Below, in pieces: positions 1-64,000 of a stretch of 64,000 nucleotides of DNA. Origin of the DNA: an uncultured Thermoanaerobaculia bacterium. Its GTDB lineage: Bacteria > Acidobacteriota > Thermoanaerobaculia > Thermoanaerobaculales > Sulfomarinibacteraceae. The stretch is from assembly GCA_964609835.1 (NCBI GenBank), contig CAZSTH010000001.1, forward strand, positions 34,087 to 98,086, written 5' to 3'. The notes below the pieces were generated by a model. The model saw nothing but the letters and a program-made list of their open reading frames with translations, made no database searches and was not told the DNA's origin. Position numbers and translations under genes: made by a program. The first letter of the stretch is position 1. Every line of letters begins with the position of its first letter.

Positions 1-451
1 GCGCGTCCGGCAACACCACCGTGCCGATGTCACGACCCTCCATGACGCCGCCCGCGTCCATCGCCAGCCGCTGCTGCAACGGGACCAGGGACCTCCTCAC
101 CGACGGCAACGCCGAAACCGCCGAGGCCATAAGCGAGCACTCCGGGGTCCGCAGCTCGTCCTCGACATCTTCGCCATCGATCAGGACACGGGTGCCCGAG
201 GCGTCCGCATCCACCGTGATCGAGTGGCTCCCCATCAGCTCCACCACCCGCTCCTCGCTTCCGCCGTCGAGCGCGGGGCCGAGACCCGCGCGCAGCGCCA
301 GCAGCCCGACTGCTCTGTACATGGCTCCGGTGTCGAGGTACGGGATTCCGAGCCGCTCCGCCAGCCTCGCTGCCACGCTCGACTTCCCGGCACCAGCCGG
401 TCCGTCGATGGCGATCAGCAGCCGCTCGGTGGATTGATCGGAAGATGCCAC
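1..451 (-). CDS. cmk: cytidylate kinase, N-terminal part (3' end lies beyond window start)
   Basis: Absent from the ORF track because it runs off the window. My reverse translation from GTG 451..449 gives VASSDQSTERLLIAIDGPAGAGKSSVAARLAERLGIPYLDTGAMYRAV...VMEGRDIGTVVLPDA. The P-loop GPAGAGKS plus YLDTGAMYR and GRDIGTVV-PDA are Cmk hallmarks. Confidence 0.85.
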   Translation of the reverse strand, partial: MASSDQSTERLLIAIDGPAGAGKSSVAARLAERLGIPYLDTGAMYRAVGLLALRAGLGPALDGGSEERVVELMGSHSITVDADASGTRVLIDGEDVEDELRTPECSLMASAVSALPSVRRSLVPLQQRLAMDAGGVMEGRDIGTVVLPDA

Positions 452-494
452 GCGCTCGATGCCTTTCCACTGCCGGCGCCGGCAGCGGGGCGGC

Positions 495-500
495 ATTGTA
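495..500 (-). promoter_or_regulatory. putative -10 box TACAAT upstream of cmk
   Basis: Plus strand reads attgta, so TACAAT lies on the minus strand 43 nt upstream of the cmk GTG. It is one of 7 TACAAT copies in the window, all intergenic and gene-oriented. GGAAAGG lies before the start. Confidence 0.4.
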
Positions 501-530
501 CAGCGATTGTCGGCCGACGGAACCTCGGCC

Positions 531-1604
531 TCAGCTCCGCGGCCGCGGCGGCCGGCGGGTCAGGGCCTCGGACGGCGCGACGATCACCGGGATCGTCAAC
601 TTCGGCTTGTCCTCGTCGGTCGTTTCGACCGTAATCTCGCCGTCGATGCTGCCGACCAGCTCACTGTCGCCGACGCCATCGGCGAGCGCCACCCGAAGCC
701 GCTGGTAGCCGTTCTCCGATCCTGGATTGGCGATGGCGGCGAAGAGCTCGGGATGCGACACCGAGACCCGGGTGACCTCGAAACGCCCGCCGTCCCGCCT
801 GCGCAGGCCGACGATGGTCTGGCTGCCGGTCGAAACACCTCCCCCCGGCCACAACCTGACCACGTCCGGCCGGACCTCGACCAGCGCCTGCACCCGGACC
901 GTGTACGGAACCTCCAATTCGTCGAGCTCGGGGTGATTGGTCTGCAGCCGGAGGGTTCCGGCCACCACCCCCACCGGCAGCTCCGGAGATCCGGCCACCT
1001 CGACCCACACGTCACCCGGGAGAGCGTCGAAGGTGCCACGGCGGCCCGGAGACTCCACGCTCTCGACCCGCACGTCGATTGCAGCATGCCCGGCGCTCGC
1101 GCCGTAGATCGCGAGCGGGGCCCGGTCGGCACGTCGCAGCAGCATGCCTCCCCTCAGCTCCTCACCCTCCATCCCCCCCACCGTCATCCGCAGCCGCGGC
1201 TTGCCGATGATCGGCTGGTCGATGTGGACCGTGAATCGGAGCAGGAGGCGCCGGGCGCCGTCGGCGTCGGTTTCCACGTGGATCGACTTCGAGAAGCTGC
1301 CGCTCTGCTGGGCCATGGTCGAGACCGACGCCCGCAGCCGGCCGCTCCCGCCGGGCGCGATCACGCGATCGTAGTCGGCGACCGTGCACCCGCAGGACGG
1401 CTTGACCCGCAGGATGCGTACCGGCACCGGACCGTCATTGCGGAAGGTGTAGGTGGCGTAGGCGGTCCGCCCGGCGATGACGCGCCCCAAATCGAGGCTC
1501 GCCTCCTCGACCCGGAACCGTTCGCCGCTGCCACCGGCAGCCGGTGCCACGGCCCCCGCCGTCAACAGCAGCGCCGCGGCAGCGGTGCAGATTCTCGGAA
1601 CCAT
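531..1604 (-). CDS. secreted DUF1573-domain protein
   Basis: ORF 531..1769 trimmed to the Met at 1604, giving the signal-like N-terminus MVPRICTAAAALLLTAGAVA; the longer start would overlap the upstream gene. FRNDGPVPVRILRVKPSCGCT matches the DUF1573 PSCGCT motif and is followed by beta-rich repeats. Confidence 0.75.
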   Translation of the reverse strand: MVPRICTAAAALLLTAGAVAPAAGGSGERFRVEEASLDLGRVIAGRTAYATYTFRNDGPVPVRILRVKPSCGCTVADYDRVIAPGGSGRLRASVSTMAQQSGSFSKSIHVETDADGARRLLLRFTVHIDQPIIGKPRLRMTVGGMEGEELRGGMLLRRADRAPLAIYGASAGHAAIDVRVESVESPGRRGTFDALPGDVWVEVAGSPELPVGVVAGTLRLQTNHPELDELEVPYTVRVQALVEVRPDVVRLWPGGGVSTGSQTIVGLRRRDGGRFEVTRVSVSHPELFAAIANPGSENGYQRLRVALADGVGDSELVGSIDGEITVETTDEDKPKLTIPVIVAPSEALTRRPPRPRS

Positions 1605-1642
1605 CGTCACGCTCCCCGGCCGCAAGGCCGAAGACGATTGTA

Positions 1643-2407
1643 TCAGCCGGCGATCCGCTGCTCGCCGAGCAGCTGGCCCCCGGTGCCGACCACCTGGCAG
1701 TTGACGGTCAGCTTCCGGCGCGCCCGCCGAGCAGCGTCGGTGGCGAGGCGCACCAGCCCGCTGCAGCACGGGACCTCCATCACGATCACGGTCAAACTCG
1801 CGATCCCGGCATCGTCGATCATCGACACCAGCTTGCGGAGGTAAATGTCCTGTTTCGAGTCCAGCTTCGGACAGGCGATGGCCAGCGAACGGCCAGCCAG
1901 GAACCGTCGATGGAAATCACCCACCGCGAACGCCACGCAGTCGGCGGCGAGCAGCACGTGTGCGCCGAGAAAGAACGGCGCGGTCGCCGATGCGAGATGG
2001 AGCTGGACCGGCCAGTTCGCGAGCTGTGAGGCCACCTCCCGGCCCGGTCCCGGCTCGGCGGGCGCATGAGGTTCGAGAACCCGGGTCCGCGAACCCGGGC
2101 AACCGCCCCCCGGTGCCGAGCCGATCACCGCCATCGGCGTCCCTTTCGAAGGCTGATTCGTTCGGTGGGCGGCGAGGCGGGCCTCCACCGCGGACTCGTC
2201 GAAGGTTTCCGCCTCGCGCCGGACCACCGTCAGCGCTCCTTGCGGACAGTGTCCGAGGCAGGCTCCGAGACCGTCGCAGTAGACGTCGCTCAGCAATTGC
2301 GCCGTGCCGTCGACGATCTCGATCGCCCCTTCGGCACAGGCCGTCACACAATCCCCACAGCCGTCGCAGAGTAGCTCGTCGATCTCGATCACGTCTCGGA
2401 ACGGCAT
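1643..2407 (-). CDS. 4Fe-4S dicluster ferredoxin-domain protein with Cys-rich C-terminal domain
   Basis: The N-terminus carries CDGCGDCVTAC and CDGLGACLGHCP cluster motifs; the C-terminal part has ACPKLD and EVPCCSG. The start abuts the stop of the cupin gene, consistent with an operon. Confidence 0.7.
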   Translation of the reverse strand: MPFRDVIEIDELLCDGCGDCVTACAEGAIEIVDGTAQLLSDVYCDGLGACLGHCPQGALTVVRREAETFDESAVEARLAAHRTNQPSKGTPMAVIGSAPGGGCPGSRTRVLEPHAPAEPGPGREVASQLANWPVQLHLASATAPFFLGAHVLLAADCVAFAVGDFHRRFLAGRSLAIACPKLDSKQDIYLRKLVSMIDDAGIASLTVIVMEVPCCSGLVRLATDAARRARRKLTVNCQVVGTGGQLLGEQRIAG

Positions 2408-2767
2408 TCAGCCCTCCTGTTCGCGCTCGCGCAGCATGGTCAGCAACATGTAGGTGGGCTCCAGAGCCTCGAGCGAGTGCGGCACGCCGGCGGGCATGCG
2501 CACGATCTCACCGGCTTCCGGTGCCACCTCGACGCCGCCGATGACGAGGCGCAGCCGGCCCTCGATGACGTGGACGACGGCATCGAATGGCGCGGTGTGC
2601 TCGGACAGGCTCTGGCCCTTGTCGAACGCGAACAGGGTCAGGCTGCCACCCCCGGTGCGTGCCAGCACCCTCGAGACGATGGCCGCCTCGCCGATCTCGG
2701 CGAGATCCGTCACGGCTACCGCGCGGTCGGTCGGCAGGTCTTCGCGTGTCGTGTTCCTGGATGTCAT
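2408..2767 (-). CDS. cupin domain protein
   Basis: Cupin_2-like pattern GQSLSEHTAPFDAVVHVIEGRLRLVIGG...RMPAGVPHSL. GAGAGGGGA Shine-Dalgarno upstream of ATG 2767. Confidence 0.75.
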   Translation of the reverse strand: MTSRNTTREDLPTDRAVAVTDLAEIGEAAIVSRVLARTGGGSLTLFAFDKGQSLSEHTAPFDAVVHVIEGRLRLVIGGVEVAPEAGEIVRMPAGVPHSLEALEPTYMLLTMLREREQEG

Positions 2768-2830
2768 GTCAGTCCCCTCTCGCGGCCCCGAGCCGCAACT
2801 TCAGTGTGGTCGTGTCCGCAGGCGGTTTCC

Positions 2831-2844
2831 TTGATCCGCATCAA
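2831..2844. promoter_or_regulatory. FNR/CRP-family binding site TTGAT-N4-ATCAA
   Basis: TTGATCCGCATCAA is an exact 10/10 match to the palindromic half-sites. It lies in the 111-bp gap upstream of the cupin/ferredoxin operon, centred about 70 nt before ATG 2767. Confidence 0.5.
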
Positions 2845-2878
2845 GTCGACGGCCCGCACGGCGGCTTCTTCCGCCCGG

Positions 2879-4144
2879 TCAGCGACGCGGATAGACCGGA
2901 GCCCCGGCCATCACACCCACGGTCGCACCCTCGAATTCCTCACGCCATCGCGCGAGTACCGTCTCCGGATCGGAGACCGGCAGGAAACCGAGGTCGCCGG
3001 CGGTGGTGTGGTCGAAGCGCGAGTGGAGGTGGACCCGGAAGCGGGACGTCTTGTCGAGCAGGCGCAGCGTGGTGTGCCCGTATTGCACCCAGGCCTCCGC
3101 CAGCCGATCCATGATCGCTCGTGGTCGCGGGTCGGCGACGAATGGTTCCATCTCCGGCGATCCGAGACCATCGTTGAGGGCGGCGGTAAACAGGAGCTCG
3201 CCGCCCGGCGCGAGAAAATCGCACGCCGCGTCGAGGCCCTTGTGTGCCTGGACCAGCGTCGCATCCGTCGGACCGCCGCCGCCGCTGGCGACCATCAGGT
3301 CGCAGGCCTCCGGAACCGCGACCTCGAACCACTCCCGCGCCGCCACCACCGCGGCATCGAAGGCAGTCCGCCACGACCCGGCGCCGACCCAGGCGATGCC
3401 ACCTTCGGAACCGGCCACGCTGCACACGGCGAAGTCGGGCGGCCTCTCGCCCGCAGCTCGTGCGATCTCTTCCGCCACCGGGTTGCCGTCGAGCACGCCG
3501 GCGCGGCAGCGCCCGTCGGGCCGGCGCTGGCTGCCCTCGCCGCACAGCACGAGCGAATGGTTGGCTTGGATCTCCTCGTAGCCGGCGATTCCGGGGAAGA
3601 CCATCTTCGGGCCGCCGCCGAAGCCCGCGAAGTAGTGGTGCCGCACGCCGCCGACGGTGACCAGGAAATCGGCCTCCACCGCGTCGCGCGCGACCCGCAG
3701 AGGCATTCCGGGCCGCAGCTCGCCGACAGCGACAAGTCGGTCCGCGGCTCGGGCATCATGCTGGCGCGCCCGGAGCTCGGGGGGCAGCGGTCCCAGGAAG
3801 CGGCGCAGATCCTCGTCGTCGATGGGGGGATGGGTGCCGCAGGCGACAATCACCGTGATCGAATCCGCCGTGATCGCCGCGGCCTCGAGCCGAGCGAGGA
3901 CCACCGGCAGGATCGCCGGCAGCGGCAGGGGCCGCGTCCAGTCCGACACCACCAGCGCCGCGCTGCGCTTGCCGCGCGCTCTCTCGACCAGCGGCGGGCC
4001 ATCGAGGGGCCGGTCGACCGCGGCGGCGATCAAGGCGCCGGGATCCCGGCTCGCGGAGGGTCCGTTGCTCGCCAGAGGCCGCACCCTCAATCCTCGCAGG
4101 TCGAGGGCCTCGACGCCGCTGCCGAAGGGCAGTTTGACAATCAC
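2879..4144 (-). CDS. LarA-family (DUF2088) nickel-pincer-dependent racemase/epimerase-like protein
   Basis: VRHHYFAGFGGGPKMVFPGIAG, with Lys at the position of the cofactor-tethering Lys, followed by ANHS. Start set to GTG 4144 (VIVKLPFGSG); the ATG at 4294 would overlap the divergent AMMECR1 gene. Confidence 0.75.
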   Translation of the reverse strand: MIVKLPFGSGVEALDLRGLRVRPLASNGPSASRDPGALIAAAVDRPLDGPPLVERARGKRSAALVVSDWTRPLPLPAILPVVLARLEAAAITADSITVIVACGTHPPIDDEDLRRFLGPLPPELRARQHDARAADRLVAVGELRPGMPLRVARDAVEADFLVTVGGVRHHYFAGFGGGPKMVFPGIAGYEEIQANHSLVLCGEGSQRRPDGRCRAGVLDGNPVAEEIARAAGERPPDFAVCSVAGSEGGIAWVGAGSWRTAFDAAVVAAREWFEVAVPEACDLMVASGGGGPTDATLVQAHKGLDAACDFLAPGGELLFTAALNDGLGSPEMEPFVADPRPRAIMDRLAEAWVQYGHTTLRLLDKTSRFRVHLHSRFDHTTAGDLGFLPVSDPETVLARWREEFEGATVGVMAGAPVYPRR

Positions 4145-4161
4145 CGCATCACGATAGCATT

Positions 4162-4740
4162 GTGGTGGGGATGGACTCCTCTGCCGATCCTCACCCGATC
4201 TCCCCGATAGGTCGCAGGTTCCTTCTCGCGCTGGCGCGCGCGACCATCGCTGAACAGCTCGATCTCCCGGGGGTCGCACCTCCCGGCGAACCACCGCATG
4301 AGGTCGGCAAGCGGCAGGGCGCCTTCGTGACCCTCAAGATCGACCGCCGTCTGCGCGGTTGCATCGGTCACGTTGTCGGCGTGGTCCCGCTGTGGGAGGC
4401 GGTCCGCGACAACGCCGCCGCCGCCGCTTTCCGCGACCCGCGATTTCCGGCCCTCGAGGCCGACGAGCTGGAACGGGTTCGGCTCGAGATCTCGGTCCTG
4501 AGCCCGCTGCGCCCCGTCCCGGCGGACGGGGTGGAGGTGGGACGCCACGGAGTGCTCATCGAGCGCGGGCCGACGCGCGGCCTGCTTCTGCCCCAGGTGG
4601 CGGTGGAGTACGGCTGGGACCGGGAGATTTTCCTCGACCACACCTGCCGCAAGGCCGGCCTCGAGCTCGGCTGCTGGCGTGATCCGGAAACGGTGATCCA
4701 GGTCTTCTCCGCCGAGGTGTTCGGGGAGGACGATCTCTGA
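4162..4740 (+). CDS. AMMECR1 domain protein
   Basis: GAFVTLK..LRGCIGH..RDPRFPAL..LEISVLSPL..GLLLPQVA signature. Start is GTG 4162 or ATG 4171. Confidence 0.85.
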   Translation: MVGMDSSADPHPISPIGRRFLLALARATIAEQLDLPGVAPPGEPPHEVGKRQGAFVTLKIDRRLRGCIGHVVGVVPLWEAVRDNAAAAAFRDPRFPALEADELERVRLEISVLSPLRPVPADGVEVGRHGVLIERGPTRGLLLPQVAVEYGWDREIFLDHTCRKAGLELGCWRDPETVIQVFSAEVFGEDDL

Positions 4741-4830
4741 TTTTGGAACTCGGATTCGTCGAGTGCTCACCGGGAGATGATGTGACCAGCCGGCGTGAGG
4801 GTCGGGCGGGAAATCCGAAATCCGAAGTCC

Positions 4831-6780
4831 TCATCCGGTGACGTTCAGGACGTCCCGCTGGTACGCCTCGATCGAGGGGTATGACCGGAACGGGCGGCCG
4901 CGGGCGGCATCGGGATCCGGCAGCGGCACCGCCTCTGAAATGTCGAGCAGTCGGTCGAGCAGCTTCTGGAACGCGGCCATGGCGTTGTCGGCCGCCACCA
5001 GCGATCTCGGGTCGAAGGCATTGCTAAGCAGGCGCACGGTACGAATCTGCGGGCGGTCGCCCCACGGCGAGTCGAGCAGGAGGTCGACGAGCACGATCGG
5101 GCGCTCGCCGGAGCGAGCGATCCCGCCCACCGCCAGAGCCTGGATCGAGTCCAGCCCGATGCTGCGGAGCCGGCCGTCGATCTCCAGTTCGAGCAGCGAG
5201 CCGTTCAGCCTCCGAGGAATCGCCTGAACCACCTGCAGGGTGTGCGCGGCTCTGCAAACCTCAATCGCACCATTGAGGGTCTCGCCGAAGCCGGATGACG
5301 CAGCCGTCGTCTCCTCCTCGCGTTCCGACGCGCGTGCGCTTCCCAGCTCTTCGCGCGCATCCGGAGGCAGCTCTGGATCCGCGAGCGCAGCATCGATGAC
5401 GGAGGCAACCGAGGGCGCCTCGAGCGTGATCGCCAGGCGCGCGAGGCGCAGCCGCAGCCCCGCAGGTGTCGAGTGGTCCATTCGCCTGAATGCCAGCTCG
5501 ACGGTGTCGCGGGCGCCCTCGTCCCGTCGATCCCGCTCGAGCAGCTCGGCCATGCGCACCGCGAGCGCCGGCTCGACCGGCAGATTGCCGCAGGCATGCA
5601 GCATGTCCTCCCAGTGGGCAATTACGAACTCGTCGTCTCCGCGTCGGACCGCAGAGGCCAGGGCCCTCAGCATGGGCGGCACCGCGGCGGCTGTCATGTC
5701 GTGCTTGAAGCACAGGTTCCACAACGCCATGGCTGCGTCCACGTTGTCCGGATTGACGGCGAGCTCACGTTCGAACGAGCCGACGGCTCCGCGCACGTCG
5801 CCGCTCTCGGCGAGCGCCGACGCCGTCTCGACGGCGGTGTTGTCGACCAGGGTGACCTTGGACTCGATCGAGCCGTGGATGTACTTCTCCTCGATCCTGA
5901 GATAGGCGATCACCGCCGCCGCAACCGCGCCGAAGCCGAAACCCCAGACATGCGCCCAGAACGCGACACCGCCGCCCCCGGCGCCGGGAGCCAGGGTGTC
6001 CATCGCGGCCGCGTAGGCGAGTTCCTTGAAGAACCACAGCGGCAGCATCAGCCACGCCGGTGCCTCGAAGGTGCCGCGAACCACCAGACCGAACCAGTAG
6101 AAGAAGCGGATGTTGGTGCTCCAGTAGCGAACCAGGAATGCACCCATGACGCCGGCAATGGCCCCAGACGCGCCGATCAGGGGCGCGTCGAGCTGCGGGT
6201 ACCGGACCATGAACATCAGCCCTGCGACGACACCGGCGATGATGTAGAAGGCGCCGTACAGTGGCCGCCCCCACACGTCCTCGATGAACGGGCCGGCGAG
6301 AAACAGCAGGAACAGGTTTCCGAACAGGTGCCAGAACCCGCCGTGAAGAAATTGATGGGTGATCACGGTCTCGACGTGGAACCTGGCCGGCACCAAACCC
6401 CACCGCCACATCGGTGATTGCTCCAGCGCCGCGTAGATCTCGCCCACGAGATCTTCGAGGAAGCGCTGCTCCTCGGCAACGATCTCGGGGTTGGCCGGAC
6501 GTTCGGGGCCGAGTTCGCGCATCGCCTCGATTTCGGCCGCCATCTCGTCCGCGCCGTACTGGCCCTCGAAGAAGCTGTAGAGGCGCTCCGGAAGCTGGAG
6601 GTAGGGATGCTCGGCGAAATACTCCAACGCCTGTTGCAGGTTTCCAGCCGCCTCCCGCTCCCCCCCGGAACCCATCAGGGAGGTGAAGATGGAGACGAGG
6701 ACGCACAGACCCATGATTGAGAAGGTCACCCAGGGCAGTCGTCGAACCGTCGTGTGCTCGTGGCCGATGGGTATGATCAT
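4831..6780 (-). CDS. rhomboid-family intramembrane serine protease with ~350-aa C-terminal extension
   Basis: HQFLHGGFWHLFGNLFLLF and GASGAIAGVMGAF (GxSG catalytic Ser) plus multiple TM helices. The C-terminal half is soluble, TPR-like and unassigned. Confidence 0.85.
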   Translation of the reverse strand: MIIPIGHEHTTVRRLPWVTFSIMGLCVLVSIFTSLMGSGGEREAAGNLQQALEYFAEHPYLQLPERLYSFFEGQYGADEMAAEIEAMRELGPERPANPEIVAEEQRFLEDLVGEIYAALEQSPMWRWGLVPARFHVETVITHQFLHGGFWHLFGNLFLLFLAGPFIEDVWGRPLYGAFYIIAGVVAGLMFMVRYPQLDAPLIGASGAIAGVMGAFLVRYWSTNIRFFYWFGLVVRGTFEAPAWLMLPLWFFKELAYAAAMDTLAPGAGGGGVAFWAHVWGFGFGAVAAAVIAYLRIEEKYIHGSIESKVTLVDNTAVETASALAESGDVRGAVGSFERELAVNPDNVDAAMALWNLCFKHDMTAAAVPPMLRALASAVRRGDDEFVIAHWEDMLHACGNLPVEPALAVRMAELLERDRRDEGARDTVELAFRRMDHSTPAGLRLRLARLAITLEAPSVASVIDAALADPELPPDAREELGSARASEREEETTAASSGFGETLNGAIEVCRAAHTLQVVQAIPRRLNGSLLELEIDGRLRSIGLDSIQALAVGGIARSGERPIVLVDLLLDSPWGDRPQIRTVRLLSNAFDPRSLVAADNAMAAFQKLLDRLLDISEAVPLPDPDAARGRPFRSYPSIEAYQRDVLNVTG

Positions 6781-6805
6781 GGACGCTCCGCCGCGGTCCC
6801 TCGTC

Positions 6806-6812
6806 TATTATA
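6806..6812. promoter_or_regulatory. overlapping face-to-face -10 boxes in a 38-bp divergent intergenic region
   Basis: The sequence TATTATA reads TATTAT on the plus strand, 7 nt before ATG 6819. It reads TATAAT on the minus strand, 26 nt before ATG 6780, with GGAG in between. Confidence 0.45.
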
Positions 6813-6818
6813 TCCGCC

Positions 6819-7556
6819 ATGGCCGTGGGAGCCGTGATCCTCGTCGAGCCGTCCCTGCCCGGCAACATCGGTGCCGCGCTGCGCGTCGCGGCCAACTTCG
6901 GCGTCCCGAGGGTCGAGCTGGTCCGCCCCACTCCCCCACCTGACGACCCGGAGGTGCTGGCTTGGGCGTGCGGCGCTGAGCAGCGTGTCCGGTGCCGCAG
7001 CTGGGAGACGCTCTCGGAGGCCGCAGCCGGTTACCGAACCCTCGCCGCCTCAGCCTCCGGCCGCGGCCGCGAGAACCTGCCGGTGATCGGTCCCCGTGAG
7101 GCCATCGCGGTGCTCCGGCAGCGCGGGCTCGAACGCACGGCGCTGGTCTTCGGCAACGAGACACGAGGACTTCGACGGGATCATCTCGACTGTTGCGACC
7201 TCGTCATCCGGGTCCCCACCGAGCCGGAGTTCCCGGTGCTCAATCTCGCTCAGGCGGTGGCGATTCTGGTCGCTGCATTGCGGCTCGCGGAAGGCCAGGA
7301 AGACGACCGGGGGCCGGAACCTGCCGCGCAGCGCCAGGTCGAGGAGATGATGCAGCACCTCCACCGCAGCCTGCTCGGCATCGGGTTCCTCGACCCCCAG
7401 AGCCCACAGCGCATCCTCGGCAAGCTCCGGCGGCTGTTCGGCCGCGCGGGCATCACCGACAACGAGGTCAAGATCGTGCGCGGGATCTGCCGCCAGATGG
7501 AGTGGGCAGCTCGCGCCCGGCCCGGGAGATTCGACGATCGCGAGCCCGAAGGCTGA
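6819..7556 (+). CDS. trmJ: SpoU/TrmJ-type tRNA 2'-O-methyltransferase
   Basis: VILVEPSLPGNIGAALRVAANFG...LVFGNETRGL...PVLNLAQAVAILV is collinear with TrmJ/SpoU motifs. Confidence 0.7.
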   Translation: MAVGAVILVEPSLPGNIGAALRVAANFGVPRVELVRPTPPPDDPEVLAWACGAEQRVRCRSWETLSEAAAGYRTLAASASGRGRENLPVIGPREAIAVLRQRGLERTALVFGNETRGLRRDHLDCCDLVIRVPTEPEFPVLNLAQAVAILVAALRLAEGQEDDRGPEPAAQRQVEEMMQHLHRSLLGIGFLDPQSPQRILGKLRRLFGRAGITDNEVKIVRGICRQMEWAARARPGRFDDREPEG

Positions 7557-7699
7557 TCGGGAACCGACTCTCGAACCAACAAGACACCAACCCACCAGGA
7601 TCCTGACGATGCCGCGCTCGCCGCAGCATCTGTCTTCTTGGGGTCTCCGTGTCCTGGTGGCTCGGTTCACGCGGTGGTCAGAGACTCGAGCACGAGCCT

Positions 7700-8956
7700 T
7701 TACCGTCGATCGACCTCGCGACGCAAGCGCTCTGCCAGCCGCAGCAGCTCGGGATCTGCGGGAAATCGGTCGAGTCCGCGGGACAGTGTGACCGCCGCCT
7801 CGGCGAAGCGACCGGTTTCGAGCTGCACACTTGCCAACGCTGCGACGTGGCGGGGCTCGTCGGGCTCGATCTCGACCGCTCGTTCGAGCGCCAGCAAACC
7901 GTCGGCTTGGCGACCGGCCTGCAGCGCCACCGCCGCGATCCGGTGCAGGAGCCCGACATCCGCAGGCGCCATGCCCCACGCCCGGCGCAGGTGGTCGAGT
8001 GCCTCCTCGTGATCGCCGCGACGCAGCGCCAGGGCTGACAGCGTCACGTACGGCGCGGGCGACGTCCGCTCGAGCGCGATGGCCGCGCGGGCGGCCTCGA
8101 GCGCCCCGTCGCTGTCCCCGAGGCCGTCGCGGGCAACAGCGATCAACGACCAGGAACGCGCCCGCAGGGCGCGCGGGATACGTCTGTCCTGCGCCAGCGC
8201 CTCGAGACTCGCGAGTGCGCTCCGCGACTCTCCCGCCTCCAGCGCCCAGGCGGCCCGCTGGATCACGATCTCGGGGTGACCTCGGAGCGGTTCGAGGACC
8301 GCTGCCGCGCGGTCGCGCTCTCCGTCGGCCCGCAACGAACGCGCCAGCTCGAGGGCTGTCTGAACCCGGCGCCGCGGGTAGAGCGAGCCACGAAGCTCGA
8401 GACCCCAGCGTCGGACCCGGCCCTGGTCCTCCGGCGCCAGCTCCACCGGCGGCGATCGCAGTCCGGGCGCCACCGCGTAGGCGACCACCAGATCCTCGAT
8501 CGCGCGGTCGAGGGCCCCGACGTAGAGCAGCACCAGCGCTCGCAGCCGGCGCAGCGAAGGCGACAGCGGATCCAGCGCCACCGCCCGGTCGATGCGTGCG
8601 ACGGCCTCGGACGGGCGGTCTCCCAGAATCGCGGCATGGGAAAGGTGCGTGAAACCGGCCGGGTCGGTCGGCATCCACAGCGCCTGCAATCGTCCCAGCC
8701 GCGCGAGCCCAAGCACGACGGTCTCACGGGACGCACCGCCGAGATCCCGGACCGCCAGCCGCCGGGCCCGGTGGACGAACGACGGCAGCGCCGCCAACGG
8801 GTTTGCGGCGAGGGCCAGCGCACCCGCCTCGGGGTTGACCGAAGCCGTGCCGGCAACCGCCATCCAACCGAGCCATCCCATCGTGTCGACCGATGCCACG
8901 AAGGCGGCGAGGAGCGCGGCCGCGATCCACTGCAGGCGGCGTCGGCGCACCGTCAC
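7700..8956 (-). CDS. membrane-anchored TPR-repeat protein
   Basis: N-terminal TM segment (LQWIAAALLAAFVASV) followed by Ala/Leu/Arg-rich TPR-like repeats. The GTG start overlaps the murB stop (GTGA). Confidence 0.65.
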   Translation of the reverse strand: MTVRRRRLQWIAAALLAAFVASVDTMGWLGWMAVAGTASVNPEAGALALAANPLAALPSFVHRARRLAVRDLGGASRETVVLGLARLGRLQALWMPTDPAGFTHLSHAAILGDRPSEAVARIDRAVALDPLSPSLRRLRALVLLYVGALDRAIEDLVVAYAVAPGLRSPPVELAPEDQGRVRRWGLELRGSLYPRRRVQTALELARSLRADGERDRAAAVLEPLRGHPEIVIQRAAWALEAGESRSALASLEALAQDRRIPRALRARSWSLIAVARDGLGDSDGALEAARAAIALERTSPAPYVTLSALALRRGDHEEALDHLRRAWGMAPADVGLLHRIAAVALQAGRQADGLLALERAVEIEPDEPRHVAALASVQLETGRFAEAAVTLSRGLDRFPADPELLRLAERLRREVDRR

Positions 8957-9945
8957 GGCTCCACCGCCCGCCCGTCCTTATCGACGAAGCAGAGGGTGGT
9001 CACGATCTCGCGGCCGGTTCGCTCCGCGACCCGCTGTCGGATCAAGCGCACGAGCTGGCGGACCTCGTCGGCGCGCGACGACCTCGCTGTCGTCATGAGG
9101 TTGAGGTCGTGGTTCGACAAACGCACGCCACCGACCGCCAGGTTGCCGCAGTCCGCGCGCTCCAACAACTCTTCGGCCGGCACGCCCTCCGCCGGCAGGA
9201 AGGCGGGGCCGGCGCATCGTGGCTGGCGGGGCGGGCGGGATGGAGCTCTGGTCGGCCCGGACGATCCAGTGGGTTGGGAAGACGCCGCCAGGTGCAGCCG
9301 GGCGCGTACGATGATCCGCCGCTCCATCGCCAGCCGCAGTTCAGCCGTGCCGCGCGGTCTCGGGGAGAGCGCCACCCGCTCTATCGGCGCCCCGGGGCGC
9401 GCGAGGTCGACCCAGTCGAGCAATCCGTCGAGGGTCCCGGCCCCCGCGCTCGTCGCCCAGGCAGCCCCGCCCACCGAACCACTCTCCGCCATCAGCCGAT
9501 CGAGGCCGGAGATGCCGGTTCGTGCCGCGGCGTGGGACACCTGTGCCAGGTTGGCACCGCCTCCGGCGACCGCACCGTCGAGGTCGAGCTCCCACAGTGC
9601 GAGCTGGCCGGCAAGAGTGATGACCGGCACTCTGAGCCCGGCGTTCGGCGGCACCAGCCGGCTGCCGGCGCCGAGCACGAGCCATCGCAGACCGTGGGCG
9701 GCAAGCAGGTCGAGAACCCGCTGGAGCCCGTCAGCACTGCGACATCGGATCAGCAGGTCGGCAACGCCACCGATGCCGAGACCTGTCCAGGCTCGCAGGT
9801 CGACCCGATCGTGGACCTCGGGATCGCCTCGCTCGCGAAGATCGCGCAGGTGCTTTCGGAGGGTCGGGAGACCGTCTCGCAAGAGAAATTCACCGCAGTC
9901 TGAAATTCTGGCATGCCCTTTGCGTGTTCGCCGAGTGCCGGGCAC
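8953..9945 (-). CDS. murB: UDP-N-acetylenolpyruvoylglucosamine reductase
   Basis: LRAWTGLGIGGVADLLI...LVLGAGSRLV...GISGLDRLMAESGSVGGAAW and C-terminal SRADEVRQLVRLIRQRV match the MurB layout. The true start is uncertain: GTG 9945, or downstream TTG 9882. Confidence 0.8.
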   Translation of the reverse strand: MPGTRRTRKGHARISDCGEFLLRDGLPTLRKHLRDLRERGDPEVHDRVDLRAWTGLGIGGVADLLIRCRSADGLQRVLDLLAAHGLRWLVLGAGSRLVPPNAGLRVPVITLAGQLALWELDLDGAVAGGGANLAQVSHAAARTGISGLDRLMAESGSVGGAAWATSAGAGTLDGLLDWVDLARPGAPIERVALSPRPRGTAELRLAMERRIIVRARLHLAASSQPTGSSGPTRAPSRPPRQPRCAGPAFLPAEGVPAEELLERADCGNLAVGGVRLSNHDLNLMTTARSSRADEVRQLVRLIRQRVAERTGREIVTTLCFVDKDGRAVEP

Positions 9946-9970
9946 ACAACGACCTGGTATACGACATCAT
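9890..9970 (-). CDS. possible 26-aa leader ORF (MMSYTRSLCARHSANTQRACQNFRLR) overlapping the murB 5' end
   Basis: ATGATG is preceded by the longest purine Shine-Dalgarno tract in the window (AGGAGGAAGGAGGAGG, complement of 9972..9987). It ends 7 nt before a possible murB TTG start. No homology evidence. Confidence 0.25.
   Translation of the reverse strand: MMSYTRSLCARHSANTQRACQNFRLR
9909..9924 (+). promoter_or_regulatory. sigma-54 (-24/-12) promoter
   Basis: TGGCATG-CCCT-TTGCG matches TGGCAYG-N4-TTGCW, with GG at 9910-9911 and GC at 9922-9923 at exact consensus spacing. It is on the strand opposite the surrounding genes, adjacent to a sigma-54 activator gene. Confidence 0.5.
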
Positions 9971-10012
9971 ACCTCCTCCTTCCTCCTGCGGGCTCCGGCC
10001 CGCACTTTTTTT
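9935..10012 (+). ncRNA. candidate sigma-54-dependent small antisense RNA (about 75 nt)
   Basis: Bounded by the sigma-54 promoter (predicted TSS near 9935) and the intrinsic terminator. It contains a 5' hairpin GUGC-CGG-GCAC and a CU-rich stretch ACCUCCUCCUUCCUCCU complementary to the minus-strand SD/AUG. Confidence 0.4.
9987..10012 (+). terminator. rho-independent terminator
   Basis: TGCGGGC-TCCG-GCCCGCA stem-loop, then C plus T7 (10006..10012). The T run follows the hairpin only on the plus strand. It ends 5 nt before the complement of the activator's stop codon. Confidence 0.6.
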
Positions 10013-10016
10013 GGCG

Positions 10017-13000
10017 TCACGCCATCCCCGGATTCTGGAGGCCGAGCTGCCGGAGATGGTACAGCAGCGCCTGGCGCGAGATCCCGAGTTCGCGAGCGGT
10101 CGCACTCCGGTTGCCGCCGTGACGGCGCAGGGCGGCGGTCAGATAGGCGATTCGGAAGTCCCGCTGTGCCTCGTCCCACGCCTTGACCGGGCCCTCCGGC
10201 GACGTTCCGATCGGGAGGTGATCGCTCCGCACGACTCCGCCGTCAGCCCGTACCATCGCCACCTCGACCGCCTTCTGGAGCTCGCGTGCGTTGCCCGGCC
10301 AGTGGTAGCGGCCGAGCGCCGCTTTCGCCTCCGCCGACCACCGCACCGGCTGTAGCCCGTGGAGGCGGACTGCGTCGCGCTCGAACCGTTCGGCGAGGAG
10401 GCTGATGTCGTCGCGACGCTCGCGCAACGGGGGGATGACGAGCGGACACATCGCCAGTCGGTAATAGAGGTCGTGGCGGAAACGCCCCTCTCGAACCCGC
10501 GCTTCGAGGTCACGGTTGGTGGCGGAGAGGATTCGCACGTCGACCGCCACGACGCCATCGGCGCCGACCGGCCGGACCTCCCGGCTCTCCAGAAACCGCA
10601 ACAGCTTGACCTGCAGCGGCGGATCGAGGTCGCCGATCTCGTCCAGAAACAGGGTGCCCCCGTCTGCCGCCATCACCAGACCCCGGCGGGAGCGATCGGC
10701 CCCGGTGAACGCGCCGCGAACCGAACCGAAAAGCTCGGACTCCAGCAGACTCGATGAAATCGCGTTGACGTTGACGGCCACGAACGAGCCCCGGCGCCCG
10801 GAGAGCCGGTGGAGTGCCCGCGCCGCCACTTCCTTGCCGACTCCGGTCTCGCCGAGGATCACGATCGGGAGGTGGCTCGGCCCGAGGGACCTGAGATCCC
10901 GGCGGACCGTCCGGGCGCCGGCCGAGGCACCTGCAAAGCCGGTGTCGCCTCCGTCGTCGTCATCCGCCTCGTCCGGCCTCGCCGGCGCGAAGACAGCCAC
11001 CAGGCCCTTGACGAGGGTCCAGGCGGGGTCGTCGGTCACCTCGCCACCGAGAGGAACCAGCACGACGCTGCCGGAACGGACCTCGGTACCGGTGCCTCCT
11101 GTTCCGTGGTGCCACAGAACGTCGCCGGACCTCCCGTCTCGCACCTCGAGGCCGGTCACGCCGAGGCTCTGCACCAGCGGCTCCGCCAGCTTCCGATCGA
11201 GGTCAGACCATGATCCCTTCTCCACCACCCGCGCCATCGCGGCGACCACATCCGACCGTCCCTGCTCGCACAGCCGCTCGGCCCACCCGTGGAGACCGGC
11301 CGCGCGCAGCGCGTCAACGGCACGCACCCGAACACCCGGGTCGATCGATACCGCGCTGCCGCCGACCCGCTGCGCCAACGCCACCGCCAGAGCCTTCGCA
11401 GCGGAACCCGTCCTGCCGACCTCGGGATCCCCGGCCGGCTCGGTCGAAGCCGCCTCCACGCACCTCGCCGCCACGGCCACTCCCCACGCATCGTCATCGA
11501 CAGTTGTCGGCTCGCGCCCCTCCATCGCGTCCACCAGCGTGGTCCAGACACGTCCCTCCAGTCCGCCCGCTGCGAGGTGGCGCCTCGCCTCATCGAAGCG
11601 ACCCTCCAGCACCTCAGCCGCGCCCTGCAACAGGGCCAGCCCTTCCCCGACCGCGGGGCTGCCGACGTCGGCCATCGTCTTGAACTCGTCGAGCAGCGTC
11701 CGAAACCGCGCCTCGTCGCCGACTGCCAGCGCGAGCCGGCAGAACTCCCCGGTGACGAACAGGCTGTCGGCCTCCCCCGCGGCGAGCAGCTGCAGGCGCT
11801 CCTCTGCCTGCCGGACCCGAAGCTGGTCCACATCGGCCACCGCCAGGTTGAAGACCGCGATCCGCGTCGCGTGGCGGAACCCGGCGGCCTGCAGCAGGCG
11901 GAGCGCACGCAGCTGGTGAAGCTCCGCGCGCCGGCTCCAGCCGGCGGCGATCGAGGCCGCGCCGAGATCGTTCTCGATCACCCCACACCGTCCCGGGCCA
12001 AGCTCCTCGTCGAGCAGACGTGCAAGCATTCGAACCGCGCTGCGGGGGCGTCCGGAGTCGACCAGGTGCAGGGCGCACCGGTACATGATCCGGCCCACGA
12101 GCTCAGGATGACCGCCCGCGATCTCCCGGCGCCAGCCACGGTCTCGTAGCCGCTCGGGCGTGTCGATCGCCGCGAGGTCGATCTCGAGACGTCTGTGCAA
12201 AGGTCCCGAGAGCTTCTTCAAGCGCCCGCGAAGCTGAGAGCGCATCGCGGCGGCAGCGGCCGCGTCACCGCGACGACTGCGCAGCAGCAACTGCCGCGCT
12301 GCGATCTCCGCGGCCACCCGGTCCGCACCAGCGGCTTCCACCGTATCCTGATCCACGAACCAGGTATCGGCCCGACGGTCGAGACAGCCGATCCAGCCCT
12401 CCAGTGCCGGACGGTCGGCATCGGCGGCGCCCGAGCACATGGCCCTGGCGCCGGAGAGATCCAGGACCGAGAGGCAGGACTCGGAAGCCAGGGCCGCGAG
12501 CCGGGGCCCGAGCGCGGTAGGATCGGCGGTCACCAGCAGGTCGCGAACCGTGGCACCGTCCAGGCCATTCAGCCGGTCCCGGGCCCACGACGCCAGGTTG
12601 TCGGTATCGCCGGATGCCAACGCCTGGTGAAGCAGCCGCCGCGGATCCTCTTCGGGATACAGATCTGCGACCGTGCCGTGGAGCGGGCCGGAGCGCATCA
12701 CTCCCGGCTGGGGGAGGCGCCACCGTGCGCGGCCGGTGATGACCTCGAGACCCGCCGCCGCCTGCTCCAGCTCGCCGAGCGTCAGCCCGCAGTGGAGAGC
12801 CACGAAGGCGGGCGGCAGCCCGTCTGGATCCAGCCGCAGGATCTCCTCCAGTCGATCGCTCGGCCCTCGGTCCCCGACCGAGATTCCGGCGGGCGCGGGA
12901 GATTCGAAAAGACGACGGGCGGCTGCCGTCAAAGCCAAGCGGTCGCTCTCGTCGAGCGGATCGAAGCGGCCGTTGCGCTGGTCGACGGCCTTTCGCGACG

Positions 13001-13877
13001 CCTCGGGATCCGGGCCGGCCACCACCAGGTGGCGTCCAAGGTGCTCGCCATCGACGCCCGGCGGCGCAGGCGGATGCCACCCGGGCGGAAACCGGCCGAT
13101 CGCAACCGCGCTGCCACCCCCGGCCCGCGTCCACCGCGACAGCGCAGCCAGCTCGCGGGGGCCGAACTCTCCGGCCAGGATCAGGAGCCCGCTTCCACCG
13201 TCCCCCACCGGGAGCGGCAGCCCGCGTGCATTTCCTGCCTCTCGCACAAGGGCCGAAGATCCGCGCCTGCGGAAAGCCGCCCACAGGCTCACAGCCAGAC
13301 GGCGGGCGAGCGCCGGTCGTGGAACATCCCAGTAGCTGGTGGCCCCCTGCTCCGGCGGCGGCACCGGGTCCCATCGCAGCAACCACAGGCTGCGGGCGGT
13401 CGAGGGATCGAGCGGGCGCGGCAGGTCGGCAAGCTGACGGGCGAGAGCCCGGGAGAGGAACAGGCCCGGCTCACCCCGCTCGACGTCGATCGCGGCCGGC
13501 CTCAGTCCGGCGACTTCGGCGATCGACTCGATGACCGAACGGCGCATGGTTTCCGCGGCGGCCTGTCCCCCGCCGAGGCGCGCCGCCACGCGCGTCAACG
13601 ATACCGGATATCCACCCAGGCGGGCCTGAACTCCGTCATGGGAGCGGATGACCACGGCCTCGCGGAAACCGCGTCGGCCGATCCAGAGGTCGAACTCGGC
13701 CAGCAGTGCCGCTGCAGCCGTCAACTGGACTGCGATGCGGTACCGATCGAGGCGGCCGAGACGTACACCGGCGAGCGGCTCGCCCACCGGTGCCAGGGTC
13801 GGGTGGCCGTCGCCGATCTCCGGGACCGGCACCGCCGGGTGCTCCACGAGCAGCGCGGCGGGCTCGGGCAGCCTCAT
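10017..13877 (-). CDS. sigma-54-dependent transcriptional activator (bEBP) with very large N-terminal region
   Basis: The C-terminal ~310 aa carry Walker A GETGVGKE, an intact GAFTGA loop (SVRGAFTGAD), LFLDEIGD, HWPGNARELQ and a Fis-type HTH (SATARELGISRQALLYHLRQLGL). Start set to ATG 13877, which overlaps the aroA stop (ATGA). The ORF-track start at 13943 would overlap aroA by 70 nt. Confidence 0.9.
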   Translation of the reverse strand: MRLPEPAALLVEHPAVPVPEIGDGHPTLAPVGEPLAGVRLGRLDRYRIAVQLTAAAALLAEFDLWIGRRGFREAVVIRSHDGVQARLGGYPVSLTRVAARLGGGQAAAETMRRSVIESIAEVAGLRPAAIDVERGEPGLFLSRALARQLADLPRPLDPSTARSLWLLRWDPVPPPEQGATSYWDVPRPALARRLAVSLWAAFRRRGSSALVREAGNARGLPLPVGDGGSGLLILAGEFGPRELAALSRWTRAGGGSAVAIGRFPPGWHPPAPPGVDGEHLGRHLVVAGPDPEASRKAVDQRNGRFDPLDESDRLALTAAARRLFESPAPAGISVGDRGPSDRLEEILRLDPDGLPPAFVALHCGLTLGELEQAAAGLEVITGRARWRLPQPGVMRSGPLHGTVADLYPEEDPRRLLHQALASGDTDNLASWARDRLNGLDGATVRDLLVTADPTALGPRLAALASESCLSVLDLSGARAMCSGAADADRPALEGWIGCLDRRADTWFVDQDTVEAAGADRVAAEIAARQLLLRSRRGDAAAAAAMRSQLRGRLKKLSGPLHRRLEIDLAAIDTPERLRDRGWRREIAGGHPELVGRIMYRCALHLVDSGRPRSAVRMLARLLDEELGPGRCGVIENDLGAASIAAGWSRRAELHQLRALRLLQAAGFRHATRIAVFNLAVADVDQLRVRQAEERLQLLAAGEADSLFVTGEFCRLALAVGDEARFRTLLDEFKTMADVGSPAVGEGLALLQGAAEVLEGRFDEARRHLAAGGLEGRVWTTLVDAMEGREPTTVDDDAWGVAVAARCVEAASTEPAGDPEVGRTGSAAKALAVALAQRVGGSAVSIDPGVRVRAVDALRAAGLHGWAERLCEQGRSDVVAAMARVVEKGSWSDLDRKLAEPLVQSLGVTGLEVRDGRSGDVLWHHGTGGTGTEVRSGSVVLVPLGGEVTDDPAWTLVKGLVAVFAPARPDEADDDDGGDTGFAGASAGARTVRRDLRSLGPSHLPIVILGETGVGKEVAARALHRLSGRRGSFVAVNVNAISSSLLESELFGSVRGAFTGADRSRRGLVMAADGGTLFLDEIGDLDPPLQVKLLRFLESREVRPVGADGVVAVDVRILSATNRDLEARVREGRFRHDLYYRLAMCPLVIPPLRERRDDISLLAERFERDAVRLHGLQPVRWSAEAKAALGRYHWPGNARELQKAVEVAMVRADGGVVRSDHLPIGTSPEGPVKAWDEAQRDFRIAYLTAALRRHGGNRSATARELGISRQALLYHLRQLGLQNPGMA

Positions 13878-15148
13878 CCCTCGCCGGGCCCGACCAGCTT
13901 CTCCCAGGTGCTCCAGAAGTCCGGAAACGACTTGCTGACGCACTCGGGGTCGTCGAGCTCGAGCGGTCCGACCGCCAGCGCAGCCACCGCCATCGCCATC
14001 GCCACCCGGTGATCACCGGCCGAGGTCACCCGCGGCGACGGACCGGGAGTGGGCCGCATCGGCGAGTGGACCTCGATCTCGGACTCGCGGACGGTGAGAC
14101 CCGCCCCCAGTCGTCCCAGATTCCGCACCATCACCGTCAGGCGATCACTCTCCTTGTGCTGCAGGTTCTCCAGCCCGGTCAATCGAGAGCCGGCAGGCGC
14201 ACAGGCCGCGACCACCATCAGCGGCGGAAACAGGTCCGGCGTCTGCTTGAGGTCGGCGACCACAGCCGACCTCACCGGCCCCCTGGCCGCGAGGTAGTTC
14301 TGCCTCCAGTCGGCGCCGAGCCCGGCCGCGGTCAAGACATCGAGGATCGCGCGGTCGCCCTGGCGGCTGACCGCATCCAGGGGCCCCATCTCGACCTGAC
14401 CACCGGCGATCGCCGCGGCCGCCATCATCATGGCGGCCGCCGACCAGTCGCCCTCGACCTCGTACAACGCCAGGCGCAACGGACCGGGGGCGACCCGCCA
14501 CCACCGGCGGTCGTTGTCGACGATGACGCCGCCACCGAACGACCGCAGCACGTCTTCGGTGAGATCCAGGTAGGGTGCGGAGGGCAGCTCGCCCACCACC
14601 TGAAGGTCGATCCCCTGCTTCATGAGGGGCGCCGCCAGCACCAGCGAGGTCACGAATTGAGAGGACACCTGCGGTCTGATCGTCGCCTGTCCGCCCTTCA
14701 TTTCGCGTCCCTCGATGGACATCGGCAGCCGCCCGTTCTCGGTCGCGATCTCCGCACCCAGGGACCGCAGGGTCTCCACCAGGGGCGCCATCGGCCGTTC
14801 CCGCAGGCGGGGACTGCCGTCGAGCTCGTAACGCCCGGGGCTCGCCGCGAGCAGGCCGAGGAGCAACCGAGCGCCGGTACCCGAATCGCCGATGTCGATC
14901 CGGACAGCACCCTCGGGGAGGGTTCGACCTCCGACCTCGAGCTCCCGTCCCCAGTCGACCTTCCAGCCGGCGGTGGTGAGCGCGGCGGCCAGCGCCCGGG
15001 TGTCATCGCAGTCGAGCGGCGAGGTCACGATCCCACCGTCGGCCACGGCGGCGGCGATCAGGGCGCGGTTGGTCAAGCTCTTCGACGTCGGCAGCGTCAC
15101 CGAGCTGCGGAAGCTCGTGCGCGGTCCCGGCAGCACCATTGATGTCAT
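13874..15148 (-). CDS. aroA: 3-phosphoshikimate 1-carboxyvinyltransferase (EPSP synthase)
   Basis: LPTSKSLTNRALIAAAVADG...GDHRVAMAMAVAAL matches the EPSPS pattern. Start trimmed to ATG 15148 (MTSMVLPG) with a GGGGAGGA SD. Confidence 0.9.
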   Translation of the reverse strand: MTSMVLPGPRTSFRSSVTLPTSKSLTNRALIAAAVADGGIVTSPLDCDDTRALAAALTTAGWKVDWGRELEVGGRTLPEGAVRIDIGDSGTGARLLLGLLAASPGRYELDGSPRLRERPMAPLVETLRSLGAEIATENGRLPMSIEGREMKGGQATIRPQVSSQFVTSLVLAAPLMKQGIDLQVVGELPSAPYLDLTEDVLRSFGGGVIVDNDRRWWRVAPGPLRLALYEVEGDWSAAAMMMAAAAIAGGQVEMGPLDAVSRQGDRAILDVLTAAGLGADWRQNYLAARGPVRSAVVADLKQTPDLFPPLMVVAACAPAGSRLTGLENLQHKESDRLTVMVRNLGRLGAGLTVRESEIEVHSPMRPTPGPSPRVTSAGDHRVAMAMAVAALAVGPLELDDPECVSKSFPDFWSTWEKLVGPGEG

Positions 15149-15176
15149 TCCGTCTGTCCTCCCCGCATGCTGCCTC

Positions 15177-15935
15177 TTATTGTATCTCCGGTACCGGCCA
15201 CGAGGTCGGACACAGCTGCTGGTCCACCAACCGCCAGCCGCCATCCCCGTCCACCAGCACCGCCGTGCGGCACTCGAGCCACGCCGGAATGATCAGAGCC
15301 TCCCGGTCGCCCTCGGTGGTCCGCCATGTGGAGTGGAAGTGCCCCCAGAACACGACGTCGATACCGGCGTCCCACGCCGACCGCGCCGAGCGCCTGAGAT
15401 CGTGGAGGGGTTTGGTGTAGCGGAACTTGCGGTTGGTTTCGGCGAGCCGGGCCTCCATGGTGCGGACGATCGCTACAGCCACCGATTGCGGCAGCAGCCT
15501 CGCCCAGATCCGCGCGGGCGTCGATTTGGAAAGCCGCGACCAGAAGCGGTACCGAAGGTCGCGGCGGTTGACGAGGTCGCCGTGGTCGAGTCTGAATCGA
15601 ATGCCGCCGGAGGTGAACTCGAGCCGGCGACCGCTCCAGTCGATCTCCGCCGCGAGCTCGGGCGCATCGAGGAAGAAGTCACGGTTGCCCTCCACGATCG
15701 CCACCCGCGTCCCCTCCGTTCGCCGCAGCTCACGCCAGGCCGCCACGACCTCCCGAACCGGGGCGGTCCAGAACTTGGACATGCCGATCAGATACTGGAA
15801 GCCGTCGCCGAGGTAGACGATCTCGCCGCAGCCGGCGGCGACCGCCGACCGGATCAGGGCGATCATGGCCTCCACATCTCCGTCGGCCTGGCCGACGTGG
15901 GCGTCGGCGATGATGAGACGTTTCACGGCCGCCAT
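15177..15935 (-). CDS. lpxH: UDP-2,3-diacylglucosamine diphosphatase-like metallophosphoesterase
   Basis: Collinear with LpxH motifs: IIADAHVG, YLGDGFQYLIG, VEGNRDFF, DHGDL, WGHFH. The ORF-track entry 15177..16517 is trimmed to ATG 15935, because its upstream part is a shadow frame of serC. Confidence 0.75.
   Translation of the reverse strand: MAAVKRLIIADAHVGQADGDVEAMIALIRSAVAAGCGEIVYLGDGFQYLIGMSKFWTAPVREVVAAWRELRRTEGTRVAIVEGNRDFFLDAPELAAEIDWSGRRLEFTSGGIRFRLDHGDLVNRRDLRYRFWSRLSKSTPARIWARLLPQSVAVAIVRTMEARLAETNRKFRYTKPLHDLRRSARSAWDAGIDVVFWGHFHSTWRTTEGDREALIIPAWLECRTAVLVDGDGGWRLVDQQLCPTSWPVPEIQ
15179..15184 (-). promoter_or_regulatory. putative internal -10 box TACAAT upstream of aroA
   Basis: TACAAT overlaps the lpxH stop codon TAA and lies 30 nt upstream of aroA ATG 15148. 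Confidence 0.35.
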
Positions 15936-15964
15936 GGTAGCCCACCGGCCGGGCGGGCTCGCGC

Positions 15965-17053
15965 TCAACCGTGGTCCGCGGCGAAGCGCTCCATGAACCC
16001 GGCCAAGGTCTCGACCCCCTCGATCGGCATCGCGTTGTAGATCGATGCGCGGCAGCCACCGACCGATCGGTGGCCCTTGAGTCCCACCATCCCCGCAGCC
16101 TTGGCGTCGGAGACGAAACGTGCCTCCAGCTCCTCGGACGGCAACCGGAAGACGACGTTCATGAACGAGCGGCTCCCCTCCTCGACCGGGCAGCGGTAGA
16201 AGTCCGGATGGGTGGCGATGACGTCGTACAGGCGGCCGCCTTTGGCCCGGTTGCGCTCCTCCATCGCGCGCAGCCCACCCTCCTCTTTCACCCACTGGAG
16301 GACGTTGCGGACCATGTAGATCGCGAAAACTGGCGGTGTGTTGTAGAGCGACTCCTTGGCGGCGTAGGTCGCGTACGAGAGCATGCTGGGGAGGCGCTGG
16401 TTGGCCGTGTCGAGCCACGATTTCCGGAGCACCACAACGGTCACGCCCGCGGGCCCGATGTTCTTCTGGGCACCGGCGTAGATGAGGTGGAAGCGGTTGG
16501 CGTCGAAGGGTCGCCACATGAAGTCCGACGACATGTCGGCGACCAGCGGGACCGACCCGGTGTCCGGGAAATCGTGATATTGGGTCCCCTTGATCGTGTT
16601 GTTCGAGGTGATATGGACGTACGCCGCATCCGGGTCGAAGTCGCAGTCGCCTGCCGCCGGGATGCGTGTGAACCCGTCATCCTCGCTCGAGCCCGCGGTA
16701 CGCCCGCGCGCCACGATCTTCGCCTCCTTGAGCGCCTTGGTCGACCAGGTTCCGGTGTTGACGTAATCCGCGGACCCACCTTCGGGAATGAAGTTCATCG
16801 GCAGCATCGCGAACTGAAGTGACGCGCCGCCCTGGATGAACAGCACCTGATGGTCGTCGTCGAGACCGAGCAGCTCGGCCACGAGGTCCATCGCCTGATG
16901 GTGGACGGCGTCATATTCGGGCGATCGGTGCGACGTCTCCATCACCGACATCCCGGTGCCCTCCCAGTCGGGGATCTCGGCTTCGGCTCGCTCGAGGGCG
17001 GGTCTCGGCAGCGTGGCGGGACCGGCGTAGAAGTTCCAGATTCGGCTCATCAC
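15965..17053 (-). CDS. serC: phosphoserine aminotransferase
   Basis: NFYAGPATLP...METSHRSPEY...FIQGGASLQF...GLKGHRSVGGCRASIYNA are SerC signatures. Confidence 0.9.
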   Translation of the reverse strand: MMSRIWNFYAGPATLPRPALERAEAEIPDWEGTGMSVMETSHRSPEYDAVHHQAMDLVAELLGLDDDHQVLFIQGGASLQFAMLPMNFIPEGGSADYVNTGTWSTKALKEAKIVARGRTAGSSEDDGFTRIPAAGDCDFDPDAAYVHITSNNTIKGTQYHDFPDTGSVPLVADMSSDFMWRPFDANRFHLIYAGAQKNIGPAGVTVVVLRKSWLDTANQRLPSMLSYATYAAKESLYNTPPVFAIYMVRNVLQWVKEEGGLRAMEERNRAKGGRLYDVIATHPDFYRCPVEEGSRSFMNVVFRLPSEELEARFVSDAKAAGMVGLKGHRSVGGCRASIYNAMPIEGVETLAGFMERFAADHG

Positions 17054-17060
17054 ACCCTCC

Positions 17061-17942
17061 TCAGGCGGTCTGCTGGACGAAGTCCTCGAGAATTCTCACC
17101 ACGACGTCGCCGATCCGCAACATATTCTCCCGGCTCGAGGCTCCGAGGTGCGGTGTCATGATCACGTTCGGGGCGTCGTAGAGCGGGCACGACTGGTCCG
17201 GAGGGTCGCACTCGTAGACGTCGGTCGCGTACGCGCGCAGCTTGCCCGAACCGAGAGCCGCCACCACGTCCTTTTCGACCACGCAGCCCCCGCGCGCGGT
17301 GTTCACGATCACGACTCCGTCCTTCATGTTGGCGACGGTCTCGGAGTTGATCATCCCCTTTGTGCTGTCGGTGAGAGGAACGTGAAGCGAAATGAAATCA
17401 GATTGCGCGAAGAGCTCGTCGAGATTCACAAGGTCCACGCACTCATGGCTCTTGAGCAGCGGATCGTAGGCGATCACGCGCATCCCGAATGCGATCGCCC
17501 GCCGTGCGAGCTCGGTTCCGATGTTGCCGGCCCCCATCAGGCCGAGCGTCTTGCCCATCAGCTCGGTCCGCTTGAGCTCCTTCTTCAGCCAACTCCGCTG
17601 TTTCATGCCCTCGTGCCCCTCCACCAGCCGCGTCGGCACCGCGATCATGAGCGCGAAGGCCAGCTCGGCTACCGCCACCGCTGACGCCTGCGCGGTGTTG
17701 AACACCTGGATGCCCTTCGAGCGCGCGTACTCGACGTCGATGTTGTCGAGACCGACGCCGCCGCGGATGATCAGGCGCAGGTTCTTGGCCTGATCGATGT
17801 ATTCCCGGGTGCACTTGGTCTTCGAGCGCACCAGCACCACGTCGACCTCGGGCAGCCGGTCCTTGTCACTGGTCACCTCGCCGAACGCCTCCAGCTTGCC
17901 GGGCAACGATGGGTCGAATGCATCGGAAATGAGAATCTTCAT
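17061..17942 (-). CDS. serA: D-3-phosphoglycerate dehydrogenase (short form, D-2-hydroxyacid dehydrogenase family)
   Basis: GLMGAGNIGTELARRA NAD-binding motif, HVPLT, VNTARGG, TPHLGASS. Trimmed to ATG 17942 (MKILISD). Lies in an operon with serC. Confidence 0.8.
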   Translation of the reverse strand: MKILISDAFDPSLPGKLEAFGEVTSDKDRLPEVDVVLVRSKTKCTREYIDQAKNLRLIIRGGVGLDNIDVEYARSKGIQVFNTAQASAVAVAELAFALMIAVPTRLVEGHEGMKQRSWLKKELKRTELMGKTLGLMGAGNIGTELARRAIAFGMRVIAYDPLLKSHECVDLVNLDELFAQSDFISLHVPLTDSTKGMINSETVANMKDGVVIVNTARGGCVVEKDVVAALGSGKLRAYATDVYECDPPDQSCPLYDAPNVIMTPHLGASSRENMLRIGDVVVRILEDFVQQTA

Positions 17943-17956
17943 GGCTCCCCCTCGTC

Positions 17957-19204
17957 TCAGTCTTCGAGCGGCCTGACGATCAGGCCGGAACGCAGCTTGG
18001 GTTCGAACCAGGTCGACTTCGGCGGCATCACGAGTCCGGAGTCGGCAACCGCGAAGAGCTGGTCGATGGATGTCGGATAGAGGGCGAAGGCGACTGCCCA
18101 CTCCCCGGACTCGACTCGACGCTCGAGCTCCTTCAGGCCACGGATCCCGCCCACGAAATCGATGCGCTCGTCCGAGCGTGGATCGCCGATTCCGAGAACC
18201 GAGGCCAGCAGGTTGTTCTGCAGGATTGCCACGTCGAGCCGGTTGACGGGGTCGTCCTCCGGCACGCCTGCGGCTCGTGCCCGCAGGCGATACCATCGGC
18301 CACGCAGGAACATGCCGAACTCCCGAGCCGTCGCGGGGCGGCCGTCATCGCCCGTCTCGTCCACCTCGAACGCCCCGGACACCGCCTCCAGGAATTGCTT
18401 GTCGGTGAGCCCGTTCAAGTCCCTGACGATCCGGTTGTAGTCGAGGATCTTCATCTGGTTGTCGGGGAAGATCACCGACAGGAAGTAGTTGTAGGCTTCA
18501 TCGCCGTGGTGGTCCGGGTTTGCCTCGCGACGGAGGGCCCGGATCCTCGTTCCCGCGGCCGAGCGGTGGTGGCCGTCGGCCACGTAGAGCTCGGGTACCG
18601 ACGCGAAGGCCCCAACCAAGGCGTCCCGTTCGGCGGGACCGTCGACGACCCACAGAACATGCTGGATGCCGTCGTCGGCGATGAAGTCGTAGGCCGGCTC
18701 GGCGGCGGTCAGACGCTCGACCAGGGCGTCGATCTCGGGCCGGGCCCGGTAGGTCAGGAAGACCGGACCGGTGTTGGCGTCGAGGGCGTCGATGTGCCGC
18801 GTGCGGTCATCCTCCTTGACCGGACGCGTGTGCTCGTGCTTCTTGATCAGATCCGCTTCGTACTCGTCGACGCTCGCCCCGGCCACCAGGCCGGTCTGGA
18901 CGTGGTCACCCATCCGCTGCCTGTAGAGGTAGAGGGACGGCTCGTCGTCCCGCAGCAGGACGCCTTCGTGCATCAACCGCCGGAGATTCTCGGCCCCCTT
19001 GGCGTAAACCTTTGGCGCGTAGACGTCAACGCCGGGCTCGAGGTCGATCTCGGGCTTGACCACGTGAAGAAACGACAGTGGCCGGCCGGCTGCCATCTCC
19101 CGCGCCTCCGGGGTGGACACCACGTCGTAGGGGGGGCTCGCGACCTCGGCGCACAGATCCGGCCGGGGGCGCCATCCCCTGAACGGTTGAACTCGCGCCA
19201 TCAC
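17957..19204 (-). CDS. DUF1015 family protein
   Basis: The N-terminal VQPFRGWRP...SPPYDVV and internal YVADGHHR motifs are typical of DUF1015. First gene of the serA/serC array. Confidence 0.8.
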   Translation of the reverse strand: MMARVQPFRGWRPRPDLCAEVASPPYDVVSTPEAREMAAGRPLSFLHVVKPEIDLEPGVDVYAPKVYAKGAENLRRLMHEGVLLRDDEPSLYLYRQRMGDHVQTGLVAGASVDEYEADLIKKHEHTRPVKEDDRTRHIDALDANTGPVFLTYRARPEIDALVERLTAAEPAYDFIADDGIQHVLWVVDGPAERDALVGAFASVPELYVADGHHRSAAGTRIRALRREANPDHHGDEAYNYFLSVIFPDNQMKILDYNRIVRDLNGLTDKQFLEAVSGAFEVDETGDDGRPATAREFGMFLRGRWYRLRARAAGVPEDDPVNRLDVAILQNNLLASVLGIGDPRSDERIDFVGGIRGLKELERRVESGEWAVAFALYPTSIDQLFAVADSGLVMPPKSTWFEPKLRSGLIVRPLED

Positions 19205-19326
19205 ATCCTCCTCGCGCTCGCTCTGGCGGCAGCGGCATCACTCTCCGGACCGCCGCCGTGGATGAGGGAACTGAATCGATGCCGGCCCGGCAGCGCCCCG
19301 TTCCCGCGGCGACCCGGACCGGCGTC

Positions 19327-19355
19327 ATTGTACTGTTTGTGAAACTACGATACAA
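19327..19355 (-). promoter_or_regulatory. putative sigma-70-type promoter (TTGTAT-17-TACAAT) of the DUF1015-serA-serC array
   Basis: On the minus strand the -35 TTGTAT is at 19355..19350, followed by a 17-nt spacer and the -10 TACAAT at 19332..19327, about 120 nt upstream of ATG 19204. Confidence 0.4.
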
Positions 19356-19373
19356 GCGCGACGTGGCGGGAGG

Positions 19374-19961
19374 TCAGGAGAGCACCAGCCGCAGCCGGAT
19401 CCGGCCTTCCCACCCCTTGCCCCAGACCTCGAGGAAGAACGGGCGGCCCGCGGACAGGTCTCGGGGCCGCTCGAAGTACAGGAGGTCGACCATGCCGTAC
19501 CCTCGTCGCAAGGTGACGCTGTCGCGCAGCACGTTGCCGCGACCGGTCTGGAGATCCGGGAAGAAGTTGGTGGGGCCCAGCTTGCGGCTCGAGTACCAGA
19601 CCCGCCACGGGATTCCCCCAGTGGACATCATACGGCGGTCGAGCACCATCTTGCCGTAGTCCCGCCGCCAGTCCCTGACCGACGGCATGACGTAGACAAG
19701 CCCGTCGAGGTCACGCAGCCGGAAACTGTCGCGGTCGAGGGTGACCGGATTCTTGGCGTTGTTCTGAACCCCAACCACGATCGGCAGGTATGGCTGGTCG
19801 AGGCGCTGCGCGGTCAGCGTCAGGACCGCCCACACGCGACCGTTCTCGTCCTCGGCGATCACCTCCGGCCGGGGTTGCTCCGGCTCTGCGGCCGAGGCCG
19901 GACCGAGGACGAGCACGATCGGCGCAGCCAGCATGACGAACGTCGCGGCGAGATGCTTCAC
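19374..19961 (-). CDS. hypothetical secreted protein
   Basis: Start chosen at GTG 19961, giving the signal-like N-terminus VKHLAATFVMLAAPIVLVLGPASA. An alternative is ATG 20021; the 20144 start would overlap the MFS gene. No family recognised. Confidence 0.5.
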   Translation of the reverse strand: MKHLAATFVMLAAPIVLVLGPASAAEPEQPRPEVIAEDENGRVWAVLTLTAQRLDQPYLPIVVGVQNNAKNPVTLDRDSFRLRDLDGLVYVMPSVRDWRRDYGKMVLDRRMMSTGGIPWRVWYSSRKLGPTNFFPDLQTGRGNVLRDSVTLRRGYGMVDLLYFERPRDLSAGRPFFLEVWGKGWEGRIRLRLVLS

Positions 19962-20048
19962 ATCAGATCCCACCGCCACAACCTCCCGGGCCGGCCGGTT
20001 GTTCCGATTCCAGGCCTGCATTCCCGCAGCCACGGCGACGATCCCGCG

Positions 20049-20054
20049 TACAAT
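20049..20054 (+). promoter_or_regulatory. putative -10 box TACAAT upstream of the MFS gene
   Basis: TACAAT lies 29 nt before ATG 20084, with a GGAGGA SD in between. Confidence 0.35.
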
Positions 20055-20083
20055 GCCCGGCGGGCTGCGAGGAACGGAGGACC

Positions 20084-21256
20084 ATGCAACCGCATCGAGA
20101 TCTCTACCGCGCCCTCGGCGCGACCCTCTTCTTCGGCGCGGCATCGGGGATCTTCGCCGCGACCCTCAACAACTACCTGGCCGAGGTCCACCATCTCGGA
20201 GCCGAGGCTCGCGGCTGGCTCGAGTTTCCGCGCGAGCTTCCCGGCTTCTTGATCATCCTCGTCTCAGGCGCGATGCTGACGGTGTTCCGGGAGACCCAGA
20301 TGGCGGCGGCGGCGATGCTGCTGTCCGCTGTCGGCGCGCTCGGGCTCGGCTACCTCGCCCCGGCCCACGCGGCGCTCGTGCTCTTCATCATCGTGTGGTC
20401 GCTGGGCGACCACATCATCTTTGCAGTCGAGGGTCCGATCGGGCTCAAGTTGGCCGCCGGCGGACGGGAGGGGCGCCGGCTGGGTCAGTTCGGAGGCGCC
20501 CGCAACCTCGGCACCATCATCGGTGTCGGCGCCGTCTACGTGCTCGCGCGGATCTACGGGGACCGATTCTCGCTCTTTTACGCGCTGGCTGCCGCGAGCG
20601 CCGTGGCGGCCGGCGTTCTCTACGCAAGGCTCGGCATCGGCACCGGCGACCCCCCGTCCCGCCGCCTCGTTTACAAGCCGCGGTACCGGCTCTTCTACGC
20701 CATCTCGGCCCTGTTCGGCATTCGCAAGCAGATCTTCCTCGCCTTCGGTGCGTGGGTGCTGATCGAGCTGCACGGCGTCACGGTCGGCACCATCGCCCTC
20801 CTCTATTTCATCGGTGCGGCGCTCGCCGTCGTGCTGCGTCCCTTGCTCGGGGAGGTCATCGACTGGCTCGGCGAGCGCACCGTGCTGGCGGCCGACGAGC
20901 TCCTGCTGCTGGCGATCTGCCTCACCTATGCCTTCGCCGGCGACCTGCTGTCCGGTCACTGGGTGCTCGTGGCACGGTACGCGGCCTACGTGCTCGACAT
21001 GATTCTGTTCGCGCTCCGCGTCGCCCGCACCACCTACCTCAAGAAGATCGCCGAAGACCCCGCCGATATCACGCCGACCATCTCGATGGGCATCACCATC
21101 GACCACGCGGTGGCCATGACCTTGCCGGTGCTCTCCGGATATCTCTGGGAGGCCTTCGGTTTTCGCTGGGTCTTCATCCTCGCCGGGACGATCGCGCTCG
21201 TCGGCTTCTTCGTCTGCCTCAGGATCAGCACCCCCGAGCGCCCGCGAAACCGATGA
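20084..21256 (+). CDS. MFS transporter
   Basis: About 12 hydrophobic segments across 390 aa, with an MFS-like loop (GRRLGQFGGARNLG). Substrate unknown. Confidence 0.7.
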   Translation: MQPHRDLYRALGATLFFGAASGIFAATLNNYLAEVHHLGAEARGWLEFPRELPGFLIILVSGAMLTVFRETQMAAAAMLLSAVGALGLGYLAPAHAALVLFIIVWSLGDHIIFAVEGPIGLKLAAGGREGRRLGQFGGARNLGTIIGVGAVYVLARIYGDRFSLFYALAAASAVAAGVLYARLGIGTGDPPSRRLVYKPRYRLFYAISALFGIRKQIFLAFGAWVLIELHGVTVGTIALLYFIGAALAVVLRPLLGEVIDWLGERTVLAADELLLLAICLTYAFAGDLLSGHWVLVARYAAYVLDMILFALRVARTTYLKKIAEDPADITPTISMGITIDHAVAMTLPVLSGYLWEAFGFRWVFILAGTIALVGFFVCLRISTPERPRNR

Positions 21257-21535
21257 TCTTGCGCTCCTGGCCGAGAGAGCTGTCGGCTCCGCGCTGCCGC
21301 GGGAAGAGCCCGATGTGGTGGCGCTGATTCCGCGGGTACGACCGAACGGTGTCGAGGCCCCGGACCTGCGGCCCCTCGCCACTTTGGAAACGGATCGGGT
21401 CGAATGGGATCCCGATCTCGACCTGGTACCCGTCGGCGGGCCGCGTGGCCGCGGACGTCGTCGTTGATGGCATCGGTCTGCACTCCAAAAGGGTTGACCA
21501 TGTACTCGTCCGCGCGGCGCTCGAGATCCGTTTGC

Positions 21536-24193
21536 TCAGGGCGAGTCCCCGAGCCGAGGCAGCAGCAAGGAGTTGAAGACCAGCTTGAAGGTCGCCGGAG
21601 TCGAGCCGCGAAACTGGGGCCGAAACCCGAACAGGACGATCTGGCCCTCTCCCGCCCGCACCCAGACCGCGGCGGGCCGGTTGCGCAGCGCCTTCTCCCC
21701 CTCCAGGTAGCCGCTGAGCAACAGCTCGCGATCGGGGTGGACGGCCACCACCCGGCGGTCGGTGTCGAGGCTCGGAATCGACGTTGCCAGCACCGGCCGC
21801 CCACGCGAGAACGCCCCGCCCTGCCTCGGCATGCCCAAAGTCACAGGGTGCCCCTCGAGAAAGTCGACGGCGAGGAAGGCCCCCGGAACCATCAGCCCCT
21901 TGTCGTCGGCGGATTCGGTCGCGTCACGCACCGGGAGATCCAGGCGTTCGCCGTTCTCATCATCGCCGCCGGTCGCCGCCAGGCCATCAGTGAACAGGCC
22001 CGCCGATCCGCCCCATGACACGACCACGCCGCCGCCCAGGATGAACTCGGTCAGCCGCGCCAGGCCCCGCTTCGAGATCGGCTTCCGGTACTCGGGCGGA
22101 AAGTCGTTGACGACGTAGCGGTCGCCGCGCTTGTACTTGCCCTTCGTGAGCACGTCATGGCTCGCAGCCGGGAACACCACCACGTCGAAGTTGCGCGCCA
22201 GCCCCGCGTCCTCGACGTCTTCAGGATGGAGCACCGTGTACTCGACGCCGTAGCTGTCGAAGAGGTAGCGGGTCCAACCGGCGTCCATGTCGTGGAACCA
22301 GGTTTCCACCAATGCCACCCGCGGCCGGCGCAGCTTCGACGTCGGGACCATGATCTCGGAGTCGAGGACGCGCGGCTCGATCGCCGAGCTCGCCGCCACC
22401 CTCTCGACCGCCCCGGCCGGCGCACCACCGGTCAGGATGACGAAGCTGCCGGGCGGCAGCTGGTCCCCACCGTGCTCGAAGCCGCCGGTCAGCCGCCTGA
22501 CCTCCATGCCTTCCGCGAGGGCGGTGAAAGCCGCACGGTAGGCCTGGTTGCTGGTGCACGGGTAGACCAGCGCCCAGGCGCCCCCGGGCACCTCCGTCAC
22601 GCGGCGCAGCGAGCCGGGTTCCAGCGGCTGCAGGTGGCGGTCGAGCTCGTCGGAACGGGTGTCGATCTGGAGTGCTCGCACACCCATGTGCAGCGGCAGC
22701 GACCAGCTGGTGATGTCGTACGGCCGGATCAGTTCGCCGTCAGGGGTGTAGTGGCGCTCCGGGTAGCGCTGGCGCTCCATCACCTCCTTGACGAAGGGCC
22801 GGTACGGCTGGCTCAGCGGCACCACGATGTCGCCCTCCGAGAGCGCCGTGTCTCCGACCGTGACCGTCCCCCCGAGCCGGTACAGCTCGATTCCGTGCTC
22901 GTCGAGCAGCTCCACCAGCTCGATGACCGCGCCGGGGTCGTGCTGGCGCGAGGGCAGCACGTAGTAGAAGGGCGGCTGGCTCCGACCCTTCTCGACCTCC
23001 TCCCGGCAGAGGTGGTTGCGGTGCTCGAGGATCGCGCGGCGGTGACGGGATGCCGTCCGCAGAATCGAGGACATGGTCGAAAGCTCGTAGGCCACGATCT
23101 CGGAGAGCCCCCAGCGGCCGCCCGGCCATGGGTCGGTCATGTTGACGCCCTTCTTGTACTCTGACAGGCCCTTGCCCCGCACCGTGAGCTCGGTCGGCTC
23201 GACGAAGATTGGCGTCGCGAGCCGGCAGCTCGCCGCCTCGGTCAGGAAGCTGATGACGTTCTTCCAATGCGAGGTCTCGGTCGACCCCGGCCAGTAGTCG
23301 TCGAACAACCAGTTGCTGGCCACGCCCTGCAGGCCGTCGTCCGCCATGTCGCGCCGCAGCTCGGCCCCGAAAACCGCCGACCAGTTCCACAGCCCTTCGT
23401 CGATGACCTGTGCGATCGGGTCGTGGTTTGGCGGCACGAAATAGCGGGGCCCGGTGGAACCCATCTGGTGCTTCTCGACCAGCACGTGCGGATACCACTC
23501 GGTGCTGTAGAGCCGCGAGATGACCCGCGTGTCCTCCTGGGTGAGGGCGACGAAGTCGCGGTTGTTGTCGTGGCCGACGTACCTGTGATAGACGCCCGGC
23601 AGCGACGAGCCCTCGTACGGCGTCCCGAGGTACCTGCGGTAGTGCTCCACCACCATGTCCATTCCGTCGGGGTTGTGGCAGAGCACGAACATCTGCACCA
23701 CGTTATCGAGCGCCTCCACCAACTCGGCGTCATCAGCGGTTGCCATCCGGTAGGCGAAGATCGGCAGCGACTGGCTCGGGCCCACCTCCCCCGAGTGCAT
23801 CGACAAGGTCTCCATCACGAACACGCGCCCCTCCTTGACGAGCTGCTCGCGCTCGTCGGCGCCGAGGTCCGGATCGAGCGCGAGGCGGCGGTTGATCTCC
23901 CGCAGCTCGTCGAGGCGGGCGAGGTTCGCGGGCGACGAGATGAACGCCACGTACATCGTCCGGCCGAGCGGTGACTCACCCACCGTGCGCATCTCGATGC
24001 GCGGCGAGGCCTCCGCCAACCGCTGCATCACGTCCACGAGCTGGCCGTAGTCCATCAGCTCCCGGTCGGCGCCTGGCTCGAAACCGAGAACCTCCCGCGG
24101 GTGGGGCACCGGGGCCTCACCCTGGTGGGCCGGAAGCGTACCGGCGACCACGACCGCGATCGCGAGCCATACCACGCGCTGCAATCTGAGCAT
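21536..24193 (-). CDS. secreted M14-family zinc carboxypeptidase-like protein (large, multi-domain)
   Basis: Signal peptide MLRLQRVVWLAIAVVVAGTLPA; MHSGEVG (HxxE zinc motif), CHNPDG, YVGHDNNRDF. Confidence 0.8.
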   Translation of the reverse strand: MLRLQRVVWLAIAVVVAGTLPAHQGEAPVPHPREVLGFEPGADRELMDYGQLVDVMQRLAEASPRIEMRTVGESPLGRTMYVAFISSPANLARLDELREINRRLALDPDLGADEREQLVKEGRVFVMETLSMHSGEVGPSQSLPIFAYRMATADDAELVEALDNVVQMFVLCHNPDGMDMVVEHYRRYLGTPYEGSSLPGVYHRYVGHDNNRDFVALTQEDTRVISRLYSTEWYPHVLVEKHQMGSTGPRYFVPPNHDPIAQVIDEGLWNWSAVFGAELRRDMADDGLQGVASNWLFDDYWPGSTETSHWKNVISFLTEAASCRLATPIFVEPTELTVRGKGLSEYKKGVNMTDPWPGGRWGLSEIVAYELSTMSSILRTASRHRRAILEHRNHLCREEVEKGRSQPPFYYVLPSRQHDPGAVIELVELLDEHGIELYRLGGTVTVGDTALSEGDIVVPLSQPYRPFVKEVMERQRYPERHYTPDGELIRPYDITSWSLPLHMGVRALQIDTRSDELDRHLQPLEPGSLRRVTEVPGGAWALVYPCTSNQAYRAAFTALAEGMEVRRLTGGFEHGGDQLPPGSFVILTGGAPAGAVERVAASSAIEPRVLDSEIMVPTSKLRRPRVALVETWFHDMDAGWTRYLFDSYGVEYTVLHPEDVEDAGLARNFDVVVFPAASHDVLTKGKYKRGDRYVVNDFPPEYRKPISKRGLARLTEFILGGGVVVSWGGSAGLFTDGLAATGGDDENGERLDLPVRDATESADDKGLMVPGAFLAVDFLEGHPVTLGMPRQGGAFSRGRPVLATSIPSLDTDRRVVAVHPDRELLLSGYLEGEKALRNRPAAVWVRAGEGQIVLFGFRPQFRGSTPATFKLVFNSLLLPRLGDSP

Positions 24194-24216
24194 GTCAGCC
24201 TCCTTCAGCAGCTCTC

Positions 24217-24222
24217 ATTGTA
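24217..24222 (-). promoter_or_regulatory. putative -10 box TACAAT upstream of the M14 peptidase gene
   Basis: TACAAT lies 23 nt upstream of ATG 24193, with a GAAGGAGG SD in between. Confidence 0.4.
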
Positions 24223-24293
24223 GGCTCGCTGTCAAACAGCGGCGACGGTCCCGGACCGCGACTGGTAGGATGCCGCCACCGGAGGTGTCGACC

Positions 24294-25472
24294 ATGGCCA
24301 CGTCGTTTCATCCCCCGCAGCGCACGCTCATGGGACCCGGTCCCTCCGACGTCTCGCCTCGCGTCCTCGAGGCGATGGCGCGGCCGACCCTCGGCCACCT
24401 CGATCCGCGTTTCGTCGCTTTCATGGACGAGGTCAAGGAGTTGCTGCGTTCGGCCTTTCGCACGGTCAACCCGCTCACCATGCCGGTGTCCGGTCCCGGC
24501 TCGGTCGGCATGGAGACCTGCTTCGTCAACCTCGTCGAGCCCGGCGACACCGTGATCGTCTGCATCAACGGCGTCTTCGGCGGCCGCATGCGGGAGAACG
24601 TCGAGCGCTGCGGCGCGACGGCGGTTGTCGTCGAGGACCCGTGGGGGCGCGCGGTGGATCCCGGCAAGGTGGACGCGGCCCTCGCGGCCCACCCGGAGGC
24701 GTCGCTGTTGGCATTCGTTCACGCCGAGACCTCGACCGGCGCTCGCTCCGACGTCGAGACGCTGGTCGATCTGGCGCACGACCACGGCTGCCTCGCCATC
24801 GTCGACGCGGTGACCTCCCTCGCCGGGGTACCGCTGCTGGTGGATGAGTGGCGGATCGACGCCGTCTACTCCGGCAGCCAGAAGTGTTTGTCGTGCACCC
24901 CGGGGCTGTCACCCGTCAGCTTCGGCGATCGCGCGGTGAAGCGGATCCGCAGCCGTTCCAGCCGGATCCAGAGCTGGTTCATGGACATGGATCTGGTGAT
25001 GGGATATTGGGGCGGCGAGGGCCAGCGCACCTACCACCACACCGCACCGGTCAACGCCCTGTACGGCCTCCACGAGGCGTTGGTGATCCTGCACGAGGAG
25101 GGGCTCGAGGCTTCGTGGCAACGCCATCTCCGCTACCACCACGCGCTCCGCGCCGGGTTCGAGGCCATGGGGCTCGAGTTGGCGGTGCCCGAGACCGAAA
25201 GGCTGCCGCAGCTCAACGTCATCCGGGTGCCGGCCGGCATCGACGACGCCAGGGTCCGCGGCCGACTGCTCGACGAGTACCGGCTCGAGGTCGGCGCCGG
25301 CCTCGGTGCGCTCGCAGGCTCGGTGTGGAGGATCGGGCTGATGGGGCACAGCTGCAACCTCGCCAACGTGCTGCTGTGCCTCAACGCCTTCGAGTCCGTG
25401 CTCGCCGGCGAGGGGGCCGCGATCGAGCCCGGCGTCGCCCAGCCGACGGCACTCGCGACATACCACGCGTGA
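24294..25472 (+). CDS. class-V aminotransferase (alanine-glyoxylate / serine-pyruvate type)
   Basis: TLMGPGPSDVSPRVLEAM..., VHAETSTG, SGSQKCL (PLP Lys). Start trimmed to ATG 24294, preceded by GGAGG. Confidence 0.85.
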   Translation: MATSFHPPQRTLMGPGPSDVSPRVLEAMARPTLGHLDPRFVAFMDEVKELLRSAFRTVNPLTMPVSGPGSVGMETCFVNLVEPGDTVIVCINGVFGGRMRENVERCGATAVVVEDPWGRAVDPGKVDAALAAHPEASLLAFVHAETSTGARSDVETLVDLAHDHGCLAIVDAVTSLAGVPLLVDEWRIDAVYSGSQKCLSCTPGLSPVSFGDRAVKRIRSRSSRIQSWFMDMDLVMGYWGGEGQRTYHHTAPVNALYGLHEALVILHEEGLEASWQRHLRYHHALRAGFEAMGLELAVPETERLPQLNVIRVPAGIDDARVRGRLLDEYRLEVGAGLGALAGSVWRIGLMGHSCNLANVLLCLNAFESVLAGEGAAIEPGVAQPTALATYHA

Positions 25473-25504
25473 AGATCAGCGCGGCGCGTCCCGGCGCTGC
25501 GGCG

Positions 25505-26563
25505 TCAGGACTCGCTCTCGAGGCGCACCTCGACCGCCCTGCGGCTGTCGAGCATCACCGCGATCCACTGCAGATCATCGGTGTTCTCGAACATGATCTT
25601 GAGGATCATGGTCAACGGCACCGACAGCAGCATGCCGATCGAGCCCCACATCCAGCCCCAGAACACGAGGGACAGGAAGACCACGAGCGTCGACAGCCCG
25701 AGGGTCCTGCCCAGCAGCATCGGCTCGGCGAAGTTGCCGATCGAGGTGTTGATGACGACGTAGCCGATGGCCACCGCCACGGAGTACCCCACCCCGCCCT
25801 GCACGAGTGCCAGCATCACCGCCGGAATCGCGGCGACGATCGAGCCTATGGTCGGGATGTAGTTGAGCAGGAACGCGAGCAGGCCCCAGACGACCGCGAA
25901 CTCGAGACCGAGGATCCCGGTCCATGTCCCGGCCAGGACTCCCGTCACCAGGCTGGTCACGGTCTTGATGCCGAGGTAGTGCTGGACCTGCCTGACGAAC
26001 TGGCGGAGGTTGTCGAGATCGAACCTGCCGGTGCCGATGGCGGCCTGCATCTTGACCGGAAAGCTGGCCGCCTCGAGGAGCATGAAGATCATGGTCAGGA
26101 TGATCAGGAAGAGGTTCGACAGCACCGCGGCCAGGTTTCGCAACACGCCTCCGAGGAGGTTCATGAGTCGTCCCGGCTGCAGGACGTTGAGGATGTCGAG
26201 GTTCGCGGTGTCAATGTCGCGGGCCTCGAGCCATGACGAGGCGTCGGTCACCAGGCTGTCGAAGCGTTCCTGGTACTGGCTCGCGAAGTTCGCGAACTCG
26301 TTCACCGAGCCCCCGACGATGGCGCCGAAGCCAGTGAAGACTGCGAGCAGAACGATCACGACCGCCAGCACCGACACCGTGACCGGGACCCGCCGACGGG
26401 TCATCCACGACACCGCCGGCGCACAGATGATGGCCAGGAACAGCGCGAGGAGGAACGGAATCACCAGCGTCTGGGCCGCCTTGAGGCCGGCCAGCACGAT
26501 CACCGACGCCGCCCCGATAACCAGCCATCGAGAGCCCGATCCGGGGTGCGCCGTCCGCTCCAT
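25505..26563 (-). CDS. AI-2E family (PerM/UPF0118) transporter
   Basis: Multi-TM protein with LNYIPTIGSIVAAIPAVMLALVQGG and the C-terminal LSVPLT motif typical of the family. Confidence 0.85.
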   Translation of the reverse strand: MERTAHPGSGSRWLVIGAASVIVLAGLKAAQTLVIPFLLALFLAIICAPAVSWMTRRRVPVTVSVLAVVIVLLAVFTGFGAIVGGSVNEFANFASQYQERFDSLVTDASSWLEARDIDTANLDILNVLQPGRLMNLLGGVLRNLAAVLSNLFLIILTMIFMLLEAASFPVKMQAAIGTGRFDLDNLRQFVRQVQHYLGIKTVTSLVTGVLAGTWTGILGLEFAVVWGLLAFLLNYIPTIGSIVAAIPAVMLALVQGGVGYSVAVAIGYVVINTSIGNFAEPMLLGRTLGLSTLVVFLSLVFWGWMWGSIGMLLSVPLTMILKIMFENTDDLQWIAVMLDSRRAVEVRLESES

Positions 26564-26661
26564 TCCCCGAGCTTAACCCAGATGACTCCGAGCGGGAATG
26601 CCGGCTGCGGATATCGGCAGCCCGCCGGTGCGGTTGGAGTGAAAAAAATCACAAATCGCAC

Positions 26662-26689
26662 TGGACGTGACCGAAAATCAGCGTATTCT
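26662..26689 (+). promoter_or_regulatory. weak sigma-70-like promoter candidate (TGGACG-16-TATTCT) for the oad-like operon
   Basis: Located in a relatively AT-rich 207-bp gap, about 80 nt upstream of ATG 26771. Confidence 0.25.
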
Positions 26690-26770
26690 GGTGGCGATTC
26701 CGCGGAGGTGTGCGGCCACCATGACGAACTGCCACATCTCGTGTGACACCATCCAGATCACGAGGACGAC

Positions 26771-26986
26771 TTGATGGATGCCACGCTGCTGCTGTCGGCG
26801 TGCGCGGTGGCCATCGTCGCCGTGTTCGTGCTCCTCAGCGGCCTCGCCGCGGTGATGGCGGGGATCACGCGCCTGTTTCCGGAGCGGTTCACTGACCTCG
26901 ACCCCGTGATCGTGGCCGCCATCTCGAACGCGGTCGCGGTGATCTCGCCGGGCGCCAGGGTGACTCGAATCGAGGAGGAACGATGA
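26771..26986 (+). CDS. Na+-translocating decarboxylase gamma subunit (OadG-like)
   Basis: One N-terminal TM segment, then ITRLFPE...DPVIVAAISNAV, resembling OadG (ITRFFPE...KPVIAAAI). Its stop overlaps the next start (ATGA). Confidence 0.6.
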   Translation: MMDATLLLSACAVAIVAVFVLLSGLAAVMAGITRLFPERFTDLDPVIVAAISNAVAVISPGARVTRIEEER

Positions 26987-28833
26987 TTTTTACCGAACGA
27001 CCGAAGAAGATCCGGGTGATGTTCACTCCCTTCCGGGACGGGCTGCAGAGCTCGTTCGGCGGCAAGGTGCGGCTGCAGGACATCCTGCCGGCAATGGAGT
27101 TCTCGGCCAGGGAGGCCGGCATCCGCCACTTCGAGTTCGGTGGAGGGGCCCGGTACCAGGCCCCGTTCTTCTACGTCGGTGAGGATCCATTCGAGTGCCA
27201 GGACAAGATGCGCGAGGCGGTCGGGCCGGACGTAGATCTCCAGATTCTCACTCGCTCGGTCTCGGGCGTCACGCTGACCACGCAGCGCCTCGACGCGCTC
27301 GAACTGCAGGCCGAACTGATGGCCGAGCACGGCACCACATGGGACCGGAACTTCGACTACATGAACGATGTCGACAACCTGGCCAGAACCGGGAAGCCGA
27401 TCGTCGATGCCGGGATGCACCACCAGGTCTGCGTCGCGCTCATGGGTCTGCCCTTCGAGGACCCGACCGTCCACACCGCCGACTTCTACGTCAACACCAT
27501 TCGACAGTTGCTCGACCGCGGCGTCCACATGGACTCGGTCTGCATGAAGGACGCCTCCGGCACCACCGATCCGAAGACCTGCTACGAGACCGCCAGGGGG
27601 CTCAAGAAGATCCTGCCACCCGAGGTGATCCTGTGGCAGCACACCCACGACACCGCCTCGATGGCTGTCTCCTGCTACATGGCGGGCATCGAGGGCGGCG
27701 TCGACGGCATCGACCTTTCTGTCCGGCCCATGGCATCCGGCACCGTGCAGCCTGACGTGCGCTCGATGTGGCATGCATTGAAAGGGACCGGCTACTCCCT
27801 CGACATCGACCACACCAAGATGGACGAGATCGAGAACCTACTCAACGACGGCATGGCGGACTACGACTTCAACCCCGTCACGACCAGTGCCGACGCGCGC
27901 GTGGTGGGCTTCCCGATGCCGGGCGGCGCGATCGGGCCCAACGTCCACATGATGAAAGAGGCCGGCATCCTCGACCGGTACTCCGAGGTCCTCGCCGAAT
28001 TTCCGGTGGTGGTCAAAGCCGGCGGCGCCTGGACCAGCGTCACGCCGGGCAGCCAGCAGTACTGGCTGCAGGCCTTCAACAACGTCTTGCTCGGCCGCTG
28101 GGAGAAGATCAACGACGGCTACGGCAAGGCAGTGCTCGGCTACTTCGGCCGACCACCGCTGCCGCCGGACCCGAAGGTCGTCGAGATCGCCGCCGAGCAG
28201 CTCGCAAAGCCGCCGTTCGACGGCGATCCGCTGGAGGTCGCCCCGGACAGCCTCAGCGAGGCGCGGGCGGCCCTCGAGGAGCGAGGGCTGCCGACGACCG
28301 ATGAGAATGTCTTCCTGGTCGCGTCGGCAATCATTCCCGGGAAGAACATGGACCTCAACGAGGGCATCCGGCTGCTCACCGGCAAGTCCAAGATCGTGCT
28401 GCCGCTGAAGAAGAAGGAAATCCCGCCGGCCGAATCGGTATCGACCACCGCGCCCGCCGCCGCGCCCGCCGTCTTCAGCGCCCCAGTCACCACCACCTGC
28501 ACGGTGGTGGAGAACGGTCGCCAGCGCACCTTCAATATCACCATCGAGCCGCCGGAGGGTGCAGCCAACCCCGCTGCCGCACCGGCGAGCACCGCCCAGG
28601 CCCCGACCAACGGCACCCCGGTCCTTTCACCGTTCCAGGGCAAGACCGAGCTGGTGGAGATCAACGTCAAGGCCGGCGACACCGTGACCGCGGGTCAGGT
28701 GGTGGCCGCGGTGGAGGCCATGAAGGCCAAGCATGACGTCAAGGCGCCGTGCGACGGTCGCGTGGTGAGCCTCGACGCCGAGATCGGAGCTGATATCGAC
28801 GCCGGCATGCCGATCATGACGATCGGCTCCTAG
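26983..28833 (+). CDS. biotin-dependent carboxyltransferase/decarboxylase alpha subunit (OadA-like)
   Basis: N-terminal HMGL-like TIM-barrel domain (FRDGLQS, MKDASG, HTHDTA), a Pro/Ala linker, and a C-terminal biotinyl domain (VAAVEAMKAKHDVKAP). Confidence 0.8.
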   Translation: MIFTERPKKIRVMFTPFRDGLQSSFGGKVRLQDILPAMEFSAREAGIRHFEFGGGARYQAPFFYVGEDPFECQDKMREAVGPDVDLQILTRSVSGVTLTTQRLDALELQAELMAEHGTTWDRNFDYMNDVDNLARTGKPIVDAGMHHQVCVALMGLPFEDPTVHTADFYVNTIRQLLDRGVHMDSVCMKDASGTTDPKTCYETARGLKKILPPEVILWQHTHDTASMAVSCYMAGIEGGVDGIDLSVRPMASGTVQPDVRSMWHALKGTGYSLDIDHTKMDEIENLLNDGMADYDFNPVTTSADARVVGFPMPGGAIGPNVHMMKEAGILDRYSEVLAEFPVVVKAGGAWTSVTPGSQQYWLQAFNNVLLGRWEKINDGYGKAVLGYFGRPPLPPDPKVVEIAAEQLAKPPFDGDPLEVAPDSLSEARAALEERGLPTTDENVFLVASAIIPGKNMDLNEGIRLLTGKSKIVLPLKKKEIPPAESVSTTAPAAAPAVFSAPVTTTCTVVENGRQRTFNITIEPPEGAANPAAAPASTAQAPTNGTPVLSPFQGKTELVEINVKAGDTVTAGQVVAAVEAMKAKHDVKAPCDGRVVSLDAEIGADIDAGMPIMTIGS

Positions 28834-28841
28834 AGGGTGCC

Positions 28842-29999
28842 ATGGAGGCGCTGAGCATCCTCCTCGCGCGCTCCGGGTTCGCCGCCCTCGGCTGGCAGAA
28901 CCTCGTGATGTTCGCCATCGGCGGGCTGCTCATCTACCTGGCGATCCGCAAGGGTTACGAGCCCCTGCTCCTGATCCCGATCGGGTTCGGCGCCATCCTC
29001 GCCAACCTGCCCAACGCGATGATGTCCGCCTCCGCCGACGCTGCTGCGGGCGCGGCACACGGCACCCACCCGTTGCTGCAGCTGGTCTACAACTTCGGCA
29101 TCAAGACCGAGTTCCTGCCGCCGGTGATCTTCCTCGGGGTCGGCGCACTCACCGATTTCCGGCCATTGCTGAGCCGGCCCCTGACCTTTCTCCTCGGTGC
29201 TGCCGCACAGTTCGGAATCGCGGTGGCCGCCCTCGGCGCCTTCCTGCTCTTCGACTTCAACGCCCGCGAAGCGGCGGCCATCGGGATCATCGGCGGGGCC
29301 GACGGACCGACGTCGATCTTCCTGGCGTCGATCATGGCCCCCCACCTGTTGGGCGCGATTGCGGTCGCGGCCTACAGCTATATGTCTCTGGTGCCGATCA
29401 TCCAGCCTCCGATCATGCGGCTCCTGACCACCCGCACCGAACGCGCCATCGACATGCCGCAGGCCCGGCCGGTCTCGCAGACCGCGGTCGTGCTCTTCCC
29501 CATCGTCACCGCCGTGATCGCCTCGCTCGCGGTGCCGGCCTGCGCGCCCCTCATCGGCATGCTGATGTTCGGCAACCTGCTGCGCGAGTCGACGGTCACG
29601 GACCGCCTCTCGAAGACCGCCGGCGGCGCACTCGTCAATATCGTCACGATCTTCCTCGGGGTCGTCGTCGGTGCCACCATGGAGGGCACCACCTTCATCC
29701 GCTGGCAGACGATCTTCATCCTCGTGCTGGGCGCCGTGGCGTTCTCCTTCAGCACCTTCGGCGGGGTCGTTTTCGCCAAGATCCTCAACCTCGTGCTGCC
29801 GGCGGCCCACCGGATCAACCCCTGCATCGGCGCCGCCGGCGTGTCGGCGGTGCCGATGTCGGCGCGGGTGGTCCAGGACTTCGTGGCCCGCGAGACCGAT
29901 GGCCGGGTCAACCCGTTGATGGCCGCCATGGGGCCGAACGTGGCGGGAGTGATCGGCTCCGCAGTGGCGGCCGGAGTGTTCCTCGCCCTGTTGGGCTGA
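28842..29999 (+). CDS. oadB: Na+-translocating decarboxylase beta subunit
   Basis: YLAIRKGYEPLLLIPIGFGAILANLP and the downstream TM pattern are collinear with OadB/GcdB/MmdB. Confidence 0.9.
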   Translation: MEALSILLARSGFAALGWQNLVMFAIGGLLIYLAIRKGYEPLLLIPIGFGAILANLPNAMMSASADAAAGAAHGTHPLLQLVYNFGIKTEFLPPVIFLGVGALTDFRPLLSRPLTFLLGAAAQFGIAVAALGAFLLFDFNAREAAAIGIIGGADGPTSIFLASIMAPHLLGAIAVAAYSYMSLVPIIQPPIMRLLTTRTERAIDMPQARPVSQTAVVLFPIVTAVIASLAVPACAPLIGMLMFGNLLRESTVTDRLSKTAGGALVNIVTIFLGVVVGATMEGTTFIRWQTIFILVLGAVAFSFSTFGGVVFAKILNLVLPAAHRINPCIGAAGVSAVPMSARVVQDFVARETDGRVNPLMAAMGPNVAGVIGSAVAAGVFLALLG

Positions 30000-30069
30000 G
30001 CTCGTCTTTGACGACAACCCACGGCGCCGGGAGCGGCTGTGGGCACGTCGACCACTCCCGCATGTCACA

Positions 30070-31545
30070 ATGGAAGCGATGCGTACCGCCCTGTCGAGGT
30101 CCGCCGGTCTCACCCTACTGCTCGGCCTGGCGCTGCCCCTGTCGTCGTGCGCCCGGCTCTTCCCCGACCCCCGGCCGTCTTTCGTCCTCATCGTCATCGA
30201 CACGCTGCGGGCGGACTACCTCGGCTGCTACGGTTTCGACGGCGAGATCTCGCCCAACATCGATGCGCTGGCGAGGGAGTCACTGGTTTTCGAGCGCTGC
30301 TCCTCGCAGGCTCCGTGGACCACGCCGTCGGTCGCCTCGATGATGACCTCCCTCCTGCCCGACCTCTACGGCGTGATGCTTCCCGAGGACGCGCCGAGGG
30401 ACCACCGCGAGTGGCGCCGCCAGTGGAACCCGGCCATCCCCGGCGCGGCCGAAACCCTCGCGGAACGCCTGCGAGGCGAAGGCTACCGAACCGGAGCCTT
30501 CGTCGCCAACCCGTTTCTCGTCAGCGGCCTCGGCTTTGACCAGGGCTTCGAGATCTTCGACACCCGACGTGCCCGGGCGTCCGACCGCACCGCCGACCGG
30601 CTCGTCGAGGACAGCGCCGGGTGGCTCGACGAAGCCCTCGGCGGGAACGCTCCGTTCTTTTTCTATCTTCACCTCATGGACGTCCACGGGCCGTACACCG
30701 CTCACGAGCGCCACTACGCCGCCGTGCGGGGGAGCCCCGGCCTGCAAGGAGACGGTCACCGCCTGAGCAATGACGAGTACGACCGCATTCAGCCCTACCT
30801 CCGCGCGCCGCCGTGGGCGCGGCAGCCGCGAGGCCGGTTCGTGCACGAGTGGCGAGCGCGCTACTCGGCAGGGGTCCACGCGGCCGACCGCCGGATCGGG
30901 CGCCTCCTCGACACCCTTCGTGCCCACCGCAGGTGGTCGAAGACGGTGGTGGTCGTGACCTCGGACCACGGCGAGGAACTCTTCGACCACGGTGGGTGGG
31001 ACCACGGCTTCAGTCTCTACCAGCACCAGATCCACGTTCCGCTGATCATCCGCAACCCTGCGGCCCCACAGTTCGCTCGACGGGTTGACGACCAGGTCGG
31101 GCTGGTTGACCTCATGCCGACCCTGGTGACCGTGGCGGGTGCCGAAGTACCGGCAGGGCTTGCCGGTCGGAACCTCTTCGGACCGCGGGCACCCGCACCC
31201 CGTCCGCTCTTCGCGTCCTGCAACAAGGACCGGCCCGATGAGGCGGCGGTTGTCGTCGGCCCGCTGAAGCTCATCGTTGACCTGGAGGTGGGGAGTCGGC
31301 GCGTTTTCGATCTTGACGATGATCCCAAAGAGCTGGCGGAGATCACCACACCAGCGGCACCCGAGATCCAAGAGTTGCAGCGTGTCCTCGAGAGGATGGC
31401 CGCAGCCCGGAAATCTTCGGCCGCGGGCTCGCAGCCGATCCTCGAGCTCAGCGATGAGCAGCTCGAGAGACTCCGGGAGCTGGGCTACGTCGACCCACCC
31501 GCTGATCTCACCATTTCGCGTCGCGAGGTCCGCGAGATGCCGTGA
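30070..31545 (+). CDS. sulfatase-like (alkaline-phosphatase superfamily) lipoprotein
   Basis: FVLIVIDTLRADYLGCYG, QAPWTTPSVASMMTS, VVVVTSDHGEE. Lipobox LSSC. The likely true start is ATG 30079 (MRTALSRSAG...). Confidence 0.8.
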   Translation: MEAMRTALSRSAGLTLLLGLALPLSSCARLFPDPRPSFVLIVIDTLRADYLGCYGFDGEISPNIDALARESLVFERCSSQAPWTTPSVASMMTSLLPDLYGVMLPEDAPRDHREWRRQWNPAIPGAAETLAERLRGEGYRTGAFVANPFLVSGLGFDQGFEIFDTRRARASDRTADRLVEDSAGWLDEALGGNAPFFFYLHLMDVHGPYTAHERHYAAVRGSPGLQGDGHRLSNDEYDRIQPYLRAPPWARQPRGRFVHEWRARYSAGVHAADRRIGRLLDTLRAHRRWSKTVVVVTSDHGEELFDHGGWDHGFSLYQHQIHVPLIIRNPAAPQFARRVDDQVGLVDLMPTLVTVAGAEVPAGLAGRNLFGPRAPAPRPLFASCNKDRPDEAAVVVGPLKLIVDLEVGSRRVFDLDDDPKELAEITTPAAPEIQELQRVLERMAAARKSSAAGSQPILELSDEQLERLRELGYVDPPADLTISRREVREMP

Positions 31546-31726
31546 GCTGTGGCGTTTTCAAGCCGAGGGGCGCGGAGGCGTACTCGACAGCACGTCGAAC
31601 ACTCCGAGGCGAGAAAACTCCGAAGGTCGCGGCCTACCGCGGGCCGCAGCAGCGAGGTGGTGAGAAGTACAGACTCATCTGGACCGCAATTCGCGGTCAC
31701 CTGGGAGAGCGGCCGCGACTTGCGAA

Positions 31727-31936
31727 TCAGAACAGGGTATAGATGAACGGCGCCGCCGCCGACCCGGAAAGCACGATCAGCACGGTGACCAGGAGCAACA
31801 CCAGAATAATCGGCGTCAGCCACCACTTCTTGTTGTGCATCAAAAAGTCGAAGAACTCCCGCACGATCCCCTGCTGCGGCGCCTCGGCCTCGCGCTCGAA
31901 CTCGTTGTCCCGGAACTCCTCTTCACTCATCGTCAC
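31727..31936 (-). CDS. DUF5989-like small membrane protein
   Basis: 69 aa with an acidic N-terminus, then FLMHNKKWWLTPIILVLLLVTVLIVL. This is typical of the small partner of SxtJ/carbamoyltransferase clusters. Confidence 0.7.
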   Translation of the reverse strand: MTMSEEEFRDNEFEREAEAPQQGIVREFFDFLMHNKKWWLTPIILVLLLVTVLIVLSGSAAAPFIYTLF

Positions 31937-31939
31937 ACC

Positions 31940-32359
31940 TCAGAACTGTCGGAAGTAGCGTTTCGCCTCGTCGGCCGTTGCCTCCCGCTCCGCCCAGTAA
32001 CTGGGGGCCTCGGCGTCAAACCGGCGCCTCATGGGATCATACCCCACGAGCCGCATGACGAGCCCGATCGGAGTCAGTACGAGGTAGTAGACCGCGGCCA
32101 GCACCACATGCGACACCACGAAGCCGATCGGCCACGCCAGGTACGACATGCCGACGAAGACGGCCCGCATGAACGGCGGTGCGAGCCAGCCCACGACCGG
32201 CACCACGAGCGCCGCGATCCACAGCCCCGCAGCGATCGCCTGGTTGTCGAATTTGAAGCAGGCGACGGCCCCGAACAGGGTCAGGAAACCCAGCCACACG
32301 AAACCGAACTGGTTGAGCTGGCGGCGGCTCGGGTCGGTGTTGATCTGAATCACGCTCAT
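31940..32359 (-). CDS. SxtJ-family membrane protein
   Basis: 139 aa. RQLNQFGFVWLGFL..., 3-4 TM segments, and C-terminal YWAERE...RYFRQF resembling SxtJ. Confidence 0.65.
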   Translation of the reverse strand: MSVIQINTDPSRRQLNQFGFVWLGFLTLFGAVACFKFDNQAIAAGLWIAALVVPVVGWLAPPFMRAVFVGMSYLAWPIGFVVSHVVLAAVYYLVLTPIGLVMRLVGYDPMRRRFDAEAPSYWAEREATADEAKRYFRQF

Positions 32360-32450
32360 GATCTCACCATTCCGACCCCGATCCCTGTCCCGAGCCAGCC
32401 GATGGTGCCCCCCTCAGTCGGGGACGGAAACCTGCAAGTGCTCGGCACGG

Positions 32451-34283
32451 TCAATCCAGCTCGAACTGCGCGAGGTACTTCTCGCGGTCGGGGACGGCTT
32501 CGGTCGGCTGCTCGTCCTTGAGGAGGATGCAGTTCTCGAGCACCAGGACGTCCATGTCGGTGCCCAAAAAACAGTTCAGGGCGTCCTCCGGGGTGCACAC
32601 GATGGGCTCGCCGCGGACGTTGAAGGAGGTGTTGATCATGACCGGGCATCCGGTGCGCTCGGCGTAGCGCGTCATCAGGCGGTGGAGCCGCGGGTGGCGT
32701 TCCGGGTCGACCGTCTGCACCCGCGCCGAGCTGTCGACGTGGGTGATGGCCGGGACCTCGGAGCGGATCAGTTTGAGCTTGTCGAGACCCTGGTGACCGT
32801 CCTGATCGACCTCTCGCCGCCGCGTCTCGGTCACGTTCGCCACCAGCAGCATGTAGGGGCTGTCGGCCTCCTCCTCCATCTCGAACCACTCGCTGACGTG
32901 CTCGCGCAGGACGATCGGCGCGAACGGCCGGAACGACTCACGGAACTTGATCTTGAGGTTCATCACCGACTGCATGTCGCGGCTGCGCGCGTCACCGATG
33001 ATCGACCGGCAGCCGAGGGCCCTCGGACCGAACTCCATCCGCCCCTGAAACAGGCCCACCACCCGTTCGTTCGAGATGTGATCGATGATCTCGCGATCGA
33101 GCTCGACCTCGTCTTCGATCCGCCGGTAGACCGACCCAACGCGGTCGAGGAGGCCGCGGATCGATGCGTCGTCGAAGCGCGGACCGAGCAGCGAACCGCG
33201 CTGGGCGTCCGGTGCCCCGACCGAGCGGCGGTTGCCGAGCAGCTGATGCCAGATGAACAGCGCGGCCCCGAGCGCGCCGCCGGCGTCGCCTGCCGCCGGC
33301 TGGATCCAGATGCGTTCGAACGGCCCCTCACGCAGGATCCTCCCGTTGGCGACGCAGTTCAGTGCCACCCCGCCGGCTAGGCACAGGTTCCGCGTCCCGG
33401 TCTCCACCTGGACGTGGCGGCCCGCCTGCAGCACGATCTCCTCGGTGACCTTCTGAATCGACGCGGCGAGGTCCATCTCGCGTTGGGTCAGCGGCGACTC
33501 CGGCGTGCGCGCCGGGCCCCCGAAGAGCTCCTCGAAGCGCCGAGACGTCATCGTCAGCCCCTGGCAGTAGTTGAAGTAGGAGAGGTCGAGACGGAACGAC
33601 CCGTCCGGCTTGAGGTCCAACAGGTGCTCGAGGATGCGGTCCCGGTAGCGTGCCTCGCCGTACGGCGCCAGGCCCATCAGCTTGTACTCACCCGAGTTGA
33701 CCTTGAAGCCGCAGAAGTAGGTGAACGCCGAGTAGAGCAGCCCCAGCGAGTGCGGAAAACGCAGTTCGTGGCTCAACTCGACGCGGTTGCCGCGGCCGGT
33801 TCCCCAGCTCGCGGTCGCCCACTCCCCCACCCCGTCGAGGGTCAGGACCGCTGACTCCTCGAAGGGCGATGGGAAAAACGCCGATGCGGCGTGCGACTCG
33901 TGGTGCTCGGTGAAGACGATTCGGCGCCTGAAGGCGCCGTCGAGTTCGCGCCGGATCTCCCGCGGCAGATGGAGCTTCTGCCGCAGCCACAACGGCATCG
34001 CCTTCAAAAACGAGCGGAAGCCCACCGGCGCGTAGGCGAGGTAGGTCTCGAGGATGCGCTCGAACTTGAGGAACGGCTTGTCGTAGAAGCCCACGTAGTC
34101 GAGGTCGCCGGGCGCGAGTCCCGCTTCGGACAGGCAGTAGGCGATCGCATGGGACGGAAAGCCGTAATCGTGTTTCACCCGCGTGAAGCGCTCCTCCTGC
34201 GCGGCGGCGACGATTTCCCCGTCCACAACCAGCGCGGCAGCGGAGTCGTGGTAATACGCTGAGATGCCGAGGATCGCGGTCAT
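32451..34283 (-). CDS. carbamoyltransferase (NodU/CmcH family)
   Basis: ILGISAYYHDSAAALVVDGEIVAAAQEERFTRVKHD, GGVALNCVANG, NTSFNVRGEPIV. Confidence 0.9.
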   Translation of the reverse strand: MTAILGISAYYHDSAAALVVDGEIVAAAQEERFTRVKHDYGFPSHAIAYCLSEAGLAPGDLDYVGFYDKPFLKFERILETYLAYAPVGFRSFLKAMPLWLRQKLHLPREIRRELDGAFRRRIVFTEHHESHAASAFFPSPFEESAVLTLDGVGEWATASWGTGRGNRVELSHELRFPHSLGLLYSAFTYFCGFKVNSGEYKLMGLAPYGEARYRDRILEHLLDLKPDGSFRLDLSYFNYCQGLTMTSRRFEELFGGPARTPESPLTQREMDLAASIQKVTEEIVLQAGRHVQVETGTRNLCLAGGVALNCVANGRILREGPFERIWIQPAAGDAGGALGAALFIWHQLLGNRRSVGAPDAQRGSLLGPRFDDASIRGLLDRVGSVYRRIEDEVELDREIIDHISNERVVGLFQGRMEFGPRALGCRSIIGDARSRDMQSVMNLKIKFRESFRPFAPIVLREHVSEWFEMEEEADSPYMLLVANVTETRRREVDQDGHQGLDKLKLIRSEVPAITHVDSSARVQTVDPERHPRLHRLMTRYAERTGCPVMINTSFNVRGEPIVCTPEDALNCFLGTDMDVLVLENCILLKDEQPTEAVPDREKYLAQFELD

Positions 34284-34311
34284 GCTTCGAGTCTACCCGA
34301 GACGGGCGACT

Positions 34312-35664
34312 CTACTCCGGTGTTCCGAGATACCCGAGCAGCAGCTCCTTCTTGTCAGCCATCAGCCCGGCGGTCCGCGCCTCCAGCACCAGCCGCAGCA
34401 GCGGCTCGGTGTTGGACGGACGGACGTTGAACCACCAGTCGTCGTACTGCACGGTGATGCCGTCGAGATCGTCGATCCGGCCGTCCGAAAAGACCTCGCC
34501 GAGCCGGCGGATCATGCCCTCCTTGTCATCGACGTGGAAGTTGATCTCGCCGGTTGCGTGGTACCGCTCGAGCGGCGCCACCAGCTCGGACAGCGGTTGG
34601 CCGGTCTCGCGAATGTGGTTGAGAACCTCGATCACGGTCATGATCGACGAGTCCGTCGTGTAGTTTCGGCGGAAGTAGAAGTGGCCGGCAAGTTCGCCGC
34701 CGAACGGGGAGTCGTGCTCGCGCATGGTCGCCTTCATGAAGGAGTGGCCGACGCGCTCCCGCACCGGCACGCCGCCCGCTTCCTCGATCGCCTCCTTGGT
34801 GGCCCACGACGAACGCAGGTCGTAGATGATCGAGGCACCGGGCTCGTCGCGCAGGAAACGAGGCGCCAGCAGGCCCGTGATCTTGTCCGCCGAGATCGCC
34901 CGCCCACGCTCGTCGATCAGGATCGCGCGGTCGGCATCACCGTCGAACGCCACCCCGAGATCGCAGCCGTTCTCCTTGACCGCGATCTCGACGTCGACCA
35001 GATTCTCGGCCTTCAGCGGATTGGCCTCGTGGTTGGGAAAGCTGCCGTCGAGCTCGAAGTAGAGCGGCACCAGATCGACGTTCAGGCGCTCGAGGATCGG
35101 CAGGTAGATTGTGGCCATGCCATTGGCGGCGTCGGCCGCCAGCTTGACCCGAGGATCCTCGTCCATCAGCTGGTCGAGGACGTGCTCTGAGTACTCCTCG
35201 AAGACCGAGCGCTCCTCCTCCCCCGCCTGGGGCGGCAGATCGGTCGCGATGTCAGACGCCGTCACCAGCCGTTCGAGCTCGGCGATGCCGGTGTCGTAGG
35301 AGACCGGGATCGCCTCCCGGCGCGAAATCTTGAACCCGTTGTAGGCCGAAGGGTTGTGGCTCGCCGTGACCTGGATGCCGCCGGAGGCGCCGAGGTGGCC
35401 GGTGGCGAAGTAGTTCTGCGGCGTGTCGGCGACGCCGATGTCGATGACCGCGATGCCGCGCGCCCGGAGCCCGTCCTTGAGCGCTCGCGACAGCGGTATC
35501 GAGTGTGGCCGCATATCGCGCGACACAACGACCATCGGCCCACACGCCAGATCGAGCTCGTCCAGAAGGTCGCGGAAGTGGTACCCGATGCGGAAGGCAA
35601 TCGCCTCGTTGACCTGGTCGGGGTAGGTGCCGCGGATGTCGTAGGCCTTGAAGATCCCTGCCAT
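34312..35664 (-). CDS. phosphomannomutase/phosphoglucomutase
   Basis: FKAYDIRG, TASHNPSAYNGFK (catalytic Ser loop), GVAFDGDADR, GGELAGH. Confidence 0.9.
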   Translation of the reverse strand: MAGIFKAYDIRGTYPDQVNEAIAFRIGYHFRDLLDELDLACGPMVVVSRDMRPHSIPLSRALKDGLRARGIAVIDIGVADTPQNYFATGHLGASGGIQVTASHNPSAYNGFKISRREAIPVSYDTGIAELERLVTASDIATDLPPQAGEEERSVFEEYSEHVLDQLMDEDPRVKLAADAANGMATIYLPILERLNVDLVPLYFELDGSFPNHEANPLKAENLVDVEIAVKENGCDLGVAFDGDADRAILIDERGRAISADKITGLLAPRFLRDEPGASIIYDLRSSWATKEAIEEAGGVPVRERVGHSFMKATMREHDSPFGGELAGHFYFRRNYTTDSSIMTVIEVLNHIRETGQPLSELVAPLERYHATGEINFHVDDKEGMIRRLGEVFSDGRIDDLDGITVQYDDWWFNVRPSNTEPLLRLVLEARTAGLMADKKELLLGYLGTPE

Positions 35665-35722
35665 GATCTCTCCTTCGAAGTCTATGTCGTGCGCAGCGCG
35701 CGCAAAAGGCTACCACTTCTTC

Positions 35723-35770
35723 CCGCGTTTCAGGGCGGGTCGCCCCGAACCGGTCTGTCCTGAAACGCGG
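35723..35770. repeat. 12-bp inverted repeat CCGCGTTTCAGG / CCTGAAACGCGG separated by 24 nt
   Basis: Perfect arms at 35723..35734 and 35759..35770 in the PMM/SRAP divergent intergenic region. A third CGTTTCAG copy lies about 60 nt further on. Confidence 0.6.
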
Positions 35771-35885
35771 AGAATCGAATCGAAGCTCCCACGGTCCTCG
35801 AAATGATATCCGAGTCGGCGGCGGCGGGCGTTTCAGCGGGCGACTCTCGAGACCGGGAACGGGAGCGGAAACCGAACCGATCACG

Positions 35886-35906
35886 GGAGAGGCTACAATC
35901 CTCTCC
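35886..35906 (+). promoter_or_regulatory. -10 box TACAAT enclosed by a perfect 7-bp palindrome, abutting the SRAP start codon
   Basis: GGAGAGG-cTACAAT-CCTCTCC, then ATG 35907. The -10 box is at 35894..35899, 7 nt from the ATG, with no SD. Confidence 0.45.
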
Positions 35907-36572
35907 ATGTGCGGGCGTTTCGCGCTCATCGTGGATGCGTCGGTGCTGGCAGAGGTCTTCGAGGTCGAACCGCCGGACCTGCTGCGGCCGCGCTTCAACA
36001 TCGCGCCGACCCAGACCGTGCCGGTCGTCCGCGCCGGGCGGGAGGCCCCGCGCGAGCTGGCCGAAGTGCGCTGGGGCCTCGTCCCCTCGTGGGCGAAGGA
36101 CGAGAAAATCGGGGCGCGGATGATCAATGCCCGAGGCGAGACCGTCGCCGAAAAACCCTCGTTTCGGTCGGCTGCGAAGGGCCGGCGCTGCCTGGTACCG
36201 GCCAGCGGATTCTACGAGTGGGCGGAGACCGGCGGCGGCAAGCAGCCCCACTTCATCCACTTCGCCGACGCGCGGCCGTTCGCCTTCGCGGGCCTGTGGG
36301 AGCGTTGGCACAAGGGCGGCTGCGCACCGCTCGAAACCTTCACGATCATCACCACGACGCCCAACTCCGTGGTGGCGGAGATTCACGACCGCATGCCGGT
36401 CATCCTCCGCGCCGAGACCTGGGACGAGTGGCTCGCGCCCGCGCCGCTGCCGGACGAGCGGCTCGCCGAGCTGTTGGCCCCACACCCCCCCGAGGGCATG
36501 GAGGCTTACCCCGTCAGCCGTCACGTCAACAGCCCGCGCAACGACGACCCGGAGTGCATCGCGCGGGTGTGA
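35907..36572 (+). CDS. SOS-response-associated peptidase (SRAP/YedK family)
   Basis: MCGRFAL (catalytic Cys2), RFNIAPTQ, FYEW, and the FAGLWE pattern. Confidence 0.9.
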   Translation: MCGRFALIVDASVLAEVFEVEPPDLLRPRFNIAPTQTVPVVRAGREAPRELAEVRWGLVPSWAKDEKIGARMINARGETVAEKPSFRSAAKGRRCLVPASGFYEWAETGGGKQPHFIHFADARPFAFAGLWERWHKGGCAPLETFTIITTTPNSVVAEIHDRMPVILRAETWDEWLAPAPLPDERLAELLAPHPPEGMEAYPVSRHVNSPRNDDPECIARV

Positions 36573-36626
36573 CCCGACATCCGCCTCGATGTCGCCGAAG
36601 CGGACTTCGGGACGACAAGCCGTGCG

Positions 36627-36632
36627 TATAAT
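36627..36632 (+). promoter_or_regulatory. putative -10 box TATAAT upstream of the GYF/AIM24 gene
   Basis: A perfect TATAAT lies 28 nt before ATG 36661, with a GGAGG SD at 36652..36656. Confidence 0.4.
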
Positions 36633-36660
36633 CACGTGAAGCCCGAATTCTGGAGGTTCC

Positions 36661-37671
36661 ATGAGTGACCGAATGTGGTACGTGGCCGTTGACGGACAGT
36701 CGATCGGACCCATGAGCGAGGCGGAGTTGGTGGACGCCCTGCAAGCGGGCTCCTACGCCCCTGACGTCCAGGTGTACTGCCAGGGCGTGACCGAGTGGGC
36801 AGCGGCCAACACGGTGCCGGCGCTCTCCGAGCACTCCCCACCGCCGCCACCGCCCACCGCCCGCAGAGGCTCGACCGCCGACGAGGTGGACTTCGAGATC
36901 CACGGCGAGGAGATGCAGTTCGTCGAGGTCGAGCTCGATCCGGGCGAGAGCGTGGTCGCCGAGGCCGGCGCCATGATGTACATGGGCGAGGGCATCGAGA
37001 TGGAGACTATCTTCGGCGACGGGGCGAAGCAGAACAGCTCTTTCGTCGACATGCTGGTCGGCGCCGGCAAGCGGGTACTCACCGGCGAGAGCCTGTTCAT
37101 GACGATCTTCGGCCACCGCGGCACCGGCAAGAGCCGGGTCGCCTTCGCCTCGCCGTATCCCGGGAAGATCATCCCAGTCAACCTCGCCCTCCACGGCAAT
37201 CAGATCATCTGCCAGAAGGACGCCTTCCTGTGCGCCGCCAAGGGGGTGTCGGTGAGCATCGCGTTCCAGAAACGGATCGGCACCGCGCTGTTCGGCGGCG
37301 AGGGCTTCATCATGCAGAAGCTCGAGGGCGACGGGCTGGCGTTCGTGCACGCAGGCGGCACCATCATCGAGCGTAAGCTCGGGCCGGGAGAGAGGCTGCG
37401 GGTCGATACCGGGTGCCTGGTGGCGTTGGAGTCGTCGGTCGACTACGACATCGAGTTCGTCCGCAGCGTCAAGTCCGCCATCTTCGGCGGCGAGGGCTTC
37501 TTCTTCGCCCGCCTGCAGGGCGCCGGCAAGGTCTGGCTGCAGTCGCTGCCATTCTCGCGCCTGGCCGGCCGCATCTGGCAGGCGGCACCGCAGACCGGCG
37601 GCCGCACCAAGGGCGAGGGCTCGGTCCTCGGCAAGATGGGCGGTATCGGCGGCTTCTTCGACGGCAGTTAA
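36661..37671 (+). CDS. GYF_2 (DUF4339)-domain / TIGR00266 (AIM24-like) fusion protein
   Basis: The N-terminal [22 protein letters not shown]...[12 protein letters not shown] resembles GYF_2. After a Pro-rich linker, [20 protein letters not shown]...[21 protein letters not shown]...[10 protein letters not shown] resembles AIM24/TIGR00266. Confidence 0.75.
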
Positions 37672-37714
37672 CCCCTTTCCCGATGTCGTGCCGGCCGGCA
37701 CGGCATCGGGAGCC

Positions 37715-40561
37715 TCAGTCCCCAATCACCCGCGCCGCGAATGCGTCGAGGACCCGCAGGTACGGCTCGATGGACGGGATGAAGTGCCGTTCCTCGGCGG
37801 AGTGCGGCCCGATGCCGGTCTGGCCCCACACCACCTGATGGCCGCCGGGCGCGAAGCGCGCCGACGACCCGGGCTTCTTCCGTCCGAGCACCGCAGGCGC
37901 CCCCGAAACCTCTTCCACCGCCGCCGCCAGCGTCTGGAGCAGGGCATTGTCGGCGGGGCAGCTGACGCCAGGCTCCATCAGCGCGACGTCGAGCTCGAGG
38001 CCGAGCTCGGTGCACAGCCGCCCGGTGGCGGCGACCAGGCCGTCGAGGTCGTCGCCCGGGATCGGGCGGATCTCGAGGCCGAGCGTGCCGAGCGACGCGG
38101 TGATGTTGAACACGCCGGCTTCCCCGACGTTGAGGAACGGCAGCCGCGCGGTGGTCTCCCAGCCGTCGGCGCTGGTCAGCGTCAGGTGCCGCCTGAAGAG
38201 CGCCTTGAGAGCCGACTGGATCTCCACCAGCGAGTCGAGGAGGTCGGCCGGACTGCCGCTGGTGCCGGTGTGCCCGGCGATCCCACGCGCGGTCACCGTC
38301 GCGCGCAGGATACCGCGGCTCTCGGGACAAACCTCGCCGAACAGCTCGTCGCCACGCTCGCCCGTCCGCTCGCCCACCACCATCAGCGCCGGCTGCCAGC
38401 CGCTCTCGCGATGCAGGGTCTCGAGAACGTGCGGGGTCCCGAAGGGGTCGCTTTCGCCATTTTCCTCGTTGCCGACCAGGAGCAGATTGAACGGCGGGTA
38501 GGGCGGGCCCTTGGCGGCCTGCTCACCCATCCACACCATGCAGCTTGCTACCACCGTCTTCATGTCGGCGGAACCGCGGCCCCACAGGTATTCACCTTCG
38601 ATCCGCGGCTCGAACTGGCCGTCATCCGGATCCGGGCGCACGACGTCGAAGTGCCCGGAGAGCGTGACCGCAGCCGGCCGGGCGTCGCGAAAACCGGCGA
38701 GCACCGCGGGGTAGCGCCCGCGATCGAAGAGACGAACCTCGAGACCGGCCGAGGCGAGCTGGTTGGCGATGAACCCGGCGCACGAGAAAACCTGTTCGAC
38801 CCGCTCGTCAGGGCAATTGGTGACCGATGGGATGCGCACGAGGCTGGCGGCCAGCCGCAGCACGTCGGCGGTGCGGTCGTCAACGCAGCCCGCCCGAGCC
38901 AGCTCTCGCGTCGGCCCCAGCCGCACCGGCATCGCCGGCCGCTCTTCCGCCAGCCGGCCGAGGCCGGAGACCAGTGGTGCCAGCTTGGACCAGTCGCGCC
39001 CGTACGAGGACGCTTCGGAGGCGATGTCATTGATCTCCTCTGAGAGGCGCCGCCGACGCTGCTCGAACCAGGTCTCGAGTAGCTCCGGAGGGACTACGAG
39101 CGCTCCTGACGGCGCCGTGCGCGGAGCCTTTCCCAACTCGTCGAGCAGCCAGCGCCGCAGCGCGTTTGCCGGGTTCTGGCCGCCGCCGGCCATCTCCCGC
39201 AGCGGCTCCAGCAGGTCGCCCGCGTCGAGCGCCTCCGCCAGCGGCCGGACGTCCTCGAGGAGTTCGGCCAGGAACTCGCGGGTGGCCAGACGGTGGCCGC
39301 GGATGGGATGCTCGATCTTTGCCTCCAACCCGTGGACCGCCGCGGCGACTTCATTGGCCCGCGCACGATCGACGTCGGCCGCGCCGTACGCGTAGCCCTC
39401 CCCGTACGACGGGTCGGCGTAGATTCGCAGCATCAGGAGGTCCTTGAACAGGACCTTTGCGATCGACAGTGGGAGGTCGTCGCCTCCCTCGTCGGTACGG
39501 ACCTCGACCCGGTTCATGGCGAGATCGACCCGGGCGCAGAGGTTCTCCACCACGAGAGCCTGCTCGGCGTCTTCGAGGGTGCCGTGCTCTCCGATCGAGT
39601 AGATGCCGCGCGAGTAAAGCTCGCGCAGTTGTTCGCTGGTGGCCATGATGTTGCGGCGGACCGGGTCGACGTCCGACCGCGCCCGCACCGGGGTCCAGTT
39701 ATTGGCGCCGAACCGGACCCCGGACCGCACCAACCGGTAGGAGATCTCGAGGTAGTCGGCGTGGCTCGCGTAGAGCCCGGGGACGTCGAGCTGCTCGGGG
39801 TTGGGGAACGACAACAGCCGGCAGGAATCGTGATCGGTGAGCACGACCTCGCAGCGCCCCTCGACCTCTTCGGTAGCCAGCGGCGATGCGGCGCTGACCG
39901 CGATGAACGCGGGGCACAGGGGCCGCAGCAGGCGCGTCGCCCGGACAATCGCCCGGTTCCGGTGATCCTCCAGCGTGCGTCCCCTGCGCTCGGACGCGGG
40001 CAGATGGAAAAAGTCCCAGGACAGCATCGCCTCCGGGTAGCTGTGGTTGGTGTGGATGCCGGCGGTGGCGAGGCGTTTTCCGAATAGCTGCACGCAGCGG
40101 CCCAGATAGCGGCGCCGGGCCAGGTTCCACCCGTCAGGAATGCTGTCGGCACCGACCCGGACCCGGTACGGAATGTTGCCGTGGAGCGCGATCAGCGCGA
40201 CTCCGTAGGCGCGGCCGACGCCGGCGAGCACGTCCATCAGGATCCCCTCCAGGACCCGTGACTGCGCGGCGGTCGAGCGTGCGGAGTAGCACGGCGCGGT
40301 GGTCAGCTCGGTCATCCAATTGAAGACCTCGAGCTGGAAGTGATCGCGCGCCCACTCGGGGAGGGCCTCAGCGAAGAGATAGTCTGCGAACGACCTGCGC
40401 TCGGGACCGTAGCCCACGTGCCCCATCGGCGCGAGGTCGCGTCCGAGAACGTTGAACTCCACCTCGAGACCTGACGTGCCGCCGCGCGGATCCCCCTGTT
40501 GCGAGTTCTCCAGCGCCAGCCGGACCTTGTCCGCGAACCGTGACCAGTCGCTCAGGCGCAC
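37715..40561 (-). CDS. fusion protein: glutamate-cysteine-ligase-like carboxylate-amine ligase (N) :: M20-family metallopeptidase/deacylase (C)
   Basis: N-terminal ~560 aa: GLEVEFNVL, AGIHTNHS, NRVEVRTDEGG, matching the GCL/GS-fold ligase pattern. C-terminal ~380 aa: LSGHFDVV, WGRGSADMK, LLLVGNEENGE, matching M20 ArgE/DapE/CPG2 motifs. Confidence 0.8.
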   Translation of the reverse strand: MRLSDWSRFADKVRLALENSQQGDPRGGTSGLEVEFNVLGRDLAPMGHVGYGPERRSFADYLFAEALPEWARDHFQLEVFNWMTELTTAPCYSARSTAAQSRVLEGILMDVLAGVGRAYGVALIALHGNIPYRVRVGADSIPDGWNLARRRYLGRCVQLFGKRLATAGIHTNHSYPEAMLSWDFFHLPASERRGRTLEDHRNRAIVRATRLLRPLCPAFIAVSAASPLATEEVEGRCEVVLTDHDSCRLLSFPNPEQLDVPGLYASHADYLEISYRLVRSGVRFGANNWTPVRARSDVDPVRRNIMATSEQLRELYSRGIYSIGEHGTLEDAEQALVVENLCARVDLAMNRVEVRTDEGGDDLPLSIAKVLFKDLLMLRIYADPSYGEGYAYGAADVDRARANEVAAAVHGLEAKIEHPIRGHRLATREFLAELLEDVRPLAEALDAGDLLEPLREMAGGGQNPANALRRWLLDELGKAPRTAPSGALVVPPELLETWFEQRRRRLSEEINDIASEASSYGRDWSKLAPLVSGLGRLAEERPAMPVRLGPTRELARAGCVDDRTADVLRLAASLVRIPSVTNCPDERVEQVFSCAGFIANQLASAGLEVRLFDRGRYPAVLAGFRDARPAAVTLSGHFDVVRPDPDDGQFEPRIEGEYLWGRGSADMKTVVASCMVWMGEQAAKGPPYPPFNLLLVGNEENGESDPFGTPHVLETLHRESGWQPALMVVGERTGERGDELFGEVCPESRGILRATVTARGIAGHTGTSGSPADLLDSLVEIQSALKALFRRHLTLTSADGWETTARLPFLNVGEAGVFNITASLGTLGLEIRPIPGDDLDGLVAATGRLCTELGLELDVALMEPGVSCPADNALLQTLAAAVEEVSGAPAVLGRKKPGSSARFAPGGHQVVWGQTGIGPHSAEERHFIPSIEPYLRVLDAFAARVIGD

Positions 40562-40586
40562 GCCGCCACCTCCCGGCCCGAACCGA

Positions 40587-41876
40587 TCACAGCGATGACA
40601 GCGCCCCCCACAGCCGGTCGAGGGCGGCGCTCGTGGTCTCGGGCGCCAGAGCGTACGAGAAGCGGATCCAGCGGGCTCCGAACTCGGAGAAGTACGCCCC
40701 GGGGACGACCGCGATCCCGTGCCGCTCTGCCAGCAGCGAGCCGAGCGACGCGGTGTCCTCGAGTTCGGCCCGCTCGAGCCACGGACTCATGTCGAGGAAG
40801 GCGTAGTAGCCCTTGCCGAGGATGTGCCCGATGCCGTGCCCATCCAGGAACGCCGCCACCAGCTCGCGGCTGGCGTTGGTCGGCGCCACGATCTCTGCCG
40901 CTACCGTGTCGAATCCCTCGCGATAAGCCGAGATCGCAACCGCCTGGCTGTGGAAAGAGGGAATCACCGCGTGGGACGCACGGCTCTGGATGAACTTGAT
41001 GATCTTCTCCGACGCCAGCAGGTGCGCGTTGCGGATGTTCGAGGCCCCGAGCGACTTGGTGATGCCGTCGAGGAAAATGCAGCGCTCGCGCTCCTCCGGG
41101 TCGAGGGAGCGCAGGAAGGAGTTGAGGTCGTGCGGCTCCTCGTCCGTCACCCGGTGGTAGATCCAGTCGAAGAGGACATAGGGAATGCCCGCTGCAAACG
41201 CGGCACGGGCGATGGCGATCTGCTGCTCGGGCTCGAGGCTGCGGCCGGTCGGGTTGTCTGGGCTGGTCACCACCAGCAGTGCAAGGCGGCGGCCCTCCAG
41301 ACCGGCTGCGAAGTCGGCGCAAGCGGCGACGCCGTCCGCCGTCAGGACCCACGCGTCCGACTCCTCGCCGGGAGCGAGCATGACGTTGGCGCCGACCGCG
41401 TAGGGACCCCAGTTGTACGAGATCCACGGCACCCGGGAGGCGACCACGAAGTCGCCCCACCGCCCGTGGCCGAGAAACTGGACGGCGTCGTAGGCTTTGA
41501 CGAGGGCATCACGGCCTCCCTGGCACGCGATGACGTTGCCGGGGCCCCACCCCGTGGCGGAGTCGAGGCCCCAGTAGTCCTCCACCACCGCCCGTCGGAA
41601 CTCGGGCGTCCCGAACGGCTTGTCATAGCCGGTGCCGTGCTCGATCTGGAGCTGGTGGGCCATCCCGAGGAGTCTGGCCGGAACCCCGGGCAGGCTCTGG
41701 CCGCCATCGCCCTGGCTTGCGTCGAAGACGGTCCCCTGCGGGTCGCGATCGAGGTAGACCTTCAGGGCCTCGTTGATCTCGAACATTCGACTCCCGGGAA
41801 TCGCGAGCATCCGCGACGGGCTCGAGTCGACCGCGATCAGCTGTTCCGGCCCCACCACCAGCTTCGGATCTCCCAT
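40587..41876 (-). CDS. class I/II PLP-dependent aminotransferase
   Basis: TSPDNPTG, FDWIYH, GITKSLGASNIR (PLP Lys), IRFSYA. Start trimmed to ATG 41876 with a GGAAGGAAG SD. Lies 25 nt upstream of the fusion gene. Confidence 0.85.
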   Translation of the reverse strand: MGDPKLVVGPEQLIAVDSSPSRMLAIPGSRMFEINEALKVYLDRDPQGTVFDASQGDGGQSLPGVPARLLGMAHQLQIEHGTGYDKPFGTPEFRRAVVEDYWGLDSATGWGPGNVIACQGGRDALVKAYDAVQFLGHGRWGDFVVASRVPWISYNWGPYAVGANVMLAPGEESDAWVLTADGVAACADFAAGLEGRRLALLVVTSPDNPTGRSLEPEQQIAIARAAFAAGIPYVLFDWIYHRVTDEEPHDLNSFLRSLDPEERERCIFLDGITKSLGASNIRNAHLLASEKIIKFIQSRASHAVIPSFHSQAVAISAYREGFDTVAAEIVAPTNASRELVAAFLDGHGIGHILGKGYYAFLDMSPWLERAELEDTASLGSLLAERHGIAVVPGAYFSEFGARWIRFSYALAPETTSAALDRLWGALSSL

Positions 41877-41958
41877 GGCCACTTCCTTCCGGCCGGCGCG
41901 TCCCGGCGCGGCGCCATTGTGCCAAAATTCGGCGGCGCCCCCGGTGATCCCGCCGGTT

Positions 41959-44073
41959 TCAGCCCACCAGCCAGGTGTCATCGACCGGATGATAGCTCGC
42001 CAGGCCCTCGCGGAGGCGTTCAAGCTCGTTGCCGGTCATCCGCGCGCAGCGTTCGCGCGTCGCCGCGATCATCGCCGCATCGCGGGCGAGGTCGGCAAAA
42101 CGAAAAGCTGCCGGACCCCACTGCCGGGTTCCCGTCAGCTCGCCCGGCCCGCGGAGACGGAGGTCAGCCTCCGCGATTTCGAAGCCGTCGCCGGTTTGGC
42201 ACACCGCCTCGAGGCGCTGGCGCGCGGCCTCGCCCGGCTCGTCATCGACCAGCAGGATGCACCAGGAGGCCCGCTCGCCGCGGCCGACCCGTCCGCGCAG
42301 CTGGTGGAGCTGGGACAGCCCGAAATGCTGCGCCGATTCGATCACCATCACAGTTGCCTCCGGCACGTCCACGCCGACCTCGACGACCGTGGTCGCGAGC
42401 AGGAGCCGATCGTCCCCCGAGCGGAACCGCGCCGTCACCAGCTCCCGTTCCTCGCGGCTCAGCCTGCCGTGGAGGATGCCGACACCGAACTCCGAAAACG
42501 CCTCCCGAACCTCGGCCTCGCGGTCCTCGATCGACGCCAGCTCGAGGTCCTCGTTGGCGTCGATGTGCGGACACACTATGAAGCCCCGCCCGCCCTCCTC
42601 GAGCTCACTGCGCAGGAAACGGTAGATGCGCGATCGGGCACCCACGGTCCTCAGCTCGGTCCGCACCGGCCGCCGGCCCGGTGGCATCTCGTCGACCAGC
42701 GACAGATCGAGATCGCCGTACACGGTCATCGTCAGGGAGCGCGGAATCGGCGTCGCCGTCATCACTAGCAGGTGCGGCGAATGCCCCTTGCGAAGCAGGG
42801 CAGTGCGTTGGGTGACGCCGAATCGGTGCTGCTCGTCGACCACCACCATCCCAAGCCTTCGGTAGATCACCGCCTCTTGAAACAGCGCGTGGGTGCCGAC
42901 AACCAACCGGATGGACCCATCCGCCACTCCACCGACCACCTGCCGGCGCTCCCGTGCGCTCAGGGAGCCGACCAGGAGCGCCGGCGGATACCCCGCCGTG
43001 TCGAGCACTTCCAGCGACCTCAGGTGCTGCTCGGCCAGGAGCTCGGTCGGCGCCATCATCGCCACCTGGAACCCGGCTTCGAGCACCAGAGACATAGCGA
43101 GAGCCGCAACCACGGTCTTGCCCGAGCCGACATCGCCCTGAACCAGGCGGGCCATGGGGCGCGGCCGCCCGAGGTCGGCTGCAATCTCGGCCACCACCCT
43201 CTCCTGAGCCGCTGTCAACCGGAACGGCAGCAGCGAGCGCACACCCCTGTCGGCCCCCCGCGCCGGCACCACCTGCGGCGCCTTCATGTCCCGACGCCGC
43301 CGCCGCGTACGCTCCACCGCGCACGCGTAGGCCATCAGCTCGTCGAATGCGAGCCGCGTGTGGGCTCCTGAACGACCTTCCTCGAGCGCATGCAGCGCCA
43401 CCTCCCGCGCCGCCGGGTCGGCGGGAAGCTGCGGTCGATGGAGCGCGACCAGGCTGTCCGCTATGCTCGGCAGTCCGGTGTCGCGCCGGATCGCGGCCGG
43501 CAGCGGGTCTAGGCAGCCGCTCGCCGCGACCAGGCATTGTTCAATCCACCGCCGCACGGCCCGTGATCCGAAGCGGCCGAGGCGGGGGTAGACCGGCACG
43601 ACACCTTCGGCGCCGTCCTCGCCGGGCTCGATCTCGGGGTTGACGAGCTCGAGGCCACCGCCGCGCCGGCGGCGGAGCCGTCCCCAGAGATAGAGCACGG
43701 GCTCGTTCTCGAGCCGGGCGCGGACCCACGGCTGATTGAACCACACAGCGGATAGGTGTGCGTGGCCGTCTTTGACCACTCCGTCCACGATGGTGAGCCG
43801 GCGCTTCGGGATGCGGCGCTCCCGGATCGCCGTGACGCGGCCGCGTACCAGCACCGGGCCACCCTCGCCCTGCAGCGAGTCGAGGCGCGCGACGCGGGAC
43901 CGGTCCTCCCACCGCCGGGGCAGAACGAACAGCAGATCCCGGACGGTCTTCAGGCGCTCGGCAGCGAGAGCCTCCGCCGATCGCGGGCCGATGCCCTTGA
44001 GCGCTGTCAGCGGGTCGTCGGGACCAAGCGGGCGGCCGCCGTCACTCAATCGCCGTTGGTCTCGAAGCGGCAC
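41959..44073 (-). CDS. recG: ATP-dependent DNA helicase RecG
   Basis: Wedge domain followed by GDVGSGKT, DEQHRFG, MTATPIPR and QLHQLRGRVGRG. An alternative TTG start at 44049 overlaps the upstream stop. Confidence 0.95.
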   Translation of the reverse strand: MPLRDQRRLSDGGRPLGPDDPLTALKGIGPRSAEALAAERLKTVRDLLFVLPRRWEDRSRVARLDSLQGEGGPVLVRGRVTAIRERRIPKRRLTIVDGVVKDGHAHLSAVWFNQPWVRARLENEPVLYLWGRLRRRRGGGLELVNPEIEPGEDGAEGVVPVYPRLGRFGSRAVRRWIEQCLVAASGCLDPLPAAIRRDTGLPSIADSLVALHRPQLPADPAAREVALHALEEGRSGAHTRLAFDELMAYACAVERTRRRRRDMKAPQVVPARGADRGVRSLLPFRLTAAQERVVAEIAADLGRPRPMARLVQGDVGSGKTVVAALAMSLVLEAGFQVAMMAPTELLAEQHLRSLEVLDTAGYPPALLVGSLSARERRQVVGGVADGSIRLVVGTHALFQEAVIYRRLGMVVVDEQHRFGVTQRTALLRKGHSPHLLVMTATPIPRSLTMTVYGDLDLSLVDEMPPGRRPVRTELRTVGARSRIYRFLRSELEEGGRGFIVCPHIDANEDLELASIEDREAEVREAFSEFGVGILHGRLSREERELVTARFRSGDDRLLLATTVVEVGVDVPEATVMVIESAQHFGLSQLHQLRGRVGRGERASWCILLVDDEPGEAARQRLEAVCQTGDGFEIAEADLRLRGPGELTGTRQWGPAAFRFADLARDAAMIAATRERCARMTGNELERLREGLASYHPVDDTWLVG

Positions 44074-44843
44074 TGGATCGTGCCGAAGACGACGGCGTCC
44101 CCGGGCGTTAGCGGCGCGGCGCGGCCCGCTACCAGCCGGACGCCGTTGACGAACGTCCCGTTCATGGTTCCCACGTCCTCGACGAGGCTGAAGGAACCGT
44201 CATCCTCGCGGCGAACGCGGGCATGCCGGCGCGAGATCGATCGCTTGCCATCCACCGGGGTCAGGTCCACGTCCGGCATGATCCCGGTGACCGGGTCGAT
44301 CCGGCCGATCGTTGTCTCCTTCGATTCCGACAGCGGGAAGGAGATCCCGCTCGAGACCTCCACCAACCGGGCATGCGGGTCGAGAGGGGCGGCCGGCGCC
44401 GGCTCCTTGATTCCCGACTCCTCGATGTCGACCTCGTGGCCCACCGCGTCCTCGAGCAGCTCGGTCGTCTGCTGCAGTCTCCGCACCAACTTGCGCATCA
44501 TGCGGATCGCGATCTCCGGGTTGTGCTTGAGAATGAACGTGAATGCGGACTGGTCGATCATCACCAGCTGGACGTCCTCCACGGCGTGCGCGGAAGCCGA
44601 TCGCGGGCGCTCGTCCTCGAGCATGCACATCTCGCCGAAGAAGTCGCCCTTGCCGAGGGTCGCGAGCACCTGCTCCCGGCCGCCGAGCCGTTTCCTGATC
44701 TCGACCTGACCGCCCTCGATCACGTACATCGCGAGGCCGAGGTCGCCCTCGGCAAAGATCACGCTGCCCTTCGGAAACTCGGTTCGCATCGGTTCCAGAG
44801 AGTCGTGGGTATCGCTCGTGGACTTGACCTTGAACTTCGCCAT
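44046..44843 (-). CDS. cyclic-nucleotide-binding domain / FHA domain protein
   Basis: The cNMP cassette GDFFGEMCML...RPRSASAHA carries the FGE..RSA phosphate-binding motif. The C-terminal FHA domain shows TTIGR...ISRRHARV...GTMNGTFVNG. Confidence 0.85.
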   Translation of the reverse strand: MAKFKVKSTSDTHDSLEPMRTEFPKGSVIFAEGDLGLAMYVIEGGQVEIRKRLGGREQVLATLGKGDFFGEMCMLEDERPRSASAHAVEDVQLVMIDQSAFTFILKHNPEIAIRMMRKLVRRLQQTTELLEDAVGHEVDIEESGIKEPAPAAPLDPHARLVEVSSGISFPLSESKETTIGRIDPVTGIMPDVDLTPVDGKRSISRRHARVRREDDGSFSLVEDVGTMNGTFVNGVRLVAGRAAPLTPGDAVVFGTIQCRFETNGD

Positions 44844-44844
44844 C

Positions 44845-45771
44845 TCAGCTCCACACCACGCAACCGAGCCGCGTGTCGACGGAGACCTCGGCGCCGATCG
44901 GCAGTGCCAGGTTCACGGCGCCGTGGCCGAACGGCAGGTCAACCACCACCGGCGCGCCCTCGGGAGCCGATTCTTCGAGCATGCAACACCACCTTCGCGA
45001 CCGTTCCGGAGCCGGGCGGCAATCACGCAAGCTCCCGCCAATCAATGCTTTCACCTTCCGCAATCTACCAGAGGACCGAAGGTGGGTCAACATCCGGTCG
45101 AGCCTGTAGAGGGGCTCGCCAACGTCCTCGAGAAACACCACCGAGCCCGCGAAGTCGGGCTCCCAGTCGGTGCCGATCAGGGACACCAGCACGCTGAGAT
45201 TCCCGCCGACGGAGGCCCCGACGGCAGCTCCGTGGCGCACCACCTGTCGCTCGCCGAATCTGAACAGACACTCGCCGCGGAGGCTCCCCTCCATCAGGTG
45301 GCGCAGCCGTGCGGCGTTGCGCGGGCGGTGCAGGCCTGCCGCGACCATCGGACCGTGGACCTGAACCGTTCCGCCCCGGCGCGCCAGCGGGTTGAGCAAC
45401 GCCGTCACATCGGAGAAGCCGACCAGCGCTACGTCGAGTTCGTGCAGCAGGTCCCAGCCCAGCCGGTCGAGAAGCCGGGTAGCACCGTAGCCGCCCCTGG
45501 CCGCCACGATCCAGCGCGCCCCGTGCTCCACGACCTCGGCCAGCCCGGCCAAACGCTCCTCGTCGTCACCGGCGAGGTAGCCCGCCCTCCGTCCCACGTT
45601 CTCCGCCACCACCACCGGGTGGCCCCAACCACGCACGACACCGAGGCCGGCCTCGAGGCGCTCTCGATCGACCGGCCCCGACAGCGCCGCCACGCCGATC
45701 GGCTCGCCGCGCTCGAGTCGCTTGAACGTCGCGTTCACGCTCTCAGCATGCCACGGATCGCGAGGTCGCAC
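44845..45771 (-). CDS. ldcA: LD-carboxypeptidase (S66 family, LdcA-like)
   Basis: IGVAALSGPV, AGYLAGDDEERLAGL, AARGGYGATRLL, DLPFGHG. The start may lie a few codons downstream. Confidence 0.8.
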   Translation of the reverse strand: MRPRDPWHAESVNATFKRLERGEPIGVAALSGPVDRERLEAGLGVVRGWGHPVVVAENVGRRAGYLAGDDEERLAGLAEVVEHGARWIVAARGGYGATRLLDRLGWDLLHELDVALVGFSDVTALLNPLARRGGTVQVHGPMVAAGLHRPRNAARLRHLMEGSLRGECLFRFGERQVVRHGAAVGASVGGNLSVLVSLIGTDWEPDFAGSVVFLEDVGEPLYRLDRMLTHLRSSGRLRKVKALIGGSLRDCRPAPERSRRWCCMLEESAPEGAPVVVDLPFGHGAVNLALPIGAEVSVDTRLGCVVWS

Positions 45772-45820
45772 GCCACTTTCCCGCCATCCAGGTGCGCGGC
45801 GTCACCCTCCGGCACGGTCC

Positions 45821-45859
45821 CCTTCAGCATTTCGTGCCGCCCGACGGCGCGGGCGGCAC

Positions 45860-45872
<13 letters not shown>
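45821..45872 (-). other. perfect 22-bp hairpin overlapping the 3' end of rnpB (terminator-like, no U tract)
   Basis: The arms at 45821..45842 and 45851..45872 are exact reverse complements, with an 8-nt loop. The arm at 45860..45872 is also the 3' strand of RNase P helix P1. Confidence 0.7.
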
Positions 45873-46245
<373 letters not shown>

Positions 46246-46310
46246 GCAGGATACACCCTGGAGCGTCAAGCCGCCAGTCCGGGGTCCGCGTCCGTTTCCG
46301 CGTTCGGGGA

Positions 46311-46359
46311 ACGGTGACGGTCAGCGGTGACGGTTGACGGAGACGGTGACGGTCAGCGG
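46311..46359. repeat. 17-nt direct repeat ACGGTGACGGTCAGCGG (x2, 32-nt period) within a GACGG-rich tract
   Basis: Copies at 46311..46327 and 46343..46359. GACGG occurs about 6 times between 46311 and 46359, 65-115 nt upstream of the rnpB 5' end. Confidence 0.6.
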
Positions 46360-46414
46360 ACACAGTGGCGGTCCGCATCGGCAACCGCGTCGCGAAACCA
46401 GGAGAACCCAGGGG

Positions 46415-47098
46415 TTAGACCACCCTGTTCATGCAGGTGACGGCGTACCCCGACAGCGACCCGGGCACGAAGCGGCAGTGGAGGCGGAAGCCGCGCTGGC
46501 GCACCTCGACTAGGGCCGCCTCGCCGTCAACCGTCCGGAAGCTTCGGCTGGCCTTGCGCAGCAGCCTCGACCGCAGCAGGTGGGAGACCTCTTCGAGGGT
46601 CTCGATGTCCTGCAGCAGCAGGGTCAGCCGCAGCGGGCTCGCGAGCTCGATGCTGGCCTCGAGGACCGCGGACTCGAAGGCCTCCACCATCTCCTCGACC
46701 TCCAACCCTCGCCCCCGCCACACTCCCAGCGGCTCCACGGTCAGCGACGACATCCCGCGCCTGACCGCGTCCTTCAAAATCGAGGACAGCGCCCGGCGGA
46801 CATTGCCGGCGCGGCAGGTCGGCTTGGCCTCGAGGTCGTGCACCACAGCCTGGTAGCTCCAGTAGGCGTCATCGGTACGGCTCCGCAGCAAAAGGTACCG
46901 CCCCACCGGGATCGGTCGATGTTCGGCGATCGCGACGTACGCGGCGTCGAGCCCGTCGTCACGGTCGAGGTCGAGGATGCCCGGCCCGGCCATCACCAGG
47001 TTGCGATCCTCCTGGACGACCGTCGCATCCGGGTGCAATCGTCTCCCGAGGGCCTCGTTCAGATCGAGGTCGAGTCGCAGGCTGAACTCGCGGACCAC
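46415..47098 (-). CDS. hypothetical protein, weakly macro-domain-like
   Basis: 227 aa with a GTG start. VVQEDRNLVMAGPG, AVVHDLE and MSSLTVEPLG loosely recall macro-domain motifs (IVNAAN..GGG, IIHAVGP, SIAFPAIS). No firm assignment. Confidence 0.5.
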   Translation of the reverse strand: MVREFSLRLDLDLNEALGRRLHPDATVVQEDRNLVMAGPGILDLDRDDGLDAAYVAIAEHRPIPVGRYLLLRSRTDDAYWSYQAVVHDLEAKPTCRAGNVRRALSSILKDAVRRGMSSLTVEPLGVWRGRGLEVEEMVEAFESAVLEASIELASPLRLTLLLQDIETLEEVSHLLRSRLLRKASRSFRTVDGEAALVEVRQRGFRLHCRFVPGSLSGYAVTCMNRVV

Positions 47099-47189
47099 CA
47101 GAACATTCTACCCCGTATTTCTCACCATCCCGCTCCTGCCGACCGCGATCTGCAGCGACGTGCGGCGCCTTCTCGCCTCGGATTCGACC

Positions 47190-48323
47190 TCAGTTGCCGT
47201 TGCCGCCCGTCGCCCGTTTCGCCATGTCGGGCGTGATCCGCAGCCGGTGCCGGCCGTCCCCCATCTCCTCCATGTCCTCGTGCTGCCAGGGGTCGAACTC
47301 GAGGCGGTTGACGATCTTGTTGAAGACCGTGCGCAGGGCCCGGGCCCCGGTCCGGATGTTCTGCTCCGCCGCCTCGGCGATCATCGCAGCCGCCACGTCG
47401 TCAAGCTCCAACTGGATGTCCATGACCTCGAAGAACGCCTTCGACCGCAGATAGGGCGAGTCGAGGGACTCCAGCAGGATCTCCTTGAGCACCTGTACGT
47501 CGAGGTCGCGGAGCAACACCACATTGTCGAAGCGGGCCATGAACTGCGGCACCATGCCGTACTCGAAGAGGTCCTCGGGCTTCAGGAAGTCCGCGAGCGC
47601 GAAGCGGGTCTCGATCCGGACCTGGCCGTCGGCGGTCTGCACCGCCTGCGACTTGAGCTTCTCACCGCTCGAGGGATTGATCACCCGCAGGTAGACCTGG
47701 TCGTAGAGACCCTCGAAGGCACCACCGCAGATGAACATCATGTGCCGCGTGTCGATGTTAAGGGTGACCGCCTTCTCCTCGTCGCCCACGCAGGCGAAGG
47801 TCTTGTAGGTCACGACCTCCCCCTCCATCAGGGTCAGCAGGCCCTGTTGCAGGACGACCCCAATGGGATTGGGCTTGCCCGCGACGATCGACGACATCTT
47901 GTCCACCTCGTCGATGCAGATGGTGGCTCGCTCCATGGTCTCACGCAGCGCGTCCGGGCTCGGCTGCTCGCCCACCAGGGCCCGCGCCCGCTGCTCGACC
48001 GCCTCCAGCAGCCGCGCCGGCTGGAACTCCATTCGCTCCGAGTCGACCAGCAGGTTGGCGTTGATGATGGTCATCGCCCGGAACGGCCGGTATTCCGGCA
48101 CGTCGTGGTACATCCGCTGGATGTTGTTCATGATGGTGGTCTTACCGGTGCCGGAGTTCCCGATCAGCAGGATATTGCCCGGCACCCTGCCGGTGGTGTG
48201 CTTGTAGACGGCGACCGACACGTAGCGAAGGGCCGAGTTCTGCCCGAGCACGCCCTTGCGGAGCTCGTCGAAGATCTCCGGCGGCGCGATCTTCTCGAGC
48301 GGTCGCAGCTGACCATCGCTCAT
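47190..48323 (-). CDS. ClpX-like AAA+ ATPase lacking zinc-finger, GYVG pore loop and IGF loop
   Basis: Collinear with ClpX: VLGQNSALRYVSVAVYKH, Walker A GNSGTGKT, Walker B ICIDEVDK, VLQQGLLTLMEG, MFICGGAFEGL, PEDLFEYGMVPQFMARF, TGARALRTV. Start ATG 48323 overlaps the stop of the upstream gene (ATGA). Confidence 0.85.
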   Translation of the reverse strand: MSDGQLRPLEKIAPPEIFDELRKGVLGQNSALRYVSVAVYKHTTGRVPGNILLIGNSGTGKTTIMNNIQRMYHDVPEYRPFRAMTIINANLLVDSERMEFQPARLLEAVEQRARALVGEQPSPDALRETMERATICIDEVDKMSSIVAGKPNPIGVVLQQGLLTLMEGEVVTYKTFACVGDEEKAVTLNIDTRHMMFICGGAFEGLYDQVYLRVINPSSGEKLKSQAVQTADGQVRIETRFALADFLKPEDLFEYGMVPQFMARFDNVVLLRDLDVQVLKEILLESLDSPYLRSKAFFEVMDIQLELDDVAAAMIAEAAEQNIRTGARALRTVFNKIVNRLEFDPWQHEDMEEMGDGRHRLRITPDMAKRATGGNGN

Positions 48324-49507
48324 CACGCGACCTCCCACACCCCTTCCCGCTGCACCAGCTCGGTCCCGTCCACCTGCACCGACCGGCCGCAACCGCCGGG
48401 TCGGAAGTCGGTGACGATGTCCACGTGCTGCGCCGAGCGGTTGAGCACGCCCCGCTTCGCGAGATCGTCGATCCGCTCCTTGCCCGCATCGGAGGCGGCG
48501 TTCTCGACGAAGCACTCGTCGTAGCTGGCGCCGATCGCGATGTGGAGGGTTCCCCCGACCTTCTCGACGAACAGCGGGTGCTTGAGCACTTGGTCGAGGC
48601 CCGGGTTCATCCCCAGCGCGACCTCCCCGAGCCGGTGCGAACCGTCGTCGGTCTCGATGATCGCCGCGAGGTGATCCTGTCCCACCTGTGCCGAGTAGTC
48701 GACGATGCGTCCGCCGTCGAAGCGCAGGTAGATGCCGCTGATGTCATTGCCGCCGTAGCTCACCGGCAGGTCGACGAAGATCTCGCCCTGCGCGCTGTTG
48801 GCGTCCGGGCTCGTGAAGATCTCACCGTCGGGGAAGTTTCGGAGGCCGTAGGACATGACCGCGCGGCCCTCGCTGATGTCGAGCTTGAGCGACAGCTCGC
48901 GAGCATCGTCGGGGTGCTCGGTCACGATGCGGATCTTGGTGCCGTCGTCGATCACCGGCGCGAGCTTCCGCTCGGCCTCGAGCAGCGGCCTCGGATCGGT
49001 GGTGGAGGCGCCCACGATGAATCGCTCGTAGGTTTCGTACGCCATCTCCTCCTGGGCGGCCGCGGCGGGGGTCGGGAAGAGCGTGATCACCCAGGGCTTG
49101 GACAGGCGGATGTTGGCGAACGGCCGGTCGGCTGCCGCGAGGGCCTGGGTCTGCTGCGCCGAGAGCCCTTTGAACTGTTCCGGGGCCTCGGCTCCGAGGA
49201 CCTCCACGTACTTGGTCATGCTCTCGTAGCGTTGGCGGTGCCACTCAGGAACCCGCTGCAGCTGCCCGTCGGTCGCGGAGCGGCCCATCGCCGCCGACCA
49301 CACGCGTCCGCGGTCGTTGTCCGGCGGCACGAGACAGACGTCCGGCACCGCGCCCGCCTCGATCACCTTGCGCTGCAGAACCGCCATCAGCGGCCAGCAG
49401 ATCCCTTCGCCCTTGATCATCACGCGATCGTCGGCGCCGACGCCGCCGAGCGAGTGGTCGAGCAGGTAACCCGCCCATACCTCGAGATCGTGTTCGTCGA
49501 TCATCAC
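48323..49507 (-). CDS. M29-family aminopeptidase (AmpS/PepS-like)
   Basis: LRNFPDGEIFTSP, GEVALGMNPG, VGGTLHIAIG and HVDIV match the M29 pattern. Start is GTG 49507 or ATG 49504, with a GGGGAG SD. Confidence 0.85.
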   Translation of the reverse strand: MMIDEHDLEVWAGYLLDHSLGGVGADDRVMIKGEGICWPLMAVLQRKVIEAGAVPDVCLVPPDNDRGRVWSAAMGRSATDGQLQRVPEWHRQRYESMTKYVEVLGAEAPEQFKGLSAQQTQALAAADRPFANIRLSKPWVITLFPTPAAAAQEEMAYETYERFIVGASTTDPRPLLEAERKLAPVIDDGTKIRIVTEHPDDARELSLKLDISEGRAVMSYGLRNFPDGEIFTSPDANSAQGEIFVDLPVSYGGNDISGIYLRFDGGRIVDYSAQVGQDHLAAIIETDDGSHRLGEVALGMNPGLDQVLKHPLFVEKVGGTLHIAIGASYDECFVENAASDAGKERIDDLAKRGVLNRSAQHVDIVTDFRPGGCGRSVQVDGTELVQREGVWEVA

Positions 49508-49537
49508 AACTCCCCTGCCGCAGAGGCGGCGGTCGGC

Positions 49538-49543
49538 ATTGTA
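49538..49543 (-). promoter_or_regulatory. putative -10 box TACAAT upstream of the M29/ClpX-like pair
   Basis: TACAAT lies 30 nt upstream of the M29 start, in the 52-nt gap after the SDR gene. Confidence 0.4.
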
Positions 49544-49559
49544 GCTCGGAAGCCGTGGG

Positions 49560-50420
49560 CTATGGGGCTCCGGGGGTCACCGCTCGACCGAGCCGCTCGA
49601 GACCGAACCGCCGCGACAGGATGCGGTCGCGAAGCCGGACCGGCAGCAGGGCCAGGAAGGGGAGCAACCGCGATCCCGATCCGAGGCGCAGCGTGTGCGG
49701 CGGGCGCTCGCCCGTCACCGCCGCGACCACTGCACGAGCGAACTCCTCGACGCCGATGGAACGGTGCTCCGAGAAGCGTGCGCGGGCCTCGATCGCGTCC
49801 TGAACCGTGCTGTAGACAGAGCCCTTCCGATAACGGTCGACCCCGCCCATTGCGGTCGTGCTGAAGCGGGTCGCGACTGCACCAGGCTGCACGGTCACGA
49901 CGTCGATCCCGAACGGAGCGAGCTCCATCCGCAGCGCATCCGAAAGCAGGTGGACCGCAGCCTTGGAGCCGCTGTAGGCGCCGCCGAACGGAGCCGCGAT
50001 GATTCCCGACGCGCTGCCGATGTTGACGATGGTGCCCGAGCCCGCACCGATCATGTGCGGAACCACGGCCTGCGTCACCGCCACCAGCCCGACGACGTTG
50101 GTCTCGAGCTGCCGCCGTAGCTCGGCCAGATCGAGCTCGGATACCGGACCGATCAGACCGTAACCGGCGTTGTTGACCACGATGTCGACCCGACCCGCCC
50201 ACTCGAGGCAGGATGCAACTGCAGCGTCGATCGTCGCCGGCGAGGTGACGTCGAGAGCCGCCGTCGCGACCGCCTCTCGCGCGATGTCGGCCAGGCTTTC
50301 CGGCCTCCTGGCTGTCGCCATCACCCGGTGACCCGCGACGGCGAACGCCCCCACCAGCTCGCGCCCGATCCCTGACGAGCAACCGGTCACCAGAGCGACC
50401 CGTTCAGCCGCGTTCGCCAT
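49560..50420 (-). CDS. short-chain dehydrogenase/reductase
   Basis: TGCSSGIG cofactor motif, NNAG, and YSGSKAA (YxxxK). Confidence 0.9.
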   Translation of the reverse strand: MANAAERVALVTGCSSGIGRELVGAFAVAGHRVMATARRPESLADIAREAVATAALDVTSPATIDAAVASCLEWAGRVDIVVNNAGYGLIGPVSELDLAELRRQLETNVVGLVAVTQAVVPHMIGAGSGTIVNIGSASGIIAAPFGGAYSGSKAAVHLLSDALRMELAPFGIDVVTVQPGAVATRFSTTAMGGVDRYRKGSVYSTVQDAIEARARFSEHRSIGVEEFARAVVAAVTGERPPHTLRLGSGSRLLPFLALLPVRLRDRILSRRFGLERLGRAVTPGAP

Positions 50421-50514
50421 GCAACACCTCCGCGGCGACCTGTCGATGGCCGCATCCTACAGCCTCCAGCCTCGACCCCCTCTCCCAATTTAGAATCGAG
50501 TATCATCACCGACC

Positions 50515-53500
50515 ATGGGACCCCCCGAAGGTACCGAACCCACTTTCGAAGATCTCCGGGAACGGCCGCCGGCCGAAGCTGCCGGCGTCATCGCGCGCCA
50601 GCTGGTGGACGAAGACGCCCCACAGCGCCGGGACAGCCGACTGGTCGACCTCCTGGACGACCGCCGAGCCGGCGACCAGATCCTGGAGCACCTGCCGTTG
50701 GAGGCGCTGGAAACCCTGGCTCGGCGGTGTGCGGGGCGGTTGGATCCGTCGAGTCCGGAGCCGTCGAGCAACGCCGTCGCATGGCAGCTGCTGGACGTCC
50801 TCCGAAGGCGGGAGGTGCTGGTCCGGATCGCCGCGGACGGGACCGTCGACAGCTGGGCGGAGCTGCTGCTCGAGCTGGTGGAACGGTCGCACTTCACCTT
50901 CGCGCGCCTCTTCCAGCAGCGTGCCGCGGGCTACGGCGAGCGGCCCCTCTTCGAGCTTCCCGCCAACGGCGGCAGCCGCAAGGTCAGCTGGCGGCAAGCC
51001 TCGGGACGGGTCGACCTGATCGCCCGATCTCTGCTCGCGCTCACCGCAGCCACCGGACAGCAGCCGGTGGGCATCCTGTCCCGGAACCGGCTCGACATGG
51101 CGCTCGTCGATCTCGCCTGCCTGACCAGCGGCATCGTCAATGTCGTGGTACCGGCCAATGCGACCGAGACCGACGTCGCATTCATCCTCGAACACGCCGA
51201 TGTCGGTGCCGTCGTGGTCTCCGACCGCGAGCAGGTCCAGAAGATCCTCAACGTTCGTGATCGGCTGCCACGGCTGGGACCGTTGGTGGCCCTCGACCCC
51301 GCGGCGGCCGGGCGTCACGGCGCGATCGCCTTCGAGCAGCTGATGGCAAGATCGTCGGAGGTGGCACCGGAGCAGCTCGAGGAGCGCCGGAGCGCGCAGC
51401 GCGTCGACGACCTGGCGACCGTCATGTACACCTCGGGAACCACCGGCACCCCAAAGGGCATCTGCTTCACCCAGCGCAACATCGTGTCCAAGCGCTTCGC
51501 GCGGGCGCTCGCGCTGCCGGAGATCGGCGAGGGCGACCGCTTCCTCTGTTATCTACCGCTCTTCCACACCTTCGGCCGATTCCTCGAGATGACCGGCTGC
51601 GTGTTCTGGGGCGCCACCTACTGCTTCGCAGACGATCCGAGTGTCGAGACCCTGACGCGGCAGATGCGTGGCCTGGGCACCACGGTCTTCATCAGCGTGC
51701 CGATGAAGTGGATGCAGCTCTACGATCTCGTGCGGCAGAGCGTGGATGTGGTGGCGGCAACCGACGACGAGATCCGGACCGCCCTGCGCGAGGTGACCGG
51801 ACCCGCACTGCGTTGGGGCCTGTCCGCCGCCGGCTACCTCGACCCTGAGGTCTTCCACTTCTTCCAGCGCAACGGTGTCGAGCTGATGAGCGGCTTCGGC
51901 ATGACCGAAGCCACCGGCGGCATCACCATGACCCCGCCCGGGCACTACAAGGACGACTCGCTCGGGCCCGCGCTTCCCGGCGTCGAAACCGACCTCGCGG
52001 CCGACGGGGAGATGGTGATCCGCGGCCCGTATGTGATGCGCGGCTACCTCGACCCTCCGGACGGAGTGCCGTCCTTCGACGACCGCGGCTGGTTCCATAC
52101 CGGCGACCTCATGGAGCGCGACGAGGACGGCTACTACCGGATCGTCGACCGCAAAAAGGAGATCTACAAGAACATCCACGGCGAGACCATCGCCCCGCAG
52201 AAGATCGAGAACCTCTTCCGGGACTTCGACTCGGTGGGCAGGGTCTTCCTCGTCGGCGACCACCGTCCCTACAACACGGCCCTCGTCTATCCCAACCCTG
52301 AGTTCGAGGAGATCGACCTGGCGTCGCTTTCGCCCAATGATCTGAAGGACCACTTCAGGTCGTTGGTGGTGAGCGCCAACTCCTTCCTGGCGCCGTACGA
52401 GCGGATCATCGACTTCGCCATCATCGACCGCGACTTCGACGCCGACCGCGGCGAACTCACGCCCAAGGGCACCTACCGGCGCAAGAACATCGAGCGCGCC
52501 TTTTCCGACCGCATCAGCCTCCTCTACCGGCGCCGCACGCTGACGGTCGGCGGCGCGAACGTGGTGGTGCCCAACTGGTTCTTCCAGGCGCTGGGCATGA
52601 CGGCCCAGGATCTCATCGTCGACGGTGACGAGCTTCGGCTGCGGTCCGAGGGCACCACGCTGGCCATCCGCGCCGAGGGCGAGGGCGCGGTCAGGGTCGG
52701 CTCGGTGGTCTACACCCTGCAGCAGAAGGCCGTCGACCTCGGTCATCTCCTCTCGATTCCCCGCCTGTGGCTCGGCAACGAGGCGCTGGTTGGCTTCGCA
52801 CCGCTCGCCCCCGAGCAGCGCAACCGCCGCCGGCGGCGGCGGGTGTCCGCAGAATGGCTGCGGCGCACCAGTCCCTATCGCGCGAGAACCGCCGACGGTG
52901 ACGCCATCTCCGCGCTGATGAGGCGCCAGGAGGCGGAGCTCCGCGACGTCCACCAGGCCGCGCTCCTGCTGGCGAGCGACGACGAGGGGGTGGCGGTGCA
53001 GGCGGTCAGGATCCTTGACCACCTCCTTCACATCGACGACAGCGGGCTCAACGATTTCACGCTCAGGATCCTGCGGCGAGCGGCGGACTCACCGCTTGGC
53101 CGCGTCCGCCAGCGTGCCTTCCAGGTCCTGGCGTCGGTGGAGCTCGACTCCCGGTACCGGAACACACTGGCTCGCTTCTTCGACAACGGCCACAACGTCC
53201 TCGATGCCGAGACCATCTCGGTGCTCGTCGACCGCGACCTCACCTCCCACCAGATCGAATGCTTCATCGCCGAGGCCGAGTCGCGGTGGATCCGCGGCGC
53301 CGGCGGCGGCGCCGACTACGACGTCGTCCGCGCCATGTGTGCCTTTCTCGCCCGTTACGGTGCGGCACATCCGAGCCAGTATCGCCGCCTCCGAGGCTTC
53401 TTCACGCGATCGATGATGATCGCCTCCGACCAAACCGCTCGGGACATGGCGGCGGCCGGCAAGCGCGAGCTCGCCGACGGCTTCCGGCTGTGGCTCGGCG

Positions 53501-55269
53501 CCCCGTCCCGGGTCGCGGTCGACCCCGAGACCGACCTCGAGTACCGCTGGGAAGACGTCGTCGAGTTCTCTGACGAGGTGGACACCGAAACCAGGGACCG
53601 GATCCTCGACGCCTTGCGGACCACGCCGGTGTTGCGCGAGGCTTCGTTCCTGATCGGCACCGCTGCGCGACCGGTTCGGCTCGAGGACATCCTCCCTGGC
53701 GGCGTCTGGGTCCGCCTCCTCGGCACCTCTCACGGCAAGTCGGTCTATCGAGTCGCCGTGCGAACCCGCGACCGGGAGCAGTTCGACCTCGCCCTCAACC
53801 TCAACCACGACCTCTCTCCCGACGACGTTCAGGAGGAGATCAACTGGCTGATCGTCTGCAGCGAAAGCAACGGGCGCGGCCCCTTGGTGGAGGTCTTCGG
53901 CGGGTGGTGGCACGAACATCATCTGTGGACCGAGGAGTTCATTCCCGGAGAGACGCTCGACAGGGCGCTGGCGCGGCTCGCGCGCAAGCATGCCGAACAG
54001 CCGGAGCGGATGACCCTGTGGTGGCCCTTCGCAGCCTGGGCGGCCGTCAGCGCCTACGTCGACTTCTGGAACCGCACCGGGCGTCGCCTGGTGGTGGCGG
54101 ATCCCTCGCCTGCGAACGTCATTGTCCCGCTGCACGACTACCACACCGGAGCGCGGCTGGTGTCGATCTCCTCGCGCGCTCCCTTCGACTCCCTTCCGAC
54201 CATGCTGCGGAGCTTCCAACACCATTTCATCGCGCCGGCCGAGGCGGCTCACCCGGAGCTTCGGGGCCTCGCCGGGTGGCAGGTCCTGTTCTCGGCGGTG
54301 CTCGAGGTGATCGGCGTCGAGGGCGGCGCCGCCGAGCTGCGGGCGGTCCTCGAAGCCTCAACCAGCGAGGATGCCGAGATGGCAGCCAGCCTCGAGGAGT
54401 TCCTGAGCGCGGTCGGAAAGCGCGGCTTCCTGCCGCGGAGGCTCTTCTTCGCTGCCAAGCGATACCACCGCTGGGAGGAGCTCAACCCCGACGCCACCTT
54501 GAGCGCTCGCGCGAGGACCCTCCAGGAGATCTACCAGACCTACGACCTCGGCGAGCTGGACGCAGTTTTACCGGAGGCGAGAGCGCGCTTCTTCCGCGAG
54601 ACCGTGCTGCAGAACGCCTGCGGCGAGCTGGTGGCCGGGCTCGAGGAGCTGATCAGCCGGCTCCGCTGTGCCGAGCTCGCTCGGGACGAGATGAGCGCCG
54701 CGGTTGCCGACCTGCGCGCCCACCTCTCGCTCGCGCCGGAGGAGGACTACTTCCTCGCCCGCCTCTCCTATCCCCATCTCCGCCCGGACGACGAGGCCGA
54801 GTACGTCGAGGCGGCAGCCGGGGGCATCCAGCAGAGCGAGATGGTGGTCACGCACGAGGACTCCGAAGGCATGCGCTATCAGATCCGCCACGCCCTCAGC
54901 GCCAAGGAGGTGGGGCGCCTCCACCGGCTGTTCCTGACCGCCAAGCTGCCAGTCCAGTTCCGGCCGGAGCATCGTTTTCTGGTCGCCATCAGCGATCGCG
55001 GTAACCTCATCGGCGGGCTGTTTTACGAGCTCGAACCCGAGGCTCAAACCGCCCACATGGACAAGATCGTGGTCGCCGACGCGTTCCACGGGCGGGGCAT
55101 CGCTGCCAATTTGCTGGAGGAGCTCAAGCACCGGCTTCGAACCGGCGGGTGCGGCGCGCTAACCACGGGCTTCTTCCGCCCTCAGTTCTTCTACCGGATG
55201 GGTTTTAGCGTCGAGCGCCGCTACGCCGGGCTGTACCTCTCGCTGGTGGACGGCGGCGGGGAGGGGTGA
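50515..55269 (+). CDS. 1584-aa multidomain protein: acyl-adenylate-forming ligase (FACL-like) / helical and kinase-like middle region / C-terminal GNAT acyltransferase
   Basis: AMP-binding motifs MYTSGTTGTPKG, GFGMTEATG, GWFHTGDL and DRKKEIYK in the first ~690 aa. The middle contains EEFIPGETLD...VVADPSPANVIVP, resembling ABC1/UbiB-type kinases. The end has VADAFHGRGIAANLLEELK...MGF (GNAT). Confidence 0.85.
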   Translation: MGPPEGTEPTFEDLRERPPAEAAGVIARQLVDEDAPQRRDSRLVDLLDDRRAGDQILEHLPLEALETLARRCAGRLDPSSPEPSSNAVAWQLLDVLRRREVLVRIAADGTVDSWAELLLELVERSHFTFARLFQQRAAGYGERPLFELPANGGSRKVSWRQASGRVDLIARSLLALTAATGQQPVGILSRNRLDMALVDLACLTSGIVNVVVPANATETDVAFILEHADVGAVVVSDREQVQKILNVRDRLPRLGPLVALDPAAAGRHGAIAFEQLMARSSEVAPEQLEERRSAQRVDDLATVMYTSGTTGTPKGICFTQRNIVSKRFARALALPEIGEGDRFLCYLPLFHTFGRFLEMTGCVFWGATYCFADDPSVETLTRQMRGLGTTVFISVPMKWMQLYDLVRQSVDVVAATDDEIRTALREVTGPALRWGLSAAGYLDPEVFHFFQRNGVELMSGFGMTEATGGITMTPPGHYKDDSLGPALPGVETDLAADGEMVIRGPYVMRGYLDPPDGVPSFDDRGWFHTGDLMERDEDGYYRIVDRKKEIYKNIHGETIAPQKIENLFRDFDSVGRVFLVGDHRPYNTALVYPNPEFEEIDLASLSPNDLKDHFRSLVVSANSFLAPYERIIDFAIIDRDFDADRGELTPKGTYRRKNIERAFSDRISLLYRRRTLTVGGANVVVPNWFFQALGMTAQDLIVDGDELRLRSEGTTLAIRAEGEGAVRVGSVVYTLQQKAVDLGHLLSIPRLWLGNEALVGFAPLAPEQRNRRRRRRVSAEWLRRTSPYRARTADGDAISALMRRQEAELRDVHQAALLLASDDEGVAVQAVRILDHLLHIDDSGLNDFTLRILRRAADSPLGRVRQRAFQVLASVELDSRYRNTLARFFDNGHNVLDAETISVLVDRDLTSHQIECFIAEAESRWIRGAGGGADYDVVRAMCAFLARYGAAHPSQYRRLRGFFTRSMMIASDQTARDMAAAGKRELADGFRLWLGAPSRVAVDPETDLEYRWEDVVEFSDEVDTETRDRILDALRTTPVLREASFLIGTAARPVRLEDILPGGVWVRLLGTSHGKSVYRVAVRTRDREQFDLALNLNHDLSPDDVQEEINWLIVCSESNGRGPLVEVFGGWWHEHHLWTEEFIPGETLDRALARLARKHAEQPERMTLWWPFAAWAAVSAYVDFWNRTGRRLVVADPSPANVIVPLHDYHTGARLVSISSRAPFDSLPTMLRSFQHHFIAPAEAAHPELRGLAGWQVLFSAVLEVIGVEGGAAELRAVLEASTSEDAEMAASLEEFLSAVGKRGFLPRRLFFAAKRYHRWEELNPDATLSARARTLQEIYQTYDLGELDAVLPEARARFFRETVLQNACGELVAGLEELISRLRCAELARDEMSAAVADLRAHLSLAPEEDYFLARLSYPHLRPDDEAEYVEAAAGGIQQSEMVVTHEDSEGMRYQIRHALSAKEVGRLHRLFLTAKLPVQFRPEHRFLVAISDRGNLIGGLFYELEPEAQTAHMDKIVVADAFHGRGIAANLLEELKHRLRTGGCGALTTGFFRPQFFYRMGFSVERRYAGLYLSLVDGGGEG

Positions 55270-56144
55270 TGTCCGGAATCACGATCCGACGTGCGGGAAG
55301 GCTCTTCGATAGCCTCGAGAGCCGGTGGCTGAAGATGGCGACCCAGCGCCGGATCGCGTCGTCGCTGGTGGTGGCCTTCGTGATCGCCCTGCTGCTGGTG
55401 GAGCTGCGGCGTCTCGGCCCGCTCCCGGCGACGATGGAGCGCTGGCTGCCGAGCAACCACTTCGAGGCGATCCTGGTGCCCTTCACTCTGCTGCTGCTCG
55501 CGGAGGTCGTGTCGCTGGTCTTCGCGCTCGCCCAGTCGGTGGCGATGGCTGTCGGCAAGCAGCTGGAGATCATGTCGCTGATTCTGATCCGTCAGTCATT
55601 CAAGGAGCTCACCTTTCTCCCCGAGCCGATCGTGTGGGATCTCTCCTCGGCGGAGGTCACCCGCCGAGTGCTCTACATTCTCTCGGACTCCGCCGGCGCC
55701 CTCGTGATCTTCGGGCTGCTGGTGGTCTACTTCAGGCTCCAGGCCCACCAACCCATCTCGCAGGACCCCGACGAGCGCTCGAGCTTCGTAGGCGCCAAGA
55801 AGCTGATCGCGCTGGTGTTGCTTGCCAGCATCGTCGTCATCGGCGGCGAGGTTGTGTGGGCGTGGGTGGTCGGGGCCGGAGCTCCCTCGTTCTTCGAGAT
55901 CTTCTACACCGTGCTGATCTTCGCCGACGTCTTCATCGTCCTCACCTCGCTGCGCTACAGCGTCGCCTACGCCGTCGTCTTCCGCTACTTCGGCTTCGCG
56001 GTGGCGACCGTCCTGATCCGCCTCGCGCTCACCGCACCGCGCATCGTCGACGCCGGCCTCGGGGTGGCGGCAACCCTGTTCGCGATCGCGCTCACCTGGG
56101 TCTACAACAAGACCATGGCGGCGGTCGCGGAAGCCACCACCTGA
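55266..56144 (+). CDS. integral membrane protein of unknown function, translationally coupled to the giant ligase/GNAT gene
   Basis: The start (GTG 55266 or ATG 55269) overlaps stop TGA 55267..55269. About 6 TM segments. No family recognised. Confidence 0.7.
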   Translation: MMSGITIRRAGRLFDSLESRWLKMATQRRIASSLVVAFVIALLLVELRRLGPLPATMERWLPSNHFEAILVPFTLLLLAEVVSLVFALAQSVAMAVGKQLEIMSLILIRQSFKELTFLPEPIVWDLSSAEVTRRVLYILSDSAGALVIFGLLVVYFRLQAHQPISQDPDERSSFVGAKKLIALVLLASIVVIGGEVVWAWVVGAGAPSFFEIFYTVLIFADVFIVLTSLRYSVAYAVVFRYFGFAVATVLIRLALTAPRIVDAGLGVAATLFAIALTWVYNKTMAAVAEATT

Positions 56145-56224
56145 AATCCTCGTCAACTCCGTTTCCGCGGCCGCCGTCTGCGGCCGCGGAAATCGACAGC
56201 CGGTGACCCGGCGAGCACAATCGC

Positions 56225-59200
56225 CTACCGATAACCGAACAGCATGGTGTAGACGATCAGCGCGATCAGGGTCAGGCCGATGCCGAGCGCCGTGAAGCCG
56301 ATGATCCTGGCGGCGCGCGCCAGTCCGGGATGGGCGGGCCCGGCGATCCGCTCCTCGAGCTGCTCGGGAGTCGCCCGGCCGATGAACTCGTCATACTCGG
56401 CAGGCTTGTCGTGCTTGAGCTCCTCGACGCCGACCCGACCGGTGAAGATCACCGGGTCCATCGGGAACTTGTCCGGGCGGAAGTGCGTGTTGAAGAAGTG
56501 GATGGTGAAGATGAAGGCGACCGCCAGCAGGGCCTCGTCGGAGTGGATGATGGTGGCGACGTTGATCGCCCAACCCGGCAAAACGATGGTGAAGAGCTCG
56601 GGGAACCACAGCACGAGGCCGGTGGAACCGATCACGAAAACGCCCCAGAAGACCGCAAAGTAGTCGAACTTCTCCCAGTAGGTGTAGCGCCCGTAGACCG
56701 GTCGCGGACCGCGGCCGAAGAACCAGCGAATCGACTCGAAGACCTGACGGATGTCGGTGAAGTTGAACATCAACGAGTTTTTGTCGAAGATGAAACCGAA
56801 CAGGCCCTTGCCCGAGCCGCGGAAGCCGTGCCACAGCTGGCGCAGGTGGTAGAGGAAGAGCACCGACAGGACGACGGCGCCGATGCGGTGCAGCAGCGCC
56901 ATGGTGTCGAAGCCCCCGAACAGCTGCGAAACGACCATCGCCCAGCCCATGTACGAGAACTTGAGCGCCATGCCGGTCAGCGCGAGCGTGAAGAAGCTGA
57001 CGATCATCACGAAGTGCATGATGCGCTGGGTGAGCGAGAAGCGGCGGTAGAAGCGGGTCTCTGCGGCATTCTTGTGGGCGATCCACTGCTCCTTCGTTCG
57101 CCACAGCCGGAACAGCCACAACATCGTGTGGAGGATGGCGAAGCTCAAGGTCCCCACCAGCAGCGTGGTCATGAAGATGAACGTCCAGTACAGGAACGGG
57201 TACTTGTCCTTGTCGTGGTGGGTCGCGTGGGTCAGGTAGCCCGCGAACTGGCGATGGGCCTTGGGGTGGCAGGTGGCGCAGGTCGCGACCACGTTCCAGT
57301 GGCTGAGGGTGGACTCGGGATCGTCCGACGGCAGGATGTTGTGGGTGCCGTGGCAGTCGTAGCACTTGGCCGCACCCTCGGAGCCGAGTTGCGTGATCTT
57401 GCCGTGATGGGTGTCGAAGAAGGTCTCGGCGAAGTCCTCGTGGCATTGACCGCACTGGTTCATCATCATGAAGCGGAAGCCCTGAGCATCGACCCGCGTG
57501 ATCTCGTGCGACATGTGGCAGCTCTCGCAGGTGGGTAGCTGCTCGGTCGTCGTGACGTTGTCAGGCCAGTGGATCGAGGCACGAAACTCCTCCTCGATCC
57601 CCTTGTGGCAGGCGCCGCATGTGGAGGTGATGTTGGCGGGGTTGACCGACGAGCCGGGATCGTCCTGCGGCAGCGCGGTGTGCGCAGTGTGGCAATCGAC
57701 GCAGCTCGCCGACACCACCAGGCCGCTGCCGATCAGTCCCCGTCCGTGCGTGCTTTCGAGATAGGTCTCGAAGATGTCGCGGTCGTCGCCAAGCCGCTCG
57801 GCCGCCGCCTTTCCGGCAGCGTGGCAGGCCCCGCACAATTCGGGGACGTTGCGGGCGTAGGTCGGCGAGGTCGGCAGCCGGTAGCCGGTCGTCGCGTGGG
57901 AGTCGCCGTGGCAGCTCTCGCAGGTCGGCGCGTCGGCGTCGCCGGCCGCCGCGAGCTGGCCGTGGCGGCTGAGGTCGTGCTCCTGCACCTGCTGCGCGTG
58001 GCAGATCGCGCAGTCCACCGGTGATTCGATGGTTGCGCACGCGCGCTCCGGGTGGCCGGGCGCCACCTCGGTGTGGCATTGGGCGCAGGCGACGGCGGCA
58101 TGCTCCGACAAGCCCAGGACCTCCTGGTCGATGAAGAGCGACACCGTGGTGCCGTCGCGAATCGTTTCCAGCTCCGGGTTCCCGTGGCACTCGAGGCAGC
58201 GCCGCGAGCTCGCCTCCCGCGGCGAGATCGGACGGCGACGGATCTTGTGCGGCTGGTGGCACTCGACGCACGACGGGATCTTGTGGGGCTCCTCCTCCCA
58301 CAGCCGTCCCTCGACGACCTTGACGTGGACCTCCTCGATCCTCGCGTGGCACTGCATGCACATCCCGGCCACGTTCTCGCGGGCGATCGACGACGCCGGG
58401 TTGTTGTGGTCGAGAATGTCGTGGGCGGTGTGGCACGAGGTGCAGACCGCGGTCACCGTCAGACCCTTCTCGAACAACGCCTCGCCGTGGACCGACATCG
58501 AGAAGTTCTCGAGGATCCGGTCCTGCGGGATCTCGTGCTGCAGCGACACCTCGGTGCCCTCGCGATGGCAGCGGCCGCACAGCAGCGGCACGTTGACCAC
58601 GTTGGTGGGTGCCTGCGGATCCGTGTGGGGCAGGATCGCGTGGTGGTCGTGGCAGATGATGCAGTTGGGGGCGACCGGATCGCCTTTGACCGCCGCGCGA
58701 CCGTGCAGCGACGCGCGGTTCTGCGCCGCCACCTCGGCGTGGCACTCTCCGCAGGCCTGGATCTGTGCCAGCGGTTCCACCGGCGCCACGACCTCGTGGC
58801 CGCTGTGGCAGTCGACACAGGTGGCCGCGGAGCGGCCGCTGACGACCTTCGCGTGGGGGCTGCGATCCACCTGTTGGAGAGCCCGGGCGTGACAGCGCGC
58901 GCACAGCGAGTCGACCCGGGAACCGTGGGTCCGCGCCTCGGTGTCCGAGGATGACCGCACGTCGTGGGTGCCGTGGCAGCTCGTGCACGCGGCGGCCGGC
59001 GAGGTCGGGTCCCGCGCCCAGCTCCGGTGCGGACCCGCGGCCAGCTCCGCCGCCATGTCGTCGTGGCACATGGCGCAATCCACCGCTTCCAGCTCCTCGC
59101 CGTGCGGCAGCTCCGCTCCGTCGAGCTCCATGTGGCAGTCGATGCACGCGAAGTCGGCGTGCACCGACGCGGCATAGCCGGCCGGATGAACGAAAACGGA

Positions 59201-59377
59201 GACCTCGGCGCCACCACGAAAGCCGGTCAGGTCGGGGTCTTCGTGGCACATCAAGCAGTCGTCGTTCTCCTGCGCGCGGACTGGGGAGACCCATCCGATG
59301 AGCACGATGCACGTCAACACCACGAACGCGCGGACCGCAGCCCCGTGGGGATTGATGCTGGCGCCTCGACCGATCAT
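56225..59377 (-). CDS. 23-haem c-type cytochrome fused to a C-terminal dihaem-type cytochrome b membrane domain (CbcL-like architecture)
   Basis: I counted 23 CxxCH motifs after a signal peptide (…WVSPVRA/QEND). The C-terminus has 5-6 TM segments with an FdnI/HydC-like pattern (RFSLTQRIMHF..LTG, LLHRIG, IIHSDEA, FTIHFFNTHF). Start set to ATG 59377, preceded by GGAGGAGGCGAGGAG; the ORF-track start is 59431. Confidence 0.9.
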   Translation of the reverse strand: MIGRGASINPHGAAVRAFVVLTCIVLIGWVSPVRAQENDDCLMCHEDPDLTGFRGGAEVSVFVHPAGYAASVHADFACIDCHMELDGAELPHGEELEAVDCAMCHDDMAAELAAGPHRSWARDPTSPAAACTSCHGTHDVRSSSDTEARTHGSRVDSLCARCHARALQQVDRSPHAKVVSGRSAATCVDCHSGHEVVAPVEPLAQIQACGECHAEVAAQNRASLHGRAAVKGDPVAPNCIICHDHHAILPHTDPQAPTNVVNVPLLCGRCHREGTEVSLQHEIPQDRILENFSMSVHGEALFEKGLTVTAVCTSCHTAHDILDHNNPASSIARENVAGMCMQCHARIEEVHVKVVEGRLWEEEPHKIPSCVECHQPHKIRRRPISPREASSRRCLECHGNPELETIRDGTTVSLFIDQEVLGLSEHAAVACAQCHTEVAPGHPERACATIESPVDCAICHAQQVQEHDLSRHGQLAAAGDADAPTCESCHGDSHATTGYRLPTSPTYARNVPELCGACHAAGKAAAERLGDDRDIFETYLESTHGRGLIGSGLVVSASCVDCHTAHTALPQDDPGSSVNPANITSTCGACHKGIEEEFRASIHWPDNVTTTEQLPTCESCHMSHEITRVDAQGFRFMMMNQCGQCHEDFAETFFDTHHGKITQLGSEGAAKCYDCHGTHNILPSDDPESTLSHWNVVATCATCHPKAHRQFAGYLTHATHHDKDKYPFLYWTFIFMTTLLVGTLSFAILHTMLWLFRLWRTKEQWIAHKNAAETRFYRRFSLTQRIMHFVMIVSFFTLALTGMALKFSYMGWAMVVSQLFGGFDTMALLHRIGAVVLSVLFLYHLRQLWHGFRGSGKGLFGFIFDKNSLMFNFTDIRQVFESIRWFFGRGPRPVYGRYTYWEKFDYFAVFWGVFVIGSTGLVLWFPELFTIVLPGWAINVATIIHSDEALLAVAFIFTIHFFNTHFRPDKFPMDPVIFTGRVGVEELKHDKPAEYDEFIGRATPEQLEERIAGPAHPGLARAARIIGFTALGIGLTLIALIVYTMLFGYR

Positions 59378-59418
59378 CTCCTCGCCTCCTCCGCGCCCGA
59401 TCCCTCGAGCTCCCGCCG

Positions 59419-59447
59419 AATGTATCTTCATGTGACGAATTATTCAA
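59419..59447 (-). promoter_or_regulatory. putative sigma-70-type promoter TTGAAT-17-TACATT for the 23-haem gene
   Basis: On the minus strand the -35 is at 59447..59442 and the -10 at 59424..59419, in the most AT-rich stretch of the divergent intergenic region. Confidence 0.35.
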
Positions 59448-59660
59448 GTTTGTCGTTTGCGGCGAATTGAGATAAAGACTCTTTTCAATAACCGGTTCCT
59501 GAGCCTCCGGGACGCTTTCGCGATCAGGGACCGTGTCGGGCGGCGTTCGATCGCCGATCCTGGACCCTCGCCACCGGTTCCACAGGGCGGTCTGGTCCAC
59601 GCGGCACCGGTGATGGTATTCTCCGGTCACGGTCGAGCAAATGTGCAAGGGAGAGCCGTC

Positions 59661-61118
59661 GTGATCCGAGATTTCCTGGACCGCCGAGGCCCCGGCAAGC
59701 TGTTCAATTACGCCAACAACCTCGTCACGATCACGGGAACCGTCCTGACCACGATGACGGGGCTGCTGATCGTCATCTTCGTCGTGGTGCAGTTCTTCGG
59801 CCACCTCGACAACCCCTACATCGGAATCTTCGCCTACCTGGTCCTCCCCGTGTTCTTCGTCGCGGGTTTGCTCATGATTCCCGCCGGAATGTGGTGGCGC
59901 CGCCGACGCCTGGTTCGCAGCGGCGCCTCCGCCGCCGAACGCTCCGCCTACCCGACCCTCGATTTCAACCGGCCGGAGATCCGACGCATCGCGCTCGTGG
60001 TGCTGGGGCTGACCGTCATCAACATCGTGATCCTCGGGTCGGCCTCCCTGTTCGCCGTCGAGCACATGGAGACCGTCCGGTTCTGCGGCGAAACCTGCCA
60101 CACCGTGATGCAGCCGGAGTACACGGCCTACCAGAAATCCCCCCACTCCCGGGTCGCCTGCGTCGACTGCCACATCGGGCCCGGGACATCGTGGTTCGTC
60201 AAATCCAAGCTCGACGGCCTCCGCCAGGTCTGGCGAACGGCTCTCGACAGCTACGACCGGCCGATTTCGACGCCGCTGCACACCCTGCGCCCGGCGCGGG
60301 AGACCTGCGAACAATGCCACTGGCCGACCAAGCATTTCGGCGACAAGCTACGGATCTTCTCGCGCACGGCCAGCGACGAGGCGAACACGCCGTCCTACAC
60401 CGCGCTGCTGCTCAAGACCGGCGGCGGCAGCCTCGACCTCGGTCGCCACGGCGGCATCCACTGGTGGCACATCTACTCCGACAATCGCATCCGATACGTC
60501 TCCGACGAGTCGCGGGATCACATCAGCTGGGTGGAGCTCCGTACCGCCGCGGGCGAGGTGCGAACCTACACGAGAGACGGCGACCCGCCACCCTCACCGG
60601 CGGAGATCGAAGCAGCCAAGATCATGGACTGCGTCGACTGCCACAATCGTCCGACCCACACATTTCCAGTCCCCGCAAAGGCCGTCGACAGCCTCCTCGA
60701 CACCCATCCGCGGCTCCGGTCTCTGCCCTATTTCAAGCGCGAGGCGGTGGCGGCAATCGAGGGCGAGTACCCGACCCGCGCGGACGGTATCGCGGCCGTG
60801 ACCTCAGCGCTCGAAGAGTTCTACCGGCAACAGTATCCAAGCCTCGCCACGACCGACTGGGAGATCATCCGGTCCGCGGCGCGGCAGGCGGCAGAGATCT
60901 ACGGGCGCATCGTGTTTCCGGCCATGGACACCGATTGGGAAACTCATCCCAACCACATCGGACACGACGACTTCCCCGGCTGCTGGCGCTGCCACGACGA
61001 CGAGATGTCGACGTCGGACGGCGAGCACTCGATCCCGATGGATTGCGAGAATTGCCATGTCTTCCTGGTCCAGGACAGCCCGAACGCTCCCGAGTTCGCG
61101 TATGCGCTCGAAGAGTGA
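59661..61118 (+). CDS. membrane-anchored hexahaem c-type cytochrome (NapC/NirT-related, ImcH-like layout)
   Basis: Three N-terminal TM helices, then CGETCH, CVDCH, CEQCH, CVDCH, CWRCH and CENCH. Start set to GTG 59661 with an AAGGGAGAG SD; alternatives are ATG 59613 or 59457. Confidence 0.85.
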   Translation: MIRDFLDRRGPGKLFNYANNLVTITGTVLTTMTGLLIVIFVVVQFFGHLDNPYIGIFAYLVLPVFFVAGLLMIPAGMWWRRRRLVRSGASAAERSAYPTLDFNRPEIRRIALVVLGLTVINIVILGSASLFAVEHMETVRFCGETCHTVMQPEYTAYQKSPHSRVACVDCHIGPGTSWFVKSKLDGLRQVWRTALDSYDRPISTPLHTLRPARETCEQCHWPTKHFGDKLRIFSRTASDEANTPSYTALLLKTGGGSLDLGRHGGIHWWHIYSDNRIRYVSDESRDHISWVELRTAAGEVRTYTRDGDPPPSPAEIEAAKIMDCVDCHNRPTHTFPVPAKAVDSLLDTHPRLRSLPYFKREAVAAIEGEYPTRADGIAAVTSALEEFYRQQYPSLATTDWEIIRSAARQAAEIYGRIVFPAMDTDWETHPNHIGHDDFPGCWRCHDDEMSTSDGEHSIPMDCENCHVFLVQDSPNAPEFAYALEE

Positions 61119-61398
61119 GGGCCGCGTGCTCAAAACGCGAGCAGCGTCCTGACACGCCGGTATTGTCGCGCCGGTTGCCGTTCGAAAACGGCGGGGGTCG
61201 GTTGTCTTGGCGTCTATCCGCGTTTATTTTGCACGGCGTACCCTAGGACACCTCCGCGCAAATCTATGATTTCCTGAGCCTTGCCGGAGAAGCGTTGGTT
61301 CCCTCCCCAGGAGCGGGACAGTTCCCATCTGAGTTTCCGGGTGGGTACGTGCTAGTCTCAATAATCGGAGAGGGAATTCTCCCTGGGGGCGCACCGAG

Positions 61399-62550
61399 AT
61401 GGAGTGGTTGGAGCAGAACATCGATGCCTACCGCATCGTGTCCGAAATTCTGGGTCAGCTGCGGATCGCCGTCCGCGAGGGCCTGGAGCGGGCGTACGCC
61501 GATGACTGGTTCCGTGAGGGCCTTCCGCAGGAAGTCTTCGACCGGCTGGTTGCCGCCAAGGAGCGTGAAAAGTCGATCGACTGGTACGAGGGCCAGTACC
61601 AGCAGATCATGGACTACGCGACCTTTCCAGACCTGATCCAGATCCTCGAGAAGAACTCCGACCTGTTTCCCGCGTTCGTCGGCCTCGCCCCCAGCCCGGC
61701 CCTCCTCCACGCCCGCTTCCTCGAGCTTGACGTCATGCGCGCCAAGCTCGGGCGCGCCCGCCCCATCAGCGAGACCGAGCTGTCGTTCCTCGGAACCTTC
61801 CACCTCCGTTTCCGCAAGGCCGTTGCGGAGGCCAATGCGGAAGGTCCCGACGATGCGCCCCCGAAGGTCCACGAGGTGCCCCGCTCCGAATCCCCGGGCG
61901 ACGACGAGAAGGTGCCGCCGACGTCCGCGAAACAGAAGGGCCCTGGCCGCGACGAGCCGACCCGGCCGCAACGGCCGGCGTCCATTTCGGCTCCTGACGA
62001 GGCGGATGAGAAAAAGAAGAAAAGGAAGAAGAAGGCCGCCTCCGAGGAGGACGACATTCCGACCAAGGAGATCTCGTCTTCGGACGCGGACCGCACGGCG
62101 GCGGGCGAGGACCTGGACGACGGCGACGACGACCGCGACGCTGAAGACCAGGAGGCCACCGGCTCCGATCTCGAGGAAGAGGCCTCTCCTCGCGAGGCGC
62201 CCGCGACCGTCACCACCAAGATCAGCGACGCGCTCGAAGACAACAACCACGTCGAGATCCTCCGCCATCTCTACCGGGAGGTGACCCGGATCGCCGAGGG
62301 GGTGTGGAGCAACGAGACGACACCGGCGCCGCTGATCTGGGAGCAGGTCACGGCCAGCGACTGGTACGAGCGCAACTTCTCACGTCTCGGGCTGCAGCCG
62401 TTGTCCGCGTTCTACGACGTAGCGGCCAAGATCGAGGCCAGAACCCGCGATGGCATCGACAAGAAACAACTCCAGGAGCTCCTCAAGGACTCCAACTTCG
62501 CGCGCACGCTGCTCCAGCTCAGGGACATGTTCCAGGCCAACGACATCTGA
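61399..62550 (+). CDS. Swt1-like-HEPN-related protein with central highly charged disordered region
   Basis: The N-terminal LRIAVREGLERAYADDWFREGLPQEVFDRL...MDYATFPDLIQILEKNSDLF...LDVMRAKLGRARPISETE resembles the Swt1-like HEPN pattern, but RAKLGR replaces RNxxAH. The middle contains EKKKKRKKKAASEEDD within D/E-rich tracts. Confidence 0.65.
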   Translation: MEWLEQNIDAYRIVSEILGQLRIAVREGLERAYADDWFREGLPQEVFDRLVAAKEREKSIDWYEGQYQQIMDYATFPDLIQILEKNSDLFPAFVGLAPSPALLHARFLELDVMRAKLGRARPISETELSFLGTFHLRFRKAVAEANAEGPDDAPPKVHEVPRSESPGDDEKVPPTSAKQKGPGRDEPTRPQRPASISAPDEADEKKKKRKKKAASEEDDIPTKEISSSDADRTAAGEDLDDGDDDRDAEDQEATGSDLEEEASPREAPATVTTKISDALEDNNHVEILRHLYREVTRIAEGVWSNETTPAPLIWEQVTASDWYERNFSRLGLQPLSAFYDVAAKIEARTRDGIDKKQLQELLKDSNFARTLLQLRDMFQANDI

Positions 62551-62559
62551 ATGTCGGAT

Positions 62560-63987
62560 TTACGCGGGCGGAAACTGTTCCGTGTAGGCGGCGTAGCGGC
62601 GGAGAATGCGACGCGTGTAGCCCACCGCCCGCCGGCAACGGCACACACCAGCCGGGAACTGTCGCGCCACCTCCGGATCGTCCAGCAGCAGCATCGCTGT
62701 CTCGACCGACCCCGCCCAGCGGTCCGGATCGAAGTCCATCTCCGCCGCCAACCGGCGAGCGTCGAAGACGTGGCGCGGACCAACGTTGTAGGAGGCGACC
62801 GCCATCGCCACCCGGTCCGGCAACGGCAGATCCAGGAACTCGTCCATCAACCGCCGCAGGTATCTCGCACCAGCTTCTGCAGCCTCTCCAGGGTGGTGGG
62901 GGTCGTCGACGCCCAGCTCCGCCCAGGTGAAGGGCATGAACTGGAACAGTCCGGCCGATCCGCCCGGCCCCACCGCCTCCGGATCGAATCGCGACTCCTC
63001 GTACATCAGCGACGCCAGCAGCCGCCAGTCGATTTCGTGGCGGCGGCCGACGAACTTCAAGAGCTCGTCGTAGGGGCTCAACGCGCCGTCGGGAATCGGC
63101 AGGGAGGTACGGATCCTCGGCGGCTCCCACGAGCCGAGCTCGTTGAGCACCAGCTGCTTGACCAGGCCCGACCGGCGGGCTTCGCCGATGAAGCGGTTGG
63201 CGGCACGGTGGAGGCGGGGTGACGACGGGTTGAGCAGCCACACCAGCTTGACATTCGGGATGACCGTCGGTCCGCGCTGCAGGTCGGGCCGGTTGGCCAG
63301 CTCGAGCCTGGCCGCGTCCTCGTCGACGACGGCCACCGGCAGCTCGCCCCGAGCCACGTCGAGAAGCGACGCGAACGCGTCGTGGGTGGCCGGCGACCTG
63401 GGGCGCATGGGCGCCGCCAGCGGCATCAGCCGGCAGAGGCTCGCCACCGGGCGGGAGGCGGCGATGCGCACGCCCGACAGGTCTTCGATCCCACCCGCCG
63501 GCCGGGCTCGAGCCGACATCACCGCAACCAGGTCGACCCTGCGGTACGGAACCGTGGCCAACAACGAGCCCTCGTCCTCCGGAGCCACCGGCTCGTGGAG
63601 TGCCGCGAGGTCGCCGTGGCCGCGCCGCAGCCACACCACCGGATCGACGTCACGCGGCGGGATCGCCAGCTCGAGCCGCACTCCCAGGGTCCGCGCGAAG
63701 CTCGAGGCAAGGTCATATTCGAAGCCCTCGAGCCCACCGTGCTCGACGGTGCACGTGGTGGCCGAGTTTCTGGTCACGAGGCGGAGCGCGCCCGCCTGCT
63801 GAACCTCACGCAGATCGCGGCACTCCGCCACCGGAGTGCCGCGCGCGAGCACCTTCTCCGCGAACAAGAAGTGGTCGACGGCCATCCTCAGCCGGCGGTT
63901 GGTGGGCCGGACCGCCCACACCAGCCCTCGCGGCGGGGCGACGGGTCCCAGGACCCCCAGCTCCCGGCCCACGCCCATGCGCAACAC
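62560..63987 (-). CDS. MltF-like lytic transglycosylase (SBP_bac_3 domain + SLT domain)
   Basis: The C-terminal LMYEESRFDPEAVGPGGSAGLFQFMPFTW...SYNVGP is an SLT catalytic domain. The N-terminal half resembles a periplasmic solute-binding fold. The 5' end may extend beyond the window. Confidence 0.8.
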   Translation of the reverse strand: MLRMGVGRELGVLGPVAPPRGLVWAVRPTNRRLRMAVDHFLFAEKVLARGTPVAECRDLREVQQAGALRLVTRNSATTCTVEHGGLEGFEYDLASSFARTLGVRLELAIPPRDVDPVVWLRRGHGDLAALHEPVAPEDEGSLLATVPYRRVDLVAVMSARARPAGGIEDLSGVRIAASRPVASLCRLMPLAAPMRPRSPATHDAFASLLDVARGELPVAVVDEDAARLELANRPDLQRGPTVIPNVKLVWLLNPSSPRLHRAANRFIGEARRSGLVKQLVLNELGSWEPPRIRTSLPIPDGALSPYDELLKFVGRRHEIDWRLLASLMYEESRFDPEAVGPGGSAGLFQFMPFTWAELGVDDPHHPGEAAEAGARYLRRLMDEFLDLPLPDRVAMAVASYNVGPRHVFDARRLAAEMDFDPDRWAGSVETAMLLLDDPEVARQFPAGVCRCRRAVGYTRRILRRYAAYTEQFPPA

Positions 63988-64000
63988 GAGATCGGAATCA

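Follow-up and report, generated by a model that had tools for sequence, protein, structure and literature searches.

A predicted small RNA gene with a sigma-54-type promoter beside a sigma-54 activator gene in Thermoanaerobaculia

Introduction

Does the short stretch of DNA between the gene of a sigma-54 activator and a murB-like gene encode an RNA of its own, and if so, on what might that RNA act? The question is raised by a 64,000-nucleotide stretch of DNA from an uncultured Thermoanaerobaculia bacterium (hereafter, the window), in which both genes are read from the minus strand, while the DNA between them carries, on the plus strand, what look like a sigma-54 promoter and an intrinsic terminator. 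An earlier note, made from this one sequence, had proposed that the two signals delimit a small CU-rich RNA which silences murB from the opposite strand. The Thermoanaerobaculia include the sediment sulfur-cycling Sulfomarinibacter, and the lineage is known almost only from metagenomes. The organism considered here is itself known solely from metagenome-assembled genomes. In the literature that we searched, none of the papers dealt with RNA-based regulation in Thermoanaerobaculia, and nothing relevant was found on sigma-54 sRNAs in Acidobacteria or Thermoanaerobaculia. In other bacteria, sigma-54-dependent sRNAs are encoded beside activator genes, as described for Pxr and nla19 (PMC5568312), Qrr and LuxO (PMC4878744), and CrcZ and CbrB (PMC8871633), and seeds complementary to the Shine-Dalgarno (SD) sequence are a common route to translational repression (PMC6234868, PMC6486639).

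Results

The element TGGCATGCCCTTTGCG (9909..9924, plus strand) reads as a sigma-54-type promoter, with the -24 GG at 9910-9911, the -12 GC at 9922-9923 and a GG-to-GC distance of exactly 10 nt. Taken alone, such a match is at chance level: one was found at no more than one mismatch against 0.77 expected, and at least one occurred in 54 of 100 shuffles. Terminator-like sites are also common by chance (6 found, 4.9 expected), the one downstream of this promoter being the best within 5000-20000. A promoter and a terminator 40-120 nt apart on one strand are estimated to arise by chance about 0.01 times per window. Hence, we judge the locus to be real not from the single-sequence match but from the comparison with relatives, in which the order and spacing of promoter, hairpin and T run are kept in 84 of 84 complete copies.

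Relative loci were collected through the neighbouring proteins only (18) and through a DNA scan (70), giving 88 in total, of which 84 are complete and represent 69 unique sequences; all 88 belong to Thermoanaerobaculia (Acidobacteriota). Each complete copy has the same parts, namely the promoter, a spacer, a covarying stem-loop, the unpaired sequence CAUCAUACCUCCUCCUUCCUCC, and a covarying terminator with its U run. Moreover, the RNA gene is always flanked on one side by the 3' end of a gene for a sigma-54 activator of the GAFTGA type and on the other by a murB-like gene, and an activator orthologue is found directly 3' of it, and convergent with it, in every locus that reaches that far. From these comparisons, we predict that 9909-10012 on the plus strand is the gene for a previously undescribed small RNA of about 78 nt (9935..10012, supported by the conservation profile, the fold and a covariance model), furnished with a terminator of its own and a sigma-54-type promoter. 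The small CU-rich plus-strand RNA of the earlier note is thereby supported as a unit of this length whose promoter and terminator are conserved in relatives, and the alignment of the activator-murB gap that it had suggested revealed that the promoter, the covarying hairpins and the T run are all conserved.

Across the 14 protein-selected loci used for the conservation profile, mean pairwise identity is 48% in the 30 nt upstream, 85% in the promoter, 49% in the spacer and 88% in the RNA, and it drops to 22% downstream, once the T run ends; the adjoining murB coding sequence reaches 73% in the same profile. Such a profile is typical of an sRNA gene, consistent with the prediction.

Within the promoter, TGGCA[CT]-N5-TTGC is kept in all 84 complete copies, and T1, G2, G3, C4 and A5 together with T12, T13, G14 and C15 are invariant among the 69 unique sequences. 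The commonest form among relatives is TGGCACGCCGTTTGCTT, and most match the full sigma-54 consensus TGGCAC-N5-TTGCW; the window's own promoter is the weakest of the family, with T in position 6 and TTGC followed by G. The match to TGGCAYG-N4-TTGCW claimed earlier therefore stands for the GG/GC spacing, which is exact and conserved (84/84), and fails at the final base of that pattern, since the window element, split as TGGCATG-CCCT-TTGCG, has G there and not W. From the -12 element to the predicted start (+1 near 9935) runs a non-conserved spacer (9925..9934, plus strand; 49% mean pairwise identity), which in the complete copies is 11-12 nt long with no conservation of sequence. Of the 69 unique copies, 64 place the stem-loop 14-16 nt from the -12 C, and conservation sets in again 11-12 nt past the promoter, at the foot of stem-loop 1, which agrees indirectly with the transcription start expected some 12 nt beyond the -12 C. 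Upstream of the promoter, we found no DNA-level conservation beyond coding constraint that would mark an enhancer (UAS): the 330 nt on its 5' side are murB coding sequence with ordinary third-codon-position decay, and the sole strongly conserved block there (9786-9819, 90-123 nt before 9909) at the same time codes for the conserved MurB motif EVHERVDLRAWT. A tblastn search with E. coli RpoN as query gave no match to rpoN in the window or in the fetched relative loci; hence, we infer sigma-54 in this organism from the activator.

The predicted RNA folds with a minimum free energy (MFE) of -26 kcal/mol (z = -3.5). The covariance model (R1) scores it at 106.8 bits and finds no extra copies: the window has one, and so does each locus across 630 kb of related sequence. 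Stem-loop 1 (plus strand) pairs 9936-9942 with 9953-9959 around the 10-nt loop CACACAACGA; canonical pairing at its six core pairs is 99.6% for the plus strand and 70.7% for the minus, and it is plus-strand-specific because its G·U pairs would set C against A on the opposite strand. One of its pairs exchanges GC, UA, AU and CG. In the 46-sequence covariation alignment, 95.6% of cells of the whole structure are paired and compensatory exchanges occur at three pairs; the covariation score was reached by none of 500 shuffles, and sliding the partners cuts pairing to 25-48%. The 5' hairpin read earlier as GUGC-CGG-GCAC was not borne out, with 62% of cells paired and no covariation; the conserved stem-loop is the one at 9936-9942/9953-9959.

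The intrinsic terminator (9987..10012, plus strand) consists of a 7-bp stem with six G-C pairs (9987-9993/9998-10004), the loop TCCG, and a C followed by U7 (10006-10012). As the earlier reading had it, hairpin and T7 are present, and the stem is conserved with compensatory changes: 100% of its cells are paired in the 46 sequences, and two pairs show GC/AU and CG/UA exchanges. The T run is 5-10 nt long in every copy and follows the hairpin on the plus strand only. A coding function of the plus strand is ruled out by 1-nt and 2-nt indels. An Rfam search had also been proposed; against Rfam 15 (Qrr, Pxr, CrcZ, GlmY, SorX and others), neither the window nor any of 11 homologous loci gave a gathering-level match at this place, and in a permissive scan of 9700-10200 the best match, SorX, stayed below threshold at 16.8 bits (E = 0.2), its gathering score being 46.6.

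Between the two hairpins lies an unpaired region of 27 nt (9960-9986), most of which is formed by the tract CAUCAUACCUCCUCCUUCCUCC (9965..9986, plus strand), unpaired in the MFE, centroid and consensus folds. The tract holds three overlapping CCUCC anti-SD motifs and two CAU anti-start motifs, and complements an idealised ribosome-binding site composed of GGAGG repeats and AUGAUG. All 22 nt are identical in 18 of 18 loci found via proteins only and in all 88 copies; the other 70 were retrieved by a 20-nt exact pattern inside the tract, which makes its invariance there a matter of construction, so that only the 18 protein-selected loci count. These 18, selected by MurB-like proteins alone, include deep lineages with an activator reduced from about 1290 to 317 aa, and the tract is invariant in them although those MurB-like proteins share about 36-60% identity. 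No conserved complementarity to the tract was detected among the neighbouring genes, that is, the activator, DUF1015, serC-like and TPR genes, and aroA and murB as covered by a 10-mer scan only. Strong complementarity at the activator's own translation start (a 12-nt match) is confined to the L034/L045/L066 subgroup, and to the DUF1015 gene it is seen in the window only; matches in the 64-kb window and the neighbouring genes are sporadic and without conservation.

The activator gene (10017..13877, minus strand, stop codon at 10017-10019) is convergent with the RNA gene and encodes a sigma-54 enhancer-binding protein of 1286 aa with Sigma54_activat (3e-58), AAA_lid_14 and HTH_8 domains, the Walker A motif GETGVGK and GAFTGA at residue 1055. 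We presume that this adjacent protein is the most plausible controller of the RNA promoter. Its N-terminal 980 aa gave no Pfam or PDB sequence match; no receiver domain makes up its sensor region, which some lineages lack. The tight packing of RNA and activator genes noticed earlier is real in the window, where 4 nt separate the T run from the stop codon, but is genome-specific, the distance from the last aligned activator residues to the invariant tract being 49-466 nt elsewhere. On its other side, the activator gene overlaps aroA by ATGA, which suggests one operon. This upstream gene of the EPSP-synthase family had been considered as murA and proved to be aroA; the idea of a murA-murB regulatory cassette with a peptidoglycan theme was therefore dropped.

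The murB-like gene (8953..9882, minus strand) encodes a FAD-binding protein that scores just above the Pfam cut-offs for FAD_binding_4 and MurB_C and below the NCBIfam cut-offs for MurB, and it lies on the same side of the RNA in all lineages, including those with short activators. Its start is most likely TTG 9882 rather than GTG 9945, as judged from relatives' MurB alignments, which begin at query residues 20-28, and from the length of most database homologues (305-314 aa). This TTG lies 27 nt past the promoter on the opposite strand and 53 nt past the 5' end of the RNA. With the start placed there, the supposed 71-bp gap becomes one of 134 bp that holds the promoter and the RNA together, and the RNA cannot cover the murB ribosome-binding site, the promoter lying between them. 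The overlap with a functional murB element (ribosome-binding site or coding start) that a cis-antisense RNA would need was not found, since the probable start is outside the transcribed region. The antisense cover attributed to the CU tract holds for an SD sequence and AUGAUG, which it complements, but not for GTG 9945, which sits in the stem-loop outside the tract. The minus-strand sORF that begins at this ATGATG runs in three different frames and over 3 to more than 80 codons across loci, and 1-nt and 2-nt indels occur just past the ATGATG; hence, the loci share no sORF peptide and no constant coupling distance. A conserved sORF or translational coupling to murB was ruled out by the three frames and the varying length.

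Discussion

With moderate confidence, we favour the reading that the locus encodes a base-pairing sRNA, dependent on the activator and sigma-54, whose anti-SD-like seed may occlude ribosome-binding sites in trans. Sigma-54 RNA polymerase would be bound at the -24/-12 element, and the promoter would be opened by the GAFTGA-type AAA+ activator encoded alongside. The transcript would begin near 9935, end at the hairpin and U run, and fold into a 5' stem-loop, the 27-nt unpaired segment with the invariant tract, and the terminator hairpin; the unpaired tract might then pair in trans with the SD and start-codon regions of several mRNAs and block 30S binding. Given the location of the RNA gene, perfect pairing with any activator-to-murB read-through transcript would also be expected. 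A CU-rich seed acting in trans on SD sequences was a secondary idea of the earlier note, and it becomes the favoured one here. At the same time, a tract so complementary to SD sequences could bind most mRNAs non-specifically, and titration or a decoy function fits as well as specific targeting.

A purely cis-acting role, by antisense or interference, appears unlikely to us. The RNA gene would be transcribed head-on against aroA-activator-murB-TPR transcription, the RNA would pair with the activator-murB junction of the mRNA, and RNase III, polymerase collision or a roadblock formed by the sigma-54 closed complex would uncouple or lower murB-TPR. The order of activator, RNA and murB-like gene, the same across all lineages even where the activator is short, agrees with such a role, as does the single operon suggested by the ATGA overlap; moreover, no minus-strand terminator-like site was found between the activator stop and murB, so that read-through is plausible, and complementarity to the read-through transcript would be perfect by construction. 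Yet that order is equally explained by linkage to the activator in a conserved gene string, and an antisense RNA, needing no particular sequence, stays complementary whatever its sequence is, so that cis-antisense alone leaves unexplained why 22 nt are invariant when the flanking proteins are about 36-60% identical. Nor is the murB ribosome-binding site overlapped (start at 9882, 53 nt past +1), and the sORF to be masked has neither a constant frame nor a constant length (3 to more than 80 codons). The main model of the earlier note, in which murB-TPR is silenced through the SD, the AUGAUG of the sORF and the murB GTG, is not upheld, given a start outside the RNA, an unconserved sORF and the unexplained invariance.

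The invariance of the tract would follow from a universally conserved partner, and the core anti-SD ACCUCCU, present three times over as the overlapping CCUCC motifs of an unpaired invariant tract, could make the RNA a mimic of the 16S 3' tail which, once induced, soaks up SD sequences, or a factor that binds the anti-SD, globally, in competition with 30S subunits for the SD sequences of the whole genome; alternatively, it may pair with the universally conserved 16S nt ~1172-1196, GGAGGAAGGUGGGGAUGACGU, in 30S assembly. We regard a decoy or ribosome-directed RNA of this kind as improbable. Stoichiometric titration of all SDs would need very high RNA levels, and the best duplex with 16S rRNA, found at GGAGGAAGGUGGGGAUGACGU (-32.2 kcal/mol against -20.5 at the next site, with 2 of 300 seed shuffles as good), is a post hoc match on the rRNA of E. 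coli, not of Thermoanaerobaculia, that requires a 5-nt bulge and two mismatches and is equalled by a chance match in the window (-32.4). The 16S segment concerned is also base-paired inside the mature 30S head. If this reading were true, an enhancer-binding protein could throttle or re-programme translation initiation as a whole. More doubtful still, and in our view very improbable, is that the conserved element belongs to the minus strand, where GGAGGAAGGAGGAGGUAUGAUG would act in the murB mRNA leader as a super-ribosome-binding site that loads ribosomes, the plus-strand promoter and terminator being incidental. The complement of the tract is indeed a near-ideal ribosome-binding site with 7-nt SD-AUG spacing, the murB start codon is TTG or GTG, preceded by poor SDs in several loci, and in four loci (L008 and L073 among them) the AUGAUG frame is open into murB and in frame with it. 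Against this stand the GG/GC element and the T run, plus-strand signals kept in 84 of 84 copies, and the G·U pairs of stem-loop 1 that turn into C·A mismatches on the minus strand; moreover, the sORF may end after as few as 3 codons or run on, out of frame, far into murB, and a ribosome-binding site has no need of 22 invariant bases.

Among the closest counterparts of the favoured reading, a trans-acting sRNA beside its activator gene, are the Qrr RNAs; their unpaired seed is long and absolutely conserved and pairs with several mRNAs, qrr1 adjoins luxO, and the Qrr RNAs feed back on luxO mRNA. Qrr1-5 of Vibrio resemble the RNA described here in being small and terminator-ended, with sigma-54 promoters and a dedicated NtrC-family activator, LuxO (PMC4878744). 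Unlike them, our RNA is present in a single copy per locus, has no sequence or Rfam similarity to Qrr, bears an anti-SD/anti-AUG tract in place of a target-specific seed, and has its gene just past the 3' end of the activator gene in convergent orientation; the activator, unlike LuxO, has no receiver domain as its sensor, and lacks the sensor region altogether in some lineages. Similarly, the Pxr gene of Myxococcus and other myxobacteria lies in an intergenic region adjoining a sigma-54 activator gene (nla19) and has a predicted sigma-54 promoter, a multi-stem-loop product and synteny kept across a whole bacterial group, its targets being still unknown (PMC5568312, PMC11928866). The two RNAs are unrelated: Pxr has three stem-loops in about 108 nt, whereas ours has one stem-loop and a terminator in about 78 nt, comes from a different phylum, shows no Rfam match, and is encoded antisense to the intergenic spacer between two co-directional genes.

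CrcZ/CrcY with CbrB in Pseudomonas and GlmY with GlrR in Enterobacteria are likewise sigma-54-dependent sRNAs beside two-component activator genes, GlmY being encoded adjacent to its activator genes. The crcZ gene is found directly downstream of cbrAB (PMC8871633). In contrast to the pairing with ribosome-binding sites proposed here, these RNAs sequester proteins (Hfq/Crc, RapZ) by repeated A-rich motifs or mimicry; they are also much longer (CrcZ, about 400 nt) and share no sequence similarity with ours. With regard to the seed, RoxS/RsaE and LhrC are among the sRNAs that target SD sequences. An anti-SD motif is also used by AbcR1 and "many other sRNAs" (PMC6234868), and likewise by 6C (PMC6486639); in AbcR1 and in C-rich-loop RNAs such as 6C, an accessible C/U-rich motif is directed against the purine-rich SD region and initiation of translation is blocked on multiple mRNAs, as we suppose here. 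Seeds of such sRNAs are 4-8 nt long and usually in hairpin loops, whereas ours is linear, 22 nt long, with three overlapping CCUCC and two CAU, in an RNA without an Rfam match. To our knowledge, none of the anti-SD-seed sRNAs compared is sigma-54-dependent.

What is new here is the RNA gene itself; the design of a sigma-54 activator with an adjacent sRNA is known, and comparable to Qrr/LuxO and Pxr/Nla19. The locus adds a phylum to this design, as represented by Qrr, Pxr, CrcZ and GlmY, and suggests that it is widespread or has arisen repeatedly. With a sigma-54 promoter, a neighbouring activator gene, a defined 78-nt RNA and an obvious seed, the module is complete and testable, and the sensor-less 317-aa activator of some lineages should be easy to express. 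An invariant 22-nt complement of an ideal ribosome-binding site moreover raises the question of whether bacterial translation may be controlled by an anti-SD mimic. As for annotation, longest-ORF murB calls (328-352 aa) in these genomes overrun the RNA gene, and we advise trimming them.

A conserved small RNA gene between the activator and murB-like genes

The plus strand between the sigma-54 activator gene and the murB-like gene carries a conserved gene composed of a sigma-54-type promoter, a structured RNA with an accessible invariant tract, and a terminator, and it is strictly linked to a GAFTGA-containing activator. In the window, the promoter (9909-9924, +) reads TGGCATGCCCTTTGCG, with GG at 9910-9911 and GC at 9922-9923 in exact -24/-12 spacing, while the terminator hairpin (9987-10004, +) closes a 4-nt loop with a 7-bp stem, six of whose pairs are G-C, and runs into C and then seven T's (10006-10012). 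This terminator (9987-10012) is the top-ranked terminator-like site within 5000-20000; such sites are equally frequent in the window and in shuffles (6 vs. 4.9). The promoter match carries one mismatch to the pattern; the expectation for such matches is 0.77 per window, and at least one occurred in 54 of 100 shuffles. From both counts we estimate that a promoter and a terminator on one strand within ~100 nt would be found ~0.01 times per window, which makes their coincidence improbable but is not proof, and the window sequence by itself is insufficient as proof of an sRNA gene.

Scanning species-representative genomes with the MurB-like protein yielded 11 loci at MurB identities of 36-63%, all of them within Thermoanaerobaculia (Acidobacteriota) and most within Candidatus Sulfomarinibacteraceae; a near-identical element lies in the activator-murB spacer of all 11. 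It is also present in each of six further loci reached via more distant MurB-like proteins only (L086, L087, L088-L091), where the activator in some lineages has merely 317-412 aa. A scan of metagenome DNA with 20 nt taken from the CU tract returned 74 loci, 70 holding the whole element and four being chance matches without any other part of it. Altogether we obtained 88 copies (84 complete, 69 unique in sequence); since matching 20 nt within the tract was what brought in the 70 metagenome copies, they are no evidence of its invariance, for which the unbiased evidence is the 18 protein-selected loci only. One locus (L006, DATIVB010000056.1) is titled 'Chondromyces sp.', a myxobacterium, and is nearly identical to that of an uncultured Thermoanaerobaculia bacterium (L007), with which it shares both synteny and sRNA; mislabelling or contamination of the bin is probable.

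The sigma-54-driven, terminator-ended, CU-rich small RNA adjoining the activator gene, as proposed in the earlier note, is confirmed by the conserved element in 84/84 complete copies, and across the orthologous activator-murB gaps the promoter, covarying helices and T run are all kept. Judged from sequence, the RNA would be a sigma-54-dependent sRNA encoded beside its activator, a recognised design, whereas the family itself appears undescribed: Rfam 15, also suggested as a check, has no family at the locus in the window or in 11 homologous loci, and the searched literature holds no description of it. The sole Rfam gathering-level match in the window is a bacterial RNase P RNA class A (45863-46238, -; 269.8 bits). 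What is unusual here is the exceptionally long invariant anti-ribosome-binding-site seed.

Anatomy and strand of the RNA

The promoter motif TGGCA[CT]-N5-TTGC occurs in 84/84 complete copies, the majority of relatives reading TGGCACGCCGTTTGCTT. After a variable spacer of 11-12 nt (+), the RNA comprises stem-loop 1 (in the window 9936-9942 paired with 9953-9959, +), an unpaired segment ending 3' in the invariant tract CAUCAUACCUCCUCCUUCCUCC (9965-9986, +), and a terminator made of a G+C-rich hairpin and 5-10 U. Among the protein-selected loci, mean pairwise identity is 48% in the 30 nt upstream of the promoter, 85% in the promoter, 49% in the spacer, 88% in the RNA and 22% in the 45 nt downstream, a profile that is typical of an sRNA gene and places the predicted transcript start ~12 nt past the -12 GC, near 9935. 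Predicted RNAs across the family are 77-85 nt long. In an alignment of 46 sequences, 95.6% of the cells in the two helices are paired (25-48% after sliding the partners), compensatory exchanges are seen at three pairs (GC/UA/AU/CG, GC/AU and CG/UA), and the observed covariation score was matched by 0 of 500 shuffles; the window RNA has the same fold (-26 kcal/mol, z = -3.5). The previously described 5' hairpin GUGC-CGG-GCAC is not conserved, being 62% paired without covariation.

On four grounds, the function is on the plus strand. The promoter is a plus-strand signal, and the T run follows the hairpin on that strand only. Stem-loop 1 has G·U pairs that never vary, hence its six core pairs are canonical in 99.6% of cases on the plus strand vs. 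70.7% on the minus strand. Finally, no peptide and no coupling distance is kept for the minus-strand 'sORF' starting at AUGAUG (9970-9965): owing to 1-nt and 2-nt indels directly behind AUGAUG it runs in three frames across the loci, and its length varies from 3 to >80 codons, sometimes reaching far into murB out of frame.

The activator and its gene string

The activator (1286 aa; 10017-13877, -) is a sigma-54 enhancer-binding protein with Sigma54_activat (3e-58), AAA_lid_14 and HTH_8 domains, a Walker A motif (GETGVGK) and the sigma-54-contacting GAFTGA loop. The minus-strand order in the window is DUF1015, serA-like, serC-like, metallophosphoesterase, aroA, activator, [RNA antisense], murB-like and TPR, and the activator/RNA/murB-like triad is kept in all lineages. 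The EPSP-synthase-family gene (13874-15244, -) is aroA by NCBIfam TIGR01356 (337 bits, cut-off 287), and murA was rejected on this basis. Because the aroA stop overlaps the activator ATG (ATGA) and the window has no minus-strand terminator-like site between the activator gene and murB, read-through into murB is plausible, and such a transcript would match the RNA by perfect complementarity.

The N-terminal ~980 aa of the activator (10917-13877) match nothing in Pfam, even at E<=5, and no sequence in the PDB. This region shrinks to ~150 aa in the L064 group and nearly vanishes in L089, where the AAA+ domain begins at residue 15. The longest activator orthologues adjoining the sRNA have ~1290 aa, the shorter ones 457, 412, 329 and 317 aa (L064, L088-L091), the shortest consisting, like PspF, of AAA+ plus HTH only. 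It seems that the sensor module was repeatedly swapped or lost, with the sRNA constant meanwhile. Upstream of the promoter, no enhancer site was distinguishable from MurB coding constraint, and rpoN was not found in the window or the homologous loci searched. The tight packing stressed in the earlier note stands for the window, with 4 nt to the activator stop, but is genome-specific, since elsewhere the last aligned activator residues lie 49-466 nt from the tract. L002 and L018 have another hairpin, a perfect palindrome (GAGCCCACAGCTC-GGAGCTGTGGGCTC) bordered by a T run and, on its opposite side, an A run, just 3' of the sRNA terminator and before the activator stop; it may be a bidirectional terminator insulating the two convergent units in that lineage.

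The murB-like gene and its start

The murB-like gene flanking the sRNA gene (longest ORF 8953-9945, -) encodes a divergent FAD-binding MurB-family protein, barely over Pfam cut-offs and far under all NCBIfam MurB cut-offs. Relatives' MurB aligns with the long ORF only from residue 20-28 and most database homologues have 305-314 aa; alignment and length point to TTG 9882 as the most likely start. Calls of 328-352 aa follow the longest ORF and so extend into the conserved RNA gene; many (P0004, P0005, P0013, P0140 and others) run upstream through it because the conserved DNA keeps the frame open. The call made in the source genome itself (P0001, 241 aa) is N-terminally short instead. Public records are unreliable as to the start codon at this locus.

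With the start at TTG 9882, the activator-murB gap measures 134 bp, promoter included, and not the 71 bp that the unit had been said to fill. Moreover, 53 nt separate the 5' end of the RNA from the murB start, so the RNA would be unable to mask the murB ribosome-binding site; as the probable start lies beyond the RNA and the sORF is not conserved, the proposed cis-silencing of murB translation loses its footing. In some relatives (L006, L008 and L011), the stretch from the sRNA promoter to murB includes a mini-ORF of 8 codons, with an SD of its own (e.g., AAGGAGGG-TC-GTG GAA CAC TTA CGG ATC GCC GCG TGA), whose TGA overlaps the murB GTG (GTGA). Absent from the window and the L004/L005 type, it is a possible translational-coupling leader.

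Possible mechanism and targets

The adjacent activator would drive the sigma-54-type promoter, an arrangement with precedents in Pxr/nla19, where the sRNA gene lies beside the activator (PMC5568312), Qrr/LuxO (PMC4878744) and CrcZ/CbrB (PMC8871633). The CU tract, whose complement GGAGGAAGGAGGAGGUAUGAUG amounts to an idealised ribosome-binding site, would serve as the seed for base pairing. A natural prediction is that the seed occludes Shine-Dalgarno and start-codon regions, a mode of action reported for the C-rich loops of 6C (PMC6486639) as well as for AbcR1 and numerous further sRNAs (PMC6234868).

Within the tract lies the core anti-SD ACCUCCU, which might suggest a decoy or ribosome-directed RNA and not a regulator of specific mRNAs. 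The best duplex predicted between the tract and E. coli 16S rRNA (L092 72-1613) involves the universally conserved segment GGAGGAAGGUGGGGAUGACGU (nt ~1172-1196), at -32.2 kcal/mol vs. -20.5 for the next site, a value equalled by only 2 of 300 seed shuffles. However, this match is post hoc and involves the rRNA of E. coli, not of the host, the duplex requires a bulge and two mismatches, and the top chance hit within the window equals it. We regard 16S pairing as a weak lead and a decoy or ribosome-directed role as quite unlikely.

We favour regulation of mRNAs in trans. Twenty-two bases are invariant where neighbouring proteins have diverged to ~36-60% identity, and a cis-antisense RNA is complementary whatever its sequence; the partners are therefore likely encoded elsewhere, and the trans activity also raised in the earlier note appears, from this invariance, more probable than cis-silencing. 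Self excluded, the strongest duplexes in the window (-32 to -28 kcal/mol) lie at ordinary purine-rich sites. The start of DUF1015 (19199-19215, -), the first gene of the minus-strand string holding aroA, the activator gene and murB, reads GAGGAGGAUGUGAUG and would form ~14 bp with the seed (-29 kcal/mol); it was rejected as a conserved target, the match being missing in the orthologues of six other loci, bar the SD-rich L064. The activator's own translation start has a 12-nt perfect match to the seed in one subgroup only.

Follow-up and report, generated by a model that had tools for sequence, protein, structure and literature searches.

A giant sigma-54 activator with a 975-residue front end, and the candidate small RNA gene that faces it, in Thermoanaerobaculia

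Sigma-54 activators (bEBPs) are a textbook example of AAA+ machines gated by a signal. They are known to sense through a short list of small domains, a REC, GAF, PAS, V4R, ACT or PRD module of about 120–250 aa, or to have none at all. The 64-kb window analysed here (the whole stretch of DNA under study) encodes a single GAFTGA protein, a bEBP whose N-terminal module is 975 residues long. What is this front end made of, and what does the activator that carries it switch on?

One gene with a canonical sigma-54 output

The frame is open from 10017 to 13943 on the minus strand and, from the ATG at 13877, yields 1286 aa (Table 1). As the first-pass annotation had read it, the C-terminal third is a canonical bEBP: Walker A (GETGVGKE) and Walker B (DEIGDL) are legible in the translation, an intact GAFTGA loop, nearly invariant across the family, lies at residues 1055–1060 (nt 10698–10715, minus strand), and Pfam places the AAA+ domain, its lid and a Fis-type HTH within residues 983–1277. 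None of the named bEBP equivalogs (NorR, AtoC, RtcR, NifA, NtrC, PrpR, TyrR and others) passed its NCBIfam trusted cut-off; the best, NorR, reached 283 bits against a cut-off of 476, and all such matches were confined to the AAA+/HTH core. No rpoN (RpoN box) was found within the 64-kb window.

Table 1. Features of the locus, with positions counted from the first letter of the window
Feature	Position	Strand	Basis
Conserved downstream genes: divergent murB-like (8953 to 9882 or 9945), TPR protein (7700–8956)	7700..9882	-	Pfam, NCBIfam, synteny
-24/-12 sigma-54 type promoter TGGCATgccctTTGC, facing the bEBP 3' end	9909..9923	+	pattern search
Candidate sRNA, ~78 nt: 5' hairpin (9935–9960), unpaired C/U-rich stretch, terminator	9935..10012	+	fold, nhmmer, covariation
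Invariant seed ACCUCCUCCUUC, anti-Shine-Dalgarno-like, predicted single-stranded	9971..9982	+	alignment, pairing probability
Intrinsic terminator, stem TGCGGGC/GCCCGCA and T7 run	9987..10012	+	terminator scan
bEBP coding sequence, 1286 aa	10017..13877	-	ORF, start context, full-length homologues of equal size
Fis-type HTH DNA-binding domain HTH_8, residues 1245–1277	10047..10145	-	Pfam PF02954, E 3.6e-9
AAA+ lid domain AAA_lid_14, residues 1152–1222	10212..10424	-	Pfam PF25601, E 3.4e-18
Sigma-54 interaction AAA+ domain, residues 983–1146	10440..10931	-	Pfam PF00158 Sigma54_activat, E 2.9e-58
Small four-stranded beta + helix domain beside the AAA+ core, residues ~905–965	10983..11165	-	model secondary structure
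TPR-like alpha-helical solenoid, residues ~399–904	11166..12683	-	AlphaFold, Foldseek
Alpha/beta region, degenerate AAA+/STAND-NOD-like fold, then winged-helix-like element, residues 1–395	12693..13877	-	AlphaFold2 pLDDT 86.5, Foldseek
ATGA, bEBP start codon overlapping the aroA stop	13874..13877	-	sequence, context ...gagggATGAgg
aroA (3-phosphoshikimate 1-carboxyvinyltransferase), upstream operon partner	13874..15148	-	NCBIfam TIGR01356, Pfam EPSP_synthase

Related proteins fall into about 90 clusters of about 1270–1310 aa, with 35–48% identity and a common architecture, and an exhaustive profile search of 1.84 billion proteins returned 111 representatives of the front module, fragments included. 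The architecture, for which phylogenetic profiling had been proposed, recurs in this small family, which is confined to Thermoanaerobaculia (Acidobacteriota). Among distant full-length members, the Pfam scan recovered the sigma-54 AAA+ domain and lid in seven of seven and HTH_8 at E<=1e-5 in five of the seven, and every full-length member examined has the same sigma-54 output. The alternative that the long frame is an artefact, either two genes joined by a sequencing error, as the first-pass annotation had itself considered, or a known sensor domain missed by profiles, deserves almost no credence and is all but refuted: error-prone assemblies do yield some split or fused relatives (e.g. P0089 and L103, P0091), but the frame is unbroken in some 90 independent clusters that share length and architecture, one continuous, confident structure model covers residues 1–965, and Pfam, NCBIfam and PDB sequence searches, with single sequences and with profiles, gave weak TPR signals and nothing else. 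We conclude that 10017–13877 on the minus strand encodes one cytoplasmic sigma-54 activator.

The activator closes a serA-serC-lpxH-like-aroA array, and this placement at the end of a serine/LPS/aromatic biosynthesis array, pointed out in the first reading, is conserved in synteny. Its upstream neighbour is a bona fide aroA (337 bits against TIGR01356, cut-off 287); murA was rejected as its identity, at only 34 bits. Of 30 related loci, 23 have the same 4-nt [A/G/T]TGA overlap, which upholds the proposed translational coupling. Of the TACAAT box said to precede aroA, the hexamer itself is there, at 15184 on the minus strand and ~30 nt ahead of the likely start at 15148, but a single hexamer is statistically weightless, and a sigma-70 scan found no full promoter at the site. 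On the other side of the activator gene, the coding frames of murB-like and the TPR protein also overlap by 4 nt.

Architecture of the 975-residue front end

Residues 1–975 matched no Pfam or NCBIfam family, even at E<=1, and a PDB sequence search with the N-terminal region gave no match, in agreement with the initial description of more than 900 aa without a recognisable sensor domain. The profile searches and structure prediction that had been suggested as a check returned no known sensor family and a predicted TPR-like solenoid. In the AlphaFold models (pLDDT 86, pTM 0.84) the N-terminus has three parts, an alpha/beta region, a ~500-aa TPR solenoid and a small beta domain; most of the predicted structure is TPR-like alpha-solenoid, so that the helical, TPR-like character anticipated for the region holds.

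For residues 1–395, the top Foldseek matches were NB-ARC, RuvB, TRIP13, RFC and NLRs (E 4.5e-3 to 0.2, TM 0.18–0.26); none reached E<=1e-3, though the weak matches were consistently of AAA+/NB-ARC type. The mark of a STAND NTPase is a NOD with a P-loop Walker A and an acidic Walker B, and the N-module of the window protein has neither Walker A (GxxxxGK[ST]) nor a conserved Walker B. A motif census found the Walker A pattern in 2 of 49 family N-modules, at non-homologous places, and gave V-P-x-x-x-L-A-R as the consensus of the beta1-alpha1 loop; a motif G261-x-F-P-x-G-W is invariant in this region. Of the earlier suggestion of a degenerate P-loop in a MalT/STAND layout, the analogy in layout is weakly supported, by the weak AAA+/NB-ARC fold matches, but there is no Walker A and the motif that was cited, LLILAGEFGPRE (residues 231–242), does not occupy the P-loop position. 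It forms a beta strand and the start of a helix in the model, only G236 is invariant, and we reject it as a P-loop.

The solenoid is modelled at high confidence with about 30 helices, and Foldseek aligned it with TPR proteins at E down to about 3e-6 (3.4e-6), the STAND-TPR protein 6mfv and Rap peptide receptors being among the matches. No Pfam TPR model scored above gathering for the window protein, and TPR_12/TPR_19 matched three of nine relatives at E of only about 0.01–0.04; judged from the model, the TPR likeness is structural only. A ~500-aa helical repeat region of this kind corresponds to the C-terminal repeat sensor of STAND proteins (TPR, WD40 or LRR), and we presume that it serves as a sensor or partner-binding surface. 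The small beta domain has no Pfam match. Together with the three helices preceding it, it is the only N-terminal part retained in relatives of ~459 aa (HMM positions ~865–972 matched).

In order, an NTPase-like alpha/beta region, a winged-helix-like element and a long TPR-type sensor recall the STAND regulators (MalT, other large ATP-binding LuxR-family regulators, AfsR, PH0952 = PDB 6mfv, NB-ARC/NLR), and the DNA-binding output is C-terminal, as in MalT; 6mfv, NRC1, Roq1, RPP1, NLRP3 and Avs5 are among the best Foldseek matches of the front end. In contrast to those regulators, the giant bEBP lacks the nucleotide motifs, its fold matches are weak (best E 4.5e-3), and its output pairs an AAA+ ATPase with an HTH, where theirs is a simple DNA-binding or death-fold domain; profile, Pfam/NCBIfam and PDB sequence searches found no sequence-level relationship between its N-module and STAND regulators. 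With NtrC-family bEBPs (NtrC1, NorR, XylR/DmpR, PspF) it shares the AAA+ domain with GAFTGA, the AAA lid, the C-terminal Fis-type HTH and an N-terminal regulatory region expected to gate ATPase assembly, but its 975-aa module matches no catalogued domain and joins a TPR solenoid to an AAA+/STAND-like alpha/beta part on one side and to a small beta domain on the other. A conserved family with a STAND-shaped TPR module of ~975 residues without nucleotide motifs extends the control repertoire of bEBPs, and the full-length protein, an N-terminal deletion and the natural relatives of 459 and ~320 aa make up a defined set of constructs.

A candidate small RNA convergent with the activator gene

Opposite the activator, 100 nt past its stop codon, lies a promoter-like site of the form TGGCAT-N5-TTGC, which departs from TGGCAC by a T for C in position six. 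Promoters of the sigma-54 type need a bEBP to fire. Across the whole window, near-consensus sites show no enrichment (6 found, 3.4 expected); TGGCAC/T-N5-TTGC stands at a constant distance from the RNA described below in 26 of the 26 protein-anchored loci reaching the region. No enhancer site was definable in the 250 nt upstream of the promoter in related loci, because this stretch is murB coding sequence in most of them. The first-pass annotation did not link the TGGCAYG-N4-TTGC promoter to a conserved small RNA.

The RNA itself, with its 5' end (9935) placed by promoter geometry, terminates 5 nt from the bEBP stop codon. Its seed is invariant in an alignment of 38 sequences and has a mean pairing probability of 0.037 over 104 sequences. 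The fold scores z -3.4 in the window (range -1.5 to -5.4), where nhmmer finds a single copy (E 2e-16). Both helices covary: 92.4% of alignment cells are paired, with compensatory changes at 8 of 12 pairs (5 of 7 in the terminator stem), a value reached by 0 of 500 shuffles, and slid registers are 27–46% paired. No Rfam 15 family, Qrr, CrcZ, GlmY and cuckoo-type included, matched at its gathering threshold; the sole match, SorX, scored 16.8 bits, its gathering score being 46.6, and in the whole 64-kb window only RNase P passes. The correctly spaced -24/-12 promoter, conserved structure, exposed seed and intrinsic terminator, all read from sequence and predicted fold, mark the element as a candidate sigma-54-dependent trans-acting sRNA, one previously uncatalogued to judge by its absence from Rfam.

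All 26 protein-anchored loci that extend beyond the bEBP stop codon contain the sRNA. A genome-wide pattern scan collected 103 stretches, about 95 of them real and all of these from Thermoanaerobaculia-type MAGs, which puts the RNA in about 95 genomes; a convergent bEBP core lies within 700 nt of 70 real copies and within 1.5 kb of 4 more. Counted together, 74 species-level genomes preserve the convergent adjacency, which spans three activator architectures and protein identities as low as 35%, and the RNA subtype tracks the class of the neighbouring activator. In some lineages that neighbour is a short activator (~320–459 aa), so the giant N-terminus is not needed for the pairing itself. Nor is the linkage obligatory, since about 16 genuine copies have no activator gene in the 8-kb piece examined.

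What the activator may switch on

The adjoining sRNA gene is probably what the giant bEBP switches on, and sensor-gated activation of this RNA is the most likely mechanism; that the activator, gated by its front end, does so through the -24/-12 promoter is a reading we hold at somewhat better than even confidence. The bEBP would be made together with housekeeping genes, as the last member of its array, with its start coupled to the end of aroA. Other bEBPs and the STAND/TPR switches suggest, by analogy, an inhibitory N-terminus that would keep the AAA+ domain off until the repeat surface is occupied by a ligand or partner protein. Once released, the AAA+ ring would remodel the sigma-54 holoenzyme at the sRNA promoter, as gene linkage suggests, and the resulting RNA of ~78 nt may pair through its exposed seed with Shine-Dalgarno and start regions of mRNAs, altering their translation.

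A different account has the intergenic element working mainly in cis on the other strand, where GGAGGAAGGAGGAGGU-AUG would be a strong ribosome-binding site and the start of a short leader ORF before murB; the sRNA would serve less as a trans riboregulator than as a perfectly complementary antisense regulator of the bEBP-murB-TPR transcript. An AUG does follow the purine tract in 92 of 104 unique sequences, the leader ORF of the window ends 8 nt ahead of a possible murB TTG start, and the mRNA-strand hairpin has no U-tract, which makes read-through from bEBP to murB plausible. The peptide, however, is not conserved (13, 15 or 26 codons in three loci read through), close relatives differ by 2-nt indels, RNA copies away from murB or bEBP retain the seed and often lose the AUG, and promoter, 5' hairpin and terminator all face the way a plus-strand RNA requires. 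We regard this account as unlikely, while still giving it real weight.

Somewhat less probable is that the real targets of the bEBP lie elsewhere in the genome, for example among envelope or exopolysaccharide genes, that a different bEBP drives the sRNA, and that the two are neighbours through a shared terminator region and co-inheritance. The missing enhancer site and the RNA copies without an adjacent activator fit such an arrangement, and the bEBPs and sigma-54 promoters of this genome were counted through 64 kb only; it accords poorly, however, with convergent adjacency across so many genomes, architectures and degrees of identity, with RNA subtypes that follow activator classes, and with a window that holds one bEBP only.

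Beyond the favoured reading of sensor-gated sRNA activation, we offer as a long shot a brake on translation that acts throughout the class Thermoanaerobaculia. A STAND-shaped TPR sensor that works without nucleotide, joined to a sigma-54 ATPase, would respond to a signal from metabolism or the envelope and call up the sRNA. The exposed AUCAUACCUCCUCCUUC of this RNA would imitate the 3' end of 16S rRNA, which reads ...GAUCACCUCCUU..., and the RNA would contend with ribosomes for the Shine-Dalgarno sites of many mRNAs, the murB leader opposite included. If true, this would be both a new form of bEBP gating and a new logic of global translational control.

Pairs of a bEBP and a sigma-54 sRNA have precedents in CbrB-CrcZ, LuxO-Qrr, GlrR-GlmY and NtrC-NrsZ, where the RNA genes adjoin their activator genes. 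The likeness lies in an sRNA gene with a -24/-12 promoter and an intrinsic terminator beside an activator gene. CbrB is a direct activator of crcZ, an sRNA gene dependent on sigma-N (PMC6296734), and LuxO acts on the Qrr RNAs with sigma-54 (PMC4878744). The present pair differs from these in phylum and in RNA sequence and fold, with no Rfam match, in its convergent layout, with the RNA terminator abutting the activator stop codon, and in an activator that is not a phosphorylated response regulator.

Alpha-proteobacterial anti-Shine-Dalgarno sRNAs (cuckoo/CcsR family, NfeR1) carry CCUCCUCCC, and the likeness is a C/U-rich motif complementary to ribosome-binding sites as the presumed seed (PMC4615179, PMC8034643, PMC10746234). 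RNAs of this kind display the motif in hairpin loops, often in repeated hairpins. Here, in contrast, one invariant 12-nt copy lies in an unpaired linker between the 5' hairpin and the terminator, in an unrelated lineage and without an Rfam model match.

To our knowledge, Acidobacteria have almost no characterised RNA regulators, and, judged by Rfam 15 and the literature searched, the linked RNA is the first candidate sigma-54-dependent riboregulator described for them. It gives the giant bEBP a concrete, testable output. Some MAGs carrying related copies are assigned to Thermoanaerobaculum, a genus with a cultured species, which may open the prediction to tests in culture.

A giant activator and its N-terminal module

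The activator is a bEBP whose sensor region has an architecture without precedent. The first-pass annotation had correctly described it, from sequence alone, as a giant bEBP with a canonical C-terminal part and an intact GAFTGA loop: Pfam assigns the three domains of the output core (see table), and the translation contains GETGVGKE, GAFTGA (residues 1055-1060) and DEIGDL. NCBIfam equivalogs, NorR, AtoC and NifA among them, cover only this core, with scores far below their cut-offs. No other bEBP is encoded within the 64-kb window.

The N-terminus had been said to lack a recognizable sensor domain, and profile searches agree, as residues 1-975 (the N-module) gave no Pfam or NCBIfam match even at E ≤ 1. 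Single-sequence and profile searches of this module against Pfam, NCBIfam and the PDB returned just weak TPR signals and one designed repeat protein. An AlphaFold2 model of the N-terminal region, built from a 49-sequence alignment (pLDDT 86.3, pTM 0.84), bears out the TPR-like helical region proposed earlier, and Foldseek matched the whole model to TPR proteins with E-values down to 3.4e-6, including the STAND-TPR protein 6mfv and the Rap peptide receptors. Since these whole-model matches were to generic TPR proteins only, residues 1-395 were modelled separately (pLDDT 86.5). This second model had no Foldseek match at E ≤ 1e-3, and its best sub-threshold matches share one theme (AAA+/NB-ARC), the NB-ARC domain of NRC1 coming first (4.5e-3) and the others being RuvB, TRIP13, Roq1, RPP1, RFC subunits, NLRP3, a STAND protein (Avs5) and a winged-helix domain.

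The N-module lacks a Walker A pattern across the family; only two of 49 sequences contain one, at non-homologous sites. Among the invariant motifs of the module, G261-x-F-P-x-G-W stands out most. The degenerate P-loop once suspected at residues 231-242 is rejected, as the stretch forms a strand-helix junction in the model and G236 is its only invariant residue. The MalT/STAND layout suggested with it has weak backing: the fold matches share an AAA+/NB-ARC theme but all lie at E > 1e-3, Walker A is absent, and class membership is not established. On these grounds we describe the modelled N-module as STAND-shaped, with the nucleotide motifs missing.

Residues 1-975, used as a query, retrieved about 90 clusters with identities of 35-48%. 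Lengths of ~1270-1310 aa and the common architecture hold for nearly all of them, and the sole name given to any is 'sigma-54 dependent transcriptional regulator', in entries from Holophagae or Acidobacteriota MAGs. Judged by these sequences, the activator is a conserved family and no fusion artefact, and the alternative of two genes in place of a single long one is unsupported. An N-module profile run against 1.84 billion representative proteins gave 111 matches in three groups: close members of full length, fragments, and a distant tier 1241-1310 aa in length. In the distant tier all seven proteins scanned have the lid and the sigma-54 AAA+ domain, and five also match HTH_8 at E ≤ 1e-5. None of the full-length family members examined has a different output domain. 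By the genome scan reported further on, the family belongs to Thermoanaerobaculia (Sulfomarinibacteraceae, Thermoanaerobaculaceae and relatives).

A few gene calls depart from this pattern. On one metagenome contig (L020, 172-3781 (+)), N-module residues 1-923 run into a PHP-like C-terminus to give a 1203-aa protein without an AAA+ domain, and no sRNA lies downstream of its gene; it reflects either a chimeric assembly or an alternative output that is rare. The apparent aroA-bEBP fusion of the related protein P0091 is a gene call full of frameshifts and was discarded. In P0091 and in the locus L103 (1022-5300), both from frameshift-rich assemblies, the activator is either fused in the gene call to the 3' end of aroA or broken into two calls; such calls are artefacts, yet they confirm the adjacency of aroA.

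Features of the activator locus and of its surroundings in the window
Feature	Position	Strand	Remarks
Open frame of activator	10017..13943	-	1308 codons
Activator start ATG	13877	-	gives 1286 aa; ATGA overlap with stop of upstream gene
Sigma54_activat	residues 983-1146		Pfam, E 2.9e-58
AAA_lid_14	residues 1152-1222		Pfam
HTH_8	residues 1245-1277		Pfam
Mixed alpha/beta region	residues 1 to ~325		AlphaFold2 model
Helix-helix-hairpin unit	residues 339-390		AlphaFold2 model
About thirty helices	residues ~399-904		AlphaFold2 model
Four-stranded sheet and helix	residues 905-962		AlphaFold2 model
Sigma-54-type promoter TGGCATgccctTTGC	9909-9923	+	between activator stop (10017) and murB
5' hairpin GUGCCgGGCAC	after promoter	+	sRNA
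C/U-rich stretch CAUCAUACCUCCUCCUUCCUCCU	between 5' hairpin and terminator	+	sRNA
GC-rich hairpin and seven T's	9987-10012	+	terminator of sRNA
Strong Shine-Dalgarno and ATGATG	9890-9970	-	opposite sRNA seed; opens 26-codon ORF
murB-like gene	8953-9945	-	longest frame
murB-like/TPR-protein overlap, 4 nt	8953-8956; also L002 15204-15207	-	conserved in relatives; strand as in the window
lpxH-like gene	15177-16040	-	
RNase P RNA, bacterial class A	45863-46238	-	Rfam, 270 bits

A candidate small RNA paired with the activator

The first-pass finding was right, and it gains interest through the link of the activator to a candidate small RNA (sRNA). As far as sequence can tell, the activator is paired with an uncatalogued sigma-54-type sRNA that is conserved across a class of Acidobacteria. 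The unit of promoter, hairpin, C/U-rich seed and terminator lies opposite the activator strand in each of the 26 protein-anchored loci long enough to include the region (L001, L002, 20 metagenome loci and L038-L041), and its promoter is usually a perfect TGGCAC-N5-TTGC. Conservation of the sRNA at the nucleotide level far exceeds that of the surrounding proteins, ACCTCCTCCTTC being invariant in a 38-sequence alignment. Both helices show covariation, with 92.4% of cells paired and double changes in 8 of 12 pairs; none of 500 shuffles attained these values, and slid registers were 27-46% paired. Twelve diverse members adopt one three-part fold (z-scores -1.5 to -5.4), and over 104 unique sequences the pairing probability of the 12-nt seed core averages 0.037. 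Rfam 15 has no model for the sRNA. Nothing in the literature searched deals with it, and no relevant paper turned up there on sigma-54 or sRNAs in Thermoanaerobaculia or Acidobacteria, or on TPR/STAND bEBPs.

The conserved seed might instead reflect a translated leader ahead of murB, to which the sRNA would be a perfect antisense. On the mRNA strand the seed indeed forms a strong ribosome-binding site, which an AUG follows in 92 of 104 sequences, and the 26-codon ORF in the window stops 8 nt ahead of a possible murB start; the ORF is, however, unconserved in length, frame or peptide, and we regard this explanation as the less likely one. A small protein encoded opposite the sRNA was ranked low, given frame-breaking indels and unconserved length.

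The pairing of sRNA and activator was followed with the pattern TGGCAY-N5-TTGC-N35-65-ACCTCCTCCTTC in 185,579 species genomes, which yielded 103 stretches. Eight of these (L043, L065, L070, L075, L079, L080, L097 and L143), most from other phyla, lack both terminator and nhmmer match and were set aside as chance. The remaining ~95 come from Thermoanaerobaculia-type MAGs (Sulfomarinibacteraceae, Thermoanaerobaculaceae and relatives), nearly always one per genome. A convergent bEBP core lies within 700 nt of the sRNA 3' end in 70 of them and farther off, within 1.5 kb, in 4 more; the contig is too short to judge in 5, and in about 16 no bEBP core was found within the 8-kb piece around the sRNA.

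The partner takes three forms: the giant close family, the giant distant tier, whose frames stay open for roughly 1300-1650 codons, and short proteins of ~459 or ~320 aa, the former retaining just the small ATPase-adjacent domain of the N-module. Because partners are both short and giant, and sRNA subtypes track the activator classes, the conserved unit would be the sRNA-activator pair, with the giant sensor a lineage-specific elaboration. The short partners (L056, L073, L084, L087 and L144), in which the giant N-terminus is absent, amount to natural 'deletion variants' of the regulator; some may be frameshift truncations, since they come from error-prone long-read MAGs. A further sRNA subtype, with the 5' hairpin AACCGGCC...GCCGG (L042, L051, L074, L078, L133, L135 and L141), has a conserved A-rich stretch immediately upstream of the -24 element and no adjoining bEBP within the 8-kb piece.

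A putative regulatory circuit

Transcription from a sigma-54 promoter requires a bEBP. The activator is encoded 100 nt from the sRNA promoter, it is the sole bEBP in the window, and the pairing persists across the class; that it fires this promoter is the reading best supported by these sequences. Direct activation of the sigma-N-dependent crcZ gene by CbrB is a precedent (PMC6296734), and LuxO with the Qrr RNAs is a further one (PMC4878744). By analogy with other bEBPs and with STAND/TPR switches, the N-module most likely gates AAA+ assembly, responding to a ligand or partner on its TPR surface.

Once made, the sRNA would probably repress translation initiation by pairing through its seed with Shine-Dalgarno regions, as the seed is exposed, complements Shine-Dalgarno sequences and resembles the anti-SD motif of the alpha-proteobacterial CcsR and NfeR1 RNAs. 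Seed-complement sites with at most two mismatches number 15 in the window against 6.2 expected, their positions being uninformative. Base-pairing between the seed and the translation start of the activator outdoes that with random windows (median percentile 0.06), but any Shine-Dalgarno-bearing start would do as well, so the result is too unspecific to argue for feedback on the activator's mRNA. Upstream of the sRNA promoter, shared k-mers and alignments revealed no separable enhancer (UAS), and none can be claimed because what is conserved there is coding sequence of murB, such as the stretch encoding EVHDRVDLRAWT on the other strand.

Operon context

In most loci read the order is DUF1015 - serA - serC - lpxH-like - aroA - activator - murB-like - TPR protein, some loci having insertions or lacking individual genes, and SpoU (opposite strand) and rhomboid recur farther downstream in several. 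The proposed placement at the end of a serine/LPS/aromatic biosynthesis array thus holds, as does the translational coupling to aroA, since the 4-nt start/stop overlap ([A/G/T]TGA) recurs in 23 of 30 loci. With this overlap and the conserved gene order, the activator appears to be expressed at the tail end of a housekeeping operon, and such co-expression would fit an ever-present sensor under post-translational control. The TACAAT hexamer noted earlier is present at 15184, but statistics do not support it as a promoter.

The identity of aroA is genuine (TIGR01356, 337 bits, above cut-off; murA just 34 bits in NCBIfam). The genes called murB-like and lpxH-like have diverged: their best NCBIfam scores are 93 bits (cut-off 259) and 50 bits (cut-off 134), respectively, so that their enzymatic identity is not secure. 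The true murB start is probably the TTG at 9882, because the longest frame, from a GTG at 9945, crosses the sRNA promoter. The murB-like and TPR-protein genes form a second translationally coupled pair on the activator's strand. No tRNA genes were found in the 64-kb window, in which RNase P is the sole Rfam family above threshold.

Follow-up and report, generated by a model that had tools for sequence, protein, structure and literature searches.

A conserved aminotransferase and ligase–M20 fusion as a three-enzyme module, probably of primary amino-acid metabolism

Introduction

What could a cell gain from joining an ATP-dependent carboxylate–amine ligase and an amide-cleaving hydrolase in one polypeptide chain, encoded directly behind an aminotransferase? 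This question is raised by two adjacent genes in a 64,000-nt stretch of DNA (the window) from an uncultured Thermoanaerobaculia bacterium. A preliminary description, made from the sequence alone, had proposed that the three enzymes make an amine, ligate it to a carboxylate, and trim the product.

Results

Layout of the locus

According to the open reading frame (ORF) list and translations, both module genes lie on the minus strand, with the aminotransferase gene (40587–41876) followed by the fusion gene (37715–40561; 948 aa). The features are:

41882–41890, minus strand: Shine-Dalgarno-like GGAAGGAAG ahead of the aminotransferase ATG, read from the sequence
40587–41876, minus strand: class I (AspAT-Ib-like) PLP aminotransferase, 429 aa, first gene of the module
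40562–40586, minus strand: intergenic spacer of 25 nt with GGGAGG at 40569–40574, read from the sequence
38942–40561, minus strand: ligase domain (aa 1–540), GCL fold, ATP-dependent carboxylate–amine ligase
38879–38941, minus strand: inter-domain linker (aa 541–561), predicted as coil in the AF2 model
37715–38878, minus strand: M20 metallo-deacylase domain (aa 562–948), DapE/ArgE type, plus the stop codon
37679–37710, no strand assigned: GC-rich hairpin directly 3' of the fusion stop codon, from sequence and RNA folding

The aminotransferase ORF extends from its first ATG at 41876 to a stop at 40587, and both the gap of exactly 25 nt and the Shine-Dalgarno sequence ahead of this gene agree with the preliminary description. 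The fusion ORF starts with GTG, 7 nt behind the GGGAGG, at a position that matches the N-termini of homologs in the alignment. The letters of a previously named CACAAT box are present, but its role as a promoter is unsupported, as a sigma-70 consensus scan revealed no promoter-like site anywhere in 37400–42300. At the other end, the hairpin separates the fusion gene from the convergent GYF/AIM24 gene (36661–37671, plus strand). Its folding energy (−28.8 kcal/mol, z = −3.2) was equalled by none of 200 shuffles; it is terminator-like but has no U tract, and was not called by the consensus terminator scan.

Domain assignment and catalytic residues

Pfam, the AF2 model, and Foldseek bore out the proposed 948-aa fusion of a GCL/GS-fold ligase and an ArgE/DapE-type M20 hydrolase, and the motifs named for it (GLEVEFNVL, AGIHTNHS, NRVEVRTDEGG, HFDVV, GRGSADMK, and GNEENGE) were all found in the translation. 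Profile searches placed the ligase domain less firmly than the other parts: GCS2 (PF04107) scored 18.7 bits against a Pfam cutoff of 21, and the NCBIfam matches to gshA_cyano (1.7e-11, the best) and YbdK were likewise sub-threshold; the GCL fold was confirmed by modeling. The AF2 model is confident (pLDDT 90.6, pTM 0.92), and its best PDB neighbors in Foldseek comprise GshA 3nzt (8e-11), the YbdK-like structures 1tt4 and 1r8g, GshAB 3ln7, and E. coli GCL 1v4g/2d32. The family profile searched against the PDB ranked YbdK first (5.9e-11) and also matched GshAB (4.7e-6). With 131 representatives among 1.84 billion proteins, the ligase domain family is very small and separate.

Residues E33, E35, E85, H170, R248, R293, E353, and R355 of the ligase domain are invariant. 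The H170 motif (GIHTNHS) aligns to the H150 motif of E. coli GshA, and motif comparison equates the Glu, His, and Arg residues with the Mg/ATP ligands of GCL, all of them invariant; a loss of the Mg/ATP-binding Glu residues, a concern of the preliminary description, was thus not seen. A helical hairpin at the C-terminus (aa 492–540) closes the domain. The acceptor-side loop (aa 294–335) has low model confidence and is rich in indels between clades, and the acceptors may differ between clades. Judged by its family, the ligase would use ATP to turn a carboxylate, most likely that at the gamma position of free glutamate, into an acyl phosphate and then couple it to an amino acid at the alpha-amino group.

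Three known enzyme types resemble the ligase domain. It shares its fold with GshA (E. coli 1v4g/2d32 and Francisella 3nzt; Foldseek E 8e-11 to 1e-9, TM 0.55–0.63), as well as the aligned GxHxNxS motif and, as judged from the motifs, the other Glu/Arg ligands; however, identity is 13–16%, the scores stay under all curated GshA family thresholds, and GshA lacks the C-terminal helical hairpin, the variable acceptor-side insert, and the fused M20 domain. YbdK/GCS2 proteins (PF04107; 1r8g, 1tt4) reach a target-normalized TM of 0.73–0.74, and IMG annotation gives some fusion-family members this COG, but the ligase domain is about 180 aa longer and stays under the Pfam gathering score. GshF/GshAB (3ln6, 3ln7), a further structural neighbor, is also a two-enzyme fusion with an N-terminal GCL-fold domain; in that enzyme, an ATP-grasp ligase forms the second part and lengthens the product, whereas the partner here is an amide-cleaving M20 hydrolase.

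The M20 domain, which includes a small dimerization (lid) domain, matched PF01546 (Peptidase_M20) above the Pfam threshold (3e-18). Its best NCBIfam matches were DapE and ArgE/DapE families, all far under the equivalog cutoffs (DapE: 87.6 vs. 284 bits), and its PDB sequence matches were 2rb7 and DapEs. Foldseek returned DapE 8f8o (1.3e-20, TM 0.78) and 2rb7 (TM 0.85), then ArgE and CPG2, with the dipeptidases PepV, PepT, and carnosinase ranking below these. The metal-binding and catalytic residues H637, D666, E699, E700, E731, and H920 as well as the lid His764 do not vary among 43 fusions. In both sequence and structure, the domain thus matches the DapE/ArgE/LysK/CPG2 branch best; it shares with this branch the ligands of the two metals, the general base, and the histidine of the lid, and differs from it by its fusion to a ligase. 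Its family would make it a hydrolase of N-alpha-acyl amino acids. The linker between both domains (coil, pLDDT about 53–70 in the full-length AF2 model) lies where the ligase gene ends and the M20 gene begins in split relatives.

The aminotransferase matched PF00155 (Aminotran_1_2; 2.7e-21) above the Pfam threshold and reached no NCBIfam equivalog threshold. Among PDB entries, class Ib AspATs come closest to it (1j32, 2.9e-16), and the family profile also matches the N-succinyl-DAP aminotransferase 2o0r (DapC Rv0858c; 4.8e-11). Schiff-base Lys274, Asn208, Asp237/Tyr240, and carboxylate-binding Arg405 are invariant in all four lineages, as are the family-specific residues D52, G56, D57, and R122.

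Distribution and linkage

The fusion is carried by more than 1500 protein clusters. More than 120 full-length clusters show 60–75% identity to it, and at least 1590 clusters match a Chloroflexi-type fusion member with E ≤ 1e-50. Relatives occur in 485 GTDB species of Acidobacteriota (Thermoanaerobaculia, Sulfomarinibacteraceae, and Aminicenantes) and Chloroflexota (Anaerolineales). An assembly artefact, a worry at the outset, can be dismissed: the fusion is a single ORF in 72 of 73 species-representative loci, and distant split forms are coupled neighbors. The adjacency of the aminotransferase gene is conserved across phyla; in all 68 testable loci of both Acidobacteriota and Chloroflexota, this gene precedes the fusion on the same strand, at a distance of ≤ 300 nt in 56 and of 0.6–5.3 kb in 12. 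In both annotated loci with such a larger gap (relatives with about 60% identity), opposite-strand genes intervene, and strict co-transcription is therefore not obligatory. The aminotransferase gene is the sole other gene common to the fusion loci of the two phyla, and Chloroflexi-type loci have only the aminotransferase and fusion genes in common.

In relatives with about 22% identity (Peregrinibacteria and others), aminotransferase, ligase, and M20 hydrolase are encoded by three separate genes in three unrelated contexts. These genes abut or overlap by 4–41 nt, a translational coupling that speaks for a link in function and against an artefact; the M20 proteins of the split relatives comprise 543–710 aa with large insertions. 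Furthermore, an independent 997-aa fusion (27% identity) has its aminotransferase gene 8 nt upstream. The order aminotransferase, ligase, M20 is kept in every lineage. Hundreds of full-length homologs and the cross-phylum linkage confirm that the arrangement is far beyond chance, and the two genes form a self-contained three-enzyme module that moves between genomes as a unit. The module is undescribed among the curated families, PDB structures, and papers found, in line with the earlier remark that no characterized example of the fusion was known.

Gene neighborhoods

Synteny in Thermoanaerobaculia comprises S66, RecG, aminotransferase, fusion, and AIM24, and continues to PGM and carbamoyltransferase. 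In the window, a co-directional S66 LD-carboxypeptidase gene lies three genes upstream, and an 885-aa M14 protein is encoded 14 kb away from the module. The surroundings of the module in Peregrinibacteria include asparaginase and homoserine dehydrogenase genes, and the 997-aa fusion sits in a pyrimidine cluster (pyrB/pyrC/pyrD/pyrE/pyrF/carA). Neighbors of this kind hint at aspartate-family and primary metabolism. Others suggest peptide use instead, which applies to an 881-aa M14 carboxypeptidase encoded directly upstream at one split-form locus and a PTR2/MFS peptide transporter two genes upstream at one split-form locus. Neither in the window nor in eight annotated related loci did dapA, dapB, dapF, or lysA adjoin the module, and no genes for a LysW-like carrier, kinase, or reductase were linked to it at the annotated related loci. 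Across the cross-phylum and Chloroflexi-type loci compared, the module keeps no further partner gene for biosynthesis, export, or regulation.

Discussion

The module is probably an undescribed three-step unit of primary amino-acid metabolism. Our preferred reading, held tentatively at a probability of about 0.35, is that it acylates, transaminates, and deacylates an amino-oxo-dicarboxylate in the manner of DapD/DapC/DapE or LysX/LysJ/LysK, with ATP and free glutamate. The ligase domain would N-acylate (gamma-glutamylate) an amino-oxo-dicarboxylic acid that is otherwise prone to cyclize; the aminotransferase, acting at an alpha-amino/alpha-keto acid center, would turn the alpha-keto end of the acylated intermediate into an alpha-amino acid with glutamate as donor; and the fused M20 domain would strip the acyl group, giving glutamate back beside the ligase. 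In sum, ATP would drive the formation of a diamino acid, with neither CoA nor a carrier protein required. As a candidate reaction, the conversion of tetrahydrodipicolinate (2-amino-6-oxopimelate) to LL-diaminopimelate would agree best with the substrate preferences of the three enzymes. Against this stands that Chloroflexi have been reported as DapL users. We infer the carboxylate and amine substrates, the step order, and the product by analogy, and the invariant residues of ligase, M20 domain, and aminotransferase support the predicted catalytic competence.

We count in favor of this reading the likeness of the ligase to GshA/YbdK/GshAB, of the M20 domain to DapE/ArgE/CPG2, and of the aminotransferase to AspAT/DapC. 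In all three known pathways with N-protected amino acids, an M20 enzyme (DapE, ArgE, or LysK) deprotects after the aminotransferase, and ATP-dependent LysX forms the gamma-glutamyl-N-alpha bond that LysK later cleaves. Both DapD/DapC/DapE and LysX/LysJ/LysK bring together N-acylation, transamination, and deacylation by an M20 enzyme, although the acylating enzyme of the module has a GCL fold, in contrast to the hexapeptide-repeat acyl-CoA transferase or ATP-grasp enzyme of the Dap and LysW routes. HisB (imidazoleglycerol-phosphate dehydratase and histidinol-phosphatase) fuses two steps that flank the HisC aminotransferase and provides a precedent in architecture only, its folds and chemistry being unrelated. 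Several points speak against the preferred reading: fused domains usually catalyze consecutive steps, and here a separate aminotransferase falls in between; the genes are ordered aminotransferase, ligase, M20; dap and lysA genes do not adjoin; 12 of 68 loci are gapped; some contexts are of the peptide type; and the acceptor-side loop is rich in indels.

The original idea survives in a form that we regard as possible but doubtful: the aminotransferase makes an unusual amino acid from the matching keto acid, the ligase adds glutamate to give a gamma-glutamyl dipeptide-like product (a low-molecular-weight thiol, osmolyte, or other small molecule), and the M20 domain trims or deacylates a precursor, or turns the product over. 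The steps would then follow the gene order of every lineage, and the gamma-glutamylcysteine ligase fold, gshA_cyano as the best NCBIfam match, and the alignment of GIHTNHS with the GshA H150 motif all fit. Ergothioneine biosynthesis offers a precedent, in which the GCS2-family ligase EgtA adds a gamma-glutamyl handle, the amidohydrolase EgtC removes the glutamate, and EgtE is a PLP enzyme of aminotransferase fold; EgtC, however, is of the class-II glutamine-amidotransferase type rather than M20, and nothing near the module corresponds to EgtB or EgtD. What disfavors this route is the futile cycle that would arise if a ligase were joined to a hydrolase cleaving what it makes; only action of the two domains on different bonds would avoid it. 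Moreover, scores to true GshA/GCS2 families stay far under threshold, conserved partner genes for biosynthesis, export, or regulation are missing, and small CPR genomes and the pyrimidine cluster look like core rather than specialized metabolism. A thiol, osmolyte, or siderophore precursor as product found no specific support, and the interpretation of the preliminary description is partly supported overall; the missing conserved partners, the CPR occurrence, and the DapE/ArgE-like M20 domain favor protection, transamination, and deprotection at least as much.

We consider it unlikely that the module serves salvage in an amidotransferase-like manner, with the M20 domain splitting N-acyl amino acids or dipeptides taken up from necromass, the freed amino acid or amine handed directly to the fused ligase for re-coupling to glutamate or another carboxylate, and the aminotransferase connecting the amino acid so released or made with the pool of 2-oxo acids. 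The fused domains would then catalyze consecutive steps, as is usual for fusions and for the glutaminase-synthetase amidotransferases, and the host lineages are known to ferment proteinaceous matter. Peptide-related neighbors (881-aa M14 carboxypeptidase, PTR2/MFS transporter, and asparaginase; S66 and 885-aa M14 in the window) are consistent with salvage but lineage-specific and unconserved. The M20 domain is nearer to the deacylases DapE, ArgE, and CPG2 than to the dipeptidases PepV, PepT, and carnosinase, re-ligating a salvaged amino acid would cost ATP for no obvious benefit, and the tightly coupled aminotransferase is given no specific role.

That no pathway is shared at all, with an ordinary syntenic AspAT or one dead fusion domain kept for oligomerization or regulation, could draw on the synteny of the whole Thermoanaerobaculia region, where adjacency alone proves little, and on the genes inserted in relatives with about 60% identity, but is highly improbable and largely refuted by the comparative data: adjacency is kept in Acidobacteriota, Chloroflexota, Peregrinibacteria, and two more lineages with nothing else in common, the aminotransferases diverged in step with the ligases (20–25% vs. 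20–27% identity) and carry family-specific invariant residues, the split-form genes overlap, and every catalytic residue of both fused domains is invariant. If the preferred reading of protection, transamination, and deprotection is true, the module would be a functional analog of DapD/DapC/DapE or LysX/LysJ/LysK.

Organization of the locus

The 948-aa fusion protein combines a putative ligase of the glutamate-cysteine ligase (GCL) type (residues 1-540) with an M20 metallohydrolase (residues 562-948), and its gene lies in a window of ~68% G+C. According to the ORF list and the translation, in which all motifs quoted in the preliminary description were found, the fusion ORF starts with GTG; GGGAGG precedes this codon by 7 nt, and the spacer to the upstream aminotransferase gene measures 25 nt. 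The aminotransferase ORF extends from its first ATG at 41876 to 40587 on the minus strand, and the sequence just ahead of this ATG reads GGAAGGAAG. A promoter scan found no sigma-70-like promoter at the locus, and the "CACAAT box" of the preliminary description therefore carries no weight. Between the fusion gene and the convergent GYF/AIM24 gene, we detected a stable GC-rich hairpin (-28.8 kcal/mol, z = -3.2). The genes of the locus are as follows:

36661-37671 (+), GYF_2 + AIM24 domain fusion, 336 aa, downstream of and convergent with the fusion gene, position kept in relatives
37715-40561 (-), ligase-M20 fusion, 948 aa
40587-41876 (-), aminotransferase, 429 aa
41959-44073 (-), RecG, upstream of and co-directional with the module (aminotransferase, ligase, and M20)
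44046-44843 (-), cNMP-binding/FHA protein, upstream, co-directional with the module
44845-45771 (-), S66 LD-carboxypeptidase, upstream, co-directional with the module

The S66, cNMP-binding/FHA, and RecG genes abut or overlap, and their order is kept in Thermoanaerobaculia only. By annotation, the rest of the window contains no dap, lys, arg, or gsh genes.

Several other genes of the window are worth recording. A sigma-54 activator of 1,308 aa (10017-13943, -) carries ~1,000 N-terminal residues without a Pfam match. The genes for the alpha subunit (carboxyltransferase and biotinyl domain) and the Na+-pumping beta subunit of oxaloacetate decarboxylase are located at 26771-29999 (+), and a 71-aa ORF ahead of them could encode the gamma subunit. 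A NodU/CmcH-type carbamoyltransferase (610 aa) followed by an SxtJ-like protein is encoded at 31940-34283 (-); in relatives, including loci L001 and L003, a small DUF5989 protein comes after the SxtJ-like protein, and these three genes are syntenic beside phosphoglucomutase in Thermoanaerobaculia. The 1,584-aa ORF at 50515-55269 (+) has an AMP-binding (acyl-adenylate-forming) domain at its N-terminus and a GNAT acetyltransferase domain at its C-terminus, with ~800 residues lacking a Pfam match in between. Lastly, a 1,068-aa protein (56225-59431, -) joins a multihaem cytochrome c (c7/c3-type, paired CXXCH) to a membrane domain of the cytochrome b561-like kind; its gene forms a divergent pair with that of a 553-aa NapC/NirT-type multihaem protein (59457-61118, +), and the two may represent an extracellular electron-transfer module.

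Conservation of the fusion and of its linkage to the aminotransferase

More than 120 clusters of ~950 aa were 60-75% identical to the window protein; most come from MAGs of Thermoanaerobaculales and other Acidobacteria, and their annotation goes no further than M20 hydrolase or "DapE". At least 1,590 clusters (~940-960 aa) matched a 48%-identical member of the Chloroflexi/Aminicenantes branch at E ≤ 1e-50. Relatives were present in at least 485 species (one genome per GTDB species). For the locus search, we used a narrower alignment (A2) as query, the family-wide alignment A1 being too diverse; the best 80 loci belonged to Thermoanaerobaculia, Sulfomarinibacteraceae, Aminicenantes, and Anaerolineales, including Ca. 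Villigracilis. An assembly artefact, a possibility raised in the preliminary description, can be dismissed: 72 of the 73 loci with both domains on the contig encode the fusion as a single uninterrupted ORF. The lone locus with ligase and M20 out of frame (L059, 10001-12825) shows four stops or frame changes; misassembly or a pseudogene is the probable explanation.

The aminotransferase gene was found upstream on the same strand in all 68 loci with enough upstream sequence, at a distance of ≤300 nt in 56 of them. The whole region around the module is syntenic in Thermoanaerobaculia, and adjacency within this group, taken alone, is weak evidence. Decisive is the step across phyla: Acidobacteriota and Chloroflexota loci had only the aminotransferase and the fusion in common by BLAST, the remaining cross-phylum matches being shadow ORFs over these two genes. 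There was no third gene conserved between the phyla, and any other neighbour occurred at 4 of the 15 Chloroflexi-type loci at most. The aminotransferase and the fusion thus move as a unit, and the adjacency, whose conservation the preliminary description had left to be checked, is kept across both phyla. Some relatives of 60-62% identity have one to four genes between the two; the inserts at L001 (4631-9789) and L002 (8631-9875) comprise a GSDH gene on the opposite strand as well as genes for a Cu-amine-oxidase-like protein, a multihaem protein, and a protein of unknown function, and show a recombination-prone spot within the module. Regarding taxonomic labels, four fully syntenic copies of 65-71% identity (L012, L017, L039, and L077) are assigned to Chondromyces, Methylomirabilota, Deltaproteobacteria, or Eubacteriales, for which mislabelling or mis-binning of MAG contigs seems a likelier explanation than horizontal transfer.

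Fold and catalytic residues of the three components

By sequence, the ligase is faint. Residues 1-540 scored 18.7 bits against GCS2 (PF04107; cutoff 21), a cutoff that some homologues do pass, and stayed below the NCBIfam thresholds for gshA_cyano (43.7 vs. 249; 1.7e-11) and the YbdK equivalog (24.5 vs. 425; 1.3e-5). A family profile compared with the PDB retrieved YbdK (5.9e-11) as well as GshAB and GshA. The AlphaFold (AF2) model of the ligase, built from a 36-sequence alignment, reached a pLDDT of 90.6 and a pTM of 0.92, and its first Foldseek neighbours were GshA (3nzt, 8e-11), YbdK-like proteins, GshAB, and E. coli gamma-GCS, with PafA/Dop, yeast GCL, and glutamine synthetases further down the ranking. 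The domain is accordingly modelled with the characteristic GCL fold. The family is very small: a search of 1.84 billion proteins gave only 131 representatives (E ≤ 1e-3).

Among 16 ligase sequences, reaching down to ~20% identity, 14 columns were invariant (G31, E33, E35, E85, P90, Y152, G168, H170, P227, R248, R293, E353, R355, and N403), and this set also holds in larger alignments of up to 43 sequences. The columns fall in the motifs GLExE, ExxTxP, GxHxNxS, SxR, PxR, and ExR, which we take to be those bearing E27, E29, E67, H150, R235, R304, E328, and R330 in E. coli GshA. When the family profile was aligned by hhalign to the E. coli GshA sequence, only the H150 motif region was matched, with a probability of 42%. 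With H170 assigned to the H150 motif by this alignment and the other equivalences by motif comparison, the metal- and ATP-binding acidic and basic residues of GshA appear to be retained as E33, E35, E85, H170, E353, and R355. Since these residues are invariant across the alignments, the loss of Mg/ATP ligands that would have spoken against a functional ligase was not seen.

The M20 domain was recognized by PF01546 (66.9 bits vs. a cutoff of 24.6; 3e-18), while M20_dimer was weak on the fusion (17.3 vs. 21). Its top curated matches were DapE and ArgE/DapE models, all far under equivalog cut-offs, e.g., 87.6 vs. 284 for PRK13009 and 61.1 vs. 361.8 for TIGR01246 (NCBIfam). Because the scores remain below the DapE cut-offs, there are no grounds for labelling such a protein "succinyl-diaminopimelate desuccinylase" outright, as IMG does. 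The closest solved relatives by sequence were 2rb7 and DapEs. In the structural comparison, the M20 model matched DapE with an E-value of 1.3e-20 and a TM-score of 0.78 and 2rb7 with a TM-score of 0.85 (0.77-0.85 over DapE and 2rb7 together), in line with a catalytic plus dimerisation domain architecture; next came ArgE and CPG2, with carnosinase, PepT, and PepV-like dipeptidases at lower rank. H637, D666, E699, E700, E731, and H920, together with the lid His764, showed no variation among 43 fusions of two phyla and align to the metal-ligand motifs of DapE and 2rb7; the di-metal ligands (His/Asp/Glu/Glu/His) and the general-base Glu are retained. The full-length fusion model (pLDDT 85.7) places a coil linker of ~20 residues between ligase and M20, and a PDB fold search returned no solved structure spanning both domains.

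The aminotransferase is a class I enzyme (PF00155, 76.6 bits vs. 19.7; 2.7e-21), with class Ib aspartate aminotransferases as its closest PDB relatives (1j32, 2.9e-16). It did not reach the NCBIfam cut-offs of named equivalogs (AspAT, DapC, DapL, GntC, and others), the top score being that of GntC (81.5 vs. 415), and DapC_actino scoring 36.1 vs. 355. The alignment was inspected for the Schiff-base Lys, the PLP-binding Asn/Asp/Tyr, and the alpha-carboxylate Arg; K274, N208, D237, Y240, and R405 were invariant across four lineages, as were the family-specific D52, G56, D57, and R122.

Split and distant forms

The 131 ligase representatives include stand-alone proteins of ~550-590 aa with 20-24% identity, which form a clade of 66 clusters, part of them under the label Peregrinibacteria. 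The genes flanking them were confirmed by Pfam, revealing a split form with aminotransferase, ligase, and M20 as separate genes in this order on the same strand, either abutting or overlapping by 4-41 nt, in three unrelated contexts:

L085, split trio on a 930-kb contig
L086/L087, split trio in Peregrinibacteria GCA_016188705.1
L089/L090, split trio in a third context

The overlaps suggest stoichiometric co-production. The split-form M20 shares 33% identity with the window M20 over the catalytic core. These stand-alone M20 proteins are 543-710 aa long (L086 9709-11841, L085 9680-11311, and L089 11264-12925) and carry large insertions within the M20 fold; the Pfam match stretches over 430-530 residues for a model of 206 positions. 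Directly upstream of the split trio at L089, in an unrelated lineage, lies a gene (5218-7863) for an 881-aa M14 carboxypeptidase with MAM-like and FlgD-Ig domains. The window likewise encodes an M14 carboxypeptidase (885 aa, 21536-24193, -), which may be a coincidence or a weak hint at peptide metabolism.

A second fusion of 997 aa (27% identity), also with an M20 domain, is found at L092, where the aminotransferase gene lies 8 nt upstream and the surroundings form a pyrimidine cluster (pyrF, pyrE, pyrK, pyrD, pyrC, pyrB, and carA). Across lineages, the aminotransferases share 20-25% identity and have diverged about as much as the ligases, as expected if the trio was inherited together. It follows that the trio is ancient, and the existence of both split and fused forms is a textbook "Rosetta stone" sign of cooperation between ligase and hydrolase.

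Relation to known systems and proposed chemistry

The module resembles parts of GshA/YbdK, DapE/ArgE/LysK, and DapC-type aminotransferases, as well as the logic of DapD/C/E and LysX/J/K; none of its members reaches a curated family at equivalog level. In GshF/GshAB, the GCL domain is followed by an ATP-grasp glutathione-synthetase domain, whereas the C-terminal domain here is M20, which sets the module apart from that group. It is also distinct from the LysW pathway, in which LysW, the ATP-grasp LysX, and kinase/reductase genes are linked to an aminotransferase and an M20 enzyme: neither the window nor the annotated neighbourhoods contained LysW, LysX, or the kinase/reductase genes. HisB offers a precedent for the fusion of two steps on either side of an aminotransferase step. 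In public annotation, the fusion appears as "M20 metallo-hydrolase" or, wrongly, as "succinyl-diaminopimelate desuccinylase". In agreement with the earlier remark that no characterised example was known, we found no description of fusion or trio in the literature, in curated families, or among solved structures; the "alternative DapE" of GapMind 2026 is an unrelated Bacteroidota case. We conclude that the module is real and widespread and, as far as its residues tell, catalytically intact. Its folds are known, its architecture is new, and it probably represents a new pathway variant.

As nothing is conserved beyond the trio, its substrates must be common metabolites; that it turns up both in a CPR genome and within a pyrimidine cluster speaks for a role in primary metabolism and not in a specialised pathway. 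GCL-fold ligases use glutamate, activated at its gamma-carboxylate, to acylate an amino acid on its alpha-amino group; class I aminotransferases that have the conserved Arg work on an alpha-keto/alpha-amino acid centre; and M20 enzymes of the DapE/ArgE/LysK type cleave N-alpha-acyl amino acids, in the case of LysK at a gamma-glutamyl-N-alpha bond. From these family-level preferences, we infer those of the module. The M20 enzyme deprotects after the aminotransferase step in all three known N-protected pathways (DapD/C/E, ArgA-E, and LysX/Z/Y/J/K). Joining a ligase to a hydrolase of the same bond type is sensible only if the intermediate is altered in between, or if the two bonds differ. In the simplest scheme, the ligase would acylate the substrate, the aminotransferase would transaminate it, and the M20 domain would deacylate the product, with the freed glutamate going back to the adjacent ligase. 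We give this protect-transaminate-deprotect reading a probability of about 0.35.

Other readings were weighed against it. The preliminary description had proposed a pathway towards a gamma-glutamyl-type small molecule; its structural part stands, as folds and domains were confirmed, while its chemical part is just one among several possibilities and, in our judgement, a doubtful one. A salvage scheme running from hydrolase to ligase is unlikely. Some contexts, with an M14 carboxypeptidase, a PTR2 transporter, or an S66 carboxypeptidase, hint at peptide use. An ATP-driven transamination cycle of the glutamine-transaminase/omega-amidase kind was set aside, as hydrolysis of amides of this sort is not known among M20 enzymes. 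A PafA/Dop-like protein modification system was rejected, given that the ligase is much closer to GshA/YbdK than to PafA and that no Pup-like gene is linked.

Within the protect-transaminate-deprotect reading, a candidate substrate would be 2-amino-6-oxopimelate (tetrahydrodipicolinate), which carries an alpha-keto acid end besides a free alpha-amino acid end and needs protection against cyclisation; hence, a glutamate- and ATP-dependent route to LL-diaminopimelate (DAP) comes into consideration. In such a variant of the DAP/lysine pathway, free glutamate and ATP, via the GCL-fold ligase, would replace succinyl-/acetyl-CoA (DapD) or LysW as transient N-protection, and a dedicated aminotransferase and an M20 "de-glutamylase" would then carry tetrahydrodipicolinate on to LL-DAP; the hosts would be uncultured Acidobacteriota, Anaerolineales, Peregrinibacteria, and other lineages. 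This specific proposal is a long shot. It is weakly favoured by asparaginase and homoserine dehydrogenase as aspartate-family neighbours of the Peregrinibacteria trio, by the DapE-like M20, and by the match of the aminotransferase profile to DapC Rv0858c. Counting against it are the lack of DapD or any other dap gene beside the module, both in the window and in the annotated neighbourhoods of relatives, the tendency of fusions to join consecutive steps, and the peptide-type contexts.

Fused in two divergent versions and also split, from Acidobacteriota to Chloroflexota to CPR, the module is widespread and old, a pattern to be expected of a compact primary-metabolic unit in the uncultured bacteria that abound in sediments and wastewater. 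If the protect-transaminate-deprotect reading is true, it would constitute an ATP/glutamate solution to a problem otherwise met by acyl-CoA transferases or LysW, and would close gaps that metabolic reconstructions of these groups show in their pathways.
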